A stretch of 64,000 nucleotides of DNA from Isurus oxyrinchus. Its lineage: Eukaryota. Location of the stretch: assembly GCA_026770705.1 (NCBI GenBank), contig JANJGN010000016.1, positions 121,334,001-121,398,000 of the forward strand. The letters run 5' to 3'. This document shows positions 1 to 64,000 of this stretch, one piece after another. Position numbers and translations under genes: made by a program. The notes under the pieces are model-generated. The model did no database searches, had not been told where the DNA came from, and saw only the letters and a program-made list of their open reading frames with translations. The stretch's first letter is position 1. Every line of letters begins with the position of its first letter.

Positions 1-586
1 CTTGGGGTTGCATTTTAACACGAGCGGCAGGAGCCAGACATCAAGGCCTTTTCCAGGTCTTGAGCCCGTGTGTGGCCAACTAGTAGGCCACCTCCATGTT
101 ACTGTCCAATTAGGGTCAATGGGTGGGCTGTGGAAGTGGGAGGGCCAATCAAGAGCTGGCGTGTGGGCGAGGCTGGCAGGAAGGGGCTGGACTAATTTTC
201 TTCATCTCCAGCACTCAGTGGCAGCGAGCTCCAAGTGAGACTGCTATAGTTGCAGGTCTCTGTCTACCTTTGACTGCAGGCTTTCCATTGTCTTCTCATG
301 TAAAGCCTGGAGCTACAGGGTCCTCCCACTGTATACCCACCTCCTGTGAGCTGGTGAGCCATGCACACTGCAGGTCTATCTCCAGGAAAATTGGTATGAA
401 GTGGAAAAATGCAGCCCGCTTACCTATTCACCTCCCCTAATTGACTTTCCACTAGTATTGGGCGTGATGCTGGTTCTGGGAAAAGTGAACAGGGGCGGGG
501 ACACATTGGTCACCTGCCTAACTTGTTTTTCCATTGCTTACCTGGTGCCTCCAAACCTGACTTCAAGATGCTGGGAAAATTCTGGC
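1..586. mobile_element. Harbinger-type MITE, right part (left end outside the window)
   Basis: GC-rich non-coding block ending GAAAATTCTGGC, matching the TIR family seen elsewhere in the window, with an abrupt switch to AT-rich DNA after it. Confidence 0.5.
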
Positions 587-1995
587 TTTGGTGATTTTTG
601 TGGGTTAAGGTGAAAGCCCGTTTCAAACAATGAACCCAGATAACTTTGGACATTTTGTTGAGATGGAAATATTACAGAAGAACTTCAGGAAAAAAACTGA
701 AATTTTTGAAAAGTTATAAATAAAAAAATAGGCGCTTTGGAGGATTTATTTCCTATTTTGCTCTTCCTTAGTGTTGATTTTGTTATTGTATTTAAACTGT
801 AGACAATAGATTTAGTGACTGGCAATTGGGAAAATATGTCGTGATCAATTCTGGGCTCATGACATATAATTGTACTGCTGATTTTAGTAGACTTGATTAC
901 AGTCTCCCAGGAGACACTGGTTAAATATTTTTAGAGACTGGAATAATTTCTCTCTCATCCCAATTCAAGGGAAAGATCAGGGCTTCACTAAATAGAGGTG
1001 AATGAATACAGTTTCAGAACTGTGGCTTATGTTTTAAAATTGAATTTGATGTCATTAATCTTCACAAAATTCACCCACACATCAATCTTATTTGATTGTC
1101 TTTTGCCATGTGCAGTAAGAGCATATTGGGTCCAGCTTGGCAACTGGAACTAGTATTCTCTGGAGTGACAGGATGTTTTCTTTTGCGTATTTTCAGAAAA
1201 TAAGTTGTGACTGCTCAAAATAACCATTTTGATTTGAGTTTAATACCAGGACCAGACCTTGGATATGTTTGACCCAGGATTTCCTGTGGCAGGTCAACAA
1301 ACTGTGCCTGTTGTTAGTTAGACTGACCCTTTGTCCATTTAACCTCAACAGTATTTTGCATTGCCAGTTGCTGGAAGCAGGAGATGGTCTGGTGCACAAA
1401 AACGGCAGGCAACTGGATCTCCTTAATCAAGACCATCAGCAGTCTCCTGTCAGCAGATTTCCACCAGTTGTTCTGCAGCTACTGGGGTAGCACTGCATTG
1501 AAGCACTATAGGACAGGCAAAACCACACACAACTCAGGCACTAAGGGAATGCAAAAGGGTGACATTTTAGTTTTGTACGTAATATTTTAAGAATTGTTGG
1601 ATAAAGTTGCTGTGGAATGATTTTTAATGGTGGCCTTTTTCAGGAATTTGACCAAGTGGATGCTGTGGTGATGCAGGAGGTGGATTGTGTAGGATCTGTG
1701 ATGTGGGGCTGACATCTCAGGGTGGTTAACGGTTGATTGGATGCCAAATCAGCATGAGAGACTGTTTGACGTCATGTTCCATGTACGCTGCATGTTTCTG
1801 GAGCACACGTGTCATGCTGGATGTCAGGATATGCTGTAGGTGGCTAAAAGTGTTCCGTCTGCCTTTTTTTGTGTTCTGGGCTTCCTTAGCACTGGCACCA
1901 GCTACACTGCAACCCCCCACCCACCCCCCACCCCCCGAGCCAGTGGGGCCTGCACATCCACCAAGGGCAAAATTCTGCCCCAAGTAACGGCTGAG

Positions 1996-3538
1996 GGCAC
2001 TGGATACTGCAAAGCCTATGTGCCCTGACAATATTCCAACAATAGTACTGAAGACTTGTGCTCCAGAACTTGCCGTGCCCCTAGCCAAGCTGTTCCAGTA
2101 CAGCTACAACACTGGCATCTACCCGGCTATATGGAAAATTGCCTAGGTATGTCCTGTACACAAAAAGCAGGACAAATCCAACCTGGCCAATTACCACCCT
2201 GTCAGTCTACTCTCGATCATCAGTAAAGTGATGGAAGGGGTCATCAACAGTGCTATCACTGTTGCTTAGCGATAACTGACGCTCAGTTTGGGTTCTGCCA
2301 GGGCTACTCAGTTCCTGACCTCATTACAGCCTTGGTTCAAACATGGACAAATAGCTGAACTCCTGAGGTGAGTTGAGGGTGACTGTACTTGACATCAAGG
2401 CAGCATTTGACCATGTGTGGCATCAAGGAGCCCTAGCAAAACTGGAGTCAATGGGAATTGGAGAAAACTCTCCGCTGATTGGAATCATACCTAGCACAAA
2501 GGAAGATGATTGTGGTTGTTGGAGGTCAGTCAGCTCAGCTCCAGGACATCACTGCAGGAGTCCCTCAGTGTTGTGTCCTCGGCCCAACCATCTTCAGCTG
2601 CTTCATCAATGACCTTCATCCCATCAGAAGGTCAGAAGTGGGGATGCTCGCTAATGATTGCACAATGTTCACACCAGTTGGGACTCCTCAGATACTGAAG
2701 CAGTCCATGTCCAAGTGCATCAAGACCTGGACGATATCTAGGCTTGGGCTGACAAGTGGCAAGTAACATTCACGTCACACATGTGCCAGGCAATGACACT
2801 CTCCAACAAGAGAGAATCTAACCATCACCCCTTGACATTCAATAGCATTATCATCACCGAATCCCCCACTATCAGCCTCCTGGAGCTTACCATTGACCAG
2901 AAACGGAACTTGACAAGCCATATAAATACCATGGCTACAAGAGCAGGTTCAGAGGCTAAGAATCTTGTAGTGAGTAACTCACTCTTGACTCTCCAAAGCC
3001 TGTCCACCATTTACAAGGCACAAGTCAGGAGTGTGATGGAATACTCCCCACATGCATGGATGAGTGCAGCTCCCACAACATTCAAGAAGCTCGACACCAT
3101 CCAGGACAAAACAGCCCACTTGATTGGCACCCCATCTACAAAATTCACTCCCTCCACCACTGATGCACAGTAGTAGTAGTGTGTACAATCTACAAGATGC
3201 ATGCAGGAATTCACCAAGGCTCCTTAGACAGCACCTTCCAAACCCATGACCACTACCATCTAGAAGGACAAGGGCAGCAGATAGATGGGAACACCACCAC
3301 CTGTAAGTTTCCCTCCAAGCCATTCACCATCCTGAATTGGAACCATATCACTGTTCCTTCACTGTCACTGGGTCAAAATCCTGGAACACTCTCCCTAACA
3401 TCACTGTGGGTGTACCTACACCACATGGACTGCAGCAGTTCAAGAAGGCAGCTCAGCACCACCTTCTCAAGGGCAATTCGTGAAGGGCAATAAATGCTGG
3501 CCTCACCAGGGATGCTCACATTACGTGAATAAAAAAAA
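1996..3538 (+). mobile_element. 5'-truncated non-LTR retrotransposon (CR1/L2 group), RT region and 3' tail, inactivated
   Basis: Fragmented RT motifs: LDIKAAFDHVWH, GVPQCCVLGP, LANDC (YADD-like), IYKAQVRSVMEY. 3' tail AAGGGCAATAAATGCTGGCC followed by an A-run at ~3531-3538. Confidence 0.9.
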
Positions 3539-4309
3539 CCAATGGAGGCCAGCTTCGCTTGTGGTTCTTGGATTTGGATGGTTCTCTCTCTCAGTTTGTT
3601 GCTAAGTAGCTGCTCCCTCAGGCTCTAACTTTGTTCCTCTGCTTTGATGGTAAAAGCACTTTTATTAAAGTGTTCAGCTGAGGACTGTCAAGCAGCCTTA
3701 AACTAATCAGGGGGCTTGAAAGCAAGCAACAAGACATCATTTAAGTGACTCAAATATTTGCTTTTGTAGCATCACAATAACAAGCCATAATTAGGACACT
3801 AAAACACATCAAAATTGTCACTGAGGATTTCGAATTTTATCATTCATATCATTTAATAATTTTAGTAAAACTGGTGGTGCAAGAAGTGAATTTATATGGC
3901 ATCCCAAGTTAGAACTTGCTTAAAAACTGAAAAGGAAAAAGGAGATTGATTTAAAAAATGTTGATGATGGAATTTATCATATAATTGCAGTGAATGTAGC
4001 AAGGTAGTTTATAAGTCAGCAAGCTGTTCTGTACAATTTGTTCTCCGATTATGGGCAGTCAGTGTTTCAATTTAATAGAGGTTGCAAAATCCAGGAGCAA
4101 CATTTTTGATGTGGCATTTACAATGTTTACGAAAGGCCTGTTATTCATTAAAACATCCATTTTCATGAAGAGATGAGGAAGCTCTTTACTTTCCCTGCAC
4201 GTGCCATGCAGTAACTCTCATTTATGGTTTAAGAAGAATGGGTGATCTTGCTTTTTGCAGCAGCAGTGAGATATCAAACACTGCCACTTCAGTGTCTGCG
4301 TTACCAGCA

Positions 4310-4745
4310 GCAATGCCAGTCTATCAAGAAAGGTAAGAATTCAAACTGTTCAATCACGTTCCAGCATGTAGTAACTTGTTATTAGAGATTTTTAAATTAT
4401 TTACTTCTTACTTTCCCTTCCTGTCTTGTTTTTCTCTCTCTCCTAATCCAATCCTTCTTTCCCTGTCTTTATTTCTCTTCTCTACCTGATATGATTCCAG
4501 TTCAGCCTATCCATTGTTCCCTGGCTCCTCTGGTTCGTCCTCAATCCATAAATCCTAATGGTTAAGGAGAAGGACCATTGAGCCAGCATTCACCAAGGCC
4601 TCAGGTGTCTCCTCATCTTGCTGTGTTGCTATCGGCTCACACCTCCAGCAAATTCAGCGCCAAAACACTTTGAGCTGAAGAGTGCAAGAAAGTGTCTAAT
4701 GAATGGCTCACACCATTAGATACCTGGCTTCAGAAAATTTTGACC
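4310..4745. mobile_element. Old non-autonomous repeat; paralog of the element interrupted at 31685
   Basis: Pyrimidine tract plus TTAAGGAGAAGGACCATTGAGCCAGCATTCACCAAGG aligns with the joined flanks 31540-31684 and 36790-36930. Ends in a TIR-like AAAATTTTGACC. Confidence 0.6.
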
Positions 4746-4809
4746 TTTTGAAAAATAAATGAAATGGCTGCTTTTGCTTAAACTTTTTCATCCTTCAGGA
4801 ATTGATTCT

Positions 4810-7800
4810 TGCTCTATTACAGGAAAAGAAGCTGGTTAATTGGTGAGTATCTGGTAAATGATTACATTTTATTCTAAATCTAAGGCTCAAAATAGGATAT
4901 TTTCAGCGACAGGTGAGCGGAAGAGGATAAAAGGCGCAGATTGCTGGGTTGCTGCTGCAGCATGTGGGTCCTCCTGGATACCATGAGCAAACACATCTGT
5001 AGTAAATATTTGCAGCTTGAGGAACTTTAGATCCATGTTGAGGAGCTGGAGTCCAAGCTGCAGACATTGAGCCACATCAGGGAGGGGGAAAGTTACCTGG
5101 ACACTTTGCTCCACGAGGCGTTCACACCCCTCAGATTAGATAATTCAACTTTTGCCTGTGATGAGAGACAGGAAGGTGTGGCTGCAGGTGAAGCAGGTAT
5201 GGGGACCCAGGGGGTAACTTTCGAGGAGCCTCAGCCCCTGCAATTGTCCAATAATTACGAGGTTCTTGCAAGCTGGGTGGACGAGAGTAGGGACGGCAGG
5301 GAGGATGAATGAACTGACCATGGTACTGAGGCACAGGGAGCCATTCAAGTGGGAGGAGGATATGGGAACGTAATAGTGGCAGGGAACAGTATAATTAGGG
5401 GATAGATACTGACCTCTGAAGCCATGAGGGTAAGTCCTGAATGCTGTGTTGCCTGCCTGGTACCAGGGTTAAGGACATCTCCTCAGGGCTGGAGAGGAAC
5501 TTGGAGTGAGAGGAGAGGGATCCAGTTGTCGTTGTCCAAGTTGGTACCAGTGACATTGATAGGACTAGAAAGGAGGTTCTGCTGAAAGAATTTGAACAGT
5601 TCGGAACTAAATTAAAAATCAGAACCTCCAATCTTGGGATTACTACCTGAACCACGGGCAAACTGGCATAGGGTAATTAAAGTCAAGACGTTAAATGCTT
5701 GGCTCAAAGATTGGTGTGGGAGGAATGGGTTTCAGTTCATGGGCACTGGTACTAGTACTGGGGTAGAAAGGAGCTGTTCTGGTAGGAAGGGCTTCACTTG
5801 AACTGTGCTGGCGAATCAATGACCTAGGTCTGTACAAAGGGCTTTAAACTAAATAGAGGGGGAGAGGGTTCTGGAGAGGAGATACATAGGCTTACAAAGC
5901 AAAAGCGTATGGCAGCCTTGCAGAGCAGCTATTTAGTTAATGATGCCCAGTGTATGACAGGAAGGGACAGAATGTACAAACATAAAAAAAAGCAGCAAAT
6001 AGGGTCAAAGGGGGAAAAATGGTAAAAAAGCAAAATTAATGGCTCTTTACTTAAATGCACATAGTATTCAAAACAAAATAAATAAATTAACGGCACAAAT
6101 AGATGTTAATGGGTATGATCTTATAGCCATAATCTTACAGAGACATGATTACAAAGAGAACAAAACTGGAAACTAAATTTCAGGGGTATGTGAATTTTCA
6201 GTAGGACAGGCAAGAAGGAAAGGGTGGTGGGATAGCTTTGTTAGTACGAGATGGAGTAAGTACGATAGCAAGAAATGATCTTGGATCGGAAGATATAAAA
6301 TCCATATGGGTGGAGGTAAGAAATAACAAGGGGAAGAAGACACTGGTGGGAGTAGTCTTTAGGCCCCCTAACAGTAGCTATACTGTAGGTCAGAGAATAA
6401 ATCAGGAGATAATGAGGGCATGTAAAAAAGGCAGTACATTAATCATGGGTGACTTTAATCTTCATGTAGATTGGGAATATCAAATTGGCAGATGTAGCTA
6501 CCAGCAAGAATTCATAGAGTGTATTTGGGACAATTTCCTAGAACAATGTGTTTTGGATCCAAACAGGGATCAGGCTATTTTGGATCTGGTAATGCGTAAG
6601 GATGCAGGTTTAATAAATGATCTCAGAGTAAAAGATCCCCTAGGAAACAGTGACCATAACATGGTAGAATTTAGCATTCAGTTTGAAAATTAGAAACTTG
6701 GGTCAGAAACAATGTGCTAAACTTAAATAAGGGTAATTACAAATGAATGAGGGCAGAGTTGGCTGGAGTGGACTGGGAAAGGAGTTTAGCAGAAAAGATG
6801 GTTGATGAACAATGACAGACATTTAAGAAAATAGTTCATGACTCAAAACAAAGACATAACCCAATGAGGAAGAAGGATTTTAGGAAAGGGATAAACCAGC
6901 CATGGTTAACTAAGGAAGTTAAAGATAGTATCAAATTGAAAGAAAATAAAAAACATAAAATATGGCAAAGATTAGTGATAAGCCAGAGGACTTGGGAAGT
7001 TTTAAAAACCAACAAAAGATAACCAAAAAATAATAAAGAGGGAGAAAATAAACTTTGAGGGTAAACTAGCAAGTATTATAAAATGGACAATAAGAGCTTC
7101 TTTAAATATATAAAAAGGAAGAGAGAGGCCAAAGTGAACATAGGCCCCTTAGAGAATGAGGTTGGGGAAATAATAATGGGGAACCAGGAAATGGCAGAGG
7201 AGTTGAATAAATACTTTGCTTTAGCCTTCACGGTAGAAGACACTTCATTCCATAAAAGCTAAAATGGAAGGCATTCCATAAATACTCAATAATCAAGGGG
7301 CAACTGAGGGGGTGGGGGTGGGTGGGAGGAAATACATACAGTAACTATCATTAGAGAAAAAGCACTAGGGAAACTAATGGGGCTAAAAGCTGACTGGTCC
7401 CCTCGACCTGATCCAAGGATATTAAAGGAAGTAACTGTAGAGTTAGTGGATGCACTGGTAATAATCTTCCAAGAATCTTTAGATTCTGGAAAAGTCCCAG
7501 AGGATTGAAAAACTGCCAATGTAACAGCCTTATTCAAAAAGAACAGGTAACTATAGGCCAGTTAGTTTAACACCTGTCATTGGGGAAATCTTAGGGTCTA
7601 TTATAAAGGATATAATAGCAGAGCATTTAGAAATGCATAATATAATCCAGCAGAGTCAGCATGGCTTCATGAAGGGAAAATCATGCCTGACAAATTTATT
7701 AGACTTCTTTCAGGAGGTAACAAGTAGGATAGATAAAGGGGAATCAGTAGATATAATATATTTGGATTTCCAAAAGGTGTTCGATAAGGTACCACACATA

Positions 7801-8950
7801 AGGCTATTTAATAAGATACGAGCCCTTGGTGTTGGGGTAGTACATTGGCATGGATAGAGGATTGGCTAATGAATAGAAGACAGAGAGTTGGGATAAGGGG
7901 GGCATTTTCAGGATGGCAACTTATAACTGAAGTGCCACAGGGATCAGTGCTGGAGCCACAATTATTTACAATATATATTAATGACTTGGATGAGGGAAGT
8001 GAATGTACTATCTCCAATTTTGTGGGTGACACAAAAATAGGTGGGAAGGCAATTAGTGAGGATGACACAAAGGGGTCTACAGAGGGATATAGAGAGGGTA
8101 AGTGAGTGGGCAAAAACTTAGTAGGTGGAATATAATGTGGGAGAATGTGAGGTTATGCACTTTGATAGGAAATATAGAGGAGCTGAATATTATTTAATTG
8201 AGACAGACTGCAGAAAGCTGCAGCACAGAGGGATTTGGGGGACCTTGTGAATGAATCACAAAAGCTAGCATACAAGTTCAGCAGGTCATAAGGAAGGCAA
8301 ATGGAATGTTAGCCTTTATTTCAAAGGGAATGGATTATAAAAATAGGGAAGCTTTGCTAAAACTATACAAGGCACTAGTTAGACCACACCTAGAACACAG
8401 TGAATAGTTTTGGTCACCTGAACTAAGGAAAGCTATACGTGCATTGCAGGCAGTCCAGGAAGGTTTACTTGGTTGATCCCGGGTATGGAAGGATTTTCTT
8501 ATAAGGGGAGGTTGAGTGGGCTGGGCCTGTGCTCATTGGAGTTTAGATGCATGAGAGGTGGCCTTATTGAAACATATAAGATTCTTAGGGGGCTTGATAG
8601 GGTAGATGCTGAGAGGTTGTTTCCCCTTGAGAGAGACTCTAGGACCAGGGGGCATAATCTCATAGTAAGGGGGCACCCATTTAAGACTGAGATGAGGAGG
8701 AATTTCTTCTCTCAGAGGGATGTGAATCTGTGGAATTCTTTACCTCAGGGGGCTGTAGAGGCTGGGTCGTTAAGTATATTCAAGGCTGAGATGGACAGAT
8801 TTTTAATCAGTAAGGGAATCAAGGGTTATGGGGCAAAGGCAGGAAAATGGAATTGAGGATTTTCAGATCCGCCATGACCTCATTGAATGGCAGAGCAGGC
8901 TCGATGGGCTGAATGGCCTACTTCTGCTCCTATGTCTTATGGTCTCATGG
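4810..8950 (+). mobile_element. Near full-length CR1 LINE (ORF1 esterase-like; ORF2 APE endonuclease plus RT), multiply disrupted
   Basis: ORF1 remnants (CCLPGTRVKD, VVVVQVGTSD) resemble the SGNH esterase of CR1 ORF1. APE motifs FRPPN, MGDFN, LGNSDH. RT motifs QHGFMKGKSCLTNL, YLDFQKVFDKVPH, VPQGSVL. 3' end CCTATGTCTTATGGTCTC. Confidence 0.93.
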
Positions 8951-10093
8951 AGGTAAATATGTGCTCTCCTGAAGTTCACCAGTTGAAAGTGGCCAGCTAC
9001 TGTGCTAAGCCTGTTAGCCAGTGGGTCCTGGACAGAGTGGGAGAAGAATTAATTTGGACAGGGGTGAGTATAGACTGGTAGTTCTTTGGAGCAGTAAGAG
9101 CACTGCTCCTTTTGGCCCCACAGAAGTAAAAGATAAGGAAGCTTGGATCCCTTTTGTGGAGGATCCACCAGAGGTTCTTGAAAAGACTCTTAATTAGGCC
9201 ATTCATTGCCTGTTATAAATGGGCAAAATGTATGCATTTTGTAGTTCAAAAATTGCCATCAGTGTCTTACAGTAAGGTAGAATCCTCAATTGCTCATTTT
9301 AACAGCCCACGGCCCAAAACAGATGGGCATGTTGCACAACTATTTAGAGGCCCTGAGTGTGCAATGAACATCCAAGGACCACACAGAACCTTGACTTTCC
9401 GCTGCTGGCACCTGTCTTTAGGTGGGAAATGAACAGTTGGCATCTGAGACTATATTATTGGAGAACATATACAGATATGGATGGAGATGCAAATTATTCT
9501 TCATTCATATAATGATTTGAATATAGGCTTAAGAGGGATGCTTTCACTGTCCGCTTAATACACCAAAGTTAGCAGGGGGAAGAGGGATGGGAAATTGCAA
9601 ACACGCAGTAATGCAGAATACTGAAGAGAGTGATAGATGGATTATTGGAGTGGGCTTAGTGATACATGCAGTTCAATCCAGTGGAATGTGAAGTTGTGTG
9701 TTTTGGGATGTAGTGTATGTTAAATGTCAAGATCCTTAATAAAGAGGAGACAAGGGTAGATCCTGTAGTACAGCTTCATTGGCCCGGAACTTGTGCTTCC
9801 TGTACCAATGGTGCAAGTGCAAATGCAAGCAGAGGGAGCGGAAATTCTGAATTTTCATATCTGCACATAGCATCTGTGCTAGTTTTCCACCTTGTGTAGT
9901 GAGCTGCTTTGATCCTTGCTGCAAGCTCGTGGATAAAAAGAAGAGTGCAATTAAGGCTGTTCAGACATAGTCCCAGGAAGCGATTTATCACATCTCTTAA
10001 AGGTGTATAACCTACCAATTAGCAAATATAAACTCATTTACATTGTTAATTTGTGTCTTTTTTGGTCTGTTGGATTGATTTTGAAGCATTTTC

Positions 10094-10386
10094 TGTTCTA
10101 TGATATTGTATGTGCCTGCATGCCAGTGTAATGTATAGGTGCTTGGCAGAGGAAAGGTTAACATCGGACTGGAGAATAGCACTGTCCACCGTATGATGTG
10201 TAGAATCACATGGTAATAGACTCAGAGAGAGAGAGCATTCTATGAACAGTCTACCTGCAAGGAGGCAGCACCATGCATGACATTAACTGGGGTCTATACA
10301 TAGGTAAAGATTAACAATAAATGGTTCATGTTTAAACATGCAAATCTTAAGACATCATTGTGAAACATCAAACAACCCATGCAACA
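10094..10386 (+). repeat. LTR-like direct repeat, copy 1 (293 bp)
   Basis: Starts TGTT and ends AACA, has an internal AATAAA, is followed by PBS-like TGGTTATCAACGGTG, and is colinear with 12896-13188. Confidence 0.8.
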
Positions 10387-10617
10387 TGGTTATCAACGGT
10401 GATATGAAAAGTGACATTTTAAATGGTGAACTCAGTACAGAATCCCCAGATATGAAAATCTCTGAAGCCTGACTTGAGAGACATGTGCCTAAGAAGAAAA
10501 ATTAAATAAACAAATGAAGGCGCTTTGCTACAGGCTTAGAAGTTGAGGAATCCACTAGAGTGAGTGGAATTCCATTGCAAGGCCCCTGAGTGTCACAGAG
10601 TAAAAAGAAAAAAAAAC

Positions 10618-10770
10618 CTGGTCAGATCACAAAGACAGGTGAGCATATGCACAAAAAATTGCAAGATCCTGAGTGATGCAGTGTAAAGAATACTGGTCAG
10701 TTCACAAAACAGTGAGTAAAAACACAAAAAATTGCAAGACCCTGAGTGATGCACAGTCAAAGAGCCTGGG
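10618..10770 (+). repeat. Two tandem copies of a ~75-bp unit in the leader of the LTR-bounded element
   Basis: CACAAAAAATTGCAAGA(T/C)CCTGAGTGATGCA occurs at ~10650 and ~10723, each preceded by TGGTCAG(A/T)TCACAAA. Confidence 0.75.
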
Positions 10771-10979
10771 CCGTTCATAAGCCAGTTAGCAAAAAGTACA
10801 AAAAAGAAGCTGTACTTACAATACTTACAGAATTAACAGTCTTGAATGTTTAAAAGTAAAAAAAAAGCACAGAAAAAAAGTTTAAATGTTAAAAAAAATG
10901 AAGCAGCCAATTTCCATAGCGCATACCAAAAGTGCAGGAAGCTCACAACAAAGAAAATCAACATGCTTCAGACAACCTA

Positions 10980-12560
10980 AATGAAAAAAATGGCTACTGC
11001 ACAGATAGCCTTAAAAGGGCAACAACATTTAAAGCTGTAACTACAAGAAAAAAATGGCCATGGACAAAAAATTATAAAAGACGCGAGAGATAAAACAAAA
11101 GACACCTTTGAGGTGTTGACAGAAAGCCTCAGAGAGAGGGAAACAAGACTCCAGAGCAACGGAGGTAGATGACATTGCGGTGTTAGCAGATGGCTAAAAA
11201 TGAAGGAGAACTTTCTGAGGTAACTCAAAAGAAGCAAAACATACAAAAAGTAAATGAAACTATTATACAGGAAAATGTTCGCATCATAGCTGAACTGGAA
11301 GATTTGAAGCACAAGATTCAAGCTGAGTATATACCTTTGAAAATGCACGATAAACTGAATTCATCAATGAACCAAGCTGTTCAAGACCTGAACAAACAAA
11401 TTCCAGAGATAACAGAGAGGTGTCAGGAGGAAATAATGACACCAATAATGTGGAAATAATTCCACACTGAGCAAATCAAAGCAGGAGTTGAGAAAATGCC
11501 ACCAGTTGTATAGCCAGGTAAATCAGCAGGCAAAAAAGGCATGCAAAGAAGTTGTGATCCTGAAAGACTCCTTGAAGAATCAATATGTAGCCATGGAACA
11601 ACATGAGGAGCTAAAAGGTATTTTGAATATTACTTCAGAAAAAGCTGCATTGGAATTATCAGTGGCAGGGAAACCATGTCCTGAAGCCCAGAGTGAGTGA
11701 GTTGGCAAGAGGTCAACAAGAAAATAAACAGTTGGAAGAACAGTTGATTATTCTTCAAGATCAAATGCAAAGAGAATGGGTAACCATTTAGCAACATGAA
11801 GAAATGAAGGCTTTCTTAAACAGCAGAATGGAAACATAGCAGAAGAAACCCGAGGAGGCTATGCTGAAATACAGGAAAACTCAAGACGAAGCAATTGAGT
11901 TTCATAAAGAAAAGGAGAACCTGTTGAAAAATCTTCACAGGCCACAAAGGCACCTCAATCAAACTTTGTTCTTCTGGAAAATTATGAAGAGAAGCAAAAT
12001 TAACTTAATGTCATTCCGAATAAACGGAAGAACCAGTTGGCAGAGAAAACTCAGCAATGTTTCATAATCCAGGAGGAAGCCAAAAGCTACAAGAAACAGA
12101 CAGAAGAGCTGAAGAAGCAGTTGAATGGCAAGGAGGAAGCATTGAAAGGAAAAGCAGTAGAACTTTTCAACCTGTGAGTGGATAATGAAGCCATGAGTAG
12201 CACAATTACAGAACTGAAACAAGTTAAGACTTCACTGGAGATGGACCTGGCCAACAGTGAAACCAAAACAAAGGACAAGGACAAAGGTCTGCTGTAGACA
12301 GAGAAAGAAAAGACAGAATTGAGATTGGGAAATGTAAATCTGATACTGAAGTGCCAGTAAGTAAAAGAAGGAAAAGCACTGGATGTCTCAGACGTGCTGA
12401 GAAACATTGAGCTGAATGAAGAGATTCATAAGCTTGCAAAATGGTTTGAAAATAAAATAGCAAACAACTGTTTGGCTGAAATTGTGAAACAAGTTGAAAT
12501 GAAGGTTCCATCTGCAGAATGTATACATCCAGCAGGAACATGTCAGAAAATTTAAGTCTG
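10980..12560 (+). pseudogene. Decayed intronless coiled-coil coding sequence, RAI14/UACA/ANKRD24/ANKRD35-like
   Basis: Serial E/K/Q-rich ORF fragments (EYIPLKMHDKLNSSMNQAVQDLNKQI; EVVILKDSLKNQYVAMEQHEELK; KYRKTQDEAIEFHKEKE) recall the repeats of this family. Many stops and frameshifts. Family assignment is from memory only. Confidence 0.6.
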
Positions 12561-12895
12561 CTCTGTGAATTCCCACATTCCCTGTGGAAGGTTCAGGACA
12601 AACCCACAGTGTCCAAGAAAAGCAGGCGGGTTGTTAATAAAGAGAAACACAACACGAAGGAGCGCAAAAAGTGCATTAAATTGAGATAACCAAGCGTGAG
12701 GAACACAAAGTACTACTACCATTCCTCCAAACATAACAAACTGAGATGTGGAAGAACTGCCAAGCCTCAAGACATCTGAGTTCATAAAGTCTGAGACATG
12801 AGGTGGGGGAGAAGGGATAGCAAGTAAAGATTATATTATAAACAATTATACTCCATTTGAAGGGAGGAAAGATTTCTTTTGAGAAGAAAAAGGGA

Positions 12896-13188
12896 TGTTG
12901 TATGATGTTGTACCTGTCTGCGTGCCATTGTAATTTAAAGGTGCTTGGCTGAGCAAGGGTTAACTTGGGACTGGAGAATTGCACCATCCATGATATGATG
13001 TATCGAGTCACATGATAATGGATCTGAGAGAACACTCTAGAAGCAGCCTACCTGCATGTAGGCAGCACCATGTATAACATTAACTGGGATCTGTACACAG
13101 TTAAAGATTAAGAATAAATGGTTCATGTTTAAACATACAACTCTCACGATCTCATCACTAAGACATCAAATGAACCCATAACACAACA
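12896..13188 (+). repeat. LTR-like direct repeat, copy 2 (293 bp)
   Basis: Starts TGTT and ends AACA. Directly preceded by polypurine tract GAGAAGAAAAAGGGA (12881-12895). Colinear with copy 1. Confidence 0.8.
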
Positions 13189-14419
13189 TGGTGATCAATG
13201 GTGGTATGCACCATGGTGAGCAGCGGTGGTACACTATATTTTATTTTGATCTTTATCAGCTCCAGTTACTGTTCTATTTTTATATTTAACCCCTGTAACT
13301 ACTTACTCTTCACGAGTGTTTCACAGACATATGCAATAGCTCTTGTTAATAGGCTAGGAATTCCATTACAATTCTCTTGTCCTTGGGTGCTGGAGGATGA
13401 AGAAAACATCCAAAGCACTCACCAAAGGGATTTCTGATGTCCGCCTGTCTATGAGGCATAGGCTCACCATTACCCAGGGAGAGTGCTCCACAGATCCCAT
13501 TAGGTCTTCTTGAATATGTGGCAGGAGACCGGGTGAGAGAAGTCATTCTCTGGGATAAAAATGAGGCCTAGAAGTTCAATTTGGTCGTGCCAGCAATACA
13601 ATCATCTCAAGAAGTTGGAAGGTGAGAGCATGCGGAGTGACTTAGCTTGTGGACAGGCTGCATGCTATTTGGTAGGGTTGTTCTAAAATGGTTTGGGGTG
13701 TAGGGTGTTGAAAGCTATAAGTGTTCTGCTGTACGTTACATTTTGAAGGGACATTACTCTGATTCCAGAGAGTTGAACAATGAGCTATAAAGCTTGAGTA
13801 AGGTCTTTGAATGGATGAAGAGTAAATGTTCAACAGGGAACATTTTGTGGTGAGCAATCTTTTGGGCCATCTACAAGATCTTGACTTTCCAGATTCCTTT
13901 GCCTGTGATCATCTACATCATCTACTCCTAGGTCAGAACAACATTCAGCCTGTTCACCACCTGCCACTAGGAATAGTGTGCAGGCGCCCTCTGGGAATGC
14001 TGTTCTGAAATGTCAAATTGGACAACCTGCCTCATAAATGTATGTCTATTTATACATCACTAAAAAAGGGAAATGGATGCTGTGCCTCTCATTCATTTGC
14101 CCACCGAAGAGGTGTTATGTCTTCATATCTTGTTTCCTTTCAGTTTGTTAATGCCTGATACTACTTCTCACCACCCACCCCCACCGCCGCCCCCCCAGCC
14201 TCAACTAACAAATATGTAATATTGATTTTGAAGCTTGATAAGCCTGAAATAAATGCCTTTAAATGGATTTGAGAGCCAGAAATGCTAATTGCTCTATTGG
14301 GCAGACTTCCTACAAAGGCCAAAGTTGCATTGGCAGCTGTGTATAGTTATTTTAATGAACTGAGCAGTCAGTCCAATCTGCATTAGGGAATGCAGCCAAA
14401 GCATCATAAAAGATTGTTT

Positions 14420-16120
14420 CCTTCAGGACTACCAATGAAAAAGGCAAGTAGGATTCTGGGTTTTATATTTTGTAACATGAAATATAAAAGTGAAGAGTGA
14501 CACTGAATTTGAACAAGTCATTGGTTCGGCCACAATTAGACTATTGCCTGCAGTTCTGGGAAATTAAATAATAAGAGGGATATCAGAACCATACCAAGGG
14601 TAACATAGGAACATGGGAAATAGAAGGTTCACTTAAGTGAAGCCAGGAATGAAAGTTTATGGTTATAAAGAAAGAGTTGATAAATTGATGCATAATACTG
14701 GAATATAGATTGATCTAGGGGGATCTAATAGAGGCTTTTATGATGAAGTGATTAAGAGATTAAATAGTGAACAATTGTTTCTGCTATCGGTGAACTGACT
14801 ACAAGGGGCATAAACTCCAGACCATTTCGAGAAGAACTGTGAAGATGGATGTCATCTTTTAAAATATTTTTGGGAATATGGTGGTATTCTGTAAAGAAGG
14901 GTGTGTGTGTGTTGTGTCTGTGTGTATGTGTGTCTGTGCGCCCATGGGTAATTAAACTGGGGGAAGGTAGACAGCTCGTCTGTGGGAATTGAGAAATAAA
15001 AGGCAAAGAGCCTAGATGTATGCATTTGTGCTGAAAGGCTATGGTGTAGTTAAATGCCTGAGTAAATAGGTTGGGGTTTAAAATTTGCAATAGATAATAA
15101 TAAGGGACTTGACCTTTCAGCTGTTAAACTTCAAAGCTCAGTTTAGAAGTGACAAGGGACATTTATAACTTGCAAAGGTTTCATAAGTAAACAGGGGAAT
15201 GTTATTATTTTTATTTGACTTGAAAGTGAAGGCAATAGGAAGAAATGAAAGTTTTTTTACATTTTAGAAAGGTTGAGTTCAAAGAGGTGCAGAGGACAAT
15301 GGAATCTAAAATGAAAGGGAAAGAAAGCTATTTAAGGAAAGATGTTGAGTTGAGCTGGGTGGCTGTGTGGGGGAGAAGCCCTGAGACCAGCCCTTTGCTG
15401 ACAGAAGTTGTGAATTTATAGCAGCTATCCAGTTTCAAGCCATAAAAGTCTTTGTTTTCAGAAAGCAGTCTATTTCTGAACTTCCTTTGGATTTCTACAG
15501 AAGTGTCATGTCATATACCTTTACCAAAGTAGCAGCAGTTTTTGCCTAGGGTAATATTATTGGATTTTTATGGTTAAAATCTATAAGGGCCGTTGCCAAT
15601 TTGAATTTGAATAAGTCATTGGTTAGGTAGTTTACTTGTGTGTTCCGAACAAGTGGCGTTTTTGCGGGGGGAACGTTTTGTAAGACTGTTTTAACTGTGT
15701 AATCTTAATCTTGTGTGCTTAAGTGTATTTTTCTTTATGTTAATAAATGTTTTACTTTTATAATCCTAAAAGTGTTCCTGGGATTCTATGCTTCTGGGAT
15801 CAGCAGTTTTACCCCTCATTTTCCAAATATGAAATGAAAAGATTATGGGATTTAGCTTGTTCAGCAAATAACAGTCGCTGTGGTTGTAACGAGAACAAAA
15901 TGGAATTCAGGCAACATTTCTTTTCATTATGAGGACCATCAGAACATGAACAAGAGGCTATGGGGCAGGGACTTTAATACCATTTATAGGGGAATTGGGT
16001 TTCAATTTACAAGAGTATGAATGGATGCGAGGAATGGCCAAGGACTTGTAGATAGCTCCAGTTGAAGAGGTTGCACAAGCATCGTCTCAGTGGGCTGAAT
16101 GGCCTCCCCGTGTTAAAATT
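14420..16120 (+). mobile_element. Old CR1 3' fragment split by a solo LTR
   Basis: Degenerate CR1 C-terminal motifs (LVRPQLDYCLQFW; RGDLIEAF) at 14420-14837. Resumes at 15892 (FRQHFFS) and ends with tail GGGCTGAATGGCCTCC. Confidence 0.7.
14838..15891 (+). mobile_element. Solo LTR (~1.05 kb) with 5-bp TSD
   Basis: AGAAC|TGTGAAG...GTTGTAACG|AGAAC; AATAAA at 15742; cleanly interrupts a CR1 fragment. Confidence 0.72.
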
Positions 16121-16646
16121 ATGACCTGCATTAGACATAATGATATTTTGTGCTTATATTCTGTTTTCAACAATCCAATTTATTCCTCTGAATTCTGATT
16201 ACTTTTGGCAAGAATTCCAAATAAAAGAGGAAAGTACAAATCCTAAGTGTTTACTCAAGAAAGCATGCATCTCACCATGTGAAATGTTTTTTTTAATATC
16301 CCAAGAGGCTGCTGAAGTTCCCTTCCTGCCAGAAAAGTAGATTAAATTGATTAATGTGCTAGTTTTATTATAGCACAATGGTTTTTAAACCTCCCGGTGG
16401 GATTTGTATGAGCTAACTTCTCAATACAATCCAGGCCTTATTTTGTGATAGTATTTGAGGAGGACAGTTGATATGAGTTTTAGGCTGACAGCTTCCTATC
16501 CAACTGCTGCAACTTATTGCCACTAGCATTGAAATGTATCATGCATCATTTGAACATGATGGCAACGGAAGTGAAAAGCTGCTCTCTTGCTCCTCTGCCA
16601 CCCCCACAAAGGAACGGTTTGATGAGTTATTTTCTAAGATGACAAT

Positions 16647-17328
16647 TGGCTGGATTTTCCCAGTTCCCAGATGGTGATTTGGGAGGAGGGGGAACCAGAA
16701 GAATAACCAAGTTGGGATGGTCCCTTGACGCATTCCTGCCGCCAGGGAGGTTTTCCAGGGCTGAAGCGATTGACTGCCTGCTCAGAGGAGACGGTAAGCC
16801 AATTTAAGTACTGTAAATATTGGGTGATCTTTGTGCTTGTCGGCATTTTGCCAATAAAGTGGCCGCCAGCTTAAGGGTCTCCTTAAGGACGGCCTCCCTG
16901 CAGCAGTCCAGAGAACCAACACAGATGGAGGCTCCAGCCTCCAAAGAGGGGGCTGTGGACAGTGCTTCAATGGACCATCCAGAGGGGTTTCCCCACTAAT
17001 TCTGGGGTGGGGGGTGGGGGCTACCAGTTAGGCCCCTCCAGTTCATTAATTTAATTTAACCTGTCCGATGGTGCGTCCATTTTGAGGCATCCTCATGATT
17101 GAAACCTGCTTCAGCAGTGCCCACTTTTCCCGGTGAGGCTGCTGAGTCTTCAGAGTTGTCGCCCTCCGATTTGGCCTAACTATTGGACGATAAGCTTGGG
17201 CACAGCCAATTAGGAGACTGCCTTCAGGAATATTGCTAAGCCTTTCTCATTGTCAGACAGTGCGAGTCTGGGGTCCCCCCTCTGCTCTTGACGTCGGGCT
17301 CCTGGAGCCTATGATAAAAGCCTGGCCA
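16647..17328. mobile_element. Harbinger-type MITE
   Basis: Imperfect TIRs TGGCTGGATTTT ... AAAAGCCTGGCCA; GC-rich non-coding interior with CCAATT motifs. Confidence 0.55.
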
Positions 17329-17809
17329 GTGGGTTTCTAGGGTGTATGACAAAAACAAGTCTGTACAGTTTAATGGGTGATGAGCAAATAGATTGACACC
17401 ACTGGCTGCTTGCTTCAGATCACATTGAGTTAAATAACAAAGAAGTGGGTGCCTACAGTTTGATTGCTCAGAGAGTTCAGATGACAACAAACATGCAAAA
17501 AGGTTCTGTACTAATATTTGTAATATATTGTAATAGCTGAGCTTTTTGTTATACCACGTTCTCTGCTATCAGCTCTTTGAGGTGGTGCAAATAAAGCTAT
17601 TTTTATAATAGCAGTCTGTTGTAAATCCACCTGGTGAGATCATCACAGTGCAATACATGACAGAAAGATGGTGATGAGGATAGGATGGAATTCTTTTTTG
17701 CATTTCATTTGAGAAATTAAGGAATGAAGAACATTGCGGCACGCTTTTTCGAACTCCTAAAGTTGATTTCAAATAGTCGTTTGGTAGCACAGCACTTGAG
17801 CATTGCTTG

Positions 17810-18455
17810 GCAAGTGGACTCTTATTGCTATGGAGAATGCACCAGTTAATGGTGACTGACAGTTAACTGCCAAGCATTGTTTGAAATTTTAAACCAGGCA
17901 GCTTGACTCTGACTGGTCAAGGCATTGCCCTGAGGAATAACCCAGCAAATAGCTGTCACTTATTTTGTTCAGCTGCGATGCGTGTACATGCCCTTTTTGC
18001 CTACAAAGAACAGGCCCCTATGTATTAACATACATAGCTTCCAGTACAGGAAAATGCACCACACTGCAAGCCCGACTGACAATCATAAATTGGTTGTCAG
18101 CATAATTTTTAATGCACTGGGGATTATTTAGCAAATGTGGACCAATCGCGGAATCACATCTAATGTTGGACACTGCGTTTTGAGTTTTACATGTAGGGGC
18201 TGGTTGGGTATGGTCAGTACCCCGCCCATTGCAAACAGTGGAAGGGACATGCTGTTTGATACAATCTGCCAGTCTTTGGGACGAATGGCTTACATACTTA
18301 GCATCACACTGGCTACCAATCAAAGTCCACTTGGCAACCAATCAGCACTCTCTTCTGACACAGTATAAAGTTGTTGCTTCCCTGACATTGTATTCTTGCA
18401 ATTGTCCTGATGAGTGGAAAACAAAAAGCTTTGACAAAACGTCTTTGTTCAGCAA
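17810..18455 (-). mobile_element. Penelope-like retroelement remnant (C-terminal GIY-YIG region and pseudo-LTR)
   Basis: Minus-strand ORF 18018-18341 (SAIGPHLLNNPQC...VLEAMYVNT) resembles a Penelope endonuclease C-terminus; hammerhead motif adjacent. Confidence 0.7.
18402..18437 (+). ncRNA. Degenerate minimal type-I hammerhead ribozyme
   Basis: TTGTC-CTGATGA-GT(GGAAA)AC-AAAAAGCTTT-GACAA. Stem I TTGTC/GACAA, CUGAUGA core, palindromic AAGCTT stem III; the GAAA box reads AAAA. Confidence 0.6.
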
Positions 18456-18543
18456 AGTTGATTTTGAGGAATTGGGAAGATTGTTCCCTGTGTGCACATT
18501 GTGTTTAGGTACAAAATGAGTCAGCACAGTACATAATCGAAAA

Positions 18544-19260
18544 ATGGCGCTGAAGGCATATTTGGGGATAATGGAGGAGTTCAACCCTAACAAAGTGGAC
18601 TGGTGAAATTATGAATGAAGGTTTTATATTTGGCTGAAAGTGAATAAAATAAGAGATGTGGATAAAGTAAATGTTTTTGTCACCATAATGGGGCCAGATG
18701 TTTTTGAGGTGGTGGCTAACCAATGTTGCCTGTGAGACCCCAGTACTAAGGACTATTCTGAAATTAATGGGATTAGGGACTCATATGGCCATGACTGAGA
18801 ATGAGATTGAGAAGTGCATTCTGTGAAAGGGGGCAGTAGCCACTTGAGACTGGTACACATTACATTCTTGACTTAGAGAAACTCTCTCATCTCTGAGTAT
18901 GGGGCAAACATAAAAATCAACCTTAGAGACACATTTGCAGGAGGCCCAGTTTTGGAGAAAAGGCAAAAAGCTAATGTGGAAGGAGACCTATGATGAGGCC
19001 ACAACCATGGAATTGGCAGAAGGAGGTAGTTGCAAATTGTAAAGGATTTCTTTTCCAGAGCTGGCAGGGGATTCCACAGGACTTCAGCGAGATCCAGGCC
19101 ATAGGAGCCTAGTTCACACATTTAGAGTCTGAAATTTAGATGCTAGGTTTGCCATGGTAGCTATCAACCATGTAAATGCCTCCATTTCTAGTCAAAGTGT
19201 TAAGGGAAAGTCAGTCATATCCAGACGGCATGAAGAAATAGAGGAAGCAGTAATGCCCCA
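18544..19260 (+). mobile_element. Highly decayed Ty3/Gypsy gag-like remnant
   Basis: MALKAYLGIMEEFNPNKVDW*NY resembles the G..F....W..Y start of Gypsy gag; Cys/His knuckle-like remnant near 19141-19220. Confidence 0.45.
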
Positions 19261-19799
19261 GATTGTGGCAAAGTTCCAGCTCACAGCCATGCACTAGGTC
19301 GGGGTCATGGTAGATCTAAAGCTGGAGGAGTCTAAAGCTAGAGAGGTCCAGATCCAGGAATCTGGAAATCCTCGAAAGAGCATATGATAGACAGGGAATC
19401 ATTCCAGATTTGCACTAAGTGAGGTAGCAGGCGGGGGAAAGAAGGCTTTATCCACCGGCTGCTTTGGCAGATTCTCATGCCTTATCATCCCAATCCCAAC
19501 TCATTAGTCATGCATTCCCAGGAAACATGTTGTTTCAAGCAAATGATCCACATAACACGGCAGAGTCTCTTGCCAACATTCATTAGATAAGTGAATGCCC
19601 CTAGCCTCTTTAAAACAACTCTAATCACATACTGTGGTAATCTGAGGTGCAGTACACCTTTAAGAGAATGTGAGCAGATTGACCATGTGACTGTATTACC
19701 CAATTGCTGTGTAGAGTGGGCTACAATGTTTATCCGTAGTTTAGAATAGGGTCTTTTCATTATTTCTTGTCTAATGACGATACTTGTGTTAAACACATA

Positions 19800-20397
19800 G
19801 GGCAGAATCTTGTCCTTGTTGGGCGGGCTTGGCGAGGTGGGTGGGGACAGTCGGGAAGCAGACCAGCGCCCGGGTTTGGAGGCAGACTGTGATTTCACAC
19901 CGGTGGGCCAATTAAGGCCGGCCCAGCATGAACCGTGAATGGCAGCGCTCAGCGCTTCCTGTTCAGTGGGGGGTGTTGAAGGGAGGAGGGCGAGTGCAAG
20001 CTTTGCGCATGCGTGTGAGTTTTCAAAAAAAAATAAAGATTTGAAAAAATGTTGTAAAACATGTCCCCTCACATGAATGGGGGGGATGTTATAAATTAAA
20101 TTAAACAACTTTCATTTCATTTTTATTTGATGTTGGATACCTCATCCTGCCCGTGGATGAGGTTTCCAAAAAAGTGCCTTTTTGCCTGTCGTAAGGTTGG
20201 AAGAGCAGCAAAAAATTTGTTTCAATTACCTTGTTAATGGCCTTAACAAGTCTTTTAATTGTCAGCAGATATGCTGCTGACCAAAATATCATGCAACTGC
20301 ATGTTGACATTGGGATGCTTGCCCGACAGCAACATGCGTCATTTTATGCTCTTGTGGGTTGGGTGTGTGCCCGCCCACCAAGGTAAAAATTCTGCCC
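19800..20397. mobile_element. Harbinger MITE with 3-bp TSD ATA
   Basis: ATA|GGGCAGAATCTT...AAAATTCTGCCC|ATA. Subterminal blocks GGGCCAATTAAG and GCCCGTGGATGAGGTTT are shared with the 31685-36786 element. Confidence 0.88.
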
Positions 20398-21532
20398 ATA
20401 CTGTTGTTAAGGAAAAAGCTTTTTTTAGCATGTAAATTACTCTGGAAGGATCGGTCAAACATATTTTGGTTGTGATTACAGCAGTAACAAATATGCAATC
20501 CAGCCTTTAGGTTTTAAGTATGTTATAGGCAATGAAATATTTTTTAAGTGTAGTCACTGTTGTAATGTTAGGAAATGTGGCAGGGTGGATAGGAAGTTGG
20601 AGTTTTAATAAACATGGTATGAAGCTACTAACACTACTACTCACGCTTCCCCTAACTTTAATGTACTTGGGAGCCAGATTGTTTTCTGCTTTCCTGTTGC
20701 ATCAGAAGCGACCTCACACCATTGGCAGTATAACTGCAGTTCGGCATGCAGGCAAGTTCATAAAGCACCAGGACTGGCCATTGGATAGACTTGACATTGA
20801 ATCCTTCTAATGATACAAGAATGAAATTGTCACAGCACACACTCTCCAAACATTAGCGGCCCAAGGAATGAACTTTAAAATCAGCTGTAACCTGCTTTCA
20901 TTTAGTTGGGCAAATCACAAGTGTGGATAACATTTTAACTGACAGTAAAAGCTTGGCAATTTGAACCCTTCTGCCATAAAGCTACCAGGATGATGTAGTT
21001 TGACAGACTAATTCTGTTTAATGGCATGTTCTGTCATAATTGCTGGACGTGATAGTGCAGCTTAGGCACAGACTTGGCTTTGTTTTTAGAAACAGATATT
21101 GAACGTATAATGGGATCGTCACATATGGTTGTTTTTAATGTCTGTTACTGATAAAGGTTTTTCTAATGACAGATGATTTTTAAAGTCTCCAATGATTTTA
21201 AAGCAATCTTTAACAGGCAAATGTAAGATTTTAAAAACCAAGTTCTTCTTGTTCAGAGAAGAGCCTCATTCTATGAACTATGTCAAGTTTAACACAAGCT
21301 TAACCTCACACAATTTCAATACTTAATGGACAATATAACTATTGGTCTGCCTAATTTACTCATACATGTGAAAGGAAATTCATTACTTGGTTAACCTGAA
21401 TAGGTTCTGCATTACAGATTCTGGATACAAAATGTTGAATTGAATTCACAAAGACATCATAATTAAAACCTTTCAAATAATTTCCAAGTTAACACTGTAA
21501 GTGGTGAGGGGACACTTTGAGTGTTACCTTTG

Positions 21533-22022
21533 GAGCTGAATTTTTGGCTTGGTGCCAGGAAATAGGAGTAATCACTGAACTGGAATTTTGACTGGAGCTC
21601 TCCCTTAACTGGTATGGGGACAGCTTCCCTCTGCAATTAATGGTGGTGGGCCAGCTCTTGAAGCTGGTAGGCCAAACATAGGTGTTCCGGTTTCCGGTTT
21701 CAGAGTACAGCCTTTGCCTGCACCCACACCCAGGCAGGGCCTGTATGCCTGCCTAGAACCCTGGGCCCCTAACCTGCTGCTGGGTGCCCGTCTCCAGGCA
21801 GTTGATCAACCCCCTATCCCGTCAGGAAATTGGATGCCAACTCTAAAATCCCAGTCAGCCTCCTTCATGCCGACTTAGCAAGGCTCTTAACAAGCTTAAT
21901 TGCCTGTCTGTTTTGAGGTGGGGGCAGTATTCCCAAGCCCCAAGTCTGGGTCAGCCACAATGGCTGACCTTGGCAGTGGTCAGGAAAGCAACAGGACCGG
22001 TTCGGTGGGTGAAAATTCAACC
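21533..22022. mobile_element. Harbinger-type MITE (same family as 48666-49396)
   Basis: GAGCTGAATTTT...AAAATTCAACC with TTG on both sides; internal ATTTTGACTGG...CCCTTAA(C/T)TGG shared with the 48666 copy. Confidence 0.65.
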
Positions 22023-22299
22023 TTGCATTTCTGCCAGTTATGCCAAGCTGTCACATTTGATGCCCATTCATTATAGTAGAGCTTGTTTTACTTTGGAGAA
22101 CACAGAATGTTCAGAATGGCACATCCAATCCATATTTGTTATGCATCATGGTCACAACAATATCAATGAAAAGAAAAAGTGCTGGAAATCTGAAATAAGA
22201 GCAGAAAAGGCTGGAGGGGTACTGCAGATCAGTAAACATTTGATACTAGTAATTCTCAGGAGAGACCAGGCACCAAGTCCAGCTTAATTTTATTCCTGA

Positions 22300-22720
22300 T
22301 TTTAATTGCTCCACCAATGGTGGCTATACATTCAGCTGCCTAGGCCCTAAGCTCTGGAATTCCCTCCCTATGTCTCTTGGTGCCTCTACCTCTCTCCTGC
22401 CATTAAGTCACTTGTTGAAGCCTATCTTTTTGATCGGGCTTTTAATCATCCAGTCTCCTAACTCCTTGCATCTGGAGTTCTGATGAAAGGTCACAGACCT
22501 GAAACGTTAACTCTTTTTAACTCCAAAGATGCTGCCAGACTTGCTAAGTATGTCCAGCATTTTCTGTTTTTAGTCCGGGTTTCCAGCATCTGCAGTAATT
22601 CACTTTTATAATATCTCTCTCTATGGCTCAGTGTCATATCTTGTTCCATAACTCTCCTATGAAATGCCTTGGGACATTTTACTGTCATGCAGTATGTATA
22701 TAGGAAAATTGTTGTTGAAA
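22300..22720 (+). mobile_element. L2-type LINE 3' remnant interrupted by a Penelope-derived short element (~22475-22610)
   Basis: TTCAGCTGCCTAGGCCCTAAGCTCTGGAATTCCCTCCC is a typical L2 ORF2 end. The insert matches the family of the 59011-59200 hairpin. Confidence 0.6.
22475..22513 (+). ncRNA. Minimal type-I hammerhead ribozyme motif with intact core
   Basis: GAGTT-CTGATGA-A-AGGTC(ACA)GACCT-GAAAC-GTT-AACTC. Stem I GAGTT/AACTC, 5-bp stem II, CUGAUGA and GAAA boxes, palindromic AACGTT stem III. Confidence 0.72.
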
Positions 22721-23061
22721 CATTAACTCAATTTTCTCTGTCATCTGCTGTCTGGCTACAAGATGATGGATTGAACCAACAGCCACATCGATAAGACTTG
22801 TAGGTGGAGAAGGAAGATATTTTTAGCCCAGACAAGAGGGACTCTATGGACAACTCCTGTTCCTCTGCCCCTCTCTTGTTCCTATCTCTGACCCATTGTA
22901 CTGAATTATAATCTGGAGATTTTAGAGATAATTGGGTAGCCTGTACAATGATAAACTTTGGATTTCCCTGAGTTACAATGGGCTGAATAATATGGGCCCA
23001 CACCCAGAAGTCGGCAGTCTTCCGAATTCAGGACCTGTCATTGGAGCTCGGCCAATAAAAA

Positions 23062-23736
23062 GGGCAGGATTTGCCTTTGGTGGGGGCTGCTAAGGGTTGG
23101 CGGTCAGGAAGCTGACCACCGCGGGCGATCAGCTCCACACGGTGATTTCATGTGGGGCGAGCTAATGAATGTCCGCCCTGCCTGGATCACGAGTGGCAGC
23201 GCTGAGCGCTGAGTGCTGCCGGTTTGCAGGGGAGGAGGGTGAGCCGGCCTAGCCCAATCTCGGTGCATGTGCAAGAACGAGCGCTTCGATCTCCCAGAAG
23301 CGCTGTGTAAAAAAAAAAATGAAGAGAATAAAAATTGAATAAAACATATCCCCTCATGTGACACTGCCACATGAAGCTGGGACATGTTTATAATTCAATA
23401 ATTAAGTTTTTATTTAACATTATTTGCTTTAGGAAACCTCATCCCGCCTGTGGACGAGGTTTCTGAAAAAATGTAAAGGCCACTTGGCCTTTTCGCCTGC
23501 CTGACAACCATTAGGTTGGACGGGCAGCGTAAATTTGAATTTAATTAGATTGTTAATGGCCTTTAAAGGCCTTTTAATTATGGGCGGGCATGCACCCGAC
23601 TCCAGCGCAGCCTGCTGAATGAAATATCGAGAGACTGTGTGATGTCATCGGAACGCACACCCGACATCACCGTGCATCATTTTACACTCAGGCATGTCGG
23701 GTGCTCACCCACACCATCGAGCGTAATATCCTGCCC
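23062..23736. mobile_element. Harbinger MITE (same family as 19800-20397)
   Basis: GGGCAGGATTT...ATATCCTGCCC; colinear with the 19800 copy; no matching TSD visible (AAA vs TTT). Confidence 0.85.
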
Positions 23737-23780
23737 TTTGATTAGCAGCAAGGGCAGCTTATAGACTTCATCCAGCCCAA

Positions 23781-24110
23781 TCAGTGCTGGAGGGTGGGAT
23801 GTCTGGTCTTGGAGAAGCAGGTTGTGACCCAGAACAAGGTCATGGCCAGCTCTTTAAAGGGCCCCCTGGCATGGGACAGTGTTAGGTGACCCATTGTATG
23901 ATCCTTCAAGAGCAGAAACTGTGTAGAGTATACTTTTGCCGACTCACCAGAACCAAGTCTCCCTCCAATCTCGCCACTGCCTGTGCTCCTGGTTGTCTTG
24001 GGTTTGAGCAGGGCCAGCACTTGCTCCTCAAAAGGAGTCAGGAGTTCCATGTTGGGTATAGCCCCGTCTGTATGAGCTCACTCTCAGGCATTGTGGGCTC
24101 GCTTGTCCTG
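23781..24110 (-). mobile_element. Harbinger Myb/SANT-gene exon-2 remnant, inverted copy
   Basis: MELLTPFEEQVLALLKPKTTRSTGSGE; reverse-complement match to 25400-25513. Confidence 0.7.
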
Positions 24111-24147
24111 AAAATATTTGACACAGAATTTTGTTTTTTGACTTTTG

Positions 24148-25086
24148 ACTGACCTTGACATCAAGGCAACATTTGACTGAGTGTGGCATCAAGGAGCCTT
24201 ATCAAAACTGGAATCAATGGGAATTAGGGGGAAACCTCTCTGCTGGTTGGAGTCATACCTAGCACAAAGAAAGATGGCTGAAGTTGTTGGAGGTCAATCA
24301 TCCCAGTTCCCGGACATCACTGCAGGAGCTCCTCAGGGTAGTGTCCAATGCCCACCCTTCTTCAGCTGCTTCATCAATGATCTTCCTTCCATCATAAAGA
24401 CAGAATTGGGGATGTTCGCTGATGATTGCACAATGTTCAGCACCATTTGTGACCCCTCAGATACTGAAGCAGTCCATGTCCAAATGCAGCAAGACCTGTA
24501 CAATATCCTGGATGGGCTGACAAATGGCAAGTAACATTCACGCCACACAAGTGTCAGGCAATAACCATCTCCAATAAGAGAGAATCTAACCATCTGACAT
24601 TCGATGGCATTACCATCGCTGAATCTCCCAATATCAACATCCTGGAAGTTACCATTGACTAGAAACTGAAATGGACAAGCCATATAAATACTATGGTTAC
24701 AAGAGCAGGTCAGGGGCTAGGAATCCTGCAGCAAGTAACTCACCTCCTGACTCCCCAAAGCCTGTCCACCATCTACAAGGCACAAGTCAGGAGTGTAGTG
24801 GAATACTCTCCACTTGCCTGGATGAGTGCAGCTCCCACAACACTCAAGAAGCTCGACACCATCCAAGACAAAGCAGCCCCGCTTGAATTGGCACCACGTC
24901 CACAAACATTCACTCCCTCCACCACCGATGAACAGTACCAGCTGTGTTTACCATCTACAAGATGCACTGCAGGAATTCACTGAGGCTCCTTAGACAGCAC
25001 CTTCCAAACCCACAACCATTATCATCTAGAAGGACAAAGGCAGCAGATAGATGGGAACACCACCACCTGGAAGGTCCCTCCAAGTC
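24148..25086 (+). mobile_element. LINE RT fragment, same family as 1996-3538
   Basis: Close similarity to 2380-3320 (WHQGALSKLESMG, PQGSV, FADDC, IYKAQVRSVVEY). Confidence 0.9.
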
Positions 25087-25379
25087 AGAAGATATAATTC
25101 CAAGCGCTGGGAAGAGGAGGAAGTCCAGACAGACCCATGCTGCATGGGAGGGGTGGCTGAGGAGATTGGTTTTGTAGACATTGTGAGGAGAGCAAAAGGT
25201 TCCATGACCTCATGAGGTCAGGGTGAGTATGGCATCATATGAACCATATTTGTAGAGTGTGAAACGGGTCTCACAAGTGAATGCAGTAGGTATTTGAGAT
25301 TAGCTGCTCACCCAAAGTTGCATGTTTCCACAAGGGCATGGCTGGTCTAAACCATGCCTTTATGTATTCCAAGCAATAA

Positions 25380-26690
25380 GCCCCCAATGCCCAAAAGCAA
25401 GCCCGTTCAGGCAGGGCTATACCCAACATGGAATTCCTGACTCCTTTTGAGGAGTAAGTGCTGGCCCTGCTCGAGCCCAAGACAACCATGGACACAGGCA
25501 GTGGCGAGACTGGTGAGGTGGCAAAAGAATCAGACTGGGTGATAAGAGGAGATTGTTAGTTTGTTTTAAAGGAGGTTAAGAAATATGCAGTGTGCTTCGT
25601 GTATGGATTTTACACTTTGGAACTTTAACAAGTTACATAGTCAGAAGATTTCTGTCACCAGTCAAGCTTTCGCATTGTCTGTCGAGCTCATTCATGCATG
25701 TCAGGCCATAAAGAGGCTTGTGTGGGCCATGTGATACGTGGTGTGTCAAGCAATACGATATCCAATTACCCCCTCGCTGATCTCTCCCTGTTACAGGAGA
25801 AGCCTCTTCAGCACAGCAGAAGTCGTGCAGCAACCTCCCTCCTCCTCCTCTTCCTCGGAGAGTGCAGCATCACATCCTCTCTCCGCACCCAGCAGCATTC
25901 CAGATACTGACACTTGGGCAGGGATTTGTGCGTTGGGCAGGGGTCAAGCATGCACTTCACAATTGCACGTGCAGCTGCCGGAGAGTGTGGTGGAGTGGGC
26001 CTCTGGCAGTTGGAGGAGCGTCCGGGGTGATCCAGAGACTGATTCCGAGCACGATGATGAGCCTCTGGAGTTGTCCATAAGGTGGCAGATGCTGAATGTC
26101 CAGCGAGAGGTCAGTGAAGATTTGGCGGGTATACCAAAGGTGTTGGGTGTTCTGGTCCAGACAGTGGAGGTGTCCATCCAGGTCACAAGAGATCACCCAC
26201 TCTATGGAGTGACAAGCTTCCTCCATTGACAGACTGGCGACTGTCCTGGAGGGGAAAACTGAGTGTACTGCAGATGCAATCATCAGAATGCGTTCTGACT
26301 CGCACACCATCGCCCTGTCTCTGAGTTCCAGGGCACAGACTCAGACAGGTAGTGGAACTAGGAGTTTGGTCACACACCCAACTGCTGGAACCCCTCCAGT
26401 TGGCAGGGAGGACCAACTGGTCCTAATGGCAGGGGATGAGCAGCAGCTCATGGTATTTCTGATGCGCGCATTATCTCCTCTGTTCATCAGCCATTGATGC
26501 AGGCCTCGGCCATTGCCCTGGTGACTGAAGACTCATTTGCATTTGTGCAAGAGTCTTGGGCCACTCAAGGCCACAGGAGCATAAAGGATGCCCACTGAAG
26601 TCATCCAGGGCAAGGGAGGTGGCAGATCAGTCGCTTCTCTCCAGTGCAGCCACAAACAAAGGGGGAGCACGGTTCTGGAACACTCATAAT
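25380..26690 (+). mobile_element. Second, older Harbinger: decayed Myb/SANT accessory gene (exons 2-3)
   Basis: LTPFEE motif at ~25437, acceptor CCCTGTTACAG at ~25797, and an S/P-rich ORF (25738-26229) paralleling 33874-34771. Confidence 0.6.
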
Positions 26691-27030
26691 CATGTTACTA
26701 GATATCCACATTGGTCATGAATAGGGGCACAAGGGTGACATTTCGCTTTAATGATGTTGTTGTGCCTTGAAGGCTTGTGAATAAATACAAAACTCACATT
26801 CCCTCATGCTTATGTTCTTACCGATAGCTGTCAATATGTGACTTGTTTCTGAAAGTTGAAGTAGGAAATGGAAGGTTGAGGGAGGGCTGGAGGAATTGTG
26901 CAAACATGTGGGTAAGTGAAGAAGATTTGGATGTAAGGGCTTCAAGACTTGCTTATTCCAGCTGGGAGATGGAGGGAAAATATCACATAACCCCTGATGT
27001 TACAGTGGCTCCACCTAAACCTTTGACGTA

Positions 27031-28200
27031 TTAAGATGTCACTTGTGTCACGATCATCCCTTGATCATGGTCAGAGGCATTCGCAGCAGCATTACTGCGT
27101 TCCCTCACCTCATCCCTGCCATTGTCCTCTGAGGATTGGTCCCCTTCTGGCCTGTCTTCATCCTCCAGGGCATCTCCTCTTTGTATGGCGATGTTGTGGA
27201 GGACACAGAAGACCATAACCGTCAGGACACGTGCGGGGGAATATTACAATGCACCTCTGGAACAGTCCAGGCATTGGAAGCGCATCTTGAGGAGCCTGGT
27301 GGTTTGCTCCATTGTGCCCCTGGTGCTGGCATGACTCTCATTGTACTTCCTCTCTTCCTCAAATCTTGGCATCCTCACAGGTGTTATGAGCCATCTCTTG
27401 ATAGGAAAGCCTTCATCGCCTAGAAGTCATATCCCTCTAATGCATCTGGGCTGGTGAAAAGGTCTGAAACTTGCAAATTCCTAAGGATATATGCGTCATG
27501 ACTGCTGCCTGGGTATCTGGCAGACACCTGTATGACCAGCCATTTGTGATCACACACCAGCTGCACATTGACTGAGTGGAATCCCTTTCTGTTTATGAAT
27601 GCAGGAGTTTTGATGGCTACAAGTGTGTACTCAATGGCTGCCTGCACCCTGGGGAAACCAGCAATGGCAGCAAATTCTTGTGCTCTCTCATTCTGGCTTT
27701 GGGCATCCTGTGTGAAGGCAATGTAATCGCTGGCTCTCCAGAACGTTGCACCCGTGAATACCTTAATGCAATGGTGCGCAGCAAGCTGTGTTATCCCAGT
27801 CAGGTCTCCACAGGCTGCCTGAAAGAGCTTGTAGCGGAAAATTTCAGTACTACTGTCACCTTCAAGACAACGGGCATCTGGTGGCCTCCAAGGCAATTTG
27901 ACAAGATCTCCCCTGCAAGCATCTCATAAAATGACGTAGCAGTTGCCCTTGAAAGCCTCAGTCACTTTCTGCACAGAGTCTCACTCGGTTGCAGGTAGCT
28001 GCCTGTATACACATGATGCAGCATAATGCCGTTTGTGCCTCCAATGAGGGTTTCTATGCTCCTCCTAACCATAATGGTCTGGTGCTGCTCTGTCGCCATC
28101 CTGTGGACCCAAGCATTCTGATCCCCTATTCCTTTCACCCTTCCCCTCCTCCTATTGACCACCAACAGACACCACAATCCATATCTGCCTCCAAGAGTAT
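27031..28200 (-). mobile_element. Second Harbinger: decayed HARBI1-like DDE transposase
   Basis: [53 protein letters not shown], acidic C-tail; frameshifted. Confidence 0.88.
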
Positions 28201-28433
28201 CCACCCCTCACCCCTAGGTAAGGGACAGGGAAATATTCAATGAACGATCAAGAGAGCCCTCTGAATGAGAGGAGAGTCCTACTCAAGGGATAATATCCAA
28301 AGTTTAACTCTGCCCACTGAAAAGGGCAGTCCATGCATGCAGGGGATTTTGAACGGTAAAGATCAGAATCTGCTGTCTGCTGGAGCTGTGAACAAGGCTG
28401 CCCTCCGAAAAGCAGCTTCCGAAAAACAGCTGC

Positions 28434-28686
28434 TGTAGGATGGCCAAGTTGTATTATTAGTGATAGAGTTGATCTGCAGGCACTTCTTGGGTGGAAACAT
28501 TAAATTTATTTACAATATACTCAGCAGCAACTTTACGTGTGCTTTTAACTCCGACTGTATCTCTACACTTACTGCTGAGGTAGCCCGCGCTACTCTCCTA
28601 TTGGTTACTACAGATCATGTGGTCTTGCTCAACACGTATTATTCTTGAGGGTACATTTCACACTATATAAAACCATAATTACTACA
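28434..28686 (-). repeat. 3' LTR of the Gypsy element (distal end uncertain)
   Basis: Minus strand reads PPT AAAGGAGAAGGAG directly followed by TGTAGT at 28686; AATAAA on the minus strand at ~28505-28510. Confidence 0.6.
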
Positions 28687-31005
28687 CTCCTTCTCCTTTA
28701 ACTCTGCTACACATATTGTATTTACGAGGACATATTTTTCAAGACAGCATAATATTTACACTGGGTAAGGAATTTACAAGTTCAGACTTTCAGGTGGTTT
28801 CCTGGTCCATGTGGAATGTCGCAGCTCCACAACTTCAGATTCTTTGTCAGGATCCTCCTTTTCCAGAGTTGCCTGAACATCAGCTGCTTCGGTGAGCACT
28901 TGCAGTTCTGTATCCTCAACTCTTACAGAAACATCGGACAATCGGACATGTCTGTCCTGGGTTGAGTATCCTCAACAGGAAACCCAGACCTGGTCATGGT
29001 CACTGGTAGAACCAAATCTTGGTGATTTGTCTCTCCCTTCCTTAAATGGCCCACATGTTTATGGATGATCCAGCCTTCCACCTCCATGTGGTAAGATACA
29101 GGTCCAGTCACCATACTTATTTCACCCACTTTGGTCCTTCCCTGAAATTTTTTATGTATACTGGCTCTCCCTTGATAAATTTCCTCTCACAGCTATGCCA
29201 GTCGTATCAAGTTTTCTGGTTTCCCTGACTCCTTTCCACCTTCCCCTCTAAATTCCGCATTATTAAGCTCTCTCTTGTCCTGAGCCGATGTTTCAACAAT
29301 AACTCCACAGGTGTGACACCTGTTGTTGTGTGAAGGGTAGTTCTGTAATGAAAAAGAAAACGTGTTAGCTTGGTCGCCAAGGAATTGCCAGTCAACTTTA
29401 TCATGCCTGCTTTGAATACTTGAACCGCCCTTTTGGCCGGACTGTTTGATGAAAGGTGGCACAGTGCAGTTTTCACATGAGTGATACTGTTGAGGCTGAT
29501 AAACTGTTGAAACTCAGCGCTCGTAAATGCCGTGCCATTATCGGAAACGACTACTTCTGGTAGTCCATGAATGGCAAAACTCTGAGGTAGTTTCCCAATT
29601 GTAGCAGCCGACATTGGTTACTTGACCTCATATATGTCCAACCATTTTGAGTGGGCATTGAGAATGAGCAGAAACATTGTTCCCAGGAAAGGTCCAACGT
29701 AGTCAATGTGTAACCACACCCAGGGTCTACCCAGCCACACCCATGGGTGTAATGGAGCTGTCACTGGCAACTTCTGCAGCTGCTGACATTACACACAGTG
29801 CTTTACTAAACTCTCTCTTTCACCATCCATCCCAGGCCACCATAGATAGCTGCGTGCTATGGTCTTCAATCAGGAAATTCCTCGATGGGCACTGTGTAGT
29901 TCAATTAAAAATGGCTCCCTTCCCTTTGGAGGAACTATCACTCTTGCTCCCCACAATAGGATACCATCCTGGCTGGCTATTTCGTGACTTCTGTTGAAGT
30001 ACAGTTTCATTTATTCAAATAAGGACTCCTTTAGCACTTGTTCTCATACCTGAAGACTGGGTCCTGACATATCCATTCTCTGATCAGTCGAGCACATACT
30101 GGTGAGAAATCTAAGAAATTTAACAGTAAAACAAGTCCCTGTGGAGCTGGGACATGCTCATCATTTTCTTGTAAAGGCAAACGGCTAAGGTTGTCGGCGT
30201 TTGCGATTTGATTGCAAGGCTTATGTACGAAAGTATTCATATGCTGCCAGAATTAAGGCCCGTTGTTGTATCCTTGCTGAGGCTATGGGTAATATAGCCT
30301 TAACCTCACTAAACAATCCTATCAATGGTTTGTGGTCTGTGAAATGATTGTAAAATGGTGGCCGTGTATGTACTGGTGAAATTTCTTGACACCAAAGATG
30401 ATGGACAGGCCTTTTTTTCTATCTGTGAGTATCCCTTTTCCCCTGTGGTGAGCATTCGTGATACACAACCTATTGGCCGTTCTGTGCCATTGTCCATCCG
30501 ATGAGAGAGCACTGCTCCCACTCCGTAGGGAGATGCATCACATGTCAGCACCAATTCTTTCATCTGGTCATAATGCGCTAATAGATTGGACGACTGTAGC
30601 AATTACTTCATCCTTATGAAAGCTTCTTTCTGAGACAACTACCAACATCAATGTTTTTCGTTTTGAGTAGAGAATGCAGGAGTGCCAGCACTGTAGACAA
30701 TTTGGGTAATAGTCCATAATAGTTCATCATTCCAAGGAATGATTCGAGTTCTGAAGTGTCCTTTGGTGCAGGTGCCTCTCATAGCTCTCACCTTCTCCTC
30801 AGCTGGGTGGAGGCCCTGTGAATCTACCCAGTGACCCAAATCGATTACCTCCCTCTCTTGGAACATGCAGTTTTCTTTTTTTAAGAGCACTTCAGATTTT
30901 TCTAAGATTGCCAAATGCTCTGTCACCAGTACAACCTGGGCCAGCCCCTGCAGTGAGCTTTCCATTGTTCTCTGAAAGACGGCACAAGCAGATGTTATGA
31001 TCAAA
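28687..31005 (-). mobile_element. Ty3/Gypsy pol remnant (partial RT, RNase H, integrase)
   Basis: SACAVFQRTME (RT); [16 protein letters not shown]...YSQIEK (RNase H); HGLPEVVVSDNGTAF (integrase); GPVSY tail; order RT-RH-IN. Confidence 0.92.
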
Positions 31006-31899
31006 GCAGTTGGTAAAGCTGAGTTATTTAAAAAACCCCAATTGACTCATTTGGCATTTAGATTAACATTTAAATAACCCAGTGAGTTCCTGACTTTATG
31101 ATCAGCCTGCATACAGAGTGATTGTAAACCACCATGATTGTGTTGTGTGCAGTGTCCGACACCATCACATCTCATCAAGCACTCCGCGAGGTGGGACACG
31201 CTCCCAATCACAGAGCAAATTACTCAGCCCAATAGCTCAGAATTTGCTGATAAGGCAATGGAGAGTTTATTGTGCGTATTGTTACGAGTGTGCTTAAAAA
31301 CCTCTCAGCAATTTGTGGTGAGGCATTAGCCTCGCAAAACAGGACCTGTTCATCAACCTTGTCGTGAGTTTAAAGAAATTGCTGCATTAAACTCACTGCA
31401 GAAAGTTAAGGCTGATATTTCAGTGCGCAAGGACCCTTTTAACAGCGAACTTTACATCCCTTCAATGCCACTCAACCTCTCCAGCCTTGAAAGAAAACAT
31501 TTGAAAGTGCAGATGATAAATTGCTCCCAAAGGTTTTTAAAATCTTAAACATTTTATTACTTTTCCTTTCTGTCACTTTTTTCTCACCCTTAATCCACTC
31601 TCACTTTCCCCCTTTTTATTTCTCTTTCTGTATTGAATTTGACTCTAACTCACCTTATTCATTGATTAAGGAGATAGACCGTTGGGGCAGAATTTGCCCT
31701 TGACGGGCTGGCAGGCCTGACTGACTTGGCGCTGCATTTTGCGCGGGTGGGCCAATTAAGACCTGCCCAGCGGGTAAGTGGCTCCTGTGTACAACAGGAA
31801 AATCATTGTAGCGGCGGGCGTGTTGAGACTGCTGGTTCCAATGGGGAACCGGCAGTCTGTACAAAGAGTGGCCAGGCAGCCTGCTTTAGGCTGTTCACC

Positions 31900-34771
31900 A
31901 TGGCCACTGACAGAGAGCGACATGCTGCTTTCAGGGCACAGGAGGAGGAGGAGGAGGAGGGGGGCAGGCTGCAGGATAGGCCAGCGGGGGGCCACTGTGC
32001 CCCTCGCTTCTCAGATGCCTGCCTTGCTGTCCTCCTCGAAGAGGTGTCCAACAGTCGGGATATTTTGTATCCAGAGGATGGGAGGAGTAGGGCCCCCCAT
32101 GTCTCCAGGCAGGTGTGGCAGGAGGTGGCGGAAGCAGTATGTGCTCATGATGATGTGCAGCGCACAGGAACCCAGTGCCGCAAGCGATTCAATGGTTTGT
32201 TGTGCCCTGGACGGGAGAGTACCATGTCAGCCTTGGCCATTTGACCCAGAAGGTAGTCTTAGCCTTTGAGCACCGCCCACCACCCCCCCCCCTCCCCCCC
32301 TCCATATCTTAGTGTCGTTACTGTACTGGGCATTTGGTGCACACTGGGTGGGCAAACAGACAGTGACCATGCTTACACCAGCCTTAGTGGTTGAGGAGAA
32401 GATGGGTTCTCCCTGCAGCATATGTTGCTGTTTGTCACATTTGAGTAGTCTGGGGACAACCTGCAGGGGAGACAGCTCGACACATACTCAGAACCCCAAC
32501 ACATGTCTTATTGATGGTGATGAGATGATAGAGGGGGAGCCTCAAGGAGTCGTGGCCAAGAGCCGTCTGCTGGTCTTGGCACCACACCTGGTTGTGCCTC
32601 CTTGCCATGGGCGGTAAGAGCCGTGTGTTATTCAAAGTGATGGACGCCGAATGTGTCTAAGGTGTCCATTGGGGGAGGGCACTGGGAGCAGCCGTACTAT
32701 CTTCTGGGGACTGAGCACCAGTGGTGTTGACAGGAGCCGCTGGAGGCCTCAGATGGGCCACTGTGGTTGGGGTGCAGCGTGCGTGTGCAGAGTACATGAG
32801 CGATCAGCCCCAATGAATCCTCTTCTCTGTTCTGCAGGCAAAAAGTCACCACAATGTCCAGGAGCACCAGAGGACTGGTGGTGGGCACGCCATGCTCCAG
32901 CACCTCACCACTTATGAGGAGCAGGCCATGGAGCTGGTGAGGAGACAGGCGACCAGGTCGGCAGGTGTCAGCGAGGCTGGGGCCCAGCGGTCAGGTATTT
33001 GAGGGCCACAGTCCCATCCACTCCATCTCCCCACCAACCAAAGCACTGATGGTTGCTGCAATTGTTAATGCTGCAACACTGCTCATTCACAGACTGATAC
33101 AGTCAGACATGTGGGTCATACACAAAGGTCCCTCAGCGAATTGAGGATTCATGTCTCCACCACCTTCCAAAGTCGCCCTAACCCATTTGTGACCACTATC
33201 CCCGTGGTCTAACATGCCAGGGCGTCGCTGCTGCACATCCAAAGACTTATTGCATCTTAGGAGAGTTTGTACCTCCACCACCCTTTCAGCCAGTGCGTCC
33301 CACATTACTCTGTCCAAAAGGTCCTCAGCACCTCACCTGTCAACCTCATGGCACTCAACTTAAATAAATACCACCACATTAGTCATCTCTGTGCCAAGGG
33401 GAAATGTTGCTTTCTGCCCACCCGGTCTGTGCCCCTCATAACGGTATGAAGGTCAATAATGTGACCTGTCAATCTCCTGTGATCCACGGCAAATGTCACA
33501 AGTGTCTGCAATGTTTCGTCATCACTCCAACTCTCCAGACCAGCATGCATCCAGGTCAGGAACCTCTGCACTCTCCCCACTCCAATGCCACATAACATTC
33601 CATGTGGTATTCCTTTGGCCATCTAACCAGCCTGTCTGTATGAGCTTCTAATGTTTGGGCCTCCTCTTGACTATTTTCCACCCCACCAATGTTCGTCTCC
33701 TTAGGGTCTTGAAGGGTGAGCGCATTATGAGGCTGGGGGGGGAAAGGGATGAAAGGTGTTACTGACTGAACACTAACTGATCCACTGTCCTTGTTGTTAA
33801 TTTCAGCATCACCACCACATGGCCACAGCCAACAAGTCCGGAGCAACCCCCCTTCACACCTGAGGGACAAGACTTGCAACTTGCGTCACATCATTTCAGT
33901 GAGCCAGTCACCAGCGCAGCGACAAACACTTTGGTGGGGATTATGACGTCGGCTAGTGTCCTGGGGCACAGTGGAGAGGGCACTTCACAATCACTGGAGG
34001 AGATGGCACGGACAGAGAGTCCTGATGGTGCCAGCGGCCGGAGGACTGCAGGGGACCAGGCACATGCTGAGTCCGGCACTGATGATGTGCCTCTGGAGAT
34101 GTCAGCCATGCAGCATCTGCAGGACATGCGGCAGGGTGGGTGGGAACATCTGGCAGGGTTGCATGTGGGTGTGCTTCACTTGGTCTCTGTGGTGGAGGAA
34201 TCCAGGCAGAGTGTCAGTGATGGCATGAACCTCAGGACAGGACTTCAGGCTTCCTCCACTGAGAGATTGGCGACTCTCATGGAGAGGGGCTTCCAGCAGA
34301 TTGATAATCATCTGTTTGGATTACACTCTGACCTGCATCCCTCACAGCGCTAATAGCCACAGGTGGTCATTCCCAATGTGGGAGATGTTCTGGGCACCAA
34401 GTGTCCCAGCTCAGTGCCCATCCCTCTGCAGTGAGCAGGGAGATCCAATGTGACCTCACGTCGGTGCAGCAGCTGCCTATCGTCTCTGCAGACTCCTCTC
34501 AGGGTGCTCTGGATGAGGGCAGCAGCTCCTCCGCCCCTCTGCCAGTCAACGTTGCATCGATTGAGACTGCGACAACTGGGGAGATGCCAGAACTGGAACT
34601 GGCCACTCCCTCCCAGGCGGGGCCAGCACAGGCTCCATGGGCCAGAGGACACCCACCAAGGTCATCGAGGCCAACAGGACAGCAGAGTCAGCAGCTGTCT
34701 CATAAGCCACTCCCAGCAATGAGGCAGCACCTAGACACAGCACCCGCAAACGTAAGCATAAGGCACGTTAG
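31900..34771 (+). pseudogene. Harbinger Myb/SANT-like (NAIF1/MSANTD-type) DNA-binding gene, 3 exons (31900-32214, 32838-32994, 33807-34771), disrupted
   Basis: PRFSD..LLEEV...WQEVAEAV...RTGTQCRKRFN; exon 2 RTGGG...LTTYEE; basic tail RKRKHKAR*; AATAAA at 34872. First donor reads GAGAGT and exon 3 is frameshifted. Confidence 0.85.
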
Positions 34772-35019
34772 GCACTCCCCGGGTATGTCACTGGTGCTTT
34801 TGTGCTGGCCCTAGATTAGGGAAAAAGTAGTTCTGTATGTCTGAGCGACGTTTGTGTTTGATGTTGGACTGAATAAAGTCCACTTTTCTGATCATGGCTG
34901 AGTGAGTCTCCTTTGTGCTGCATTTGTATGTTTCACAGACATATCGTGAGTGTTTGAGTGGACATTGATGTTTCTGTACTAAGCCCTTAGTTGCAGCTGA
35001 TGAGGTGGAAGATGTGACA

Positions 35020-36330
35020 CTAAGCACCATTAATGGAAGTGCCAGGCAATGCTGCTCCTGCTGATCCATGTGTGTGGAGCTGGCTGAAGGTTCGTTGGAT
35101 TAAAGTGTCCCGGGTGTCCCTGCCTCCTTGGTGTAGTAGCGGGTCAGTGTACTGCCCCTCATCATCGCCCTGTGCTTCCTCATCCTCTGAGCCACTGCTG
35201 GATTCATCATGTGCAGCCTCATCCAGTGCGTCAAGATCTTCATCATCAACTGCATCCCCCCCCTTTCCAGCGCAAGATTGTGCAGGGTGCAGCATGCTAC
35301 CACTATCACAGAGAGGCGATTTGGGGGGTACTGGAATGCACCCCCAAGCATTCCAGGCATCAGAAGTGCATCTTGAGAAGACCGATGGCTCTCTCCACCA
35401 CAGCCCTTGTGGTGCCGTGGCTCCTATTGTACCGCTGCTCAGCTTCTGTTCTTGGATGGTGGAGAGGCGTCATGAGCCACCTTCTGAGGGGATAGACCTT
35501 GTCACCCAGCAGCCATCCATCCAGCCGGGCTGGAGCACTGAAGAGCCCCGGCACCTGGGAGTGTCTGAGGATGTAGACGTCGTGGGAGCTGCCTGGGTAC
35601 CTTGCACAGACTTGTAGAATCAGCATCCTGTGGTCACACACTATCTGCACGTTCACGGAGTGGAAGCCCTTCCTGTTGACGAAGGCACCGTCTCACCTGC
35701 TGGCGCCTTGATGGCCACATGTGTACAGTCTATAGCACCCTGGACACGGGGGAAGCCAGCAATGGCCGTGAAGCCTCTGGCTCGCTGTGACTGACTGGCC
35801 TGGTCCCAGCGGAAGTGGATGAAGGTCAATGCCCGTCTGAACAGAGTGTCTGTGACCTGCTTGACACAAGTGTGGACAGCTGATTGGGAGACACCGCAAA
35901 GATCACCCACCGACCCCTGGAAGGAGCCAGAGGCATAGAAGTTGAGGGCAACTGTGAGCTTCAGAGCTGCTGGCATGGGGTGTCCACCCACACAGTTAGG
36001 GGAGATCTCAGGGCCAATCATCTGACAGATGTAGTTGACTGTCTCCCTTAACAGTCAGAGCCTCCTTCACTGCATCTGAGTCATATTGAGGTAGCTGCTT
36101 CACCGCCTGTAAACCCTGGCAGCAGGATAGTGGCGTCTTCTGTGGCCCCTTCCACCTTGGACAACCTCTTGGCCTGCGGCCCTTATGCCTGCACCTGGCC
36201 TCCCAAAGGTGGCTCCCCTGGAGGCTGATTGTCCACTCCTGGCCTCCTCCTTATTCTATCCCTCCCTTCCTCCTCAGGGGAGCTGCCTCCAGTGGAGAGG
36301 TCAGAACCCACACCCCCAGGCTAAATGGAG
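35020..36330 (-). pseudogene. Harbinger (HARBI1-like) DDE transposase, frameshifted
   Basis: [55 protein letters not shown] split over three ORFs (35653-36021, 35360-35656, 35100-35360). Start position approximate. Confidence 0.93.
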
Positions 36331-38489
36331 GCTTCTGGAAAGCTGCAGGCCTGATAAAGATTACTGACTGCAGAGAGCTGAGCTGAGGCTTCAAAGTACA
36401 GAGAAAGCTATTGGAAATCGATCTGAACTGGTAACAATCACACAGGCAAGTTTAAAACTCTTTCTGCTTTAAATACTTCAGGAGAAACATGAACAACCCC
36501 TCTGAGCCCACATATCCCGCCCGTGGATGAGGTTTGTTAAAAAATCACTTACCCGCCTGCCTGTTGGGCCTGTGCGCTGAGCTGAAGTTTGCACGGGCCC
36601 CTCAAAATCCTTGTCGATTGGCGGCTTAATGGTCTTAAGAAGGCCTTTAATTAATGGTGGTTGTGCGTCATGCTGCATAGCGCACGCGCCGACCTAAATA
36701 TCGCGATGCCGTGCGCTGATGTCGGGACATTTGAAGCGCTGGTGTGTGTGCTGTGCCACTCGCACGTCAGCCGGAAAATTCTGCCCTTGGTCCTGACTTT
36801 CACCAAGGTCTCAGATGCCCTATTAAAAACTCACACTTGCAACAATTTGTGGCATAAATAATTTTCTAGCTGAGTGGTGAAGGAAAAGCCAAACATAGTA
36901 GCAAGATACCTTGCTGCTGCAAATTCTGGCTTAATATTGACTAATCCTTTCTCAAACTTTTTTTAATGTCTGAATACAAAGCTTCCTCGATAATGTTAAA
37001 TAATATTTCTGTTTGCATGGCCACTTCTTGAACTGAGTCCAACCTGTAACCTTGTTCTTTTGCTTAGTACCTGAAAAATAACAAATCAGACCCAATTCAG
37101 TTAAACTCATAACAAACATTTGAAAGATTATCATGGGCAATTTTAAAATAACCATTTAGGGAAAATGTATCTCCAGATTTCAAACTCTGCTTACACACTG
37201 TCTGCCATTGTTTATTGAAGTTGTGGCTGATTCTCAAATGTTTAAACATTCATAGGAATGACGTACAAAATGAATCCAAAATAGAGATTCAGATTTATTC
37301 AAGAAAAGCTCATTGAACCAATATATACAAAGCAAATTACCAAAGTATATCCCTTTACCACATGGAAAAACTAAGCCTTCTTATCAATGTGAGGTATTGT
37401 CATCGGTTACAAGATGGCCTTGAGAGTGAGCATATTTCATGTTTAGCCCAAGTGCTTGAGTTTTGGTCCCCCTCATTCTCACTATTTCTCAATATGATTT
37501 ACTTTGCTCTATCTATTTGTGCTTCTTTGTGAATTTTGTGTGCAGAAAATAAGGAAGGAGATGCGCGAGAGAAAAGTGCCTTCTTTTATTCTGAATATTA
37601 AGATAATGTGTTATCAAAGTGAATTCCATACATATCTGCATTGATCACTCTTGTCTGGCCAAGTCATGTATCAGTGATGAGTGTTTGGATGGTGGGAACT
37701 GGTGGTTTCAGAAGGTGGAATATTTCAGGTCAATTCTTTCTCTGCACTTCCATAGAACACATGCTTCTCTCCCAGTTATTCCACTAGGGAATAATAACAA
37801 CCTACAATGGATCCAAACAGTGTGCTGTCTTTACAGGCATCAAGAGAGAGAAAACAGGAATGGAGAAGAAAACAAGCAGCTGACTAGATTCCAGCTCCTT
37901 GATCAGCAAATCATCTCCTCCTATAACCAATGCACATAGAATGAACCAGGACTGTTAACACTTCTAAACAGACGCAGACACAGCCCAAGTGCACTCAACA
38001 TGACTGCTGTGGTATTACCAAATGCTAGCTCTATTTTCCTAACACAGAAAACCGTCCAGGATGAGTGTGGAGAGTGGAAGTGGCGGGGACTTTAGTGTAG
38101 ATATACGTATACACCAGACTAAGGATTGGTTACTTTTTAGTGAATGTTGCTTCTAAATGTGAAAAGGAAGTCAGAGCAAATTGGCCAATCTGATTTTCCT
38201 TGATATTGCATTGATACTTCAGATTAATTTACCACACCTCCCAGTCTCCAGATCCTGGGAGAACAGATGTATGACAGAAGGAAATGTCAGGATCCTGTGG
38301 AAGTCCTGATGCATGGAGCGAAGTGGGAATTTCCTGGGAAGTTTAAACTTCCAATGGGCAATTTCCCTGCTCCCCAGAACTCTGCATGAATGACCCTCAC
38401 TCTGAGACTTCAGGCAGTTCTGTGTTACTTATGTGGGTAGTTACCCAGGAAATGTTAGACAGATTAAAACCTAGACAATGCCTTTAACT

Positions 38490-39000
38490 CCACAACTGAT
38501 CTCCCCAAGCAGCCTCTACCCGACAATCACCCACCCTGACCCCCTGACGATCCACCCAACCACCCGGCTATCCCCCTCAGCCACCCCATCCCCCCCAATC
38601 CCCCCGTCTACCTCCTGATCACCTTGACTACCCCCACCAATTGGACCCAACTACCCCTCCAACCCAACTTGACTCGATTACTCCCTGATCCAACCCGACT
38701 ATCCCCGGACCGCCTGACTACCCCATTACCCAAATGCCCATTCACCCACCTCACCCAGCTCACCCCCCTGCCCACTCAGCCACCTACCCCCCTCACCACA
38801 GCACCCACCTACCCATATCCACTCACCCACCTACACATCTCACCCACCGACCAACTCACCCAATTACCCACCTACCTACTCATCCACCTATTTCCTCATC
38901 CACCTACCCACTCACCACCTCGCCACCTCAGCCACTTACCCACTCACCCATCTACCCAGCTCACCAACCTAACCCACCTACCCATTCATCCACTCAACCA
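38490..39000. repeat. C/A-rich low-complexity tract ((CACC)n/(CCCA)n-like)
   Basis: Dense short C-runs such as CACCCACC and CTCACCCA; G-rich on the minus strand. Confidence 0.85.
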
Positions 39001-39839
39001 TTTGGTAACCTACATTCAAAGATTGGGCCTTTAAACTTACTTGATTACGGCAGCTAGTGCCATAAAATGGAGGCATGTCCTCTCTTCCCCTGACTCTACT
39101 CCGCTTTAATGGAGTTCCTCTGCACGCATCATTGCTGCTGACCAGGAGATTCAGGCCATCGTGTTGGGTGGGGAGATGGTGCAGGATGTGGTTTTGTGCC
39201 CAGAGTTGCCTTTGTGGCAAGCTGCAGATCTCAGCTGTAGTGTCCGAGGGAGGCAGCACACTGAGCAAAGCTGCTTCGCTAGGCAGAAGGAGTAACATTT
39301 GACAGAAAAGTTACACCAGCTTGGTTTTCTCGCAATTCTTACAAGCTGTCCCACGAGTTACATATACAAACATCTGGAAGCTTCCTCTCTTGACTGGAGA
39401 CTGCCACCTATCCCTGAAGGAAGAAAAATACAGAGGAGGTGAAAGGGAGGCTTAATAGAGGCATTCCAAATGATGAGGGGTTTTGATCGAGCAAGTGGGG
39501 AGAAGTGAGTCAGTGACCAGAGGCCATAGGTAAAAAATAATTGGCAAAAGAACTGGAGACGAAACGAGGAGAAACATTTGTTAAAGTCTGGACTCCTAGA
39601 CACGTATAATGGAACCTTTTCCACCAGCACATTGATCTAGATAATAGGGTAAAAACACAGGAAAGTACCACTTTTGATTTCACATCAACATTCAGTTTCT
39701 GACAACTGCATCACTATAGTTACCTATTTACAGCTGATGATGATGTATTCTAAAATGGGACCTGTAACAAAGACAGATTTAGAAGTTCAACGTTACTCTT
39801 GGTGGGTTTTAAAGGTCCTCACTGCTTTCTTAATACATT

Positions 39840-40982
39840 GGCCGGGATTTTCAGTTCCTGTTTGCAGTGGGCATCTGAGCGGGCAGGAGTGGAAAATATC
39901 GGCAGGTCGTAAAAATCGGTTTCACGTAGTTGTAAAATCACTTTCCGCTCCACCCGTCAATGGCAAACCATGTTTCCCACTGCCGGACTTCAATACTTTA
40001 GCATCTCGTTATAAGGCCTGCTCACCAGAATCATTCTGCGCACGCTGGATCATGAGCTCACATCAGTGTGAGTGTTTCATAAGGGTACATAAGTGACGTG
40101 CACTTGGCGGGCTGCACTTCACCCTGGATTTCAAGGTTTGTTTGCCTACCTTGCTTTGGGCAGCTCTCAAGTCATCAGCGCCAGGTTTTGCAGGCAGCAC
40201 TACATCACTTTTAGAGGATCTCATGGGCAGATTTCTATCTACCAGACTAGCCATAAGGTAGGGGTGGGTTTTCAATGGTTGCAGGGCTAGGGCTTGCTTG
40301 GTGAAGGGGAATTCGCAGGTGTGTGTGGGGTCACAGGTTGATCTGTGCAAGTGGCCTCAAGATGTTGAGGATTGATGTGGCAGTCTGCAGAGGAGATGAG
40401 GCCAGATGGACAAGTGTGTGAGAGTGCGAGTGGCAACATCTTTGAGCTGGCAGTGAATGAGATGCCTTTGAATGTGTGATGGGCATGTGAGTGAGTTTAG
40501 AGTGATGAGATGGTTGCCTTACCCTGGCGGCAGGGATGAGATCATTCATCCTCTATCTGCATTGGCTGGCTAACCTCTTCTGAGTAGTGTTGGCACTGAC
40601 GACCATTATCACTACCTCCCAAGCCGGAGTGTTGAGATTGCTGGACCTCCTGTGGCCCGATCGGGAGTAGAGGACATCATGGCGGGCCTCCAAGAGGCAT
40701 TCCAGGAACGGGTCACTGAACTCTTCCTGGCTTTTAGGACCAGTCCTGGGCTGCAAGCACTGACACCTGCGTGGTGTGGCACTTGGAGTGAGGAAACGGT
40801 GAGATAACAGCACAGTGGGTGATTCAGAGTCTGCTCACCAGAAATATAGCATGTTTCCTGTGGCTGCATAATTAATGAGGTGGGAAAGCGCACAATACGG
40901 CAAGGAAACCGGTCCTTGCGGGAAATTGTCTTTTTTTCAGACCTGCCACTGCACTTAGTGCAAATCAAGGAAAATTCTGCCT
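39840..40982. mobile_element. Internally deleted Harbinger retaining a Myb/SANT exon-1 remnant (minus strand); TSD ATT
   Basis: ATT|GGCCGGGATTTTC...GAAAATTCTGCCT|ATT; minus strand FSDPFLECLLEA...AWEVV...QCR*RMNDL followed by donor GTAAGG. Confidence 0.75.
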
Positions 40983-41329
40983 ATTTTCTCTTCTAAGGAT
41001 CTTCAAAGAGTTGCTTTATTTTTCTCATTTCAATTGCTCTGTGTTGGTTATTTAATTTCCTAGATTTGTCCTGATTCATTTGCTCCAAATTCTTTTATAT
41101 TTCCTCTCTGGCCCTCCACTGCGTCTCGAAACCATTTATAAAAATAAAAAATCCTCTGAGGCTCTTCCAGCCACCCCATTTACTGGTTTCAATAATATTT
41201 TCTTTTTCTCAATGTTCTTTCACCTCACAAGGATGTTTAAAAAATGCTTTTGTTGAATTTTGTAATTTACCATTCCACTTTGATTTTCTACTTTAACCTC
41301 TTATTTTTGCTTGCTGCAATCCCCTATAT

Positions 41330-41760
41330 GAATCTCTACAGTCAGGTCGTCACCTGTCCCAGTACCAAACGTACTCCAACCAAAATCAGAACTGCTGTAC
41401 TGACCATGGTGCAACAACCCTCCTCAACCTCCTCTGTAGCCTCTGCGTTCTTTGACATGGTCAACCACACCATCCTCCTCCAATATCTCTCCTCCAGCAC
41501 AGTGTGACTGCCCTTGTTTGGGTTTCATTATGAGTAGAACATACCCAGCAATAGCTTCCCTTCCTACACCCACACTACTACCTCTAGAGTCCCCCTAAGG
41601 ACCCAGCCTTGGGCCCTATTTCTTTATCATGCTGGCCCTTGGTGACATCAAACGTATTCTTCCTCTGCACCATCTCTCTCTGTATGTTCTCAGACTGATC
41701 GTTCATCATCAAGTTTTGGATTTGCCCAATTTCCTCCTGTTAAACATTTGGTCCACCTGC
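41330..41760 (+). mobile_element. Old L2-type LINE RT fragment
   Basis: SAFFDMVNHTILL and a degenerate GVPQG..LGP (AGAGTCCCCTAAGGACCCAGCCTTGGGCCC). Confidence 0.6.
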
Positions 41761-42394
41761 CACATAAAACCCAGTGAGAAAAGTCTGAAGAAATCTGCAT
41801 CAGATTCGTTTATTAATCTTAATGATTTTACTTGTAGATAACTTGATGAACATTTCCATCTCAAGTGTTCCTTGTCTCTTTACGAGTGCTGTTGGACTTG
41901 CAGTGTATTTACAGCCATTTCCATTTTCTCTTTCAGATTTTCAGCATCTGAAATTTTCTTTTTATCAGATATTAATGTTTGCTTCTGATTTCAGAGTAAG
42001 ATAGGCTGTTCTTCCTGGCTGCTTACCTCTGATTCTCAACTTTGTCATCTTGGTGCTCTTTCTCTACCGTCCTAACCTACTTCTGCTTTGAATACCTCTC
42101 AGTTCAGCTCAATAGCTCTGGTCCATCCACTTGGGCCTTCACTTAAAGAAACCCCTCAAAAAAACCTCCAACCATATGCTGTAGTCAATTATCAATTATC
42201 TCTGTCAGCTTTTCTTATCCATACATTGGGGTAGTAGGAGTTCCAATCTTCAACTTTGTAATTTTATCCTGCTTATTGTTGATATTTAGCAATTTCTCAC
42301 TTTCATTTTCAGCCTCATTTAGCTGTAATATTGTTCACATTCCCCTCCAGGAAACACTATCTGGTTCTCCCAGTAAACTTCACTGTCTGTTTTT

Positions 42395-42665
42395 AATTCT
42401 TTCATGGGGTGTGGGTGTCATTGGCAAGGCCAGCATTTGTTGTCCATCCCTAATTGCCCCTTGAACTGTGTGGCTTGCTCAGCCATTTCAGAGGGCAGTT
42501 AACCACATTACTGTGGATCTGGAGTCACATGTAGGCCAGACCAGGTAAGGATGGCAGATTTCCTTCCTTAAAGGACACTAATGAACCAGATGGGTTTTTT
42601 TTTTTACAACAATTAATGATAGTTTTATGATCACCATTACTGAGATTAGCTTTATATTCCAGATT
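42395..42665 (-). mobile_element. SINE-like element sharing its 3' tail with the 1996-3538 LINE family
   Basis: Reverse complement GGGCAATTAGGGATGGACAACAAATGCTGGCCTTGCC matches the LINE tails at ~3471-3510 and ~48570-48610; the body is not LINE-derived. Confidence 0.7.
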
Positions 42666-44329
42666 AGGAACTAGCTACTCTTGATTTTCACTTACAACCT
42701 TCCTATATTATTATGACCAGCTGCTTTTGTTCCCTGGCCTCAGTATCAGCAATTCCTGTACCTTAACATTCTCCCAAATCTTTAACTATTTCAATCCCTT
42801 ACACAAATGCTTGTGTTGTTTAGTCATCTCTGTCCTATTGCTTATGTGAGTCCAAGTAAATTTGAAAGATTCCATTTCATCTTGGTTACAATCTGATTTT
42901 TCATTTCACAACACTATCAGTCCTCATTAGTCAACTGCTTCAATTCTTTTATTTTTTCCTACTATAATTTAATTTCCCTTGAAGTAATGCTATCTCAGGT
43001 TCTGCCCTAATTGCACTGTATGCAAGTGATGAATCTGTCTCCTGTCCATTTTGGACATCTTCCTCTTCTCATTTTAAACATCAGATTAGAATTCCCAAAT
43101 TCAGGTTTAAATAATCTAATCTGGTAGTGGGTTAGTTATAAAAGCCTAACTGTAGCAATATGTCCCAGCTCAAAATTCAGGCTATTGCTAGCTCAGTTAA
43201 CATATCATTTGGCCCATTGTGCTTTGTCAGCTCTTTGATAGGGCTATTCATTTAGTCAGCTCCCCTTTTCCCCCATATTTCCAGTGACTGCGCTCCTCTG
43301 GTACTAATGATACACCAACCCTCACACGAATGGCGAACAAGGTCCTTCAGTAATAGTAGACTCCTTACATACTATTTATTGCATCTTCAATGACGGCTTC
43401 TTACAATTTCTTAGTAACATCTCCAATTGTTGAATATATTAATAATAAACTGAAAAAAGAAAACAAGAAATATTGGAAATTCATAAGAGCATCTGAAAGA
43501 TAAAGAAAGATGGATTTATCAAATAGGAGTCTTAAATGAAATGTCAACCTGTCTTATTCTTTTGGCTAATCCATGATGCATTTCCAGTATTTACTGATCT
43601 TATTGTCATTGGCCTTGGAATTATTTCATAAGCAAATAGAGAAGTTCCTGTCTCTACTATTTTAGCAGAACCATTAACTGTTTAACACAAATTGGATAAC
43701 TCCCTCTAAAATAGCAGAGAGTAGAGGTTATGTTATTTTCTTCTAGTACCCTTTGTCATAATTTCAAGGCTATTGTGTCTAATCTATTCATGAAACCTTA
43801 TGTATTTAATGTGCTTTCTGACCTTTCCATTCTACTTCTTGAGTCTCCTGTGGTTAGTAATGTGTGCTCTTTGCTCTCATATTCAATAACATTTACATGA
43901 TATGTCATGCTACATTCAAGCGTATTGAAACAAGCTAAAGAACACTTAAAGGTCCAGATCGTTGTGAAGTATTTTTCATATAGGGTTGTAGACAATAGTG
44001 CAAAATAAACCCAGCTCATGTGTGTCTCTGTATGTTTGTGTATATATATGGTTATATATACAGTATCCATTTAGGTATTATATAGACACACATACCCATT
44101 AAGAATAAATTTACCTGATACAAGCTTTAAACCTCAAATAGATTCTTCCACTTCAACTACTTACTTCCACAGCAAACATATAGTTAACTACGATGTGTGG
44201 CTCCTTTATGATTCCACCTTCTTTGTTGCTGATTAGTCAGCCAGCTCCACAGCTTAAATTCTATATTCTGACTCATAATAGTGGGAAGCTTGATATTATT
44301 TGACCTTTACTCACTGTTCTTATAGGTGT

Positions 44330-44655
44330 CCCCTTGGTTAAGTGGTGGCCTCTGAGTCAGAAGTTCGTGGGTTCAAGCCTTATCCATGACATTTCACCAC
44401 ATAGGCTAATAATCCATTGCAGTACTGAAGGAGTGCAACATTGCCTTTTGGGATGTTAAACTAAGGCCCTGATAGCCCTCTCAAGTGGATGTAAAAGATC
44501 CCATGGCAGTATCTTGAAGTAGAGCTGTGGTGTTCTTCCTGTTGTAATGGCCAATAGTTATTGCTCAACCAACATCAGTAAAAAGGGATTACCTGACCAT
44601 TATCACGTTATTGAGATCTTGGTATGTGCACATTGACTGCTATGTTACTGCCTCC
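44330..44655 (+). mobile_element. tRNA-headed Deu-domain SINE (SacSINE1-like)
   Basis: B-box GGGTTCAAGCC; Deu-like core GTGGATGTAAAAGATCCCATGGCA...GGCCAATAGTTATTGCTCAACCAACATCA. Family name recalled from memory. Confidence 0.7.
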
Positions 44656-45121
44656 CAACCTACTTCTGAATTATGTGAATTCTCTCCTGCTCCCACACTA
44701 GGTTTGTCAACTCTGATTGGACATGAAGTGGGATAAATTAATTGATATTATTAAGATTGTTATTAAAATGTACATTACTAGCTTTAGAATAGACAAATGT
44801 TGGTATGAGGGGGCTTCCGGGCATGGTGGGAAATTTTGCCAATATTATAGGCATGATGGGATCCTTGGCCAAGGATAGTTCCAGAGGTGGCTAGCCCAGC
44901 AGCTGCAACAATAACAGTTTTCACAGACATTCATTGCTAAATAGGATGAGGAGATAAGGGGGAACTGAAGGCCGTATCCCAGGCTGAGGGGTGAGAAATT
45001 GGGAACATCTGCTGATAGATTAGAATGGTTAGTTAAGAAATTAATGAGAAACATTAGAATGAAAACTAGGAAGATAAGAATTATACATATGTTCTACAAA
45101 GCTTGTATCATAGAAAGAGGC

Positions 45122-47270
45122 ACCATAAGACCATAAGACATAGGAGCAGAAATTAGACCATTTGGCCCATCGAGTGATCAATCATGGCTGATAAGTTTCG
45201 CAACTCCATTCTCCCACCTTCTCCCTGTAACCTTTGATCTCCTTACCAATCAAGAATCTATCTATCTCGGTCTTAAAAATACTCAATGACCTGGCCTCCA
45301 CAGCCTTCTGTGACAATGAATTCCATAGATTCACCACTCTCTGGCTAAAGAAGTTTCTCCCCATCTCTGTTCTAAAAAGTCTTCCCTTTACTCTGAGGCT
45401 GTGCCCTTGGGTCCTAGTCTCTCCTACTATTGGAAACATCTTCCCCACGTCCACTCTATCCAGGCCTTTCAGTATTCTGTAAGTTTCAATCAGATCCCCC
45501 CTCATCCTTCTAAACTCCATCGACTATAGACCCAGAGTCCTCAAATGTTCCTCATATGTTAAGCTTTTCATTCCTGGGATCATTCTCGTGAAACTCCTCT
45601 GGACCCTCTCCAGGGCCAACACATCCTTCCTGAGATACGGGGCCCAAAATTGCTCACAATATTCTAAATGTGGTCTGACCAGAGCCTTATAAAGCCTCAG
45701 CAGCACATCCCTGCTTTTATATTCTAGTCCTCTCGAAATAAACGCCAACATTGCATTTGCCTTCCTAACTACTGACTCAACCTGCAAGTTAACCTTAAGA
45801 GAATTCTGGACTAGGACTCCCAAGTCCCTTTGCACTCCAGATTTCTGAATTCTCTCCCCATTTAGAAAATAGTCTATGCCTCTATTCTTCCTACCAAAGT
45901 GCATGACCTCACACTTCCCCATGTTGTATTCCATTTGCCACTTCTTTGCCCATTCTACTAACTTGTCCAAATCCTTCTGTAGCCTCCCCGCCTCCTCAAT
46001 ACTACCTGTCCCTCCACCTATCTTTGTATCATCTGCAAACTTAGCCAGGATGTCCTCAGTTCCTTCATCTAGATTATTAGTATAAAGTGAAAAGTTGTGG
46101 TCCCAACACTGACTCCTGTGGAACTCCACTAGTCACCGGCTGCCATCCTAAGAAGGACCCCCTTATCCCCACTCTCTGCCTCCTGCCAGACAGCCAATCT
46201 TCTATCCAGGCTAGTACCTTGCCTCTAACACCATGGGCTCTTATCTTACTGAGCAGCCTCCTATGTGGCACCTTGTCAAAGGTCTTCTGGAAGTCCAAGT
46301 AGATAACATCCATTGGCTCTCCTTTGTCTAACCTACTCGTTACCTCCTCAAAGAATTCTAACAGATTTGTCAGGCATGACCTCCCCTTGATGAAACCATG
46401 CTGACTTTGCCCGATTTTACCATGCACTTCCAAGTATTCTGAAATCTCATCCTTAATAATGGACTCTAAAATCTTACCAACGACTGAGGTCAGGCTAATC
46501 GGCCTGTAATTTCCCGTCTTTTGCCTCACTCCCTTCTTAGACAGGGGGGTTACATTAGCGATTTTCCAGTCCTCTGGGACCCTCCCTGACTCCAGTGACT
46601 CCTGAAAGATCACCACTAAGCCTCCACTATCTCTTCAGCTCTCTCCTTCAGAACTCGGGCGTAATCCATCTGGTCCAGGTAATTTATCCACCTTCAGACC
46701 TTTCAGTTTTCCGAGCACCTTCTCCTTGGTAATGGCCACCATACTCACCTCTACCCCCCAACTCTCTTGAACTTTGTTGATGTCACTCGTGTATTCCACT
46801 GTGAAGACTGACACAAAGTACCTATTCAGTGCCTCTTCCGTTTCTTTGTTTCCCACTACTACTTCTCCAGCGTCATTTTCCAGCAGCCCAATGTCCACTT
46901 TTGCCTCTCTCTTACCCTTTATATATCTAAAAAAACTCCTGCAATCTTCTTTTATATTACTGGCTAGTTTAACCTCATATTTAATCTTCTCCCTCCTTAT
47001 TTCTTTTTTAGTTGTCCTCTGTTGGTCTTTGTAGACTTCCCAATCCCCTGGTTTCCCATTGCTCTTCGCCACATTGTATGCTTTCTCTTTAGCTTTTATG
47101 CTGTCCCTGACTTCCCTTGTCAGCCATGGTTGCCTCGTCCTCCCTTTAGTATGCTTCTTCTTCCTAGGGATGAGTTTTTGCTGTGTCTCCCAAATTACTC
47201 CCAGAAACTCCTGCCATTGCTGTTCCACTGTCTTTCCTGCTAGGCGCATCTCCCAGTCAATTCTGGCCAT
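45122..47270 (-). mobile_element. Relatively young 5'-truncated CR1 LINE (RT)
   Basis: Four consecutive long ORF pieces (NYRPISLTSVVGK, YLDFQKTFDKVPH, KFADDTK, LVRPHLEYC); tail CCTATGTCTTATGGTCTTATGG; same family as 4810-8950. Confidence 0.95.
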
Positions 47271-48029
47271 GGCAGGCTGTGGTCCTCTCTCACCAGCATA
47301 CGCTTGAAGAAAACCTTTGCTTACTGGAAATTCACAGGTTTCAGTTGTTTCTCACACCACAAAAGACATATTTTTGGATGTGTTATCACATGACCTCCTG
47401 CTCCCAACTGCCCCTCCCCCACACTTTCACCATTGGTTCCCCCATCGTGCCTGTTTTGGCCAATAAGAAAGTGAGCAGATATTTCATTAAACGACTGAAT
47501 GATTCTTGCAGTCAGTCAGACTGTCTTTTTTGTCACGTGCAATATTTGCATAACTAGTTAACAAAACTGTTTAAATCAGAAAAAATGTCCTGCAGATTAA
47601 CTGCTAATTCCTTGGGACTCCAGGGCAACTCGGGGTTTTGGCAACCCGATCCTCCACCCCAGGAAACCCCTCCCACAGCTCAGCACTCCATTTCCAAATT
47701 GAATCTTCGACTTCCCAAGAGTTCCAGATCATTGACACACCACTCCCACTATTCCCAGGCCCTACAAGCCACTCCTACTATTGCTCATTATTCCCCCCAA
47801 AAGCTTTACCTTAGCCAAGTCCTAACATCATCATGCCAGTACTCCTACCACTTCCTCATCCCAATGATCCTCTGCTCTTCCTACATCCTACCAAGTCCTC
47901 CAACTGTTTCCACACCTCTGGATTATCATTCCAATTTGAACAAGTCATCCTCATTTATTTCTTTGTACATTCCTTGTATATGTCCCATACCTCCCTGCAA
48001 CCTGCAACATATTCCCAACTTCACTGAAG

Positions 48030-48632
48030 CTGTCCACCATATACAAGGCACAAGTCAGGAGTGTGATGGAGTATTCTCCACTTGCCTGGATGAATTAAGC
48101 TGTAACAAGACTCCAGAAGCTCAACATTGGTTCACCTTGACTGTAGTGTGTACCAGCTACAAGATGCACTGTAGTAACTCACCAAGGCTCTTTCAACAGC
48201 ACCTTCCAAATCTGAGACTTCCACCACCTAAAAGAACAAGGCAGCAGAGGCATGGTCACACCATCTCCCCCGAAATCCCCTCTCCACCACATACTATTCC
48301 AACGTGGAACTATGGGCAGAATTTTAGGACAGCTGGATTTTACGTTCCCGCTGAAGATAATGGGATTTATAACGGCTTGCCGCATTTTACCGCCCCATCC
48401 CCGCCAAAAAGAGGCTGTAAAATTCTGCTCTATATTGCCGTTCCTTCATTATCACTGAGTCAAAATCCTGAAATTCCCTCCTTAATAACACTGTGAGAGT
48501 ATCTTCACCACAGGTCCAAAGGTCACTGCAAAGGTCCAAGAAGGCAGCTCACCAAAACCTTCTCAAGGGGTATTAGGAATAGGCAATATATACTGGCCTT
48601 ACCAGTGATGCTCACATCTCATGAATGAATTG
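48030..48632 (+). mobile_element. 3' fragment of the 1996-3538 LINE family
   Basis: Aligns with 3000-3530, including the tail GGCAATATATACTGGCCTTACCAGTGATGCTCACAT. Confidence 0.85.
48314..48430. mobile_element. 117-bp minimal Harbinger MITE, TSD TAT
   Basis: TAT|GGGCAGAATTTTA...TAAAATTCTGCTC|TAT; removing it restores the LINE sequence seen at ~3339-3360. Confidence 0.88.
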
Positions 48633-48665
48633 ATCAAAAAGAAACTATCTTTCAGTGCAAACTTG

Positions 48666-49396
48666 AGGCTGAATTTTCACTTTTGGGGTGTGGAATAGGA
48701 GTTGGGACTTTTTCCAGGTCCCAAACTCACCTCCAGGAGGCAACAGTCACTCATGGGGATTTTGACTGGGCTGCCCCCTTAATTGGCATTGAGGCAGGTT
48801 CCCTGTCCAAGTAAGGGTGGCAGTCAGGCTCTCAATCAGGAGCTGGAGGGCCATTCAGAGGCCTTCCTGCTTTGGAGGGGCAGGCAGCTGCTGTACAGTG
48901 TAAGTAACTACGAGGGCACTTCAACAAGATACCCGCTCAGTCACTTTTTAAAAATGTAACTAAAAGATTGAAATAGCAATCAGGCCACCATTGCGGTGGT
49001 GGAGGAGAGCTGGGGGCGAAGTGGGGGGGTGGTGAGTATTATCCATCTACAGGATGACCATTGTTTGCACCCGCATTCAGACAGGTGGAGAGAGTTCGTA
49101 GGTCTCCCTGGAGCAGTGGCCGCTTGACCTGTCACTGGCTGTCTGCCCCCAGGCAGTTGAATTGACCCCTGTCATGTTGGGGAACTGGGGGCCAAGTGTA
49201 AGTTCCAGTCAACCTCCTTTTAACCACCGTTAACCAGGCTCTCAATGAGTCTAACTGACTGTCCAATTCATGGTGGCAGGTTGTCATGCCTCTCCCAAAA
49301 TGGCCAGTACTGGGAACAGCATCGCTGGCTGGCACCATATTTTCAGGCCCCACCCGCCTCCTTTCCCAATCCCAGTGGGGTCCAAAAATTCTGCCC
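48666..49396. mobile_element. Harbinger-type MITE, TSD TTG
   Basis: TTG|AGGCTGAATTTT...AAAATTCTGCCC|TTG. Confidence 0.78.
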
Positions 49397-50438
49397 TTGA
49401 TCTTTAACCAGAGGTAAGACATAAAATCTATTATATAACGAAGCGAACGTAATAATAACGAAAGCCACTGAGTTGCCATTGCAAGAAAACTGTGCACTAT
49501 ATCATATCGTTTCAATCTGAAAGGAGCAATCATTCTCCCATAATATTCATTGTAACAAGAACACAATTCTACTTAGTTACTGCCGCTGGCTATTGCATGG
49601 CATAAAACACAGCATCCTTCAGCTTATTGTGTGGGCGCATACACACACAGGCACAGAATCGCACAAATACACACACAGAGACACACACAAGACTTTGTTT
49701 TATGCTATATAGTCATAGGAACATAGGAGAACAGAAGTAGACAAATCAGCTCCTCAAGCCTGTTCCCTCATTGATTAGATCATAGAAAATCTGAGTTTTA
49801 ACTCAATCTGTCTCCCGGTTTGCAACATAATAGTCAATGAACAAGTATAATGTAGGAGTGCAGTATTTAATTAAAGAGATATAGCACAATATATTGAGAT
49901 TTTTATGTGAATAAAAACATTTCCTTCCTGAATTATGATAGCTACGATAAAGGTGTGTCTCTTCAAAGTGGACAAAGCTCAACCAATAAAATGTGCTTCA
50001 GCTGAATTTAATTTCTAACATCCTAAAAGGTGCTACTATATGCTTCAACCTATCTGGAGATAACAGAATAAAATTAAGTTGGTCCTCAAGGAGTTAAAAA
50101 TGCTTTGACTGGTAATAGATTGCCTGGCACCCAGGAAAAGCTAAAAGATTAGTTTAAAGGATGTCTTATTTGCAAGCACGGGTCTGTGAAAGAAAAGAAA
50201 ATGCTTGGTGGGTTTTGCTAATTTGGGTTTGAAAATAAGAGATTGAAGAGCTTCAAACACCACAGAAATATTTATTCAACTGATATATATATACAGGTAG
50301 TGTGTTGCGTATCATAAGCGAGTTAGTGTTAAAAACAAGCCTACTATGAAATAATTAAGAGGATGTATACCAAAGAGCAAAATATTATTTTTTAGTTCCG
50401 TGTAGTTTCCAGGCCCTGGATATGCATATTTCTCTTTC

Positions 50439-50448
50439 GGGAAATTCC
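50439..50448 (+). promoter_or_regulatory. NF-kB consensus site in the RGS promoter
   Basis: GGGAAATTCC fits GGGRNWYYCC, ~200 bp upstream of the TATA box. Function not shown. Confidence 0.5.
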
Positions 50449-50646
50449 GGTGATAAGCACGCAGCTTCTCAAAGGTGTTGGGACACAATTCAAGGTTGTA
50501 ATTTCTGGTAAGAGAAATGAATTGTGGCTGCTCACTGCATCATGATTGTCTGACTGTTGACTTTGTCTGTTAATCGTCATCACTGCCGGTTTACTGCACT
50601 GGCTGTCATTGGCCAGCTGTTTGGCCCCTGTCCACTGAACACACCA

Positions 50647-50654
50647 TATAAAAA
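50647..50654 (+). promoter_or_regulatory. TATA box of the RGS gene
   Basis: TATAAAAA 104 bp upstream of the ATG. Confidence 0.7.
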
Positions 50655-50750
50655 CCCTGTCACTGCAGAGAGTTGCATCAGAAACCAAAAGCTAAAGTGA
50701 AGCATTGCCATAGAACTGACACTGGTCAACAGAGACTGATTAATAACAAC

Positions 50751-50794
50751 ATGTGCAAAGGACTAGCTGCACTGCCTGCTACTTGCCTAAGAAG
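50751..50794 (+). CDS. rgs4: Regulator of G-protein signaling, RGS4-like, coding exon 1
   Basis: ACAACATG context; MCKGLAALPATCLR; donor AG|GTATGT, phase 2. Confidence 0.92.
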
Positions 50795-51761
50795 GTATGT
50801 CTTTAACTATTTGGAGTTCAGATCTTTTTGTGCTTATATTTCCAGCAGTGTTCTCAAATGCAGTGTGAAACGTGTGTATTTTATGGGCTTTAGGTGACCA
50901 GGTGAACAGGTTTCAATAGAAGAAAGATGGGAAAGTTTGTGGCAATCTAGGTTGAATTCTTCAGTGAATTGCCTAGCTCTCATTTATATGGGAAAGGCAC
51001 AGAGAGGTGAATGAAGTTAGGACCTGCAAGGACACATATTTAATAGCTTCTTTTAAGTATCAATTTTAAAATGCAGGGAATTCAGTTCAACAAGGCTTTA
51101 GTTCTCACCATGAGTATAATGATAGATGTTACTGCTGTAAATCCCTCCGAACTCTGGTCATGCACTGTGTATTTTTTGATAGGCCCTTTATTAGACTCTT
51201 GCCTGTTGTGACATGTTTAGTTCCATGAATGCAAGATTAGTTCTTTGAAGGCTTGAATTTAATGAATGAAAATAATGATGTTAAAGAATTATCTCTGCAC
51301 TGACTACGTTCCTTTTGTCATGTCTTAATAATAGCTTGTCATTAGCAACAATGAACGCCAAGAATGTGACAATTGAAAGAAAAATCTGTGTTTTTCCTTA
51401 GAATATTTTCTTCCACCTATAGTTAAAGCTATTTCTGTCTGATGCGGTTACTCATACCTACAACAGCCCCTGTAAGAGTCTGGTAAAACTTTAAAGAGTT
51501 CTGCTCCACTTATTTTTAACACTGAAAGCCGGAAATAATGAGTCTTATATTACAGAACAATGTAGTAAAGTACTATTGCTTTAAGTATAATATATTCTGT
51601 ATGTTCATTGAAATGCATTACCACTGACATATTTAATTGTGCAAGATGCTCAGAATTAGTCAATGGACTTCAGTGTTTGTCAGGTTTCAGAGGTGTTGGT
51701 AATATTTGTATAATAGGCATGTGCTTCTTTTTTTAATCACATTTATGTTGATTCTACACAG

Positions 51762-51869
51762 CGCAAAGGACATAAAGCATCGTCTTGGCTTCTTGCTGCC
51801 AAAAGCAGAGACATTGAGTGATCACAGCTCAGCACCTGTCAAGAAGGACAAAACAGGTTCAACTCACAG
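51762..51869 (+). CDS. rgs4: RGS4-like coding exon 2
   Basis: CAG acceptor; (S)AKDIKHRLGFLLPKAETLSDHSSAPVKKDKTGSTH; donor AG|GTAATT; 108 nt keeps the phase. Confidence 0.92.
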
Positions 51870-53162
51870 GTAATTGTCTCCCTGAAACCATTTCAGACAC
51901 CAAGCAATGCCCAGTTTTGCACTGCTCTTTAAAATGTGATGTACAGATGCAATGAGCAGAAAAGAAGATTCATTTGTATCTGTGTTTTTCTTTATTTCTT
52001 GCTTCCGTTTTTTTTTAAGACATGCTGTGAATCCCCATGCTAGTTTCTATGAATACAAGCAAGCCATTTGCGTCCTGCATTATTCCCCTTTTCATGCCAC
52101 TCTTTGATCTCCCTTGGCCAGCTCTTATCCAGCCACAAATCCATGACCCTCACCCCAGGAGAAAGTCATATGATTCATGACTCTCAAAGTCAAGCGAGTT
52201 GAAAAAGTCAATATTAAAAAATCAAGTAGATTGATTTTACTCATATTCCTTGAAAACCAGTGAGAGTAATCAGATAATAAACAACTGAATGGGCAGGGTG
52301 GAGTGGAGTTCGCATTTTATTCTCACCCCACCCCCCGCCACACCTCCCAACATTAGTTACCTAGTTCACTGGTGATAGAATGCCCCTTATATATACAGTC
52401 AGGTTTTCTGCTACAGAGGTGTGAAAAGCACACCTTAATCCATTCATTAGAAGATAACTTATGTAGAACCCACTTCAATATCACTGTTGTTCTCAAATAT
52501 AATGCTACCCTGACCCTATCCTTACTGGCTGCCTGCTCATTGATAATGATACTATTTGAGTCTTTATCACCAATTATTCAACAAATATAAAGAATCTTAC
52601 TTACTATCTTCAGTCATCCTGGTACAATGTGAATGTTCAGTATTGCCCAGGAGCATTGCCATGCCCTGTCTTTACAAAGAACTCCTGTTGAGTTTTGACC
52701 ATACCAATGGATTGAGACAGTTACATTGAGAAGGATGAGAATAGTCTGAATGTAGTCTTCATGTAGTACTGTGACAGACTGGAGAGTTTTCATTTTCCCC
52801 CTGGAATTTCCAGTAATATGGAGCTAAACTGAGCACGTTAGGAGAGCTGGGAAATACCACTGCAAACTCATAAAGAGCAAAAATGTGCTTCCTTACCCCC
52901 ACCCCACCCCGCCGGCCCCAACCACCCTCTGCATCTATGTTCTCTCCTGTCTGGAAGGCATTTACTCTTGTTGGGGTTTGGTTGCAATATTGGCCTCTGC
53001 AGCTCGCTGGTAACTCACCTAACCAGCCATTCATTACCTGAGGCCAGGCAACGAGTGTCTGGCAGCCTCTTCAACTGGGGTGGAAGGAGGGGGAGTGGGG
53101 AAACTAGCCACAGAGGGCAGCATCTTTCCAATTGTTGATTATTCCCATTGCTTTGCTGTTCT

Positions 53163-56100
53163 TTGTAGATCTCAACAATAGCACAGATAGACATTGTAGA
53201 TCTCAACAATAGCGCAGATAGTCATTGTAGATCTCAACAATAGCGCAGATAGCCATTGTAGATATCAACAATAGCGCAGATAGTCTTTGTAGATCTCAAC
53301 AATAGCGCAGATAGCCATTGTAGATATCAACAATAGCGCAGATAGTCATTGTAGATCACAACAATAGCGCAGATAGCTATTGCAGATATCAACAATAGCG
53401 CAGATAGCCGTTGTAGATATCAACAATAGCACAGATAGTCATTGTAGATATCAACAATAGCGCAGATAGCCATTGTAGATATCAACAATAGCGCAGATAG
53501 ACATTGTAGATATCAACAATAGCACAGATAGCCATTGTAGATATCAACAATAGCGCAGATAGCCATTGTAGATATCAACAATAGCGCAGATAGCTGTTGT
53601 AGATATCAACAATAGCACAGATAGTCATTGTAGATATCAACAATAGCGCAGATAGCCATTGTAGATATCAACAATACCGCAGATAGCCGTTGTAGATATC
53701 AACAATAGCGCAGATAGCTGTTGTAGATATCAACAATAGCACAGATAGTCATTGTAGATATCAACAATAGCGCAGATAGCCGTTGCGGATATCAACAATA
53801 GCGCAGATAGCCGTTGTAGATATCAACAATAGCGCAGATAGTCATTGTAGATCTCAACAATAGCGCAGATAGTCAGTGTAGATATCAACAATACCGCAGA
53901 TAGCCATTGTAGATATCAACAATAGCGCAGATAGCTGTTGTAGATATCAACAATAGCACAGATAGTCATTGTAGATAGCAACAATAGCGCAGATAGCCGT
54001 TGTAGATATCAACAATAGCGCAGATAGCTGTTGTAGATATCAACAATAGCGCAGATAGCTATTGCAGATATCAACAATAGCGCAGATAGCCGTTGCAGAT
54101 ATCAACAATAGCGCAGATAGCTATTGCAGATATCGACAATAGCGCAGATAGCCGTTGCAGATATCAACAATAGCGCAGATAGCCGTTGCAGATATCAACA
54201 ATAGCGCAGATAGCCGTTGTAGATATCAACAATAGCGCAGATAGCCGTTGTAGATCTCAACAATAGCGCAGATAGCTATTGCAGATATCAACAATAGCGC
54301 AGATAGCCGTTGCAGATATCAACAATAGCGCAGATAGTCATTGTAGATCTCAACAATAGCACAGATAGCTATTGCAGATATCAACAATAGCGCAGATAGC
54401 TATTGCAGATATCAACAATAGCGCAGATAGCCGTTGCGGATATCAACAATAGTGCAGATAGCTGTTGTAGATATCAACAATAGCGCAGATAGCCATTGTA
54501 GATATCAACAATAGTGCAGATAGCTGTTGTAGATATCAACAATAGCGCAGATAGCCGTTGCGGATATCAACAATAGTGCAGATAGCCATTGTAGATATCA
54601 ACAATAGTGCAGATAGCCATTGTAGATCTCAACAATAGCGCAGATAGCTATTGCAGATCTCAACAATAGCGCAGATAGCTATTGCAGATATCAACAATAG
54701 CGCAGATAGCTATTGCAGATATCAACAATAGCGCAGATAGCCATTGCAGATATCAACAATAGCACAGACAGCCATTGTAGATATCAACAATAGCACAGAC
54801 AGCCATTGTAGATATCAACAATAGCACAGATAGTCATTGTAGATCTCAACAATAGCACAGATAGTCATTGTAGATCTCAACAATAGCGCAGATAGCCGTT
54901 GTAGATATCAACAATAGCGCAGATAGCTATTGCAGATATCAACAATAACGCAGATAGCCGTTGCGGATATCAACAATAGCACAGATAGCCGTTGTAGATA
55001 TCAACAATAGCGCAGATAGCCGTTGTAGATATCAACAATAGCGCAGATAGCCATTGTAGATATCAACAATAGCGCAGATAGCCATTGTAGATATCAACAA
55101 TAGCGCAGATAGTCGTTGTAGATATCAACAATAGCGCAGATAGTCATTGTAGATCTCAACAATAGCGCAGATAGTCATTGTAGATATCAACAATACCGCA
55201 GATAGCCATTGTAGATATCAACAATAGCGCAGATAGCTGTTGTAGATATCAACAATAGCACAGATAGTCATTGTAGATAGCAACAATAGCGCAGATAGCC
55301 GTTGTAGATATCAACAATAGCGCAGATAGCTGTTGTAGATATCAACAATAGCGCAGATAGCTATTGCAGATATCAACAATAGCGCAGATAGCCGTTGCAG
55401 ATATCAACAATAGCGCAGATAGCCGTTGCAGATATCAACAATAGCGCAGATAGCTATTGCAGATATCGACAATAGCGCAGATAGCCGTTGCAGATATCAA
55501 CAATAGCGCAGATAGCCGTTGCAGATATCAACAATAGCGCAGATAGCCGTTGTAGATATCAACAATAGCGCAGATAGCCGTTGTAGATCTCAACAATAGC
55601 GCAGATAGCTATTGCAGATATCAACAATAGCGCAGATAGCCGTTGCAGATATCAACAATAGCGCAGATAGTCATTGTAGATCTCAACAATAGCACAGATA
55701 GCTATTGCAGATATCAACAATAGCGCAGATAGCTATTGCAGATATCAACAATAGCGCAGATAGCCGTTGCGGATATCAACAATAGTGCAGATAGCTGTTG
55801 TAGATATCAACAATAGCGCAGATAGCCATTGTAGATATCAACAATAGTGCAGATAGCTGTTGTAGATATCAACAATAGCACAGATAGCCGTTGCGGATAT
55901 CAACAATAGTGCAGATAGCCATTGTAGATATCAACAATAGTGCAGATAGCCATTGTAGATCTCAACAATAGCGCAGATAGCTATTGCAGATCTCAACAAT
56001 AGCGCAGATAGCTATTGCAGATATCAACAATAGCGCAGATAGCTATTGCAGATATCAACAATAGCGCAGATAGCCATTGCAGATATCAACAATAGCACAG

Positions 56101-57133
56101 ATAGCCATTGTAGATATCAACAATAGCACAGACAGCCATTGTAGATATCAACAATAGCACAGATAGTCATTGTAGATCTCAACAATAGCACAGATAGTCA
56201 TTGTAGATCTCAACAATAGCGCAGATAGCCGTTGTAGATATCAACAATAGCGCAGATAGCTATTGCAGATATCAACAATAACGCAGATAGCCGTTGCGGA
56301 TATCAACAATAGCACAGATAGCCGTTGTAGATATCAACAATAGCGCAGATAGCCATTGTAGATATCAACAATAGCGCAGATAGCCATTGTAGATATCAAC
56401 AATAGCGCAGATAGCCATTGTAGATATCAACAATAGCGCAGATAGTCATTGTAGATATCAACAATAGCGCAGATAGTCATTGCAGATATCAACAATAGCA
56501 CAGATAGTCGTTGTAGATCTCAACAATAGCACAGATAGCCATTGTAGATATCAACAATAGCGCAGATAGCCATTGTAGATATCAACAATAGCGCAGATAG
56601 TCATTGTAGATATCAATAATAGCGCAGATAGTCATTGCAGATATCAACAATAGCACAGATAGTCGTTGCAGATCTCAACAATAGCACAGATAGCCATTGT
56701 AGATATCAACAATAGCGCAGATAGCCATTGTAGATATCAACAATAGCACAGATAGCTGTTGTAGATATCAACAATAGCGCAGATAGTCATTGTAGATCTC
56801 AACACTAGCGCAGATAGTCGTTGTAGATATCAACAATAGCGCAGATAGCCGTTGCAGCTATCAACAATAGCGCAGATAGCCATTGCAGATATCAACAATA
56901 GCACAGATAGCCGTTGCAGATATCAACAATAGCACAGATAGCCGTTGTAGATATCAACAATAGCGCAGATAGCCGTTGTAGATATCAACAATAGCGCAGA
57001 TAGCCATTGTAGATATCAACAATAGCGCAGATAGCCATTGTAGATATCAACAATAGCGCAGATAGCCATTGTAGATATCAACAATAGCACAGATAGACAT
57101 TGTAGATATCAACAATAGCACAGATAGCTATTG
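53163..57133. repeat. Intronic tandem satellite, 31-bp unit, about 128 copies
   Basis: Unit TTGTAGATATCAACAATAGCGCAGATAGCCA with variation at a few fixed positions; first two units start at 53163 and 53194. Confidence 0.98.
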
Positions 57134-57678
57134 GTAAAGCAATGGACTAGTGAGATGAAGAGCCTGTGCAAGTGAATAGGTTTTGAGTGAGTTCAAATTC
57201 TACTTTTTAACTACTGAGATTTGACTGGCTGTTAACACAACTGGGATCTGACTGGCTGTTAACACAAGCTTTGTTGAAGAATCATTTGCGTACTGAAGAA
57301 TTGTTAGAACATTAGCTGAATAATTTATGTCTTTGCCATTTTCTACATTCTGTGAAATGTATCTATTTCTGAGCATCTGAATCCAATTTCAGTGTACAAT
57401 GTTATCATAAAGACCAGTGAAAAAATACTTTTAATGTGGGATTGGCACATTTGCAGAATTTTCTCTGCAGATTCAAGGGATAGATAAATGAACACTAATT
57501 CCTGTTGAAGGTGGTTATTTACATTTCCAAGGAAATAATATTTAAGCTATGGTTTTACATTTATTTTATACAATCACCTCACCAGTATTGATTAGTTGGA
57601 TGAAATCCTTTGGGATAGTTTATTGTGTGAATAGATTTGGCCACTAATTGATTATTCTCTTTCTCTTTCTCTGATTAG

Positions 57679-57740
57679 ACTCAATAGCGAAGAAGTTAAG
57701 AAATGGGGTGAATCTTTGCTACAACTAATATCTCATAGAC
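57679..57740 (+). CDS. rgs4: RGS4-like coding exon 3
   Basis: Pyrimidine tract and TAG acceptor; (R)LNSEEVKKWGESLLQLISHR; donor GTAAGT; 62 nt. Confidence 0.92.
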
Positions 57741-59010
57741 GTAAGTAGATCTTTAAAAAAATCACACTTGCTAATATTGACATATTATTTGTCAATATTT
57801 AGTGCTACAGGATTTGCTTCAAAACAAAGCAAAGTCCTGGCAAATGGAAGCAGCTGGAAGATTCATCTGAATGAGTTGATGTATAAGCCATTAGGTTCTG
57901 AACTATTATCGGCAAAGACCTAATAACCTGTCCAGTCATTCATTTCAGGTGGTTAATATTGCAGTATACAAAGCCTTTCAGAAATCACAGGCTTTGTAAG
58001 AAGTCATCATTTATTGCTAAAAAGCTTCTCTCTAGTAATTCTCCAAAATCCCAATAGCATGCAGTTATTAAAATTAATTACCATATACTTTCATTTAAGA
58101 TTTATATTCGCCCTGATAAAAAATATTCAAACCATTTGTGGTAATAAAATGATCCTGTTTTCTCATGTGGCTGTCAAAATTAGAGTTTAAAATTGACTGC
58201 CCTCTATCTACGAAGCTTCTAATGCATTCCACTGGAGTAATTGATGTATAGCACTGGCATTATTGAGGTACCTCAATGGGTCTGATGATTTATTCCACTG
58301 AGGTTATTGTGGTAACTCACTGGGGTTATTGAGGTATTCCACTGGTCGGGCAGCTCATTTCATTGCTTAAATTCGTTTTTAACAGGCCTTTGACAGTTCT
58401 GCGGGTGCATAGCCCACTCAGCTGCGCACCCGCTGAACTGGAAATCTGAATGACATGCGGTGATGTCAGGGTGCCCGCCATTGGCCAGCGGACCCCTCCC
58501 CCGCTTGCCAACTGGAGAATTCAGGCCCGAGGGTAAGCTCTTGGCACGAGATCTCTGGCAAGCTTCGTCCTCACTTTGAGGGATTGCTAGAGAGAGAGAG
58601 AGAGATAGAGAGAATGATCTTACTAAGGTTATCAAAATGCTCTGTATGATTTGAACCCAAATGGTTGCTTAGAAACCCAAACTGCATTCAGAAACATGAC
58701 AAAATCAGCCTAATTGTATTTTCCAGCATAACTCATTGTTTAGACAAGATACAATGTCTTTCCACCAGGACATGCTTATAATAACTGGTGTCAGTTTATA
58801 TCACTACAGAGAATTAGTTCAAAAATAGCCTTGAGGAAAAAGGAATCAATTGCTAAATGCTGAGAATCTACACCCAGATGCTCACTTATTTAAGTATAAA
58901 TTTAACTTTTTTTTTATTATCAGTTAATCTGACACTGTTTCTATCCTCAAGTTAAGGACTTAATTCCAGGAAGGAAAGAACTCTGATAGGAAGAACATGT
59001 TTAAAAATGT

Positions 59011-59200
59011 ACAAAAACAAAAATAGCTGGAAAAACTCAGCAGGTCTGACAGCATCTACGGACAGGAACACAGTTAACATTTTGACTCAAAACGTTAACT
59101 GTGTTCCTCTCCGCAGAAGCTGTCAGACCTGCTGAGTTTTTCCAGCTATTTTTGTTTTTGTTTCAGATTTCCAGCATCCGCAGTATTTTGCTTTTATGCT
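59011..59200. repeat. Penelope-derived foldback: 151-bp inverted repeat (59011-59161) plus tail
   Basis: ACAAAAACAAAAATAGCTGGAAAAACTCAGCAGGTCTGACAGC and its reverse complement, centred on 59086. Related pieces at ~22170-22235, 22500-22610, 41770-41960 and 43450-43600. Confidence 0.85.
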
Positions 59201-59258
59201 TAAAAGTGTGCTGTCTTTAAAAAAAGTTTCTCTCCATTTCTTCATGAATGGGAGGAAG

Positions 59259-59936
59259 TGTGCTGAATGTTCCTGCCCGTTGGAGGCAGGCTGGGAGGTG
59301 GGAGGCTTGGCAAAATGGTAGGGAAGGCATTGGGAGGAGTGCCCGACATTTTCCTGCAGCCAGGGTATATTGCCAGCAGTGCCCAACTGAGCCACCTAAT
59401 GGTCCGATTAAGGGCCACTTCCTGGCCCTGGCCATTTTGCCCACATCAGGAGCATCCACCACCATGTGGGGATTCCGTCAGGGAAACCCTGGTGGCCTCA
59501 TTGTTGCTTTGCAGGTTTGGCTCTCCTTGATGGATGCTCTCTGTCCCACAGAAGGGGCCCCTGGCTGAATCGGTTGCCCTTTGCCTAACACGATAATGGT
59601 GTGCCACAAGGTGACTGCCCGCAGGGTTTGACCCCGGCTTCCTCAAAGAAAATTACATGTTTTTGAGGGTGCCTCGGCCTTGAGGCACACACTCAGCCTG
59701 GTGGTGCGATCCCAGCAATGACCACCGCTAGCTGATGAGGTTGCTGAGATTGGGTTCAGTCTCCTGATTAGGCTGCCAGCTCTAGGGGCCTGACCACTGT
59801 CCTCAATTGGATGGAGACCTTTGAATAGGTCTCCAGCAACAAAATGTTGCCCCAAGATCCTGCCCACTGAAGTGGGTGCGACTCCCACTTTGGGACCCGG
59901 CAGCAGGACTTCCAGCTCCTTCAGAAGATTCGGTCC
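59259..59936. mobile_element. Degenerate GC-rich MITE-like element in intron 3
   Basis: Ends GTGCTGAATGTT / AAGATTCGGTCC resemble the TIR family; CCGATTAAGG and CTCAATTGG subterminal motifs. Confidence 0.45.
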
Positions 59937-61771
59937 AGTTAATACTATTGACAGTATCTTCTCTTACTGGCTCTGGTAGCCACACAAAAGCAGAGTCAAG
60001 CTTTTTTGGCAGTTACTTATTCTTGGGAACCACACCTTTGCCTCAAGCTAGTCATCAACTTGAATCCATACATGTGTATTTCCCTAGTGGACACTGGATA
60101 GTGGGAATATTGGCTCCCACTTTCTAATTGGGAGACCTTGGGATCAAGTTCTGTGAACCCACTGCTGTCTGAGCTAGAATTGGTAAGCCCACAATAATTT
60201 AACTTGAAAGCTTTCCCGTGCTGTTTAACTTGCTCTCACACGTTGCTTCTACCCACTGGGCCCCTGGTGGGTTTTTTGAGAGGCCCTGTCTTCTAGTGGG
60301 AGTGTTCTTCTGGTTTTTCTCTCTTCCCCTGACCAAAAAATATATCATTTGTCAAACGTTTTATCTTTAAAAGATGGTGTCCCTTTAAAAGAAAAACAAG
60401 CTGATGACCATTTTTACTTGTGGTAGAGGAGTAAAATCTGGGTTATGTCTATTTTTTACAGCGTGATTAGAAGTCACATAGTGCAACCTTAGTTCATCTG
60501 GTGACAGGCTGCAGCTGTCACTTCAAAGTGAAGCCTAGGTCCTCCCTTCCTTCACTGGCTGCAAGAAATGGGATGCAATGTTTCATCTGGCAGCCCAAGT
60601 TTAGTCACCAGGGAGCCCCACACAGCTCGGTGCCAATGAGAGACCTTCCCATGCTCCAGACTGGATGTACGTGTAAGCCGTCAGCTCTGGAGGCCTATAG
60701 GCAGGATGCTTGTTTGTGTTGACAGCTGTCCTGATCATCAAGGGCCATGTGGCAGATGCTACTTCACATCTGGGTAACTGGCCTCTTGGGATTTTACTGT
60801 CAACCACAGAACAGCCTTGCTTTGATTCCCAACAATCTATTCAGAGGCATGGCCACCATGAGGGTCACTTACTGCTCAATCCTCCTTGGACAGAATCTAT
60901 GAACCGATGTTATATTCATATATAGAGTGCATTAAGAGTTGTTTGAAGATGTGTGCTTGAGTGCAAATGAGCAACAAGTCCCGATGTGCTTTCCTGTAAT
61001 CTCTGCAGCCCACAGTCTTGTGCCTAGTCTTCCAAAACAACTGAAGTTGCAAATGAGCATGAATAAAAAGCCACGTTCCAGAGGCTTGTTTTTTAAAGAG
61101 CTGAATTATAATTTAACATCACTGTATTTTTTTCTACTTCTGTTTTAAATTGTCCTTGTACACTTGAGCAGATTGCATGCCCAAGCTGGCAGTAAATAGG
61201 TGAAATCAATGATATTTTTATTTGAAAGGGAAACAATAGGGTATGTGCAAAGAATGAGAAGCACCGTTTTACTGCGATTTGTTATCCCATCCATTCAGAG
61301 GCATGTGACAAAGGACCTTGTCTTGCTTTAGTTGTTGCATTGTGCAATGGACTGTTAATGAAAATCTGGCATCCCCATTTCTCAAATTGCATTTACTGAT
61401 TGATTGGACCAAGTAAGCTCAAAACTGACATGTTGGGGTAGATTTGGCTTTTTGTGATAGTGTTAGAGGGCAAATTGCAAATGTGTTTCTTCACCCGACA
61501 CTTGAAGGTAGAAATTACTGCTGCAGTTGATATCAATGTATCAAATTCCCCTCTCTCTGCTCTCTTAACTGAAGTGTTACCCCATTTAACATAATTGAGT
61601 TAACACCTCTGTCAAAATAAAGTAAGGTGTTATTTGATGCAAGCACATTAGGCATTTGTGCCAAATTCTGCCTTCTGTAGTTTCTACCCTCTAATTGTCC
61701 ACTAACTGCTGGTAAATTGTCTATTAGTTTCTGTTAAAGCACAAGGCTTCTCATTTCCTTCTCCCCCTCAG

Positions 61772-61938
61772 ATGGCCTTGTCGCATTCACTGAATATCTC
61801 CAGTCCGAGTACAGTGAGGAAAACATCAAGTTCTGGCTGGCATGTGAGGAATACAGAAAATGCAAGTCCCCTGCAAAACTGGCCTCCAAGGCAAAGAAAA
61901 TTTTCAATGAATACATCGCAGTCGAGGCTCCCAGAGAA
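61772..61938 (+). CDS. rgs4: RGS4-like coding exon 4 (RGS domain)
   Basis: CAG acceptor; (H)[55 protein letters not shown]; donor GTAAGT; 167 nt. Confidence 0.96.
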
Positions 61939-62254
61939 GTAAGTCTGCAGTCATGGAGGAAAATTTGGTGGGATAGACATTTTAGTTGGGTAAGCATCTC
62001 AAAGGAGATGGATCAAAGATGGGGTAGTCAATAGAGTTGATGCCCAGATTATTATGAGCTGACTTATGGAGTTGAATAGCCGACTCTTGTTGTGCTATTT
62101 ACTTGTTCCAAGAAAGCATGTGGCTGAAGATGGAGCCCAGTTCTCCTGATAAATTATTCCTTGGGCCTCTTCTCCATTATACAGGTGAGGTAGGATCTAA
62201 CATTCCCCTACCTCAGTGTGTGTTTTAGATTGGAGAAGGATTTTTAAAAATAGA

Positions 62255-62612
62255 ACTTGGTCATACAGCACCTTACATCCTCTGGAAGTCCCAAAGCATT
62301 TCGCATCCAATTAATTACTGTTGAAGCATAGTCACTGGTGTGATATAGGAAAATACAGCAGCCATTCACACAGCAAGGCCCCACAAACAGCAAATGTTTG
62401 GTGACGTTGGTTGAGGGAAAAATGTTGGCAAAGACGCCAGGGAGAAATTCATCAAATAGTGCCATGGGATCTCTTACATCTATCTGAATGGATGGAGCCT
62501 CAGATTAACTTTGCATCCAAAAGTATCACTTTGAACAATGCATCACTCCCTCAATGTTGTGCTGAATTGTCAGCCTAGATTATAAACTCAAACTTTGTGT
62601 AGGTCTTGAACA
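62255..62612 (-). mobile_element. Deu-domain SINE (SacSINE1-like) in intron 4
   Basis: Reverse-complement similarity to 44330-44655 (GATGTAAGAGATCCCATGGCAC; CCCTCAACCAACGTCA) plus an L2-like tail. Confidence 0.7.
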
Positions 62613-63332
62613 TTTTAACACAAGATGCAGAAAATTATTTTTCATTTAATATTTTGGTGAGGCACATTGATACAGTTTTCAGTGAAAATTAACCCCAAGG
62701 TTTGATATTGCATACATATTTAGAAGAAAACCAGCTCTAATCTGCCTCAGCAATGTGCCTTAACCCAGCTTCAGAAGAGCAATTCCCAACTTGCTAGCAT
62801 CATATCTTTCCATCTCTCATGACAAACAATTGTATGAGCTGCACGTGTAAGAGTGGCAGTTTAATGCCAATTTGTGTGCAGTCTTGTGTTGTGTACCTGT
62901 GTCCAATAAGGACCAGTCACAAGCTGATATGGAGAGACATTCACAAAGTGGATCATTTTATCCAACAGTCTACGTTAGTTTCAAATGCAGGTTGTGAAGG
63001 TGACAGGGCACTGAGATACCGCATGGTGCCAGCCAGAGAACTATTCTTCCCCCGAAAACACCAGCCAATAAACTACCATTAAAATAATGCGATAGCTTTA
63101 CTGAAGATGAATAAATGATCATGGTCATTACTGTTTGTAGCTTTTATTGTCCACTATATTGTTTAATAGAGATGTACTTATTGAAATTATTTTATCATGA
63201 TAACTTTGGGATCATAATAAAGCACAATAACAGAACTTGCCAGTAAAAATATCCCCTTTTGCTTCTCAGTTTTGAGTAACAAAGTAGAATTAGTGTTGTG
63301 GTACTGACATACTTTTCCTTTTGGACGTTCAG

Positions 63333-63512
63333 GTGAACTTGGAGTCCCAGGTCAGAGAAAAGACCAGAAAGAATATCCTTGAGCCAACTTCCTCTTGCTT
63401 TGATGAGGCACAGAGCAAGATCCAAACCTTGATGCAGAAAGACTCTTACCCCAGGTTCCTCAAGTCAAAGATCTACTTGGAATTACTGAACCAAACTCAG
63501 GCAAGAAGTTAA
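63333..63512 (+). CDS. rgs4: RGS4-like coding exon 5 with stop
   Basis: CAG acceptor; [59 protein letters not shown]. Exons total 561 nt = 186 aa plus stop. Confidence 0.96.
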
Positions 63513-63927
63513 CAAAAGGGCAAACACAAGTGCCTTTGAAGTCTGACCCACAACGCTCACGTGCTTGATTTACCAGGACTATCAACACAAAATTGTTGAT
63601 TATGTGATAAATAATGTCAAAATACTTGTTAGAACATGTTTAAAGGAAAGGTCCAAACTCTTCTTGTCACTGATAGTTATAGCAAATACATTTGACCAAA
63701 ACAACACTTTAATCCCCTGAGAATGAAGTTATCATTTTTGTACCATTGCAGCAACAGATAAGTGTAGAATATTTCAATTTTCCCCAGTAGTATATATAAA
63801 TAGTAATAACTATTTTGTGGTGCCACCTTGTTTTGTGTGTTCATCACAATTTTATGCACAATTAGGCAGACTAATGCTGTCATTGATATCAGGAGATATG
63901 AACAAGTTTCCTTTGTCAATACTATGT

Positions 63928-63933
63928 AATAAA
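63928..63933 (+). terminator. Candidate polyadenylation signal of the RGS gene
   Basis: AATAAA ~415 nt after the stop with T-rich sequence downstream; the true UTR may be longer. Confidence 0.4.
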
Positions 63934-64000
63934 TTCAACACGCATGGTTGCCACATGTTTTATTTTCAAGTACGTTTCAATATTTTTTTTTTGTAACTAT

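What the first reader, a model, noticed from the sequence alone, without database searches (positions are those of the whole stretch)
10094..13188. LTR-bounded element carrying a host-like coiled-coil gene instead of gag/pol
Seen: two colinear 293-bp TGTT...AACA direct repeats, a PBS-like sequence after the first, a polypurine tract abutting the second, a short tandem-repeat leader, and ~1.6 kb of intronless, decayed E/K/Q-rich coding sequence with no visible RT, integrase or gag motif. Known: LTR-PBS-...-PPT-LTR is the cis-signal set of LTR retroelements, and such elements can transduce cellular RNA. Inferred: a non-autonomous LTR family captured part of a RAI14/UACA/ANKRD24/35-type transcript and may have spread it through the genome. 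Caveats: the LTRs are visibly diverged and no TSD was found.
Basis: partly seen in the sequence, partly recalled or inferred. Interest (0 to 1): 0.75.

Follow-up and report, generated by a model that had tools for sequence, protein, structure and literature searches.

The report
Shark retroelement carrying captured UACA fragment
This is an old, broken copy of a shark jumping gene that holds a piece of the host's UACA gene and no copying enzymes of its own, and that multiplied with this cargo to likely hundreds of copies or more, with related cargo copies in two shark orders; the capture route is likely a known one, but the scale is unusual.

Summary
Observation confirmed, interpretation supported with corrections. 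Two 293-bp LTRs (18% different) and a perfect polypurine tract enclose about 1 kb that is 64% identical (210/326 residues) to white-shark UACA. No gag or pol domain is found. In three DNA runs the flanks are single-copy, every bin of the element is 29 to 1,700 times deeper, and dozens of contigs switch to unrelated flanks exactly at the LTR ends. Relatives of the rearranged cargo lie on at least seven different chromosomes or scaffolds of basking shark, white shark and cloudy catshark. Those tested form one clade inside galeomorph UACA, so there was one capture followed by spread. Corrections: the parent is UACA; 'intronless' proves nothing, because the piece seems to lie in one giant exon; a 95-codon tail and the leader have no known source; PBS-like units also follow the 3' LTR, and a probable 5-bp target duplication sits 50 bp past it. 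The mechanism (LTR-mediated retroposition with secondary amplification) is published; this family was not found in the papers searched. Superfamily, helper element and any function of the cargo remain open.

The parts
10089..10093 (+). left copy of candidate 5-bp target-site duplication (TTTTC)
   Evidence: partner at 13239-13243 is exact in the orthologous contigs of 3 of 3 DNA runs (table 3)
10094..10386 (+). 5' LTR, 293 bp, TGTT...AACA, AATAAA at 10316
   Evidence: 43/43/42 contigs in X1/X5/X9 switch to unrelated flanks at 10094 (table 7)
10387..10406 (+). PBS-like motif starting TGG, degenerate; likeness to a tRNA-Leu 3' end is recalled, not tested
   Evidence: 17/20 identical to the unit after LTR2
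10407..11204 (+). A-rich leader of unknown source; multi-copy but less so than the cargo (29-147x flank depth)
   Evidence: no Pfam hit; no convincing UACA match
10618..10805 (+). tandem repeat in the leader, period 73, 2.5 copies
   Evidence: also seen by blastn
11205..11435 (+). UACA block 1 (white-shark residues 694-770, 52/77 identical)
11458..11697 (+). UACA block 2 (residues 808-887, 48/80); follows a deletion and a frame change
11699..11956 (+). UACA block 3 (residues 887-972, 50/86); another frame, 2 stops
11956..12117 (+). UACA block 4 (residues 973-1026, 35/54); another frame, 1 stop
12118..12219 (+). UACA block 5 (residues 1177-1210, 26/34), joined in frame to block 4 across a 150-residue deletion shared with other copies; 1 stop
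   Evidence: same junction in P0007, P0010, P0012; absent in P0009
12220..12552 (+). family-specific coiled-coil-like tail in the frame of block 5, source unknown, 2 stops; 47-66% identical to tails of four other copies
12553..12880 (+). 3' internal region, multi-copy (about 220-290x flank depth), no shown pol remnant
12881..12895 (+). polypurine tract, 15/15 purines, abutting LTR2
12896..13188 (+). 3' LTR, 293 bp, AATAAA at 13113
   Evidence: 62/67/67 contigs switch to unrelated flanks after 13188, and 37 (X5) before 12896 (table 7)
13189..13238 (+). two 25-bp units, each a PBS-like 20-mer plus an LTR-end mimic; probable true right end of this insertion
   Evidence: 17/25 alike; other contigs in X5 and X9 show a 50-bp go-back joint here (tables 5, 5c)
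13239..13243 (+). right copy of candidate target-site duplication (one mismatch in the window, exact in X1, X5, X9)

Best explanation
This is a decayed copy of a dispersed, high-copy shark LTR element whose interior holds a piece of the host UACA coiled coil and no gag or pol, likely captured once by template switching during reverse transcription and likely copied afterwards with the enzymes of an unidentified helper element. Shown: LTRs, PPT, host cargo, no detectable enzyme domains, many dispersed copies with exact LTR ends, and one clade of cargo copies inside galeomorph UACA. Inferred: UACA RNA was co-packaged and reverse transcriptase switched onto it and back, probably in the ancestor of mackerel and ground sharks. 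The chimera kept LTR promoter, primer site and PPT and was mobilised in trans. Further switches gave subfamilies, one with a 150-residue in-frame deletion. In this copy, priming at a downstream repeat of the primer site would have lengthened the right end by two 25-bp units, which explains the target duplication 50 bp past the LTR. The copy then decayed (three frame changes, six stops); it is most likely a passenger without function today.
For: Cargo identity to UACA 210/326 (Carcharodon), 56-63% other sharks, 46-51% rays, 30-31% bony vertebrates. Flank depth 31/24/28 against 29-1,707 times that in 19 of 19 element bins; 13,696/11,116/12,697 contigs laid, about half under 90% alike. Unrelated flanks (agreement 0.35-0.38) begin exactly at 10094, 12896 and 13188 (table 7). 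Paralogous contigs about 82% alike bridge leader to cargo (X5 record 19, 11130-11436) and 3' interior through PPT into LTR2 (X20 record 16, 12699-13019). Nine relatives of the rearranged cargo were found: Cetorhinus 2, Scyliorhinus torazame 4, Carcharodon 1, unnamed ENA 2. The lamniform ones lie on contigs of 212, 250 and 153 Mb, while UACA lies on 39 and 46 Mb contigs. Tree: the 3 copies included form a clade (94/97) within galeomorphs without Heterodontus (95/94); holding host galeomorph UACA together without them is rejected, p-AU 0.006. Mechanism precedent: PMC5131818 (abstract, passages and Discussion read).
Against: No other full LTR-cargo-LTR locus was read end to end; linkage rests on short bridging contigs. 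Cargo depth (up to 1,707x) exceeds LTR depth (about 360-625x per repeat) and leader depth (29-147x), so many cargo copies may sit in other contexts or in more distant LTRs. The tool warns that summed depth is no copy number. The cargo spans no known exon junction, so RNA capture is not proven. Junction microsimilarity could not be tested without parent DNA. The target duplication was noticed after the fact, is imperfect in the window, and has about 0.5% chance if tied to the 25-bp register but 18% if any of 112 positions is allowed. The Lamniformes+Carcharhiniformes node has only 85/90 support. The PBS is degenerate. No helper element was found.
Confidence: 0.82

Rival explanations
1. The UACA piece was taken up at DNA level (an LTR element landed in or beside the giant exon and recombination or gap repair moved exon DNA between the LTRs), then spread by retrotransposition. 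Only the capture step differs from the best explanation.
For: No exon junction is spanned. Human c.3346 and c.3873 lie 528 bp apart in the genome, so residues 1116-1292 are one exon (PMC3798264, table passage). None of 23 same-species isoform pairs has an indel between residues 400 and 1370. A full c.1222-3960 exon is recalled, not shown.
Against: Both cargo ends fall inside coding sequence, the cargo is sense to the LTR promoter, and no intron-like UACA flank is evident; partial sense pieces are what template switching gives (PMC5131818 Discussion).
Confidence: 0.2
2. This particular copy is not one clean insertion but the relic of a tandem or recombined pair: LTR2 was the 5' LTR of a second copy, so a primer site follows it, and the rest was deleted. 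LTR divergence would then overstate its age.
For: PBS-like units follow LTR2; LTR1 is followed by only about one unit; no target duplication at 13188; 18% LTR difference.
Against: Nothing of the leader follows the units (depth returns to single copy), and a 5-bp match to the left flank sits exactly at the end of unit 2 in 3 of 3 DNA runs.
Confidence: 0.25
3. The UACA-derived repeat spread mainly through another vehicle (other LTRs or a non-LTR route) and is tied to this LTR family only in a minority of copies.
For: Cargo bins are up to 3 times deeper than LTR bins and over 10 times deeper than the leader; many internal joints and loose ends (tables 5, 7).
Against: The 3' interior stays at 220-290x right up to PPT and LTR; bridging paralogues exist on both sides; an 80% cut-off loses diverged LTRs and leaders first.
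Confidence: 0.12
4. Two independent solo LTRs happen to flank a single UACA pseudogene.
For: The LTRs differ by 18%; no exact target duplication in the window's own letters.
Against: No bin between the LTRs is single-copy (lowest 29x), the PPT abuts LTR2, and paralogues bridge interior to LTR.
Confidence: 0.02

Closest known systems
LTR-mediated retrocopies, Tan et al. 2016 (PMC5131818; abstract, passages and Discussion read)
   Same: A partial host coding piece replaces element ORFs between LTRs, in sense orientation, with secondary retroposition and possibly more than one source segment.
   Different: Cases there are young and low-copy (maize Bs1 one to five copies; 5 of 7 zebrafish retrocopies examined). 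Here depth points to hundreds or more, shared across two shark orders; intron loss and junction microsimilarity are not shown.
Crocodilian ERV gene captures: nectin3 in CrocERV31, KIT-ligand in CrocERV29 (PMC4299795; passages read)
   Same: An ancient vertebrate LTR element carries a host gene, copies share an internal deletion, and the capture predates a species split.
   Different: Those are ERVs that keep retroviral genes, carry near-complete mRNAs under purifying selection and number about six (nectin3). This element has no detectable viral gene, a fragment from one exon, far more copies and no tested selection.
Non-autonomous LTR elements such as mouse ETn, plant TRIM/Cassandra and LARDs (recalled, no call)
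   Same: Cis signals only, high copy number, moved in trans; Cassandra carries host 5S sequence.
   Different: The 2.5-kb interior here holds protein-coding host sequence of a named gene.
UACA (Nucling) of galeomorph sharks
   Same: Donor of 11205-12219; 56-64% residue identity.
   Different: No ankyrin repeats, no C-terminal exons, two internal deletions, a foreign tail, stops and frame changes.

Membership tests
LTR retroelement (cis signals) | Direct terminal repeats with TG...CA ends | tested here: met
   293 bp each, score 285 vs shuffle maximum 28
LTR retroelement (cis signals) | Polypurine tract abutting the 3' LTR | tested here: met
   12881-12895, 15/15 purines
LTR retroelement (cis signals) | Primer-binding site complementary to a tRNA 3' end after the 5' LTR | tested here: inconclusive
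   TGG-starting motif at 10387, repeated at 13189 and 13214; no tRNA set to compare (searches found none); tRNA-Leu likeness is recalled
LTR retroelement (cis signals) | 4-6-bp target-site duplication | tested here: inconclusive
   None at 13188; exact 5-mer at 13239-13243 in X1, X5, X9, one mismatch in the window; chance 0.5-18%
LTR retroelement (cis signals) | Dispersed copies with exact termini and unrelated flanks | tested here: met
   42-67 contigs per run leave the element exactly at 10094 or 13188, flank agreement 0.35-0.38
Autonomous Gypsy, BEL/Pao or ERV | gag, protease, RT, RNase H, integrase (env) | tested here: not met
   0 Pfam families in 6 of 6 frames; control Gypsy in the window detected
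Autonomous Gypsy, BEL/Pao or ERV | LTR or remnant similarity to a classified helper element | tested here: inconclusive
   No match to the window's own Gypsy LTR or pol end; no repeat library available
LTR-mediated retrocopy (Tan et al. 2016) | Partial host coding sequence replacing element ORFs between LTRs | tested here: met
LTR-mediated retrocopy (Tan et al. 2016) | Intron loss (cargo crosses exon junctions) | tested here: inconclusive
   Cargo appears confined to one large exon; shark exon map not available
LTR-mediated retrocopy (Tan et al. 2016) | Microsimilarity at the switch points | not testable with these tools
   Needs parent DNA and helper element; only a short residue-level likeness at the internal deletion was seen
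LTR-mediated retrocopy (Tan et al. 2016) | Secondary retroposition with shared junctions | tested here: met
   Same deletion in 3 of 4 relatives that reach it; shared tail in 9 of 9
LTR-mediated retrocopy (Tan et al. 2016) | Transcription from the LTR promoter | tested here: inconclusive
   One run guessed to be RNA holds contigs of this locus; contigs show neither strand nor start
LINE-made processed pseudogene | 3' end of the mRNA with poly(A) tail | tested here: not met
   UACA match stops at residue 1210 of 1409 and runs into a foreign tail, PPT and LTR

The most novel reading that the evidence does not exclude
The cargo was not a passenger. The active elements kept one chimeric coiled-coil frame (UACA rod plus foreign tail) under selection, using it as a decoy of the pro-apoptotic, NF-kB-restraining UACA or as a packaging scaffold. 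This would be one case of a recurrent habit of cartilaginous-fish LTR elements to capture and mass-amplify host coiled coils, so acting as transducing elements at genome scale. Hints: the shared 150-residue deletion keeps the frame, and UACA runs in frame into the tail in 7 of 9 relatives, though these were picked as open frames.
Probability: 0.2. Interest if true: 0.82.

Novelty: new variant of a known kind. Interest (0 to 1): 0.58.

Why it matters
Published animal cases of LTR gene capture that I read are young or number a few copies. Here one capture seems to have founded a whole repeat family that outlived the split of two shark orders. That gives a large, datable sample for testing whether captured coding sequence helps an element (dN/dS across real copies) and how switch points and deletions accumulate. 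It also matters in practice: copies are already annotated as genes (two Cetorhinus LOCs, four Scyliorhinus hypotheticals), and one forms the first 48 residues of a white-shark 'mucin-13-like' model, so the family can inflate coiled-coil gene counts or supply new exons.

Tried and rejected
No whole genome was held, so copies could not be counted or read end to end. Metagenome scans gave nothing: LTR motif 0 matches; P0007 104 pattern stretches, 0 confirmed; alignment A1 was too variable to scan with. The idea that 12741-12779 is a Gypsy integrase tail was not supported: DNA score reached by 6% of 300 shuffles, protein scores 19-26. The idea that the tail is diverged UACA C-terminus was not supported: best profile score on 18 UACA proteins 5.4 bits, colinear window best in 1 of 20 comparisons. 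Atlas and PDB searches of the tail gave only generic helices. The leader (P0005) got no Pfam hit, and its source is open. No family protein with an enzyme domain turned up among proteins of 318-2000 residues (1 hit of 7,999 candidates; weak evidence). Rfam 0 hits, tRNA 0. No RNA holder was listed. X20, guessed to be RNA, holds two contigs about 98% alike to 10362-11270 and none on the flanks; this is not counted as expression. Scyliorhinus P0009 (41 columns) was left out of the tree; P0008 and P0011-P0014 hold too little UACA to place. Paper searches: shark+LTR retrotransposon+UACA 0; searches listed no report of this family by title or abstract start; TSD motif search 0; repeated-PBS search nothing relevant. 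PMC9004415 has 0 mentions of UACA; bioRxiv 2025.06.08.657570 passages showed nothing on it. No supplements were read, and Repbase and Dfam could not be searched, so the family may be deposited there.

Full report
Observation. The two repeats are as described: 10094-10386 and 12896-13188, 293 bp each, TGTT...AACA, 53 differences in 288 sites (K2P 0.213), score 285 against at most 28 in 200 shuffles, AATAAA at matching places, and a 15/15 purine tract before the second only. The tandem leader is present. Six frames of the interior, read with X at stops, gave no Pfam family, whereas a decayed Gypsy at 28772-31046 in the same scan gave RNase H and integrase domains. A PBS-like motif follows LTR1 once and LTR2 twice, the latter as two 25-bp units (13189-13238), each ending in a mimic of the LTR end.

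The cargo. An intact 90-residue frame found one protein among 46 candidates, a ray UACA. With UACA orthologues in hand, five blocks in 11205-12219 map in order to white-shark UACA residues 694-770, 808-887, 887-972, 973-1026 and 1177-1210. Over 326 columns identity is 64% to Carcharodon, 56-63% to seven other sharks, 46-51% to four rays and 30-31% to coelacanth and turtle. The host is therefore a galeomorph shark, probably lamniform (inference). The copy is dead: three frame changes, four stops in the UACA blocks, two in the tail. After residue 1210 the frame continues for about 95 codons that are shared with other copies but not shown to be UACA. RAI14 and ANKRD24/35 were not compared directly; the high, colinear identity and the nested tree position identify UACA.

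'Intronless' carries no weight. Human c.3346 and c.3873 are 528 bp apart in the genome (PMC3798264, table passage), and c.3701 is in exon 16 (PMC12881209, passage). None of 23 isoform pairs shows an indel between residues 400 and 1370. That the exon covers the whole coiled coil is my recall. The 150-residue deletion therefore removes exon sequence; it is not a lost intron.

It is a family. A search of 1.84 billion representatives with the last 204 residues returned 8 short proteins: two from Cetorhinus maximus, four from Scyliorhinus torazame on four scaffolds, two unnamed. A ninth is the N-terminus of a Carcharodon 'mucin-13-like' model. All nine carry the tail. Three of the four that reach the deletion share it; P0009 does not, so subfamilies exist. 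The lamniform copies lie on contigs of 212, 250 and 153 Mb, UACA itself on 39 and 46 Mb. These records give no DNA, so their LTR context is unknown. In a tree of 17 rows and 338 columns, the window and the two Cetorhinus copies form a clade (94/97) inside galeomorphs without Heterodontus (95/94), beside Carcharodon, Mustelus and Scyliorhinus (85/90). Keeping host galeomorph UACA together without them is rejected (p-AU 0.006).

Reads. Four of 24 listed runs were laid at 80% likeness. In the three DNA-like runs the flanks have depth 31, 24 and 28. All 19 element bins are 29-1,707 times deeper: LTRs about 360-625, leader 29-147, cargo and tail 231-1,707, 3' interior 220-291. The tool states that this is no copy number, so I take only the order of magnitude. 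Dozens of contigs per run leave the element exactly at 10094 and 13188 (and 12896 in X5) into unrelated sequence. This fixes the LTR ends and shows dispersed insertion; most rows of that table were not shown. Paralogues about 82% alike bridge leader to cargo and 3' interior to PPT to LTR2. No listed piece spans the whole element. The insertion is shared with organism B, whose flanks differ by 2.5%; the LTR difference is about 8 times that, so if the copy is one insertion it is about 8 times older than that split.

The right end. All three DNA runs differ from the window at 13243, which makes 13239-13243 identical to the five bases left of LTR1, exactly at the end of the second 25-bp unit. Other contigs show further units at this place. 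My reading is that priming at a downstream primer-site repeat lengthened the end, leaving a terminus integrase could use. The match was seen after the fact (chance 0.5-18%), and a recombined or tandem origin remains possible.

Mechanism. Shown: cis signals, host cargo, no enzymes detected, dispersed high copy number, shared junctions, single origin of the copies tested. Inferred: co-packaging of UACA RNA, double template switch, mobilisation in trans, later deletions by further switches. This follows the model of Tan et al. (PMC5131818; abstract, passages, Discussion read), including secondary retroposition. Results against a simple picture: cargo depth exceeds LTR and leader depth; tail and leader have no source; no helper or superfamily could be named; a suspected Gypsy pol remnant failed its control.

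Comparison and novelty. It works like an LTR-mediated retrocopy turned non-autonomous element. It meets the partial-cargo and secondary-spread criteria; intron loss, microsimilarity and transcription are open. It is not an autonomous Gypsy, BEL or ERV. Bs1 has one to five copies (PMC5131818) and the crocodilian nectin3 capture six insertions (PMC4299795, passages), against hundreds or more here. Ten paper searches, listed under Tried and rejected, found no report of this family; repeat libraries and supplements were not seen. Three earlier notes of this scan describe similar captures (EDC4, CIN85, RBPMS2) in other shark- or ray-like genomes. They are unchecked AI notes; they suggest the case is not unique and raise the question of a lineage-wide habit. 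UACA's role in apoptosis and NF-kB control is taken from passages of PMC12881209 and PMC3798264 and underlies only the speculative novel case.

Verdict. Real, well supported, a new variant of a known kind; interest 0.58.

Noticed in passing
window 53163-57133: Satellite array, 31-bp unit, 128 copies, 92% matches, no indels.
   Followed up: no
window about 28450-31046, minus strand: 3' part of a decayed Gypsy element: RNase H and integrase domains, PPT and one LTR; the 5' part is missing. LTR unrelated to the finding.
   Followed up: partly
window about 6200-8950 (+) and 45123-47351 (-): Two LINE copies about 69% alike in opposite orientation, with endonuclease and RT domains; CR1-type by recall.
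   Followed up: partly
window 27248-27923, 31678-32244, 35335-36054: Harbinger-like remains: DDE_Tnp_4 and Myb/SANT domains; 27248-27668 resembles 35335-35766.
   Followed up: partly
window 23965-24099 and 25379-25513: 135-bp inverted arms (86%) enclosing 24146-25087, which is 86% identical to 2380-3322 and partly to 48030-48629: possibly a small inverted-repeat element interrupted by a 940-bp repeat.
   Followed up: no
window 59011-59161: Near-perfect hairpin, 75-bp arms, 95% complementary, related to 22502-22609.
   Followed up: no
P0134 (XP_041056171.1) residues 1-48: A white-shark 'mucin-13-like' model begins with the element's UACA-to-tail junction: exonisation or a gene-prediction artefact.
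   Followed up: partly
table 7, LTR ends: Flanks next to the LTR ends look slightly non-random in their first few bases, a possible target preference; agreement is low (0.35-0.38) and it was not tested.
   Followed up: no
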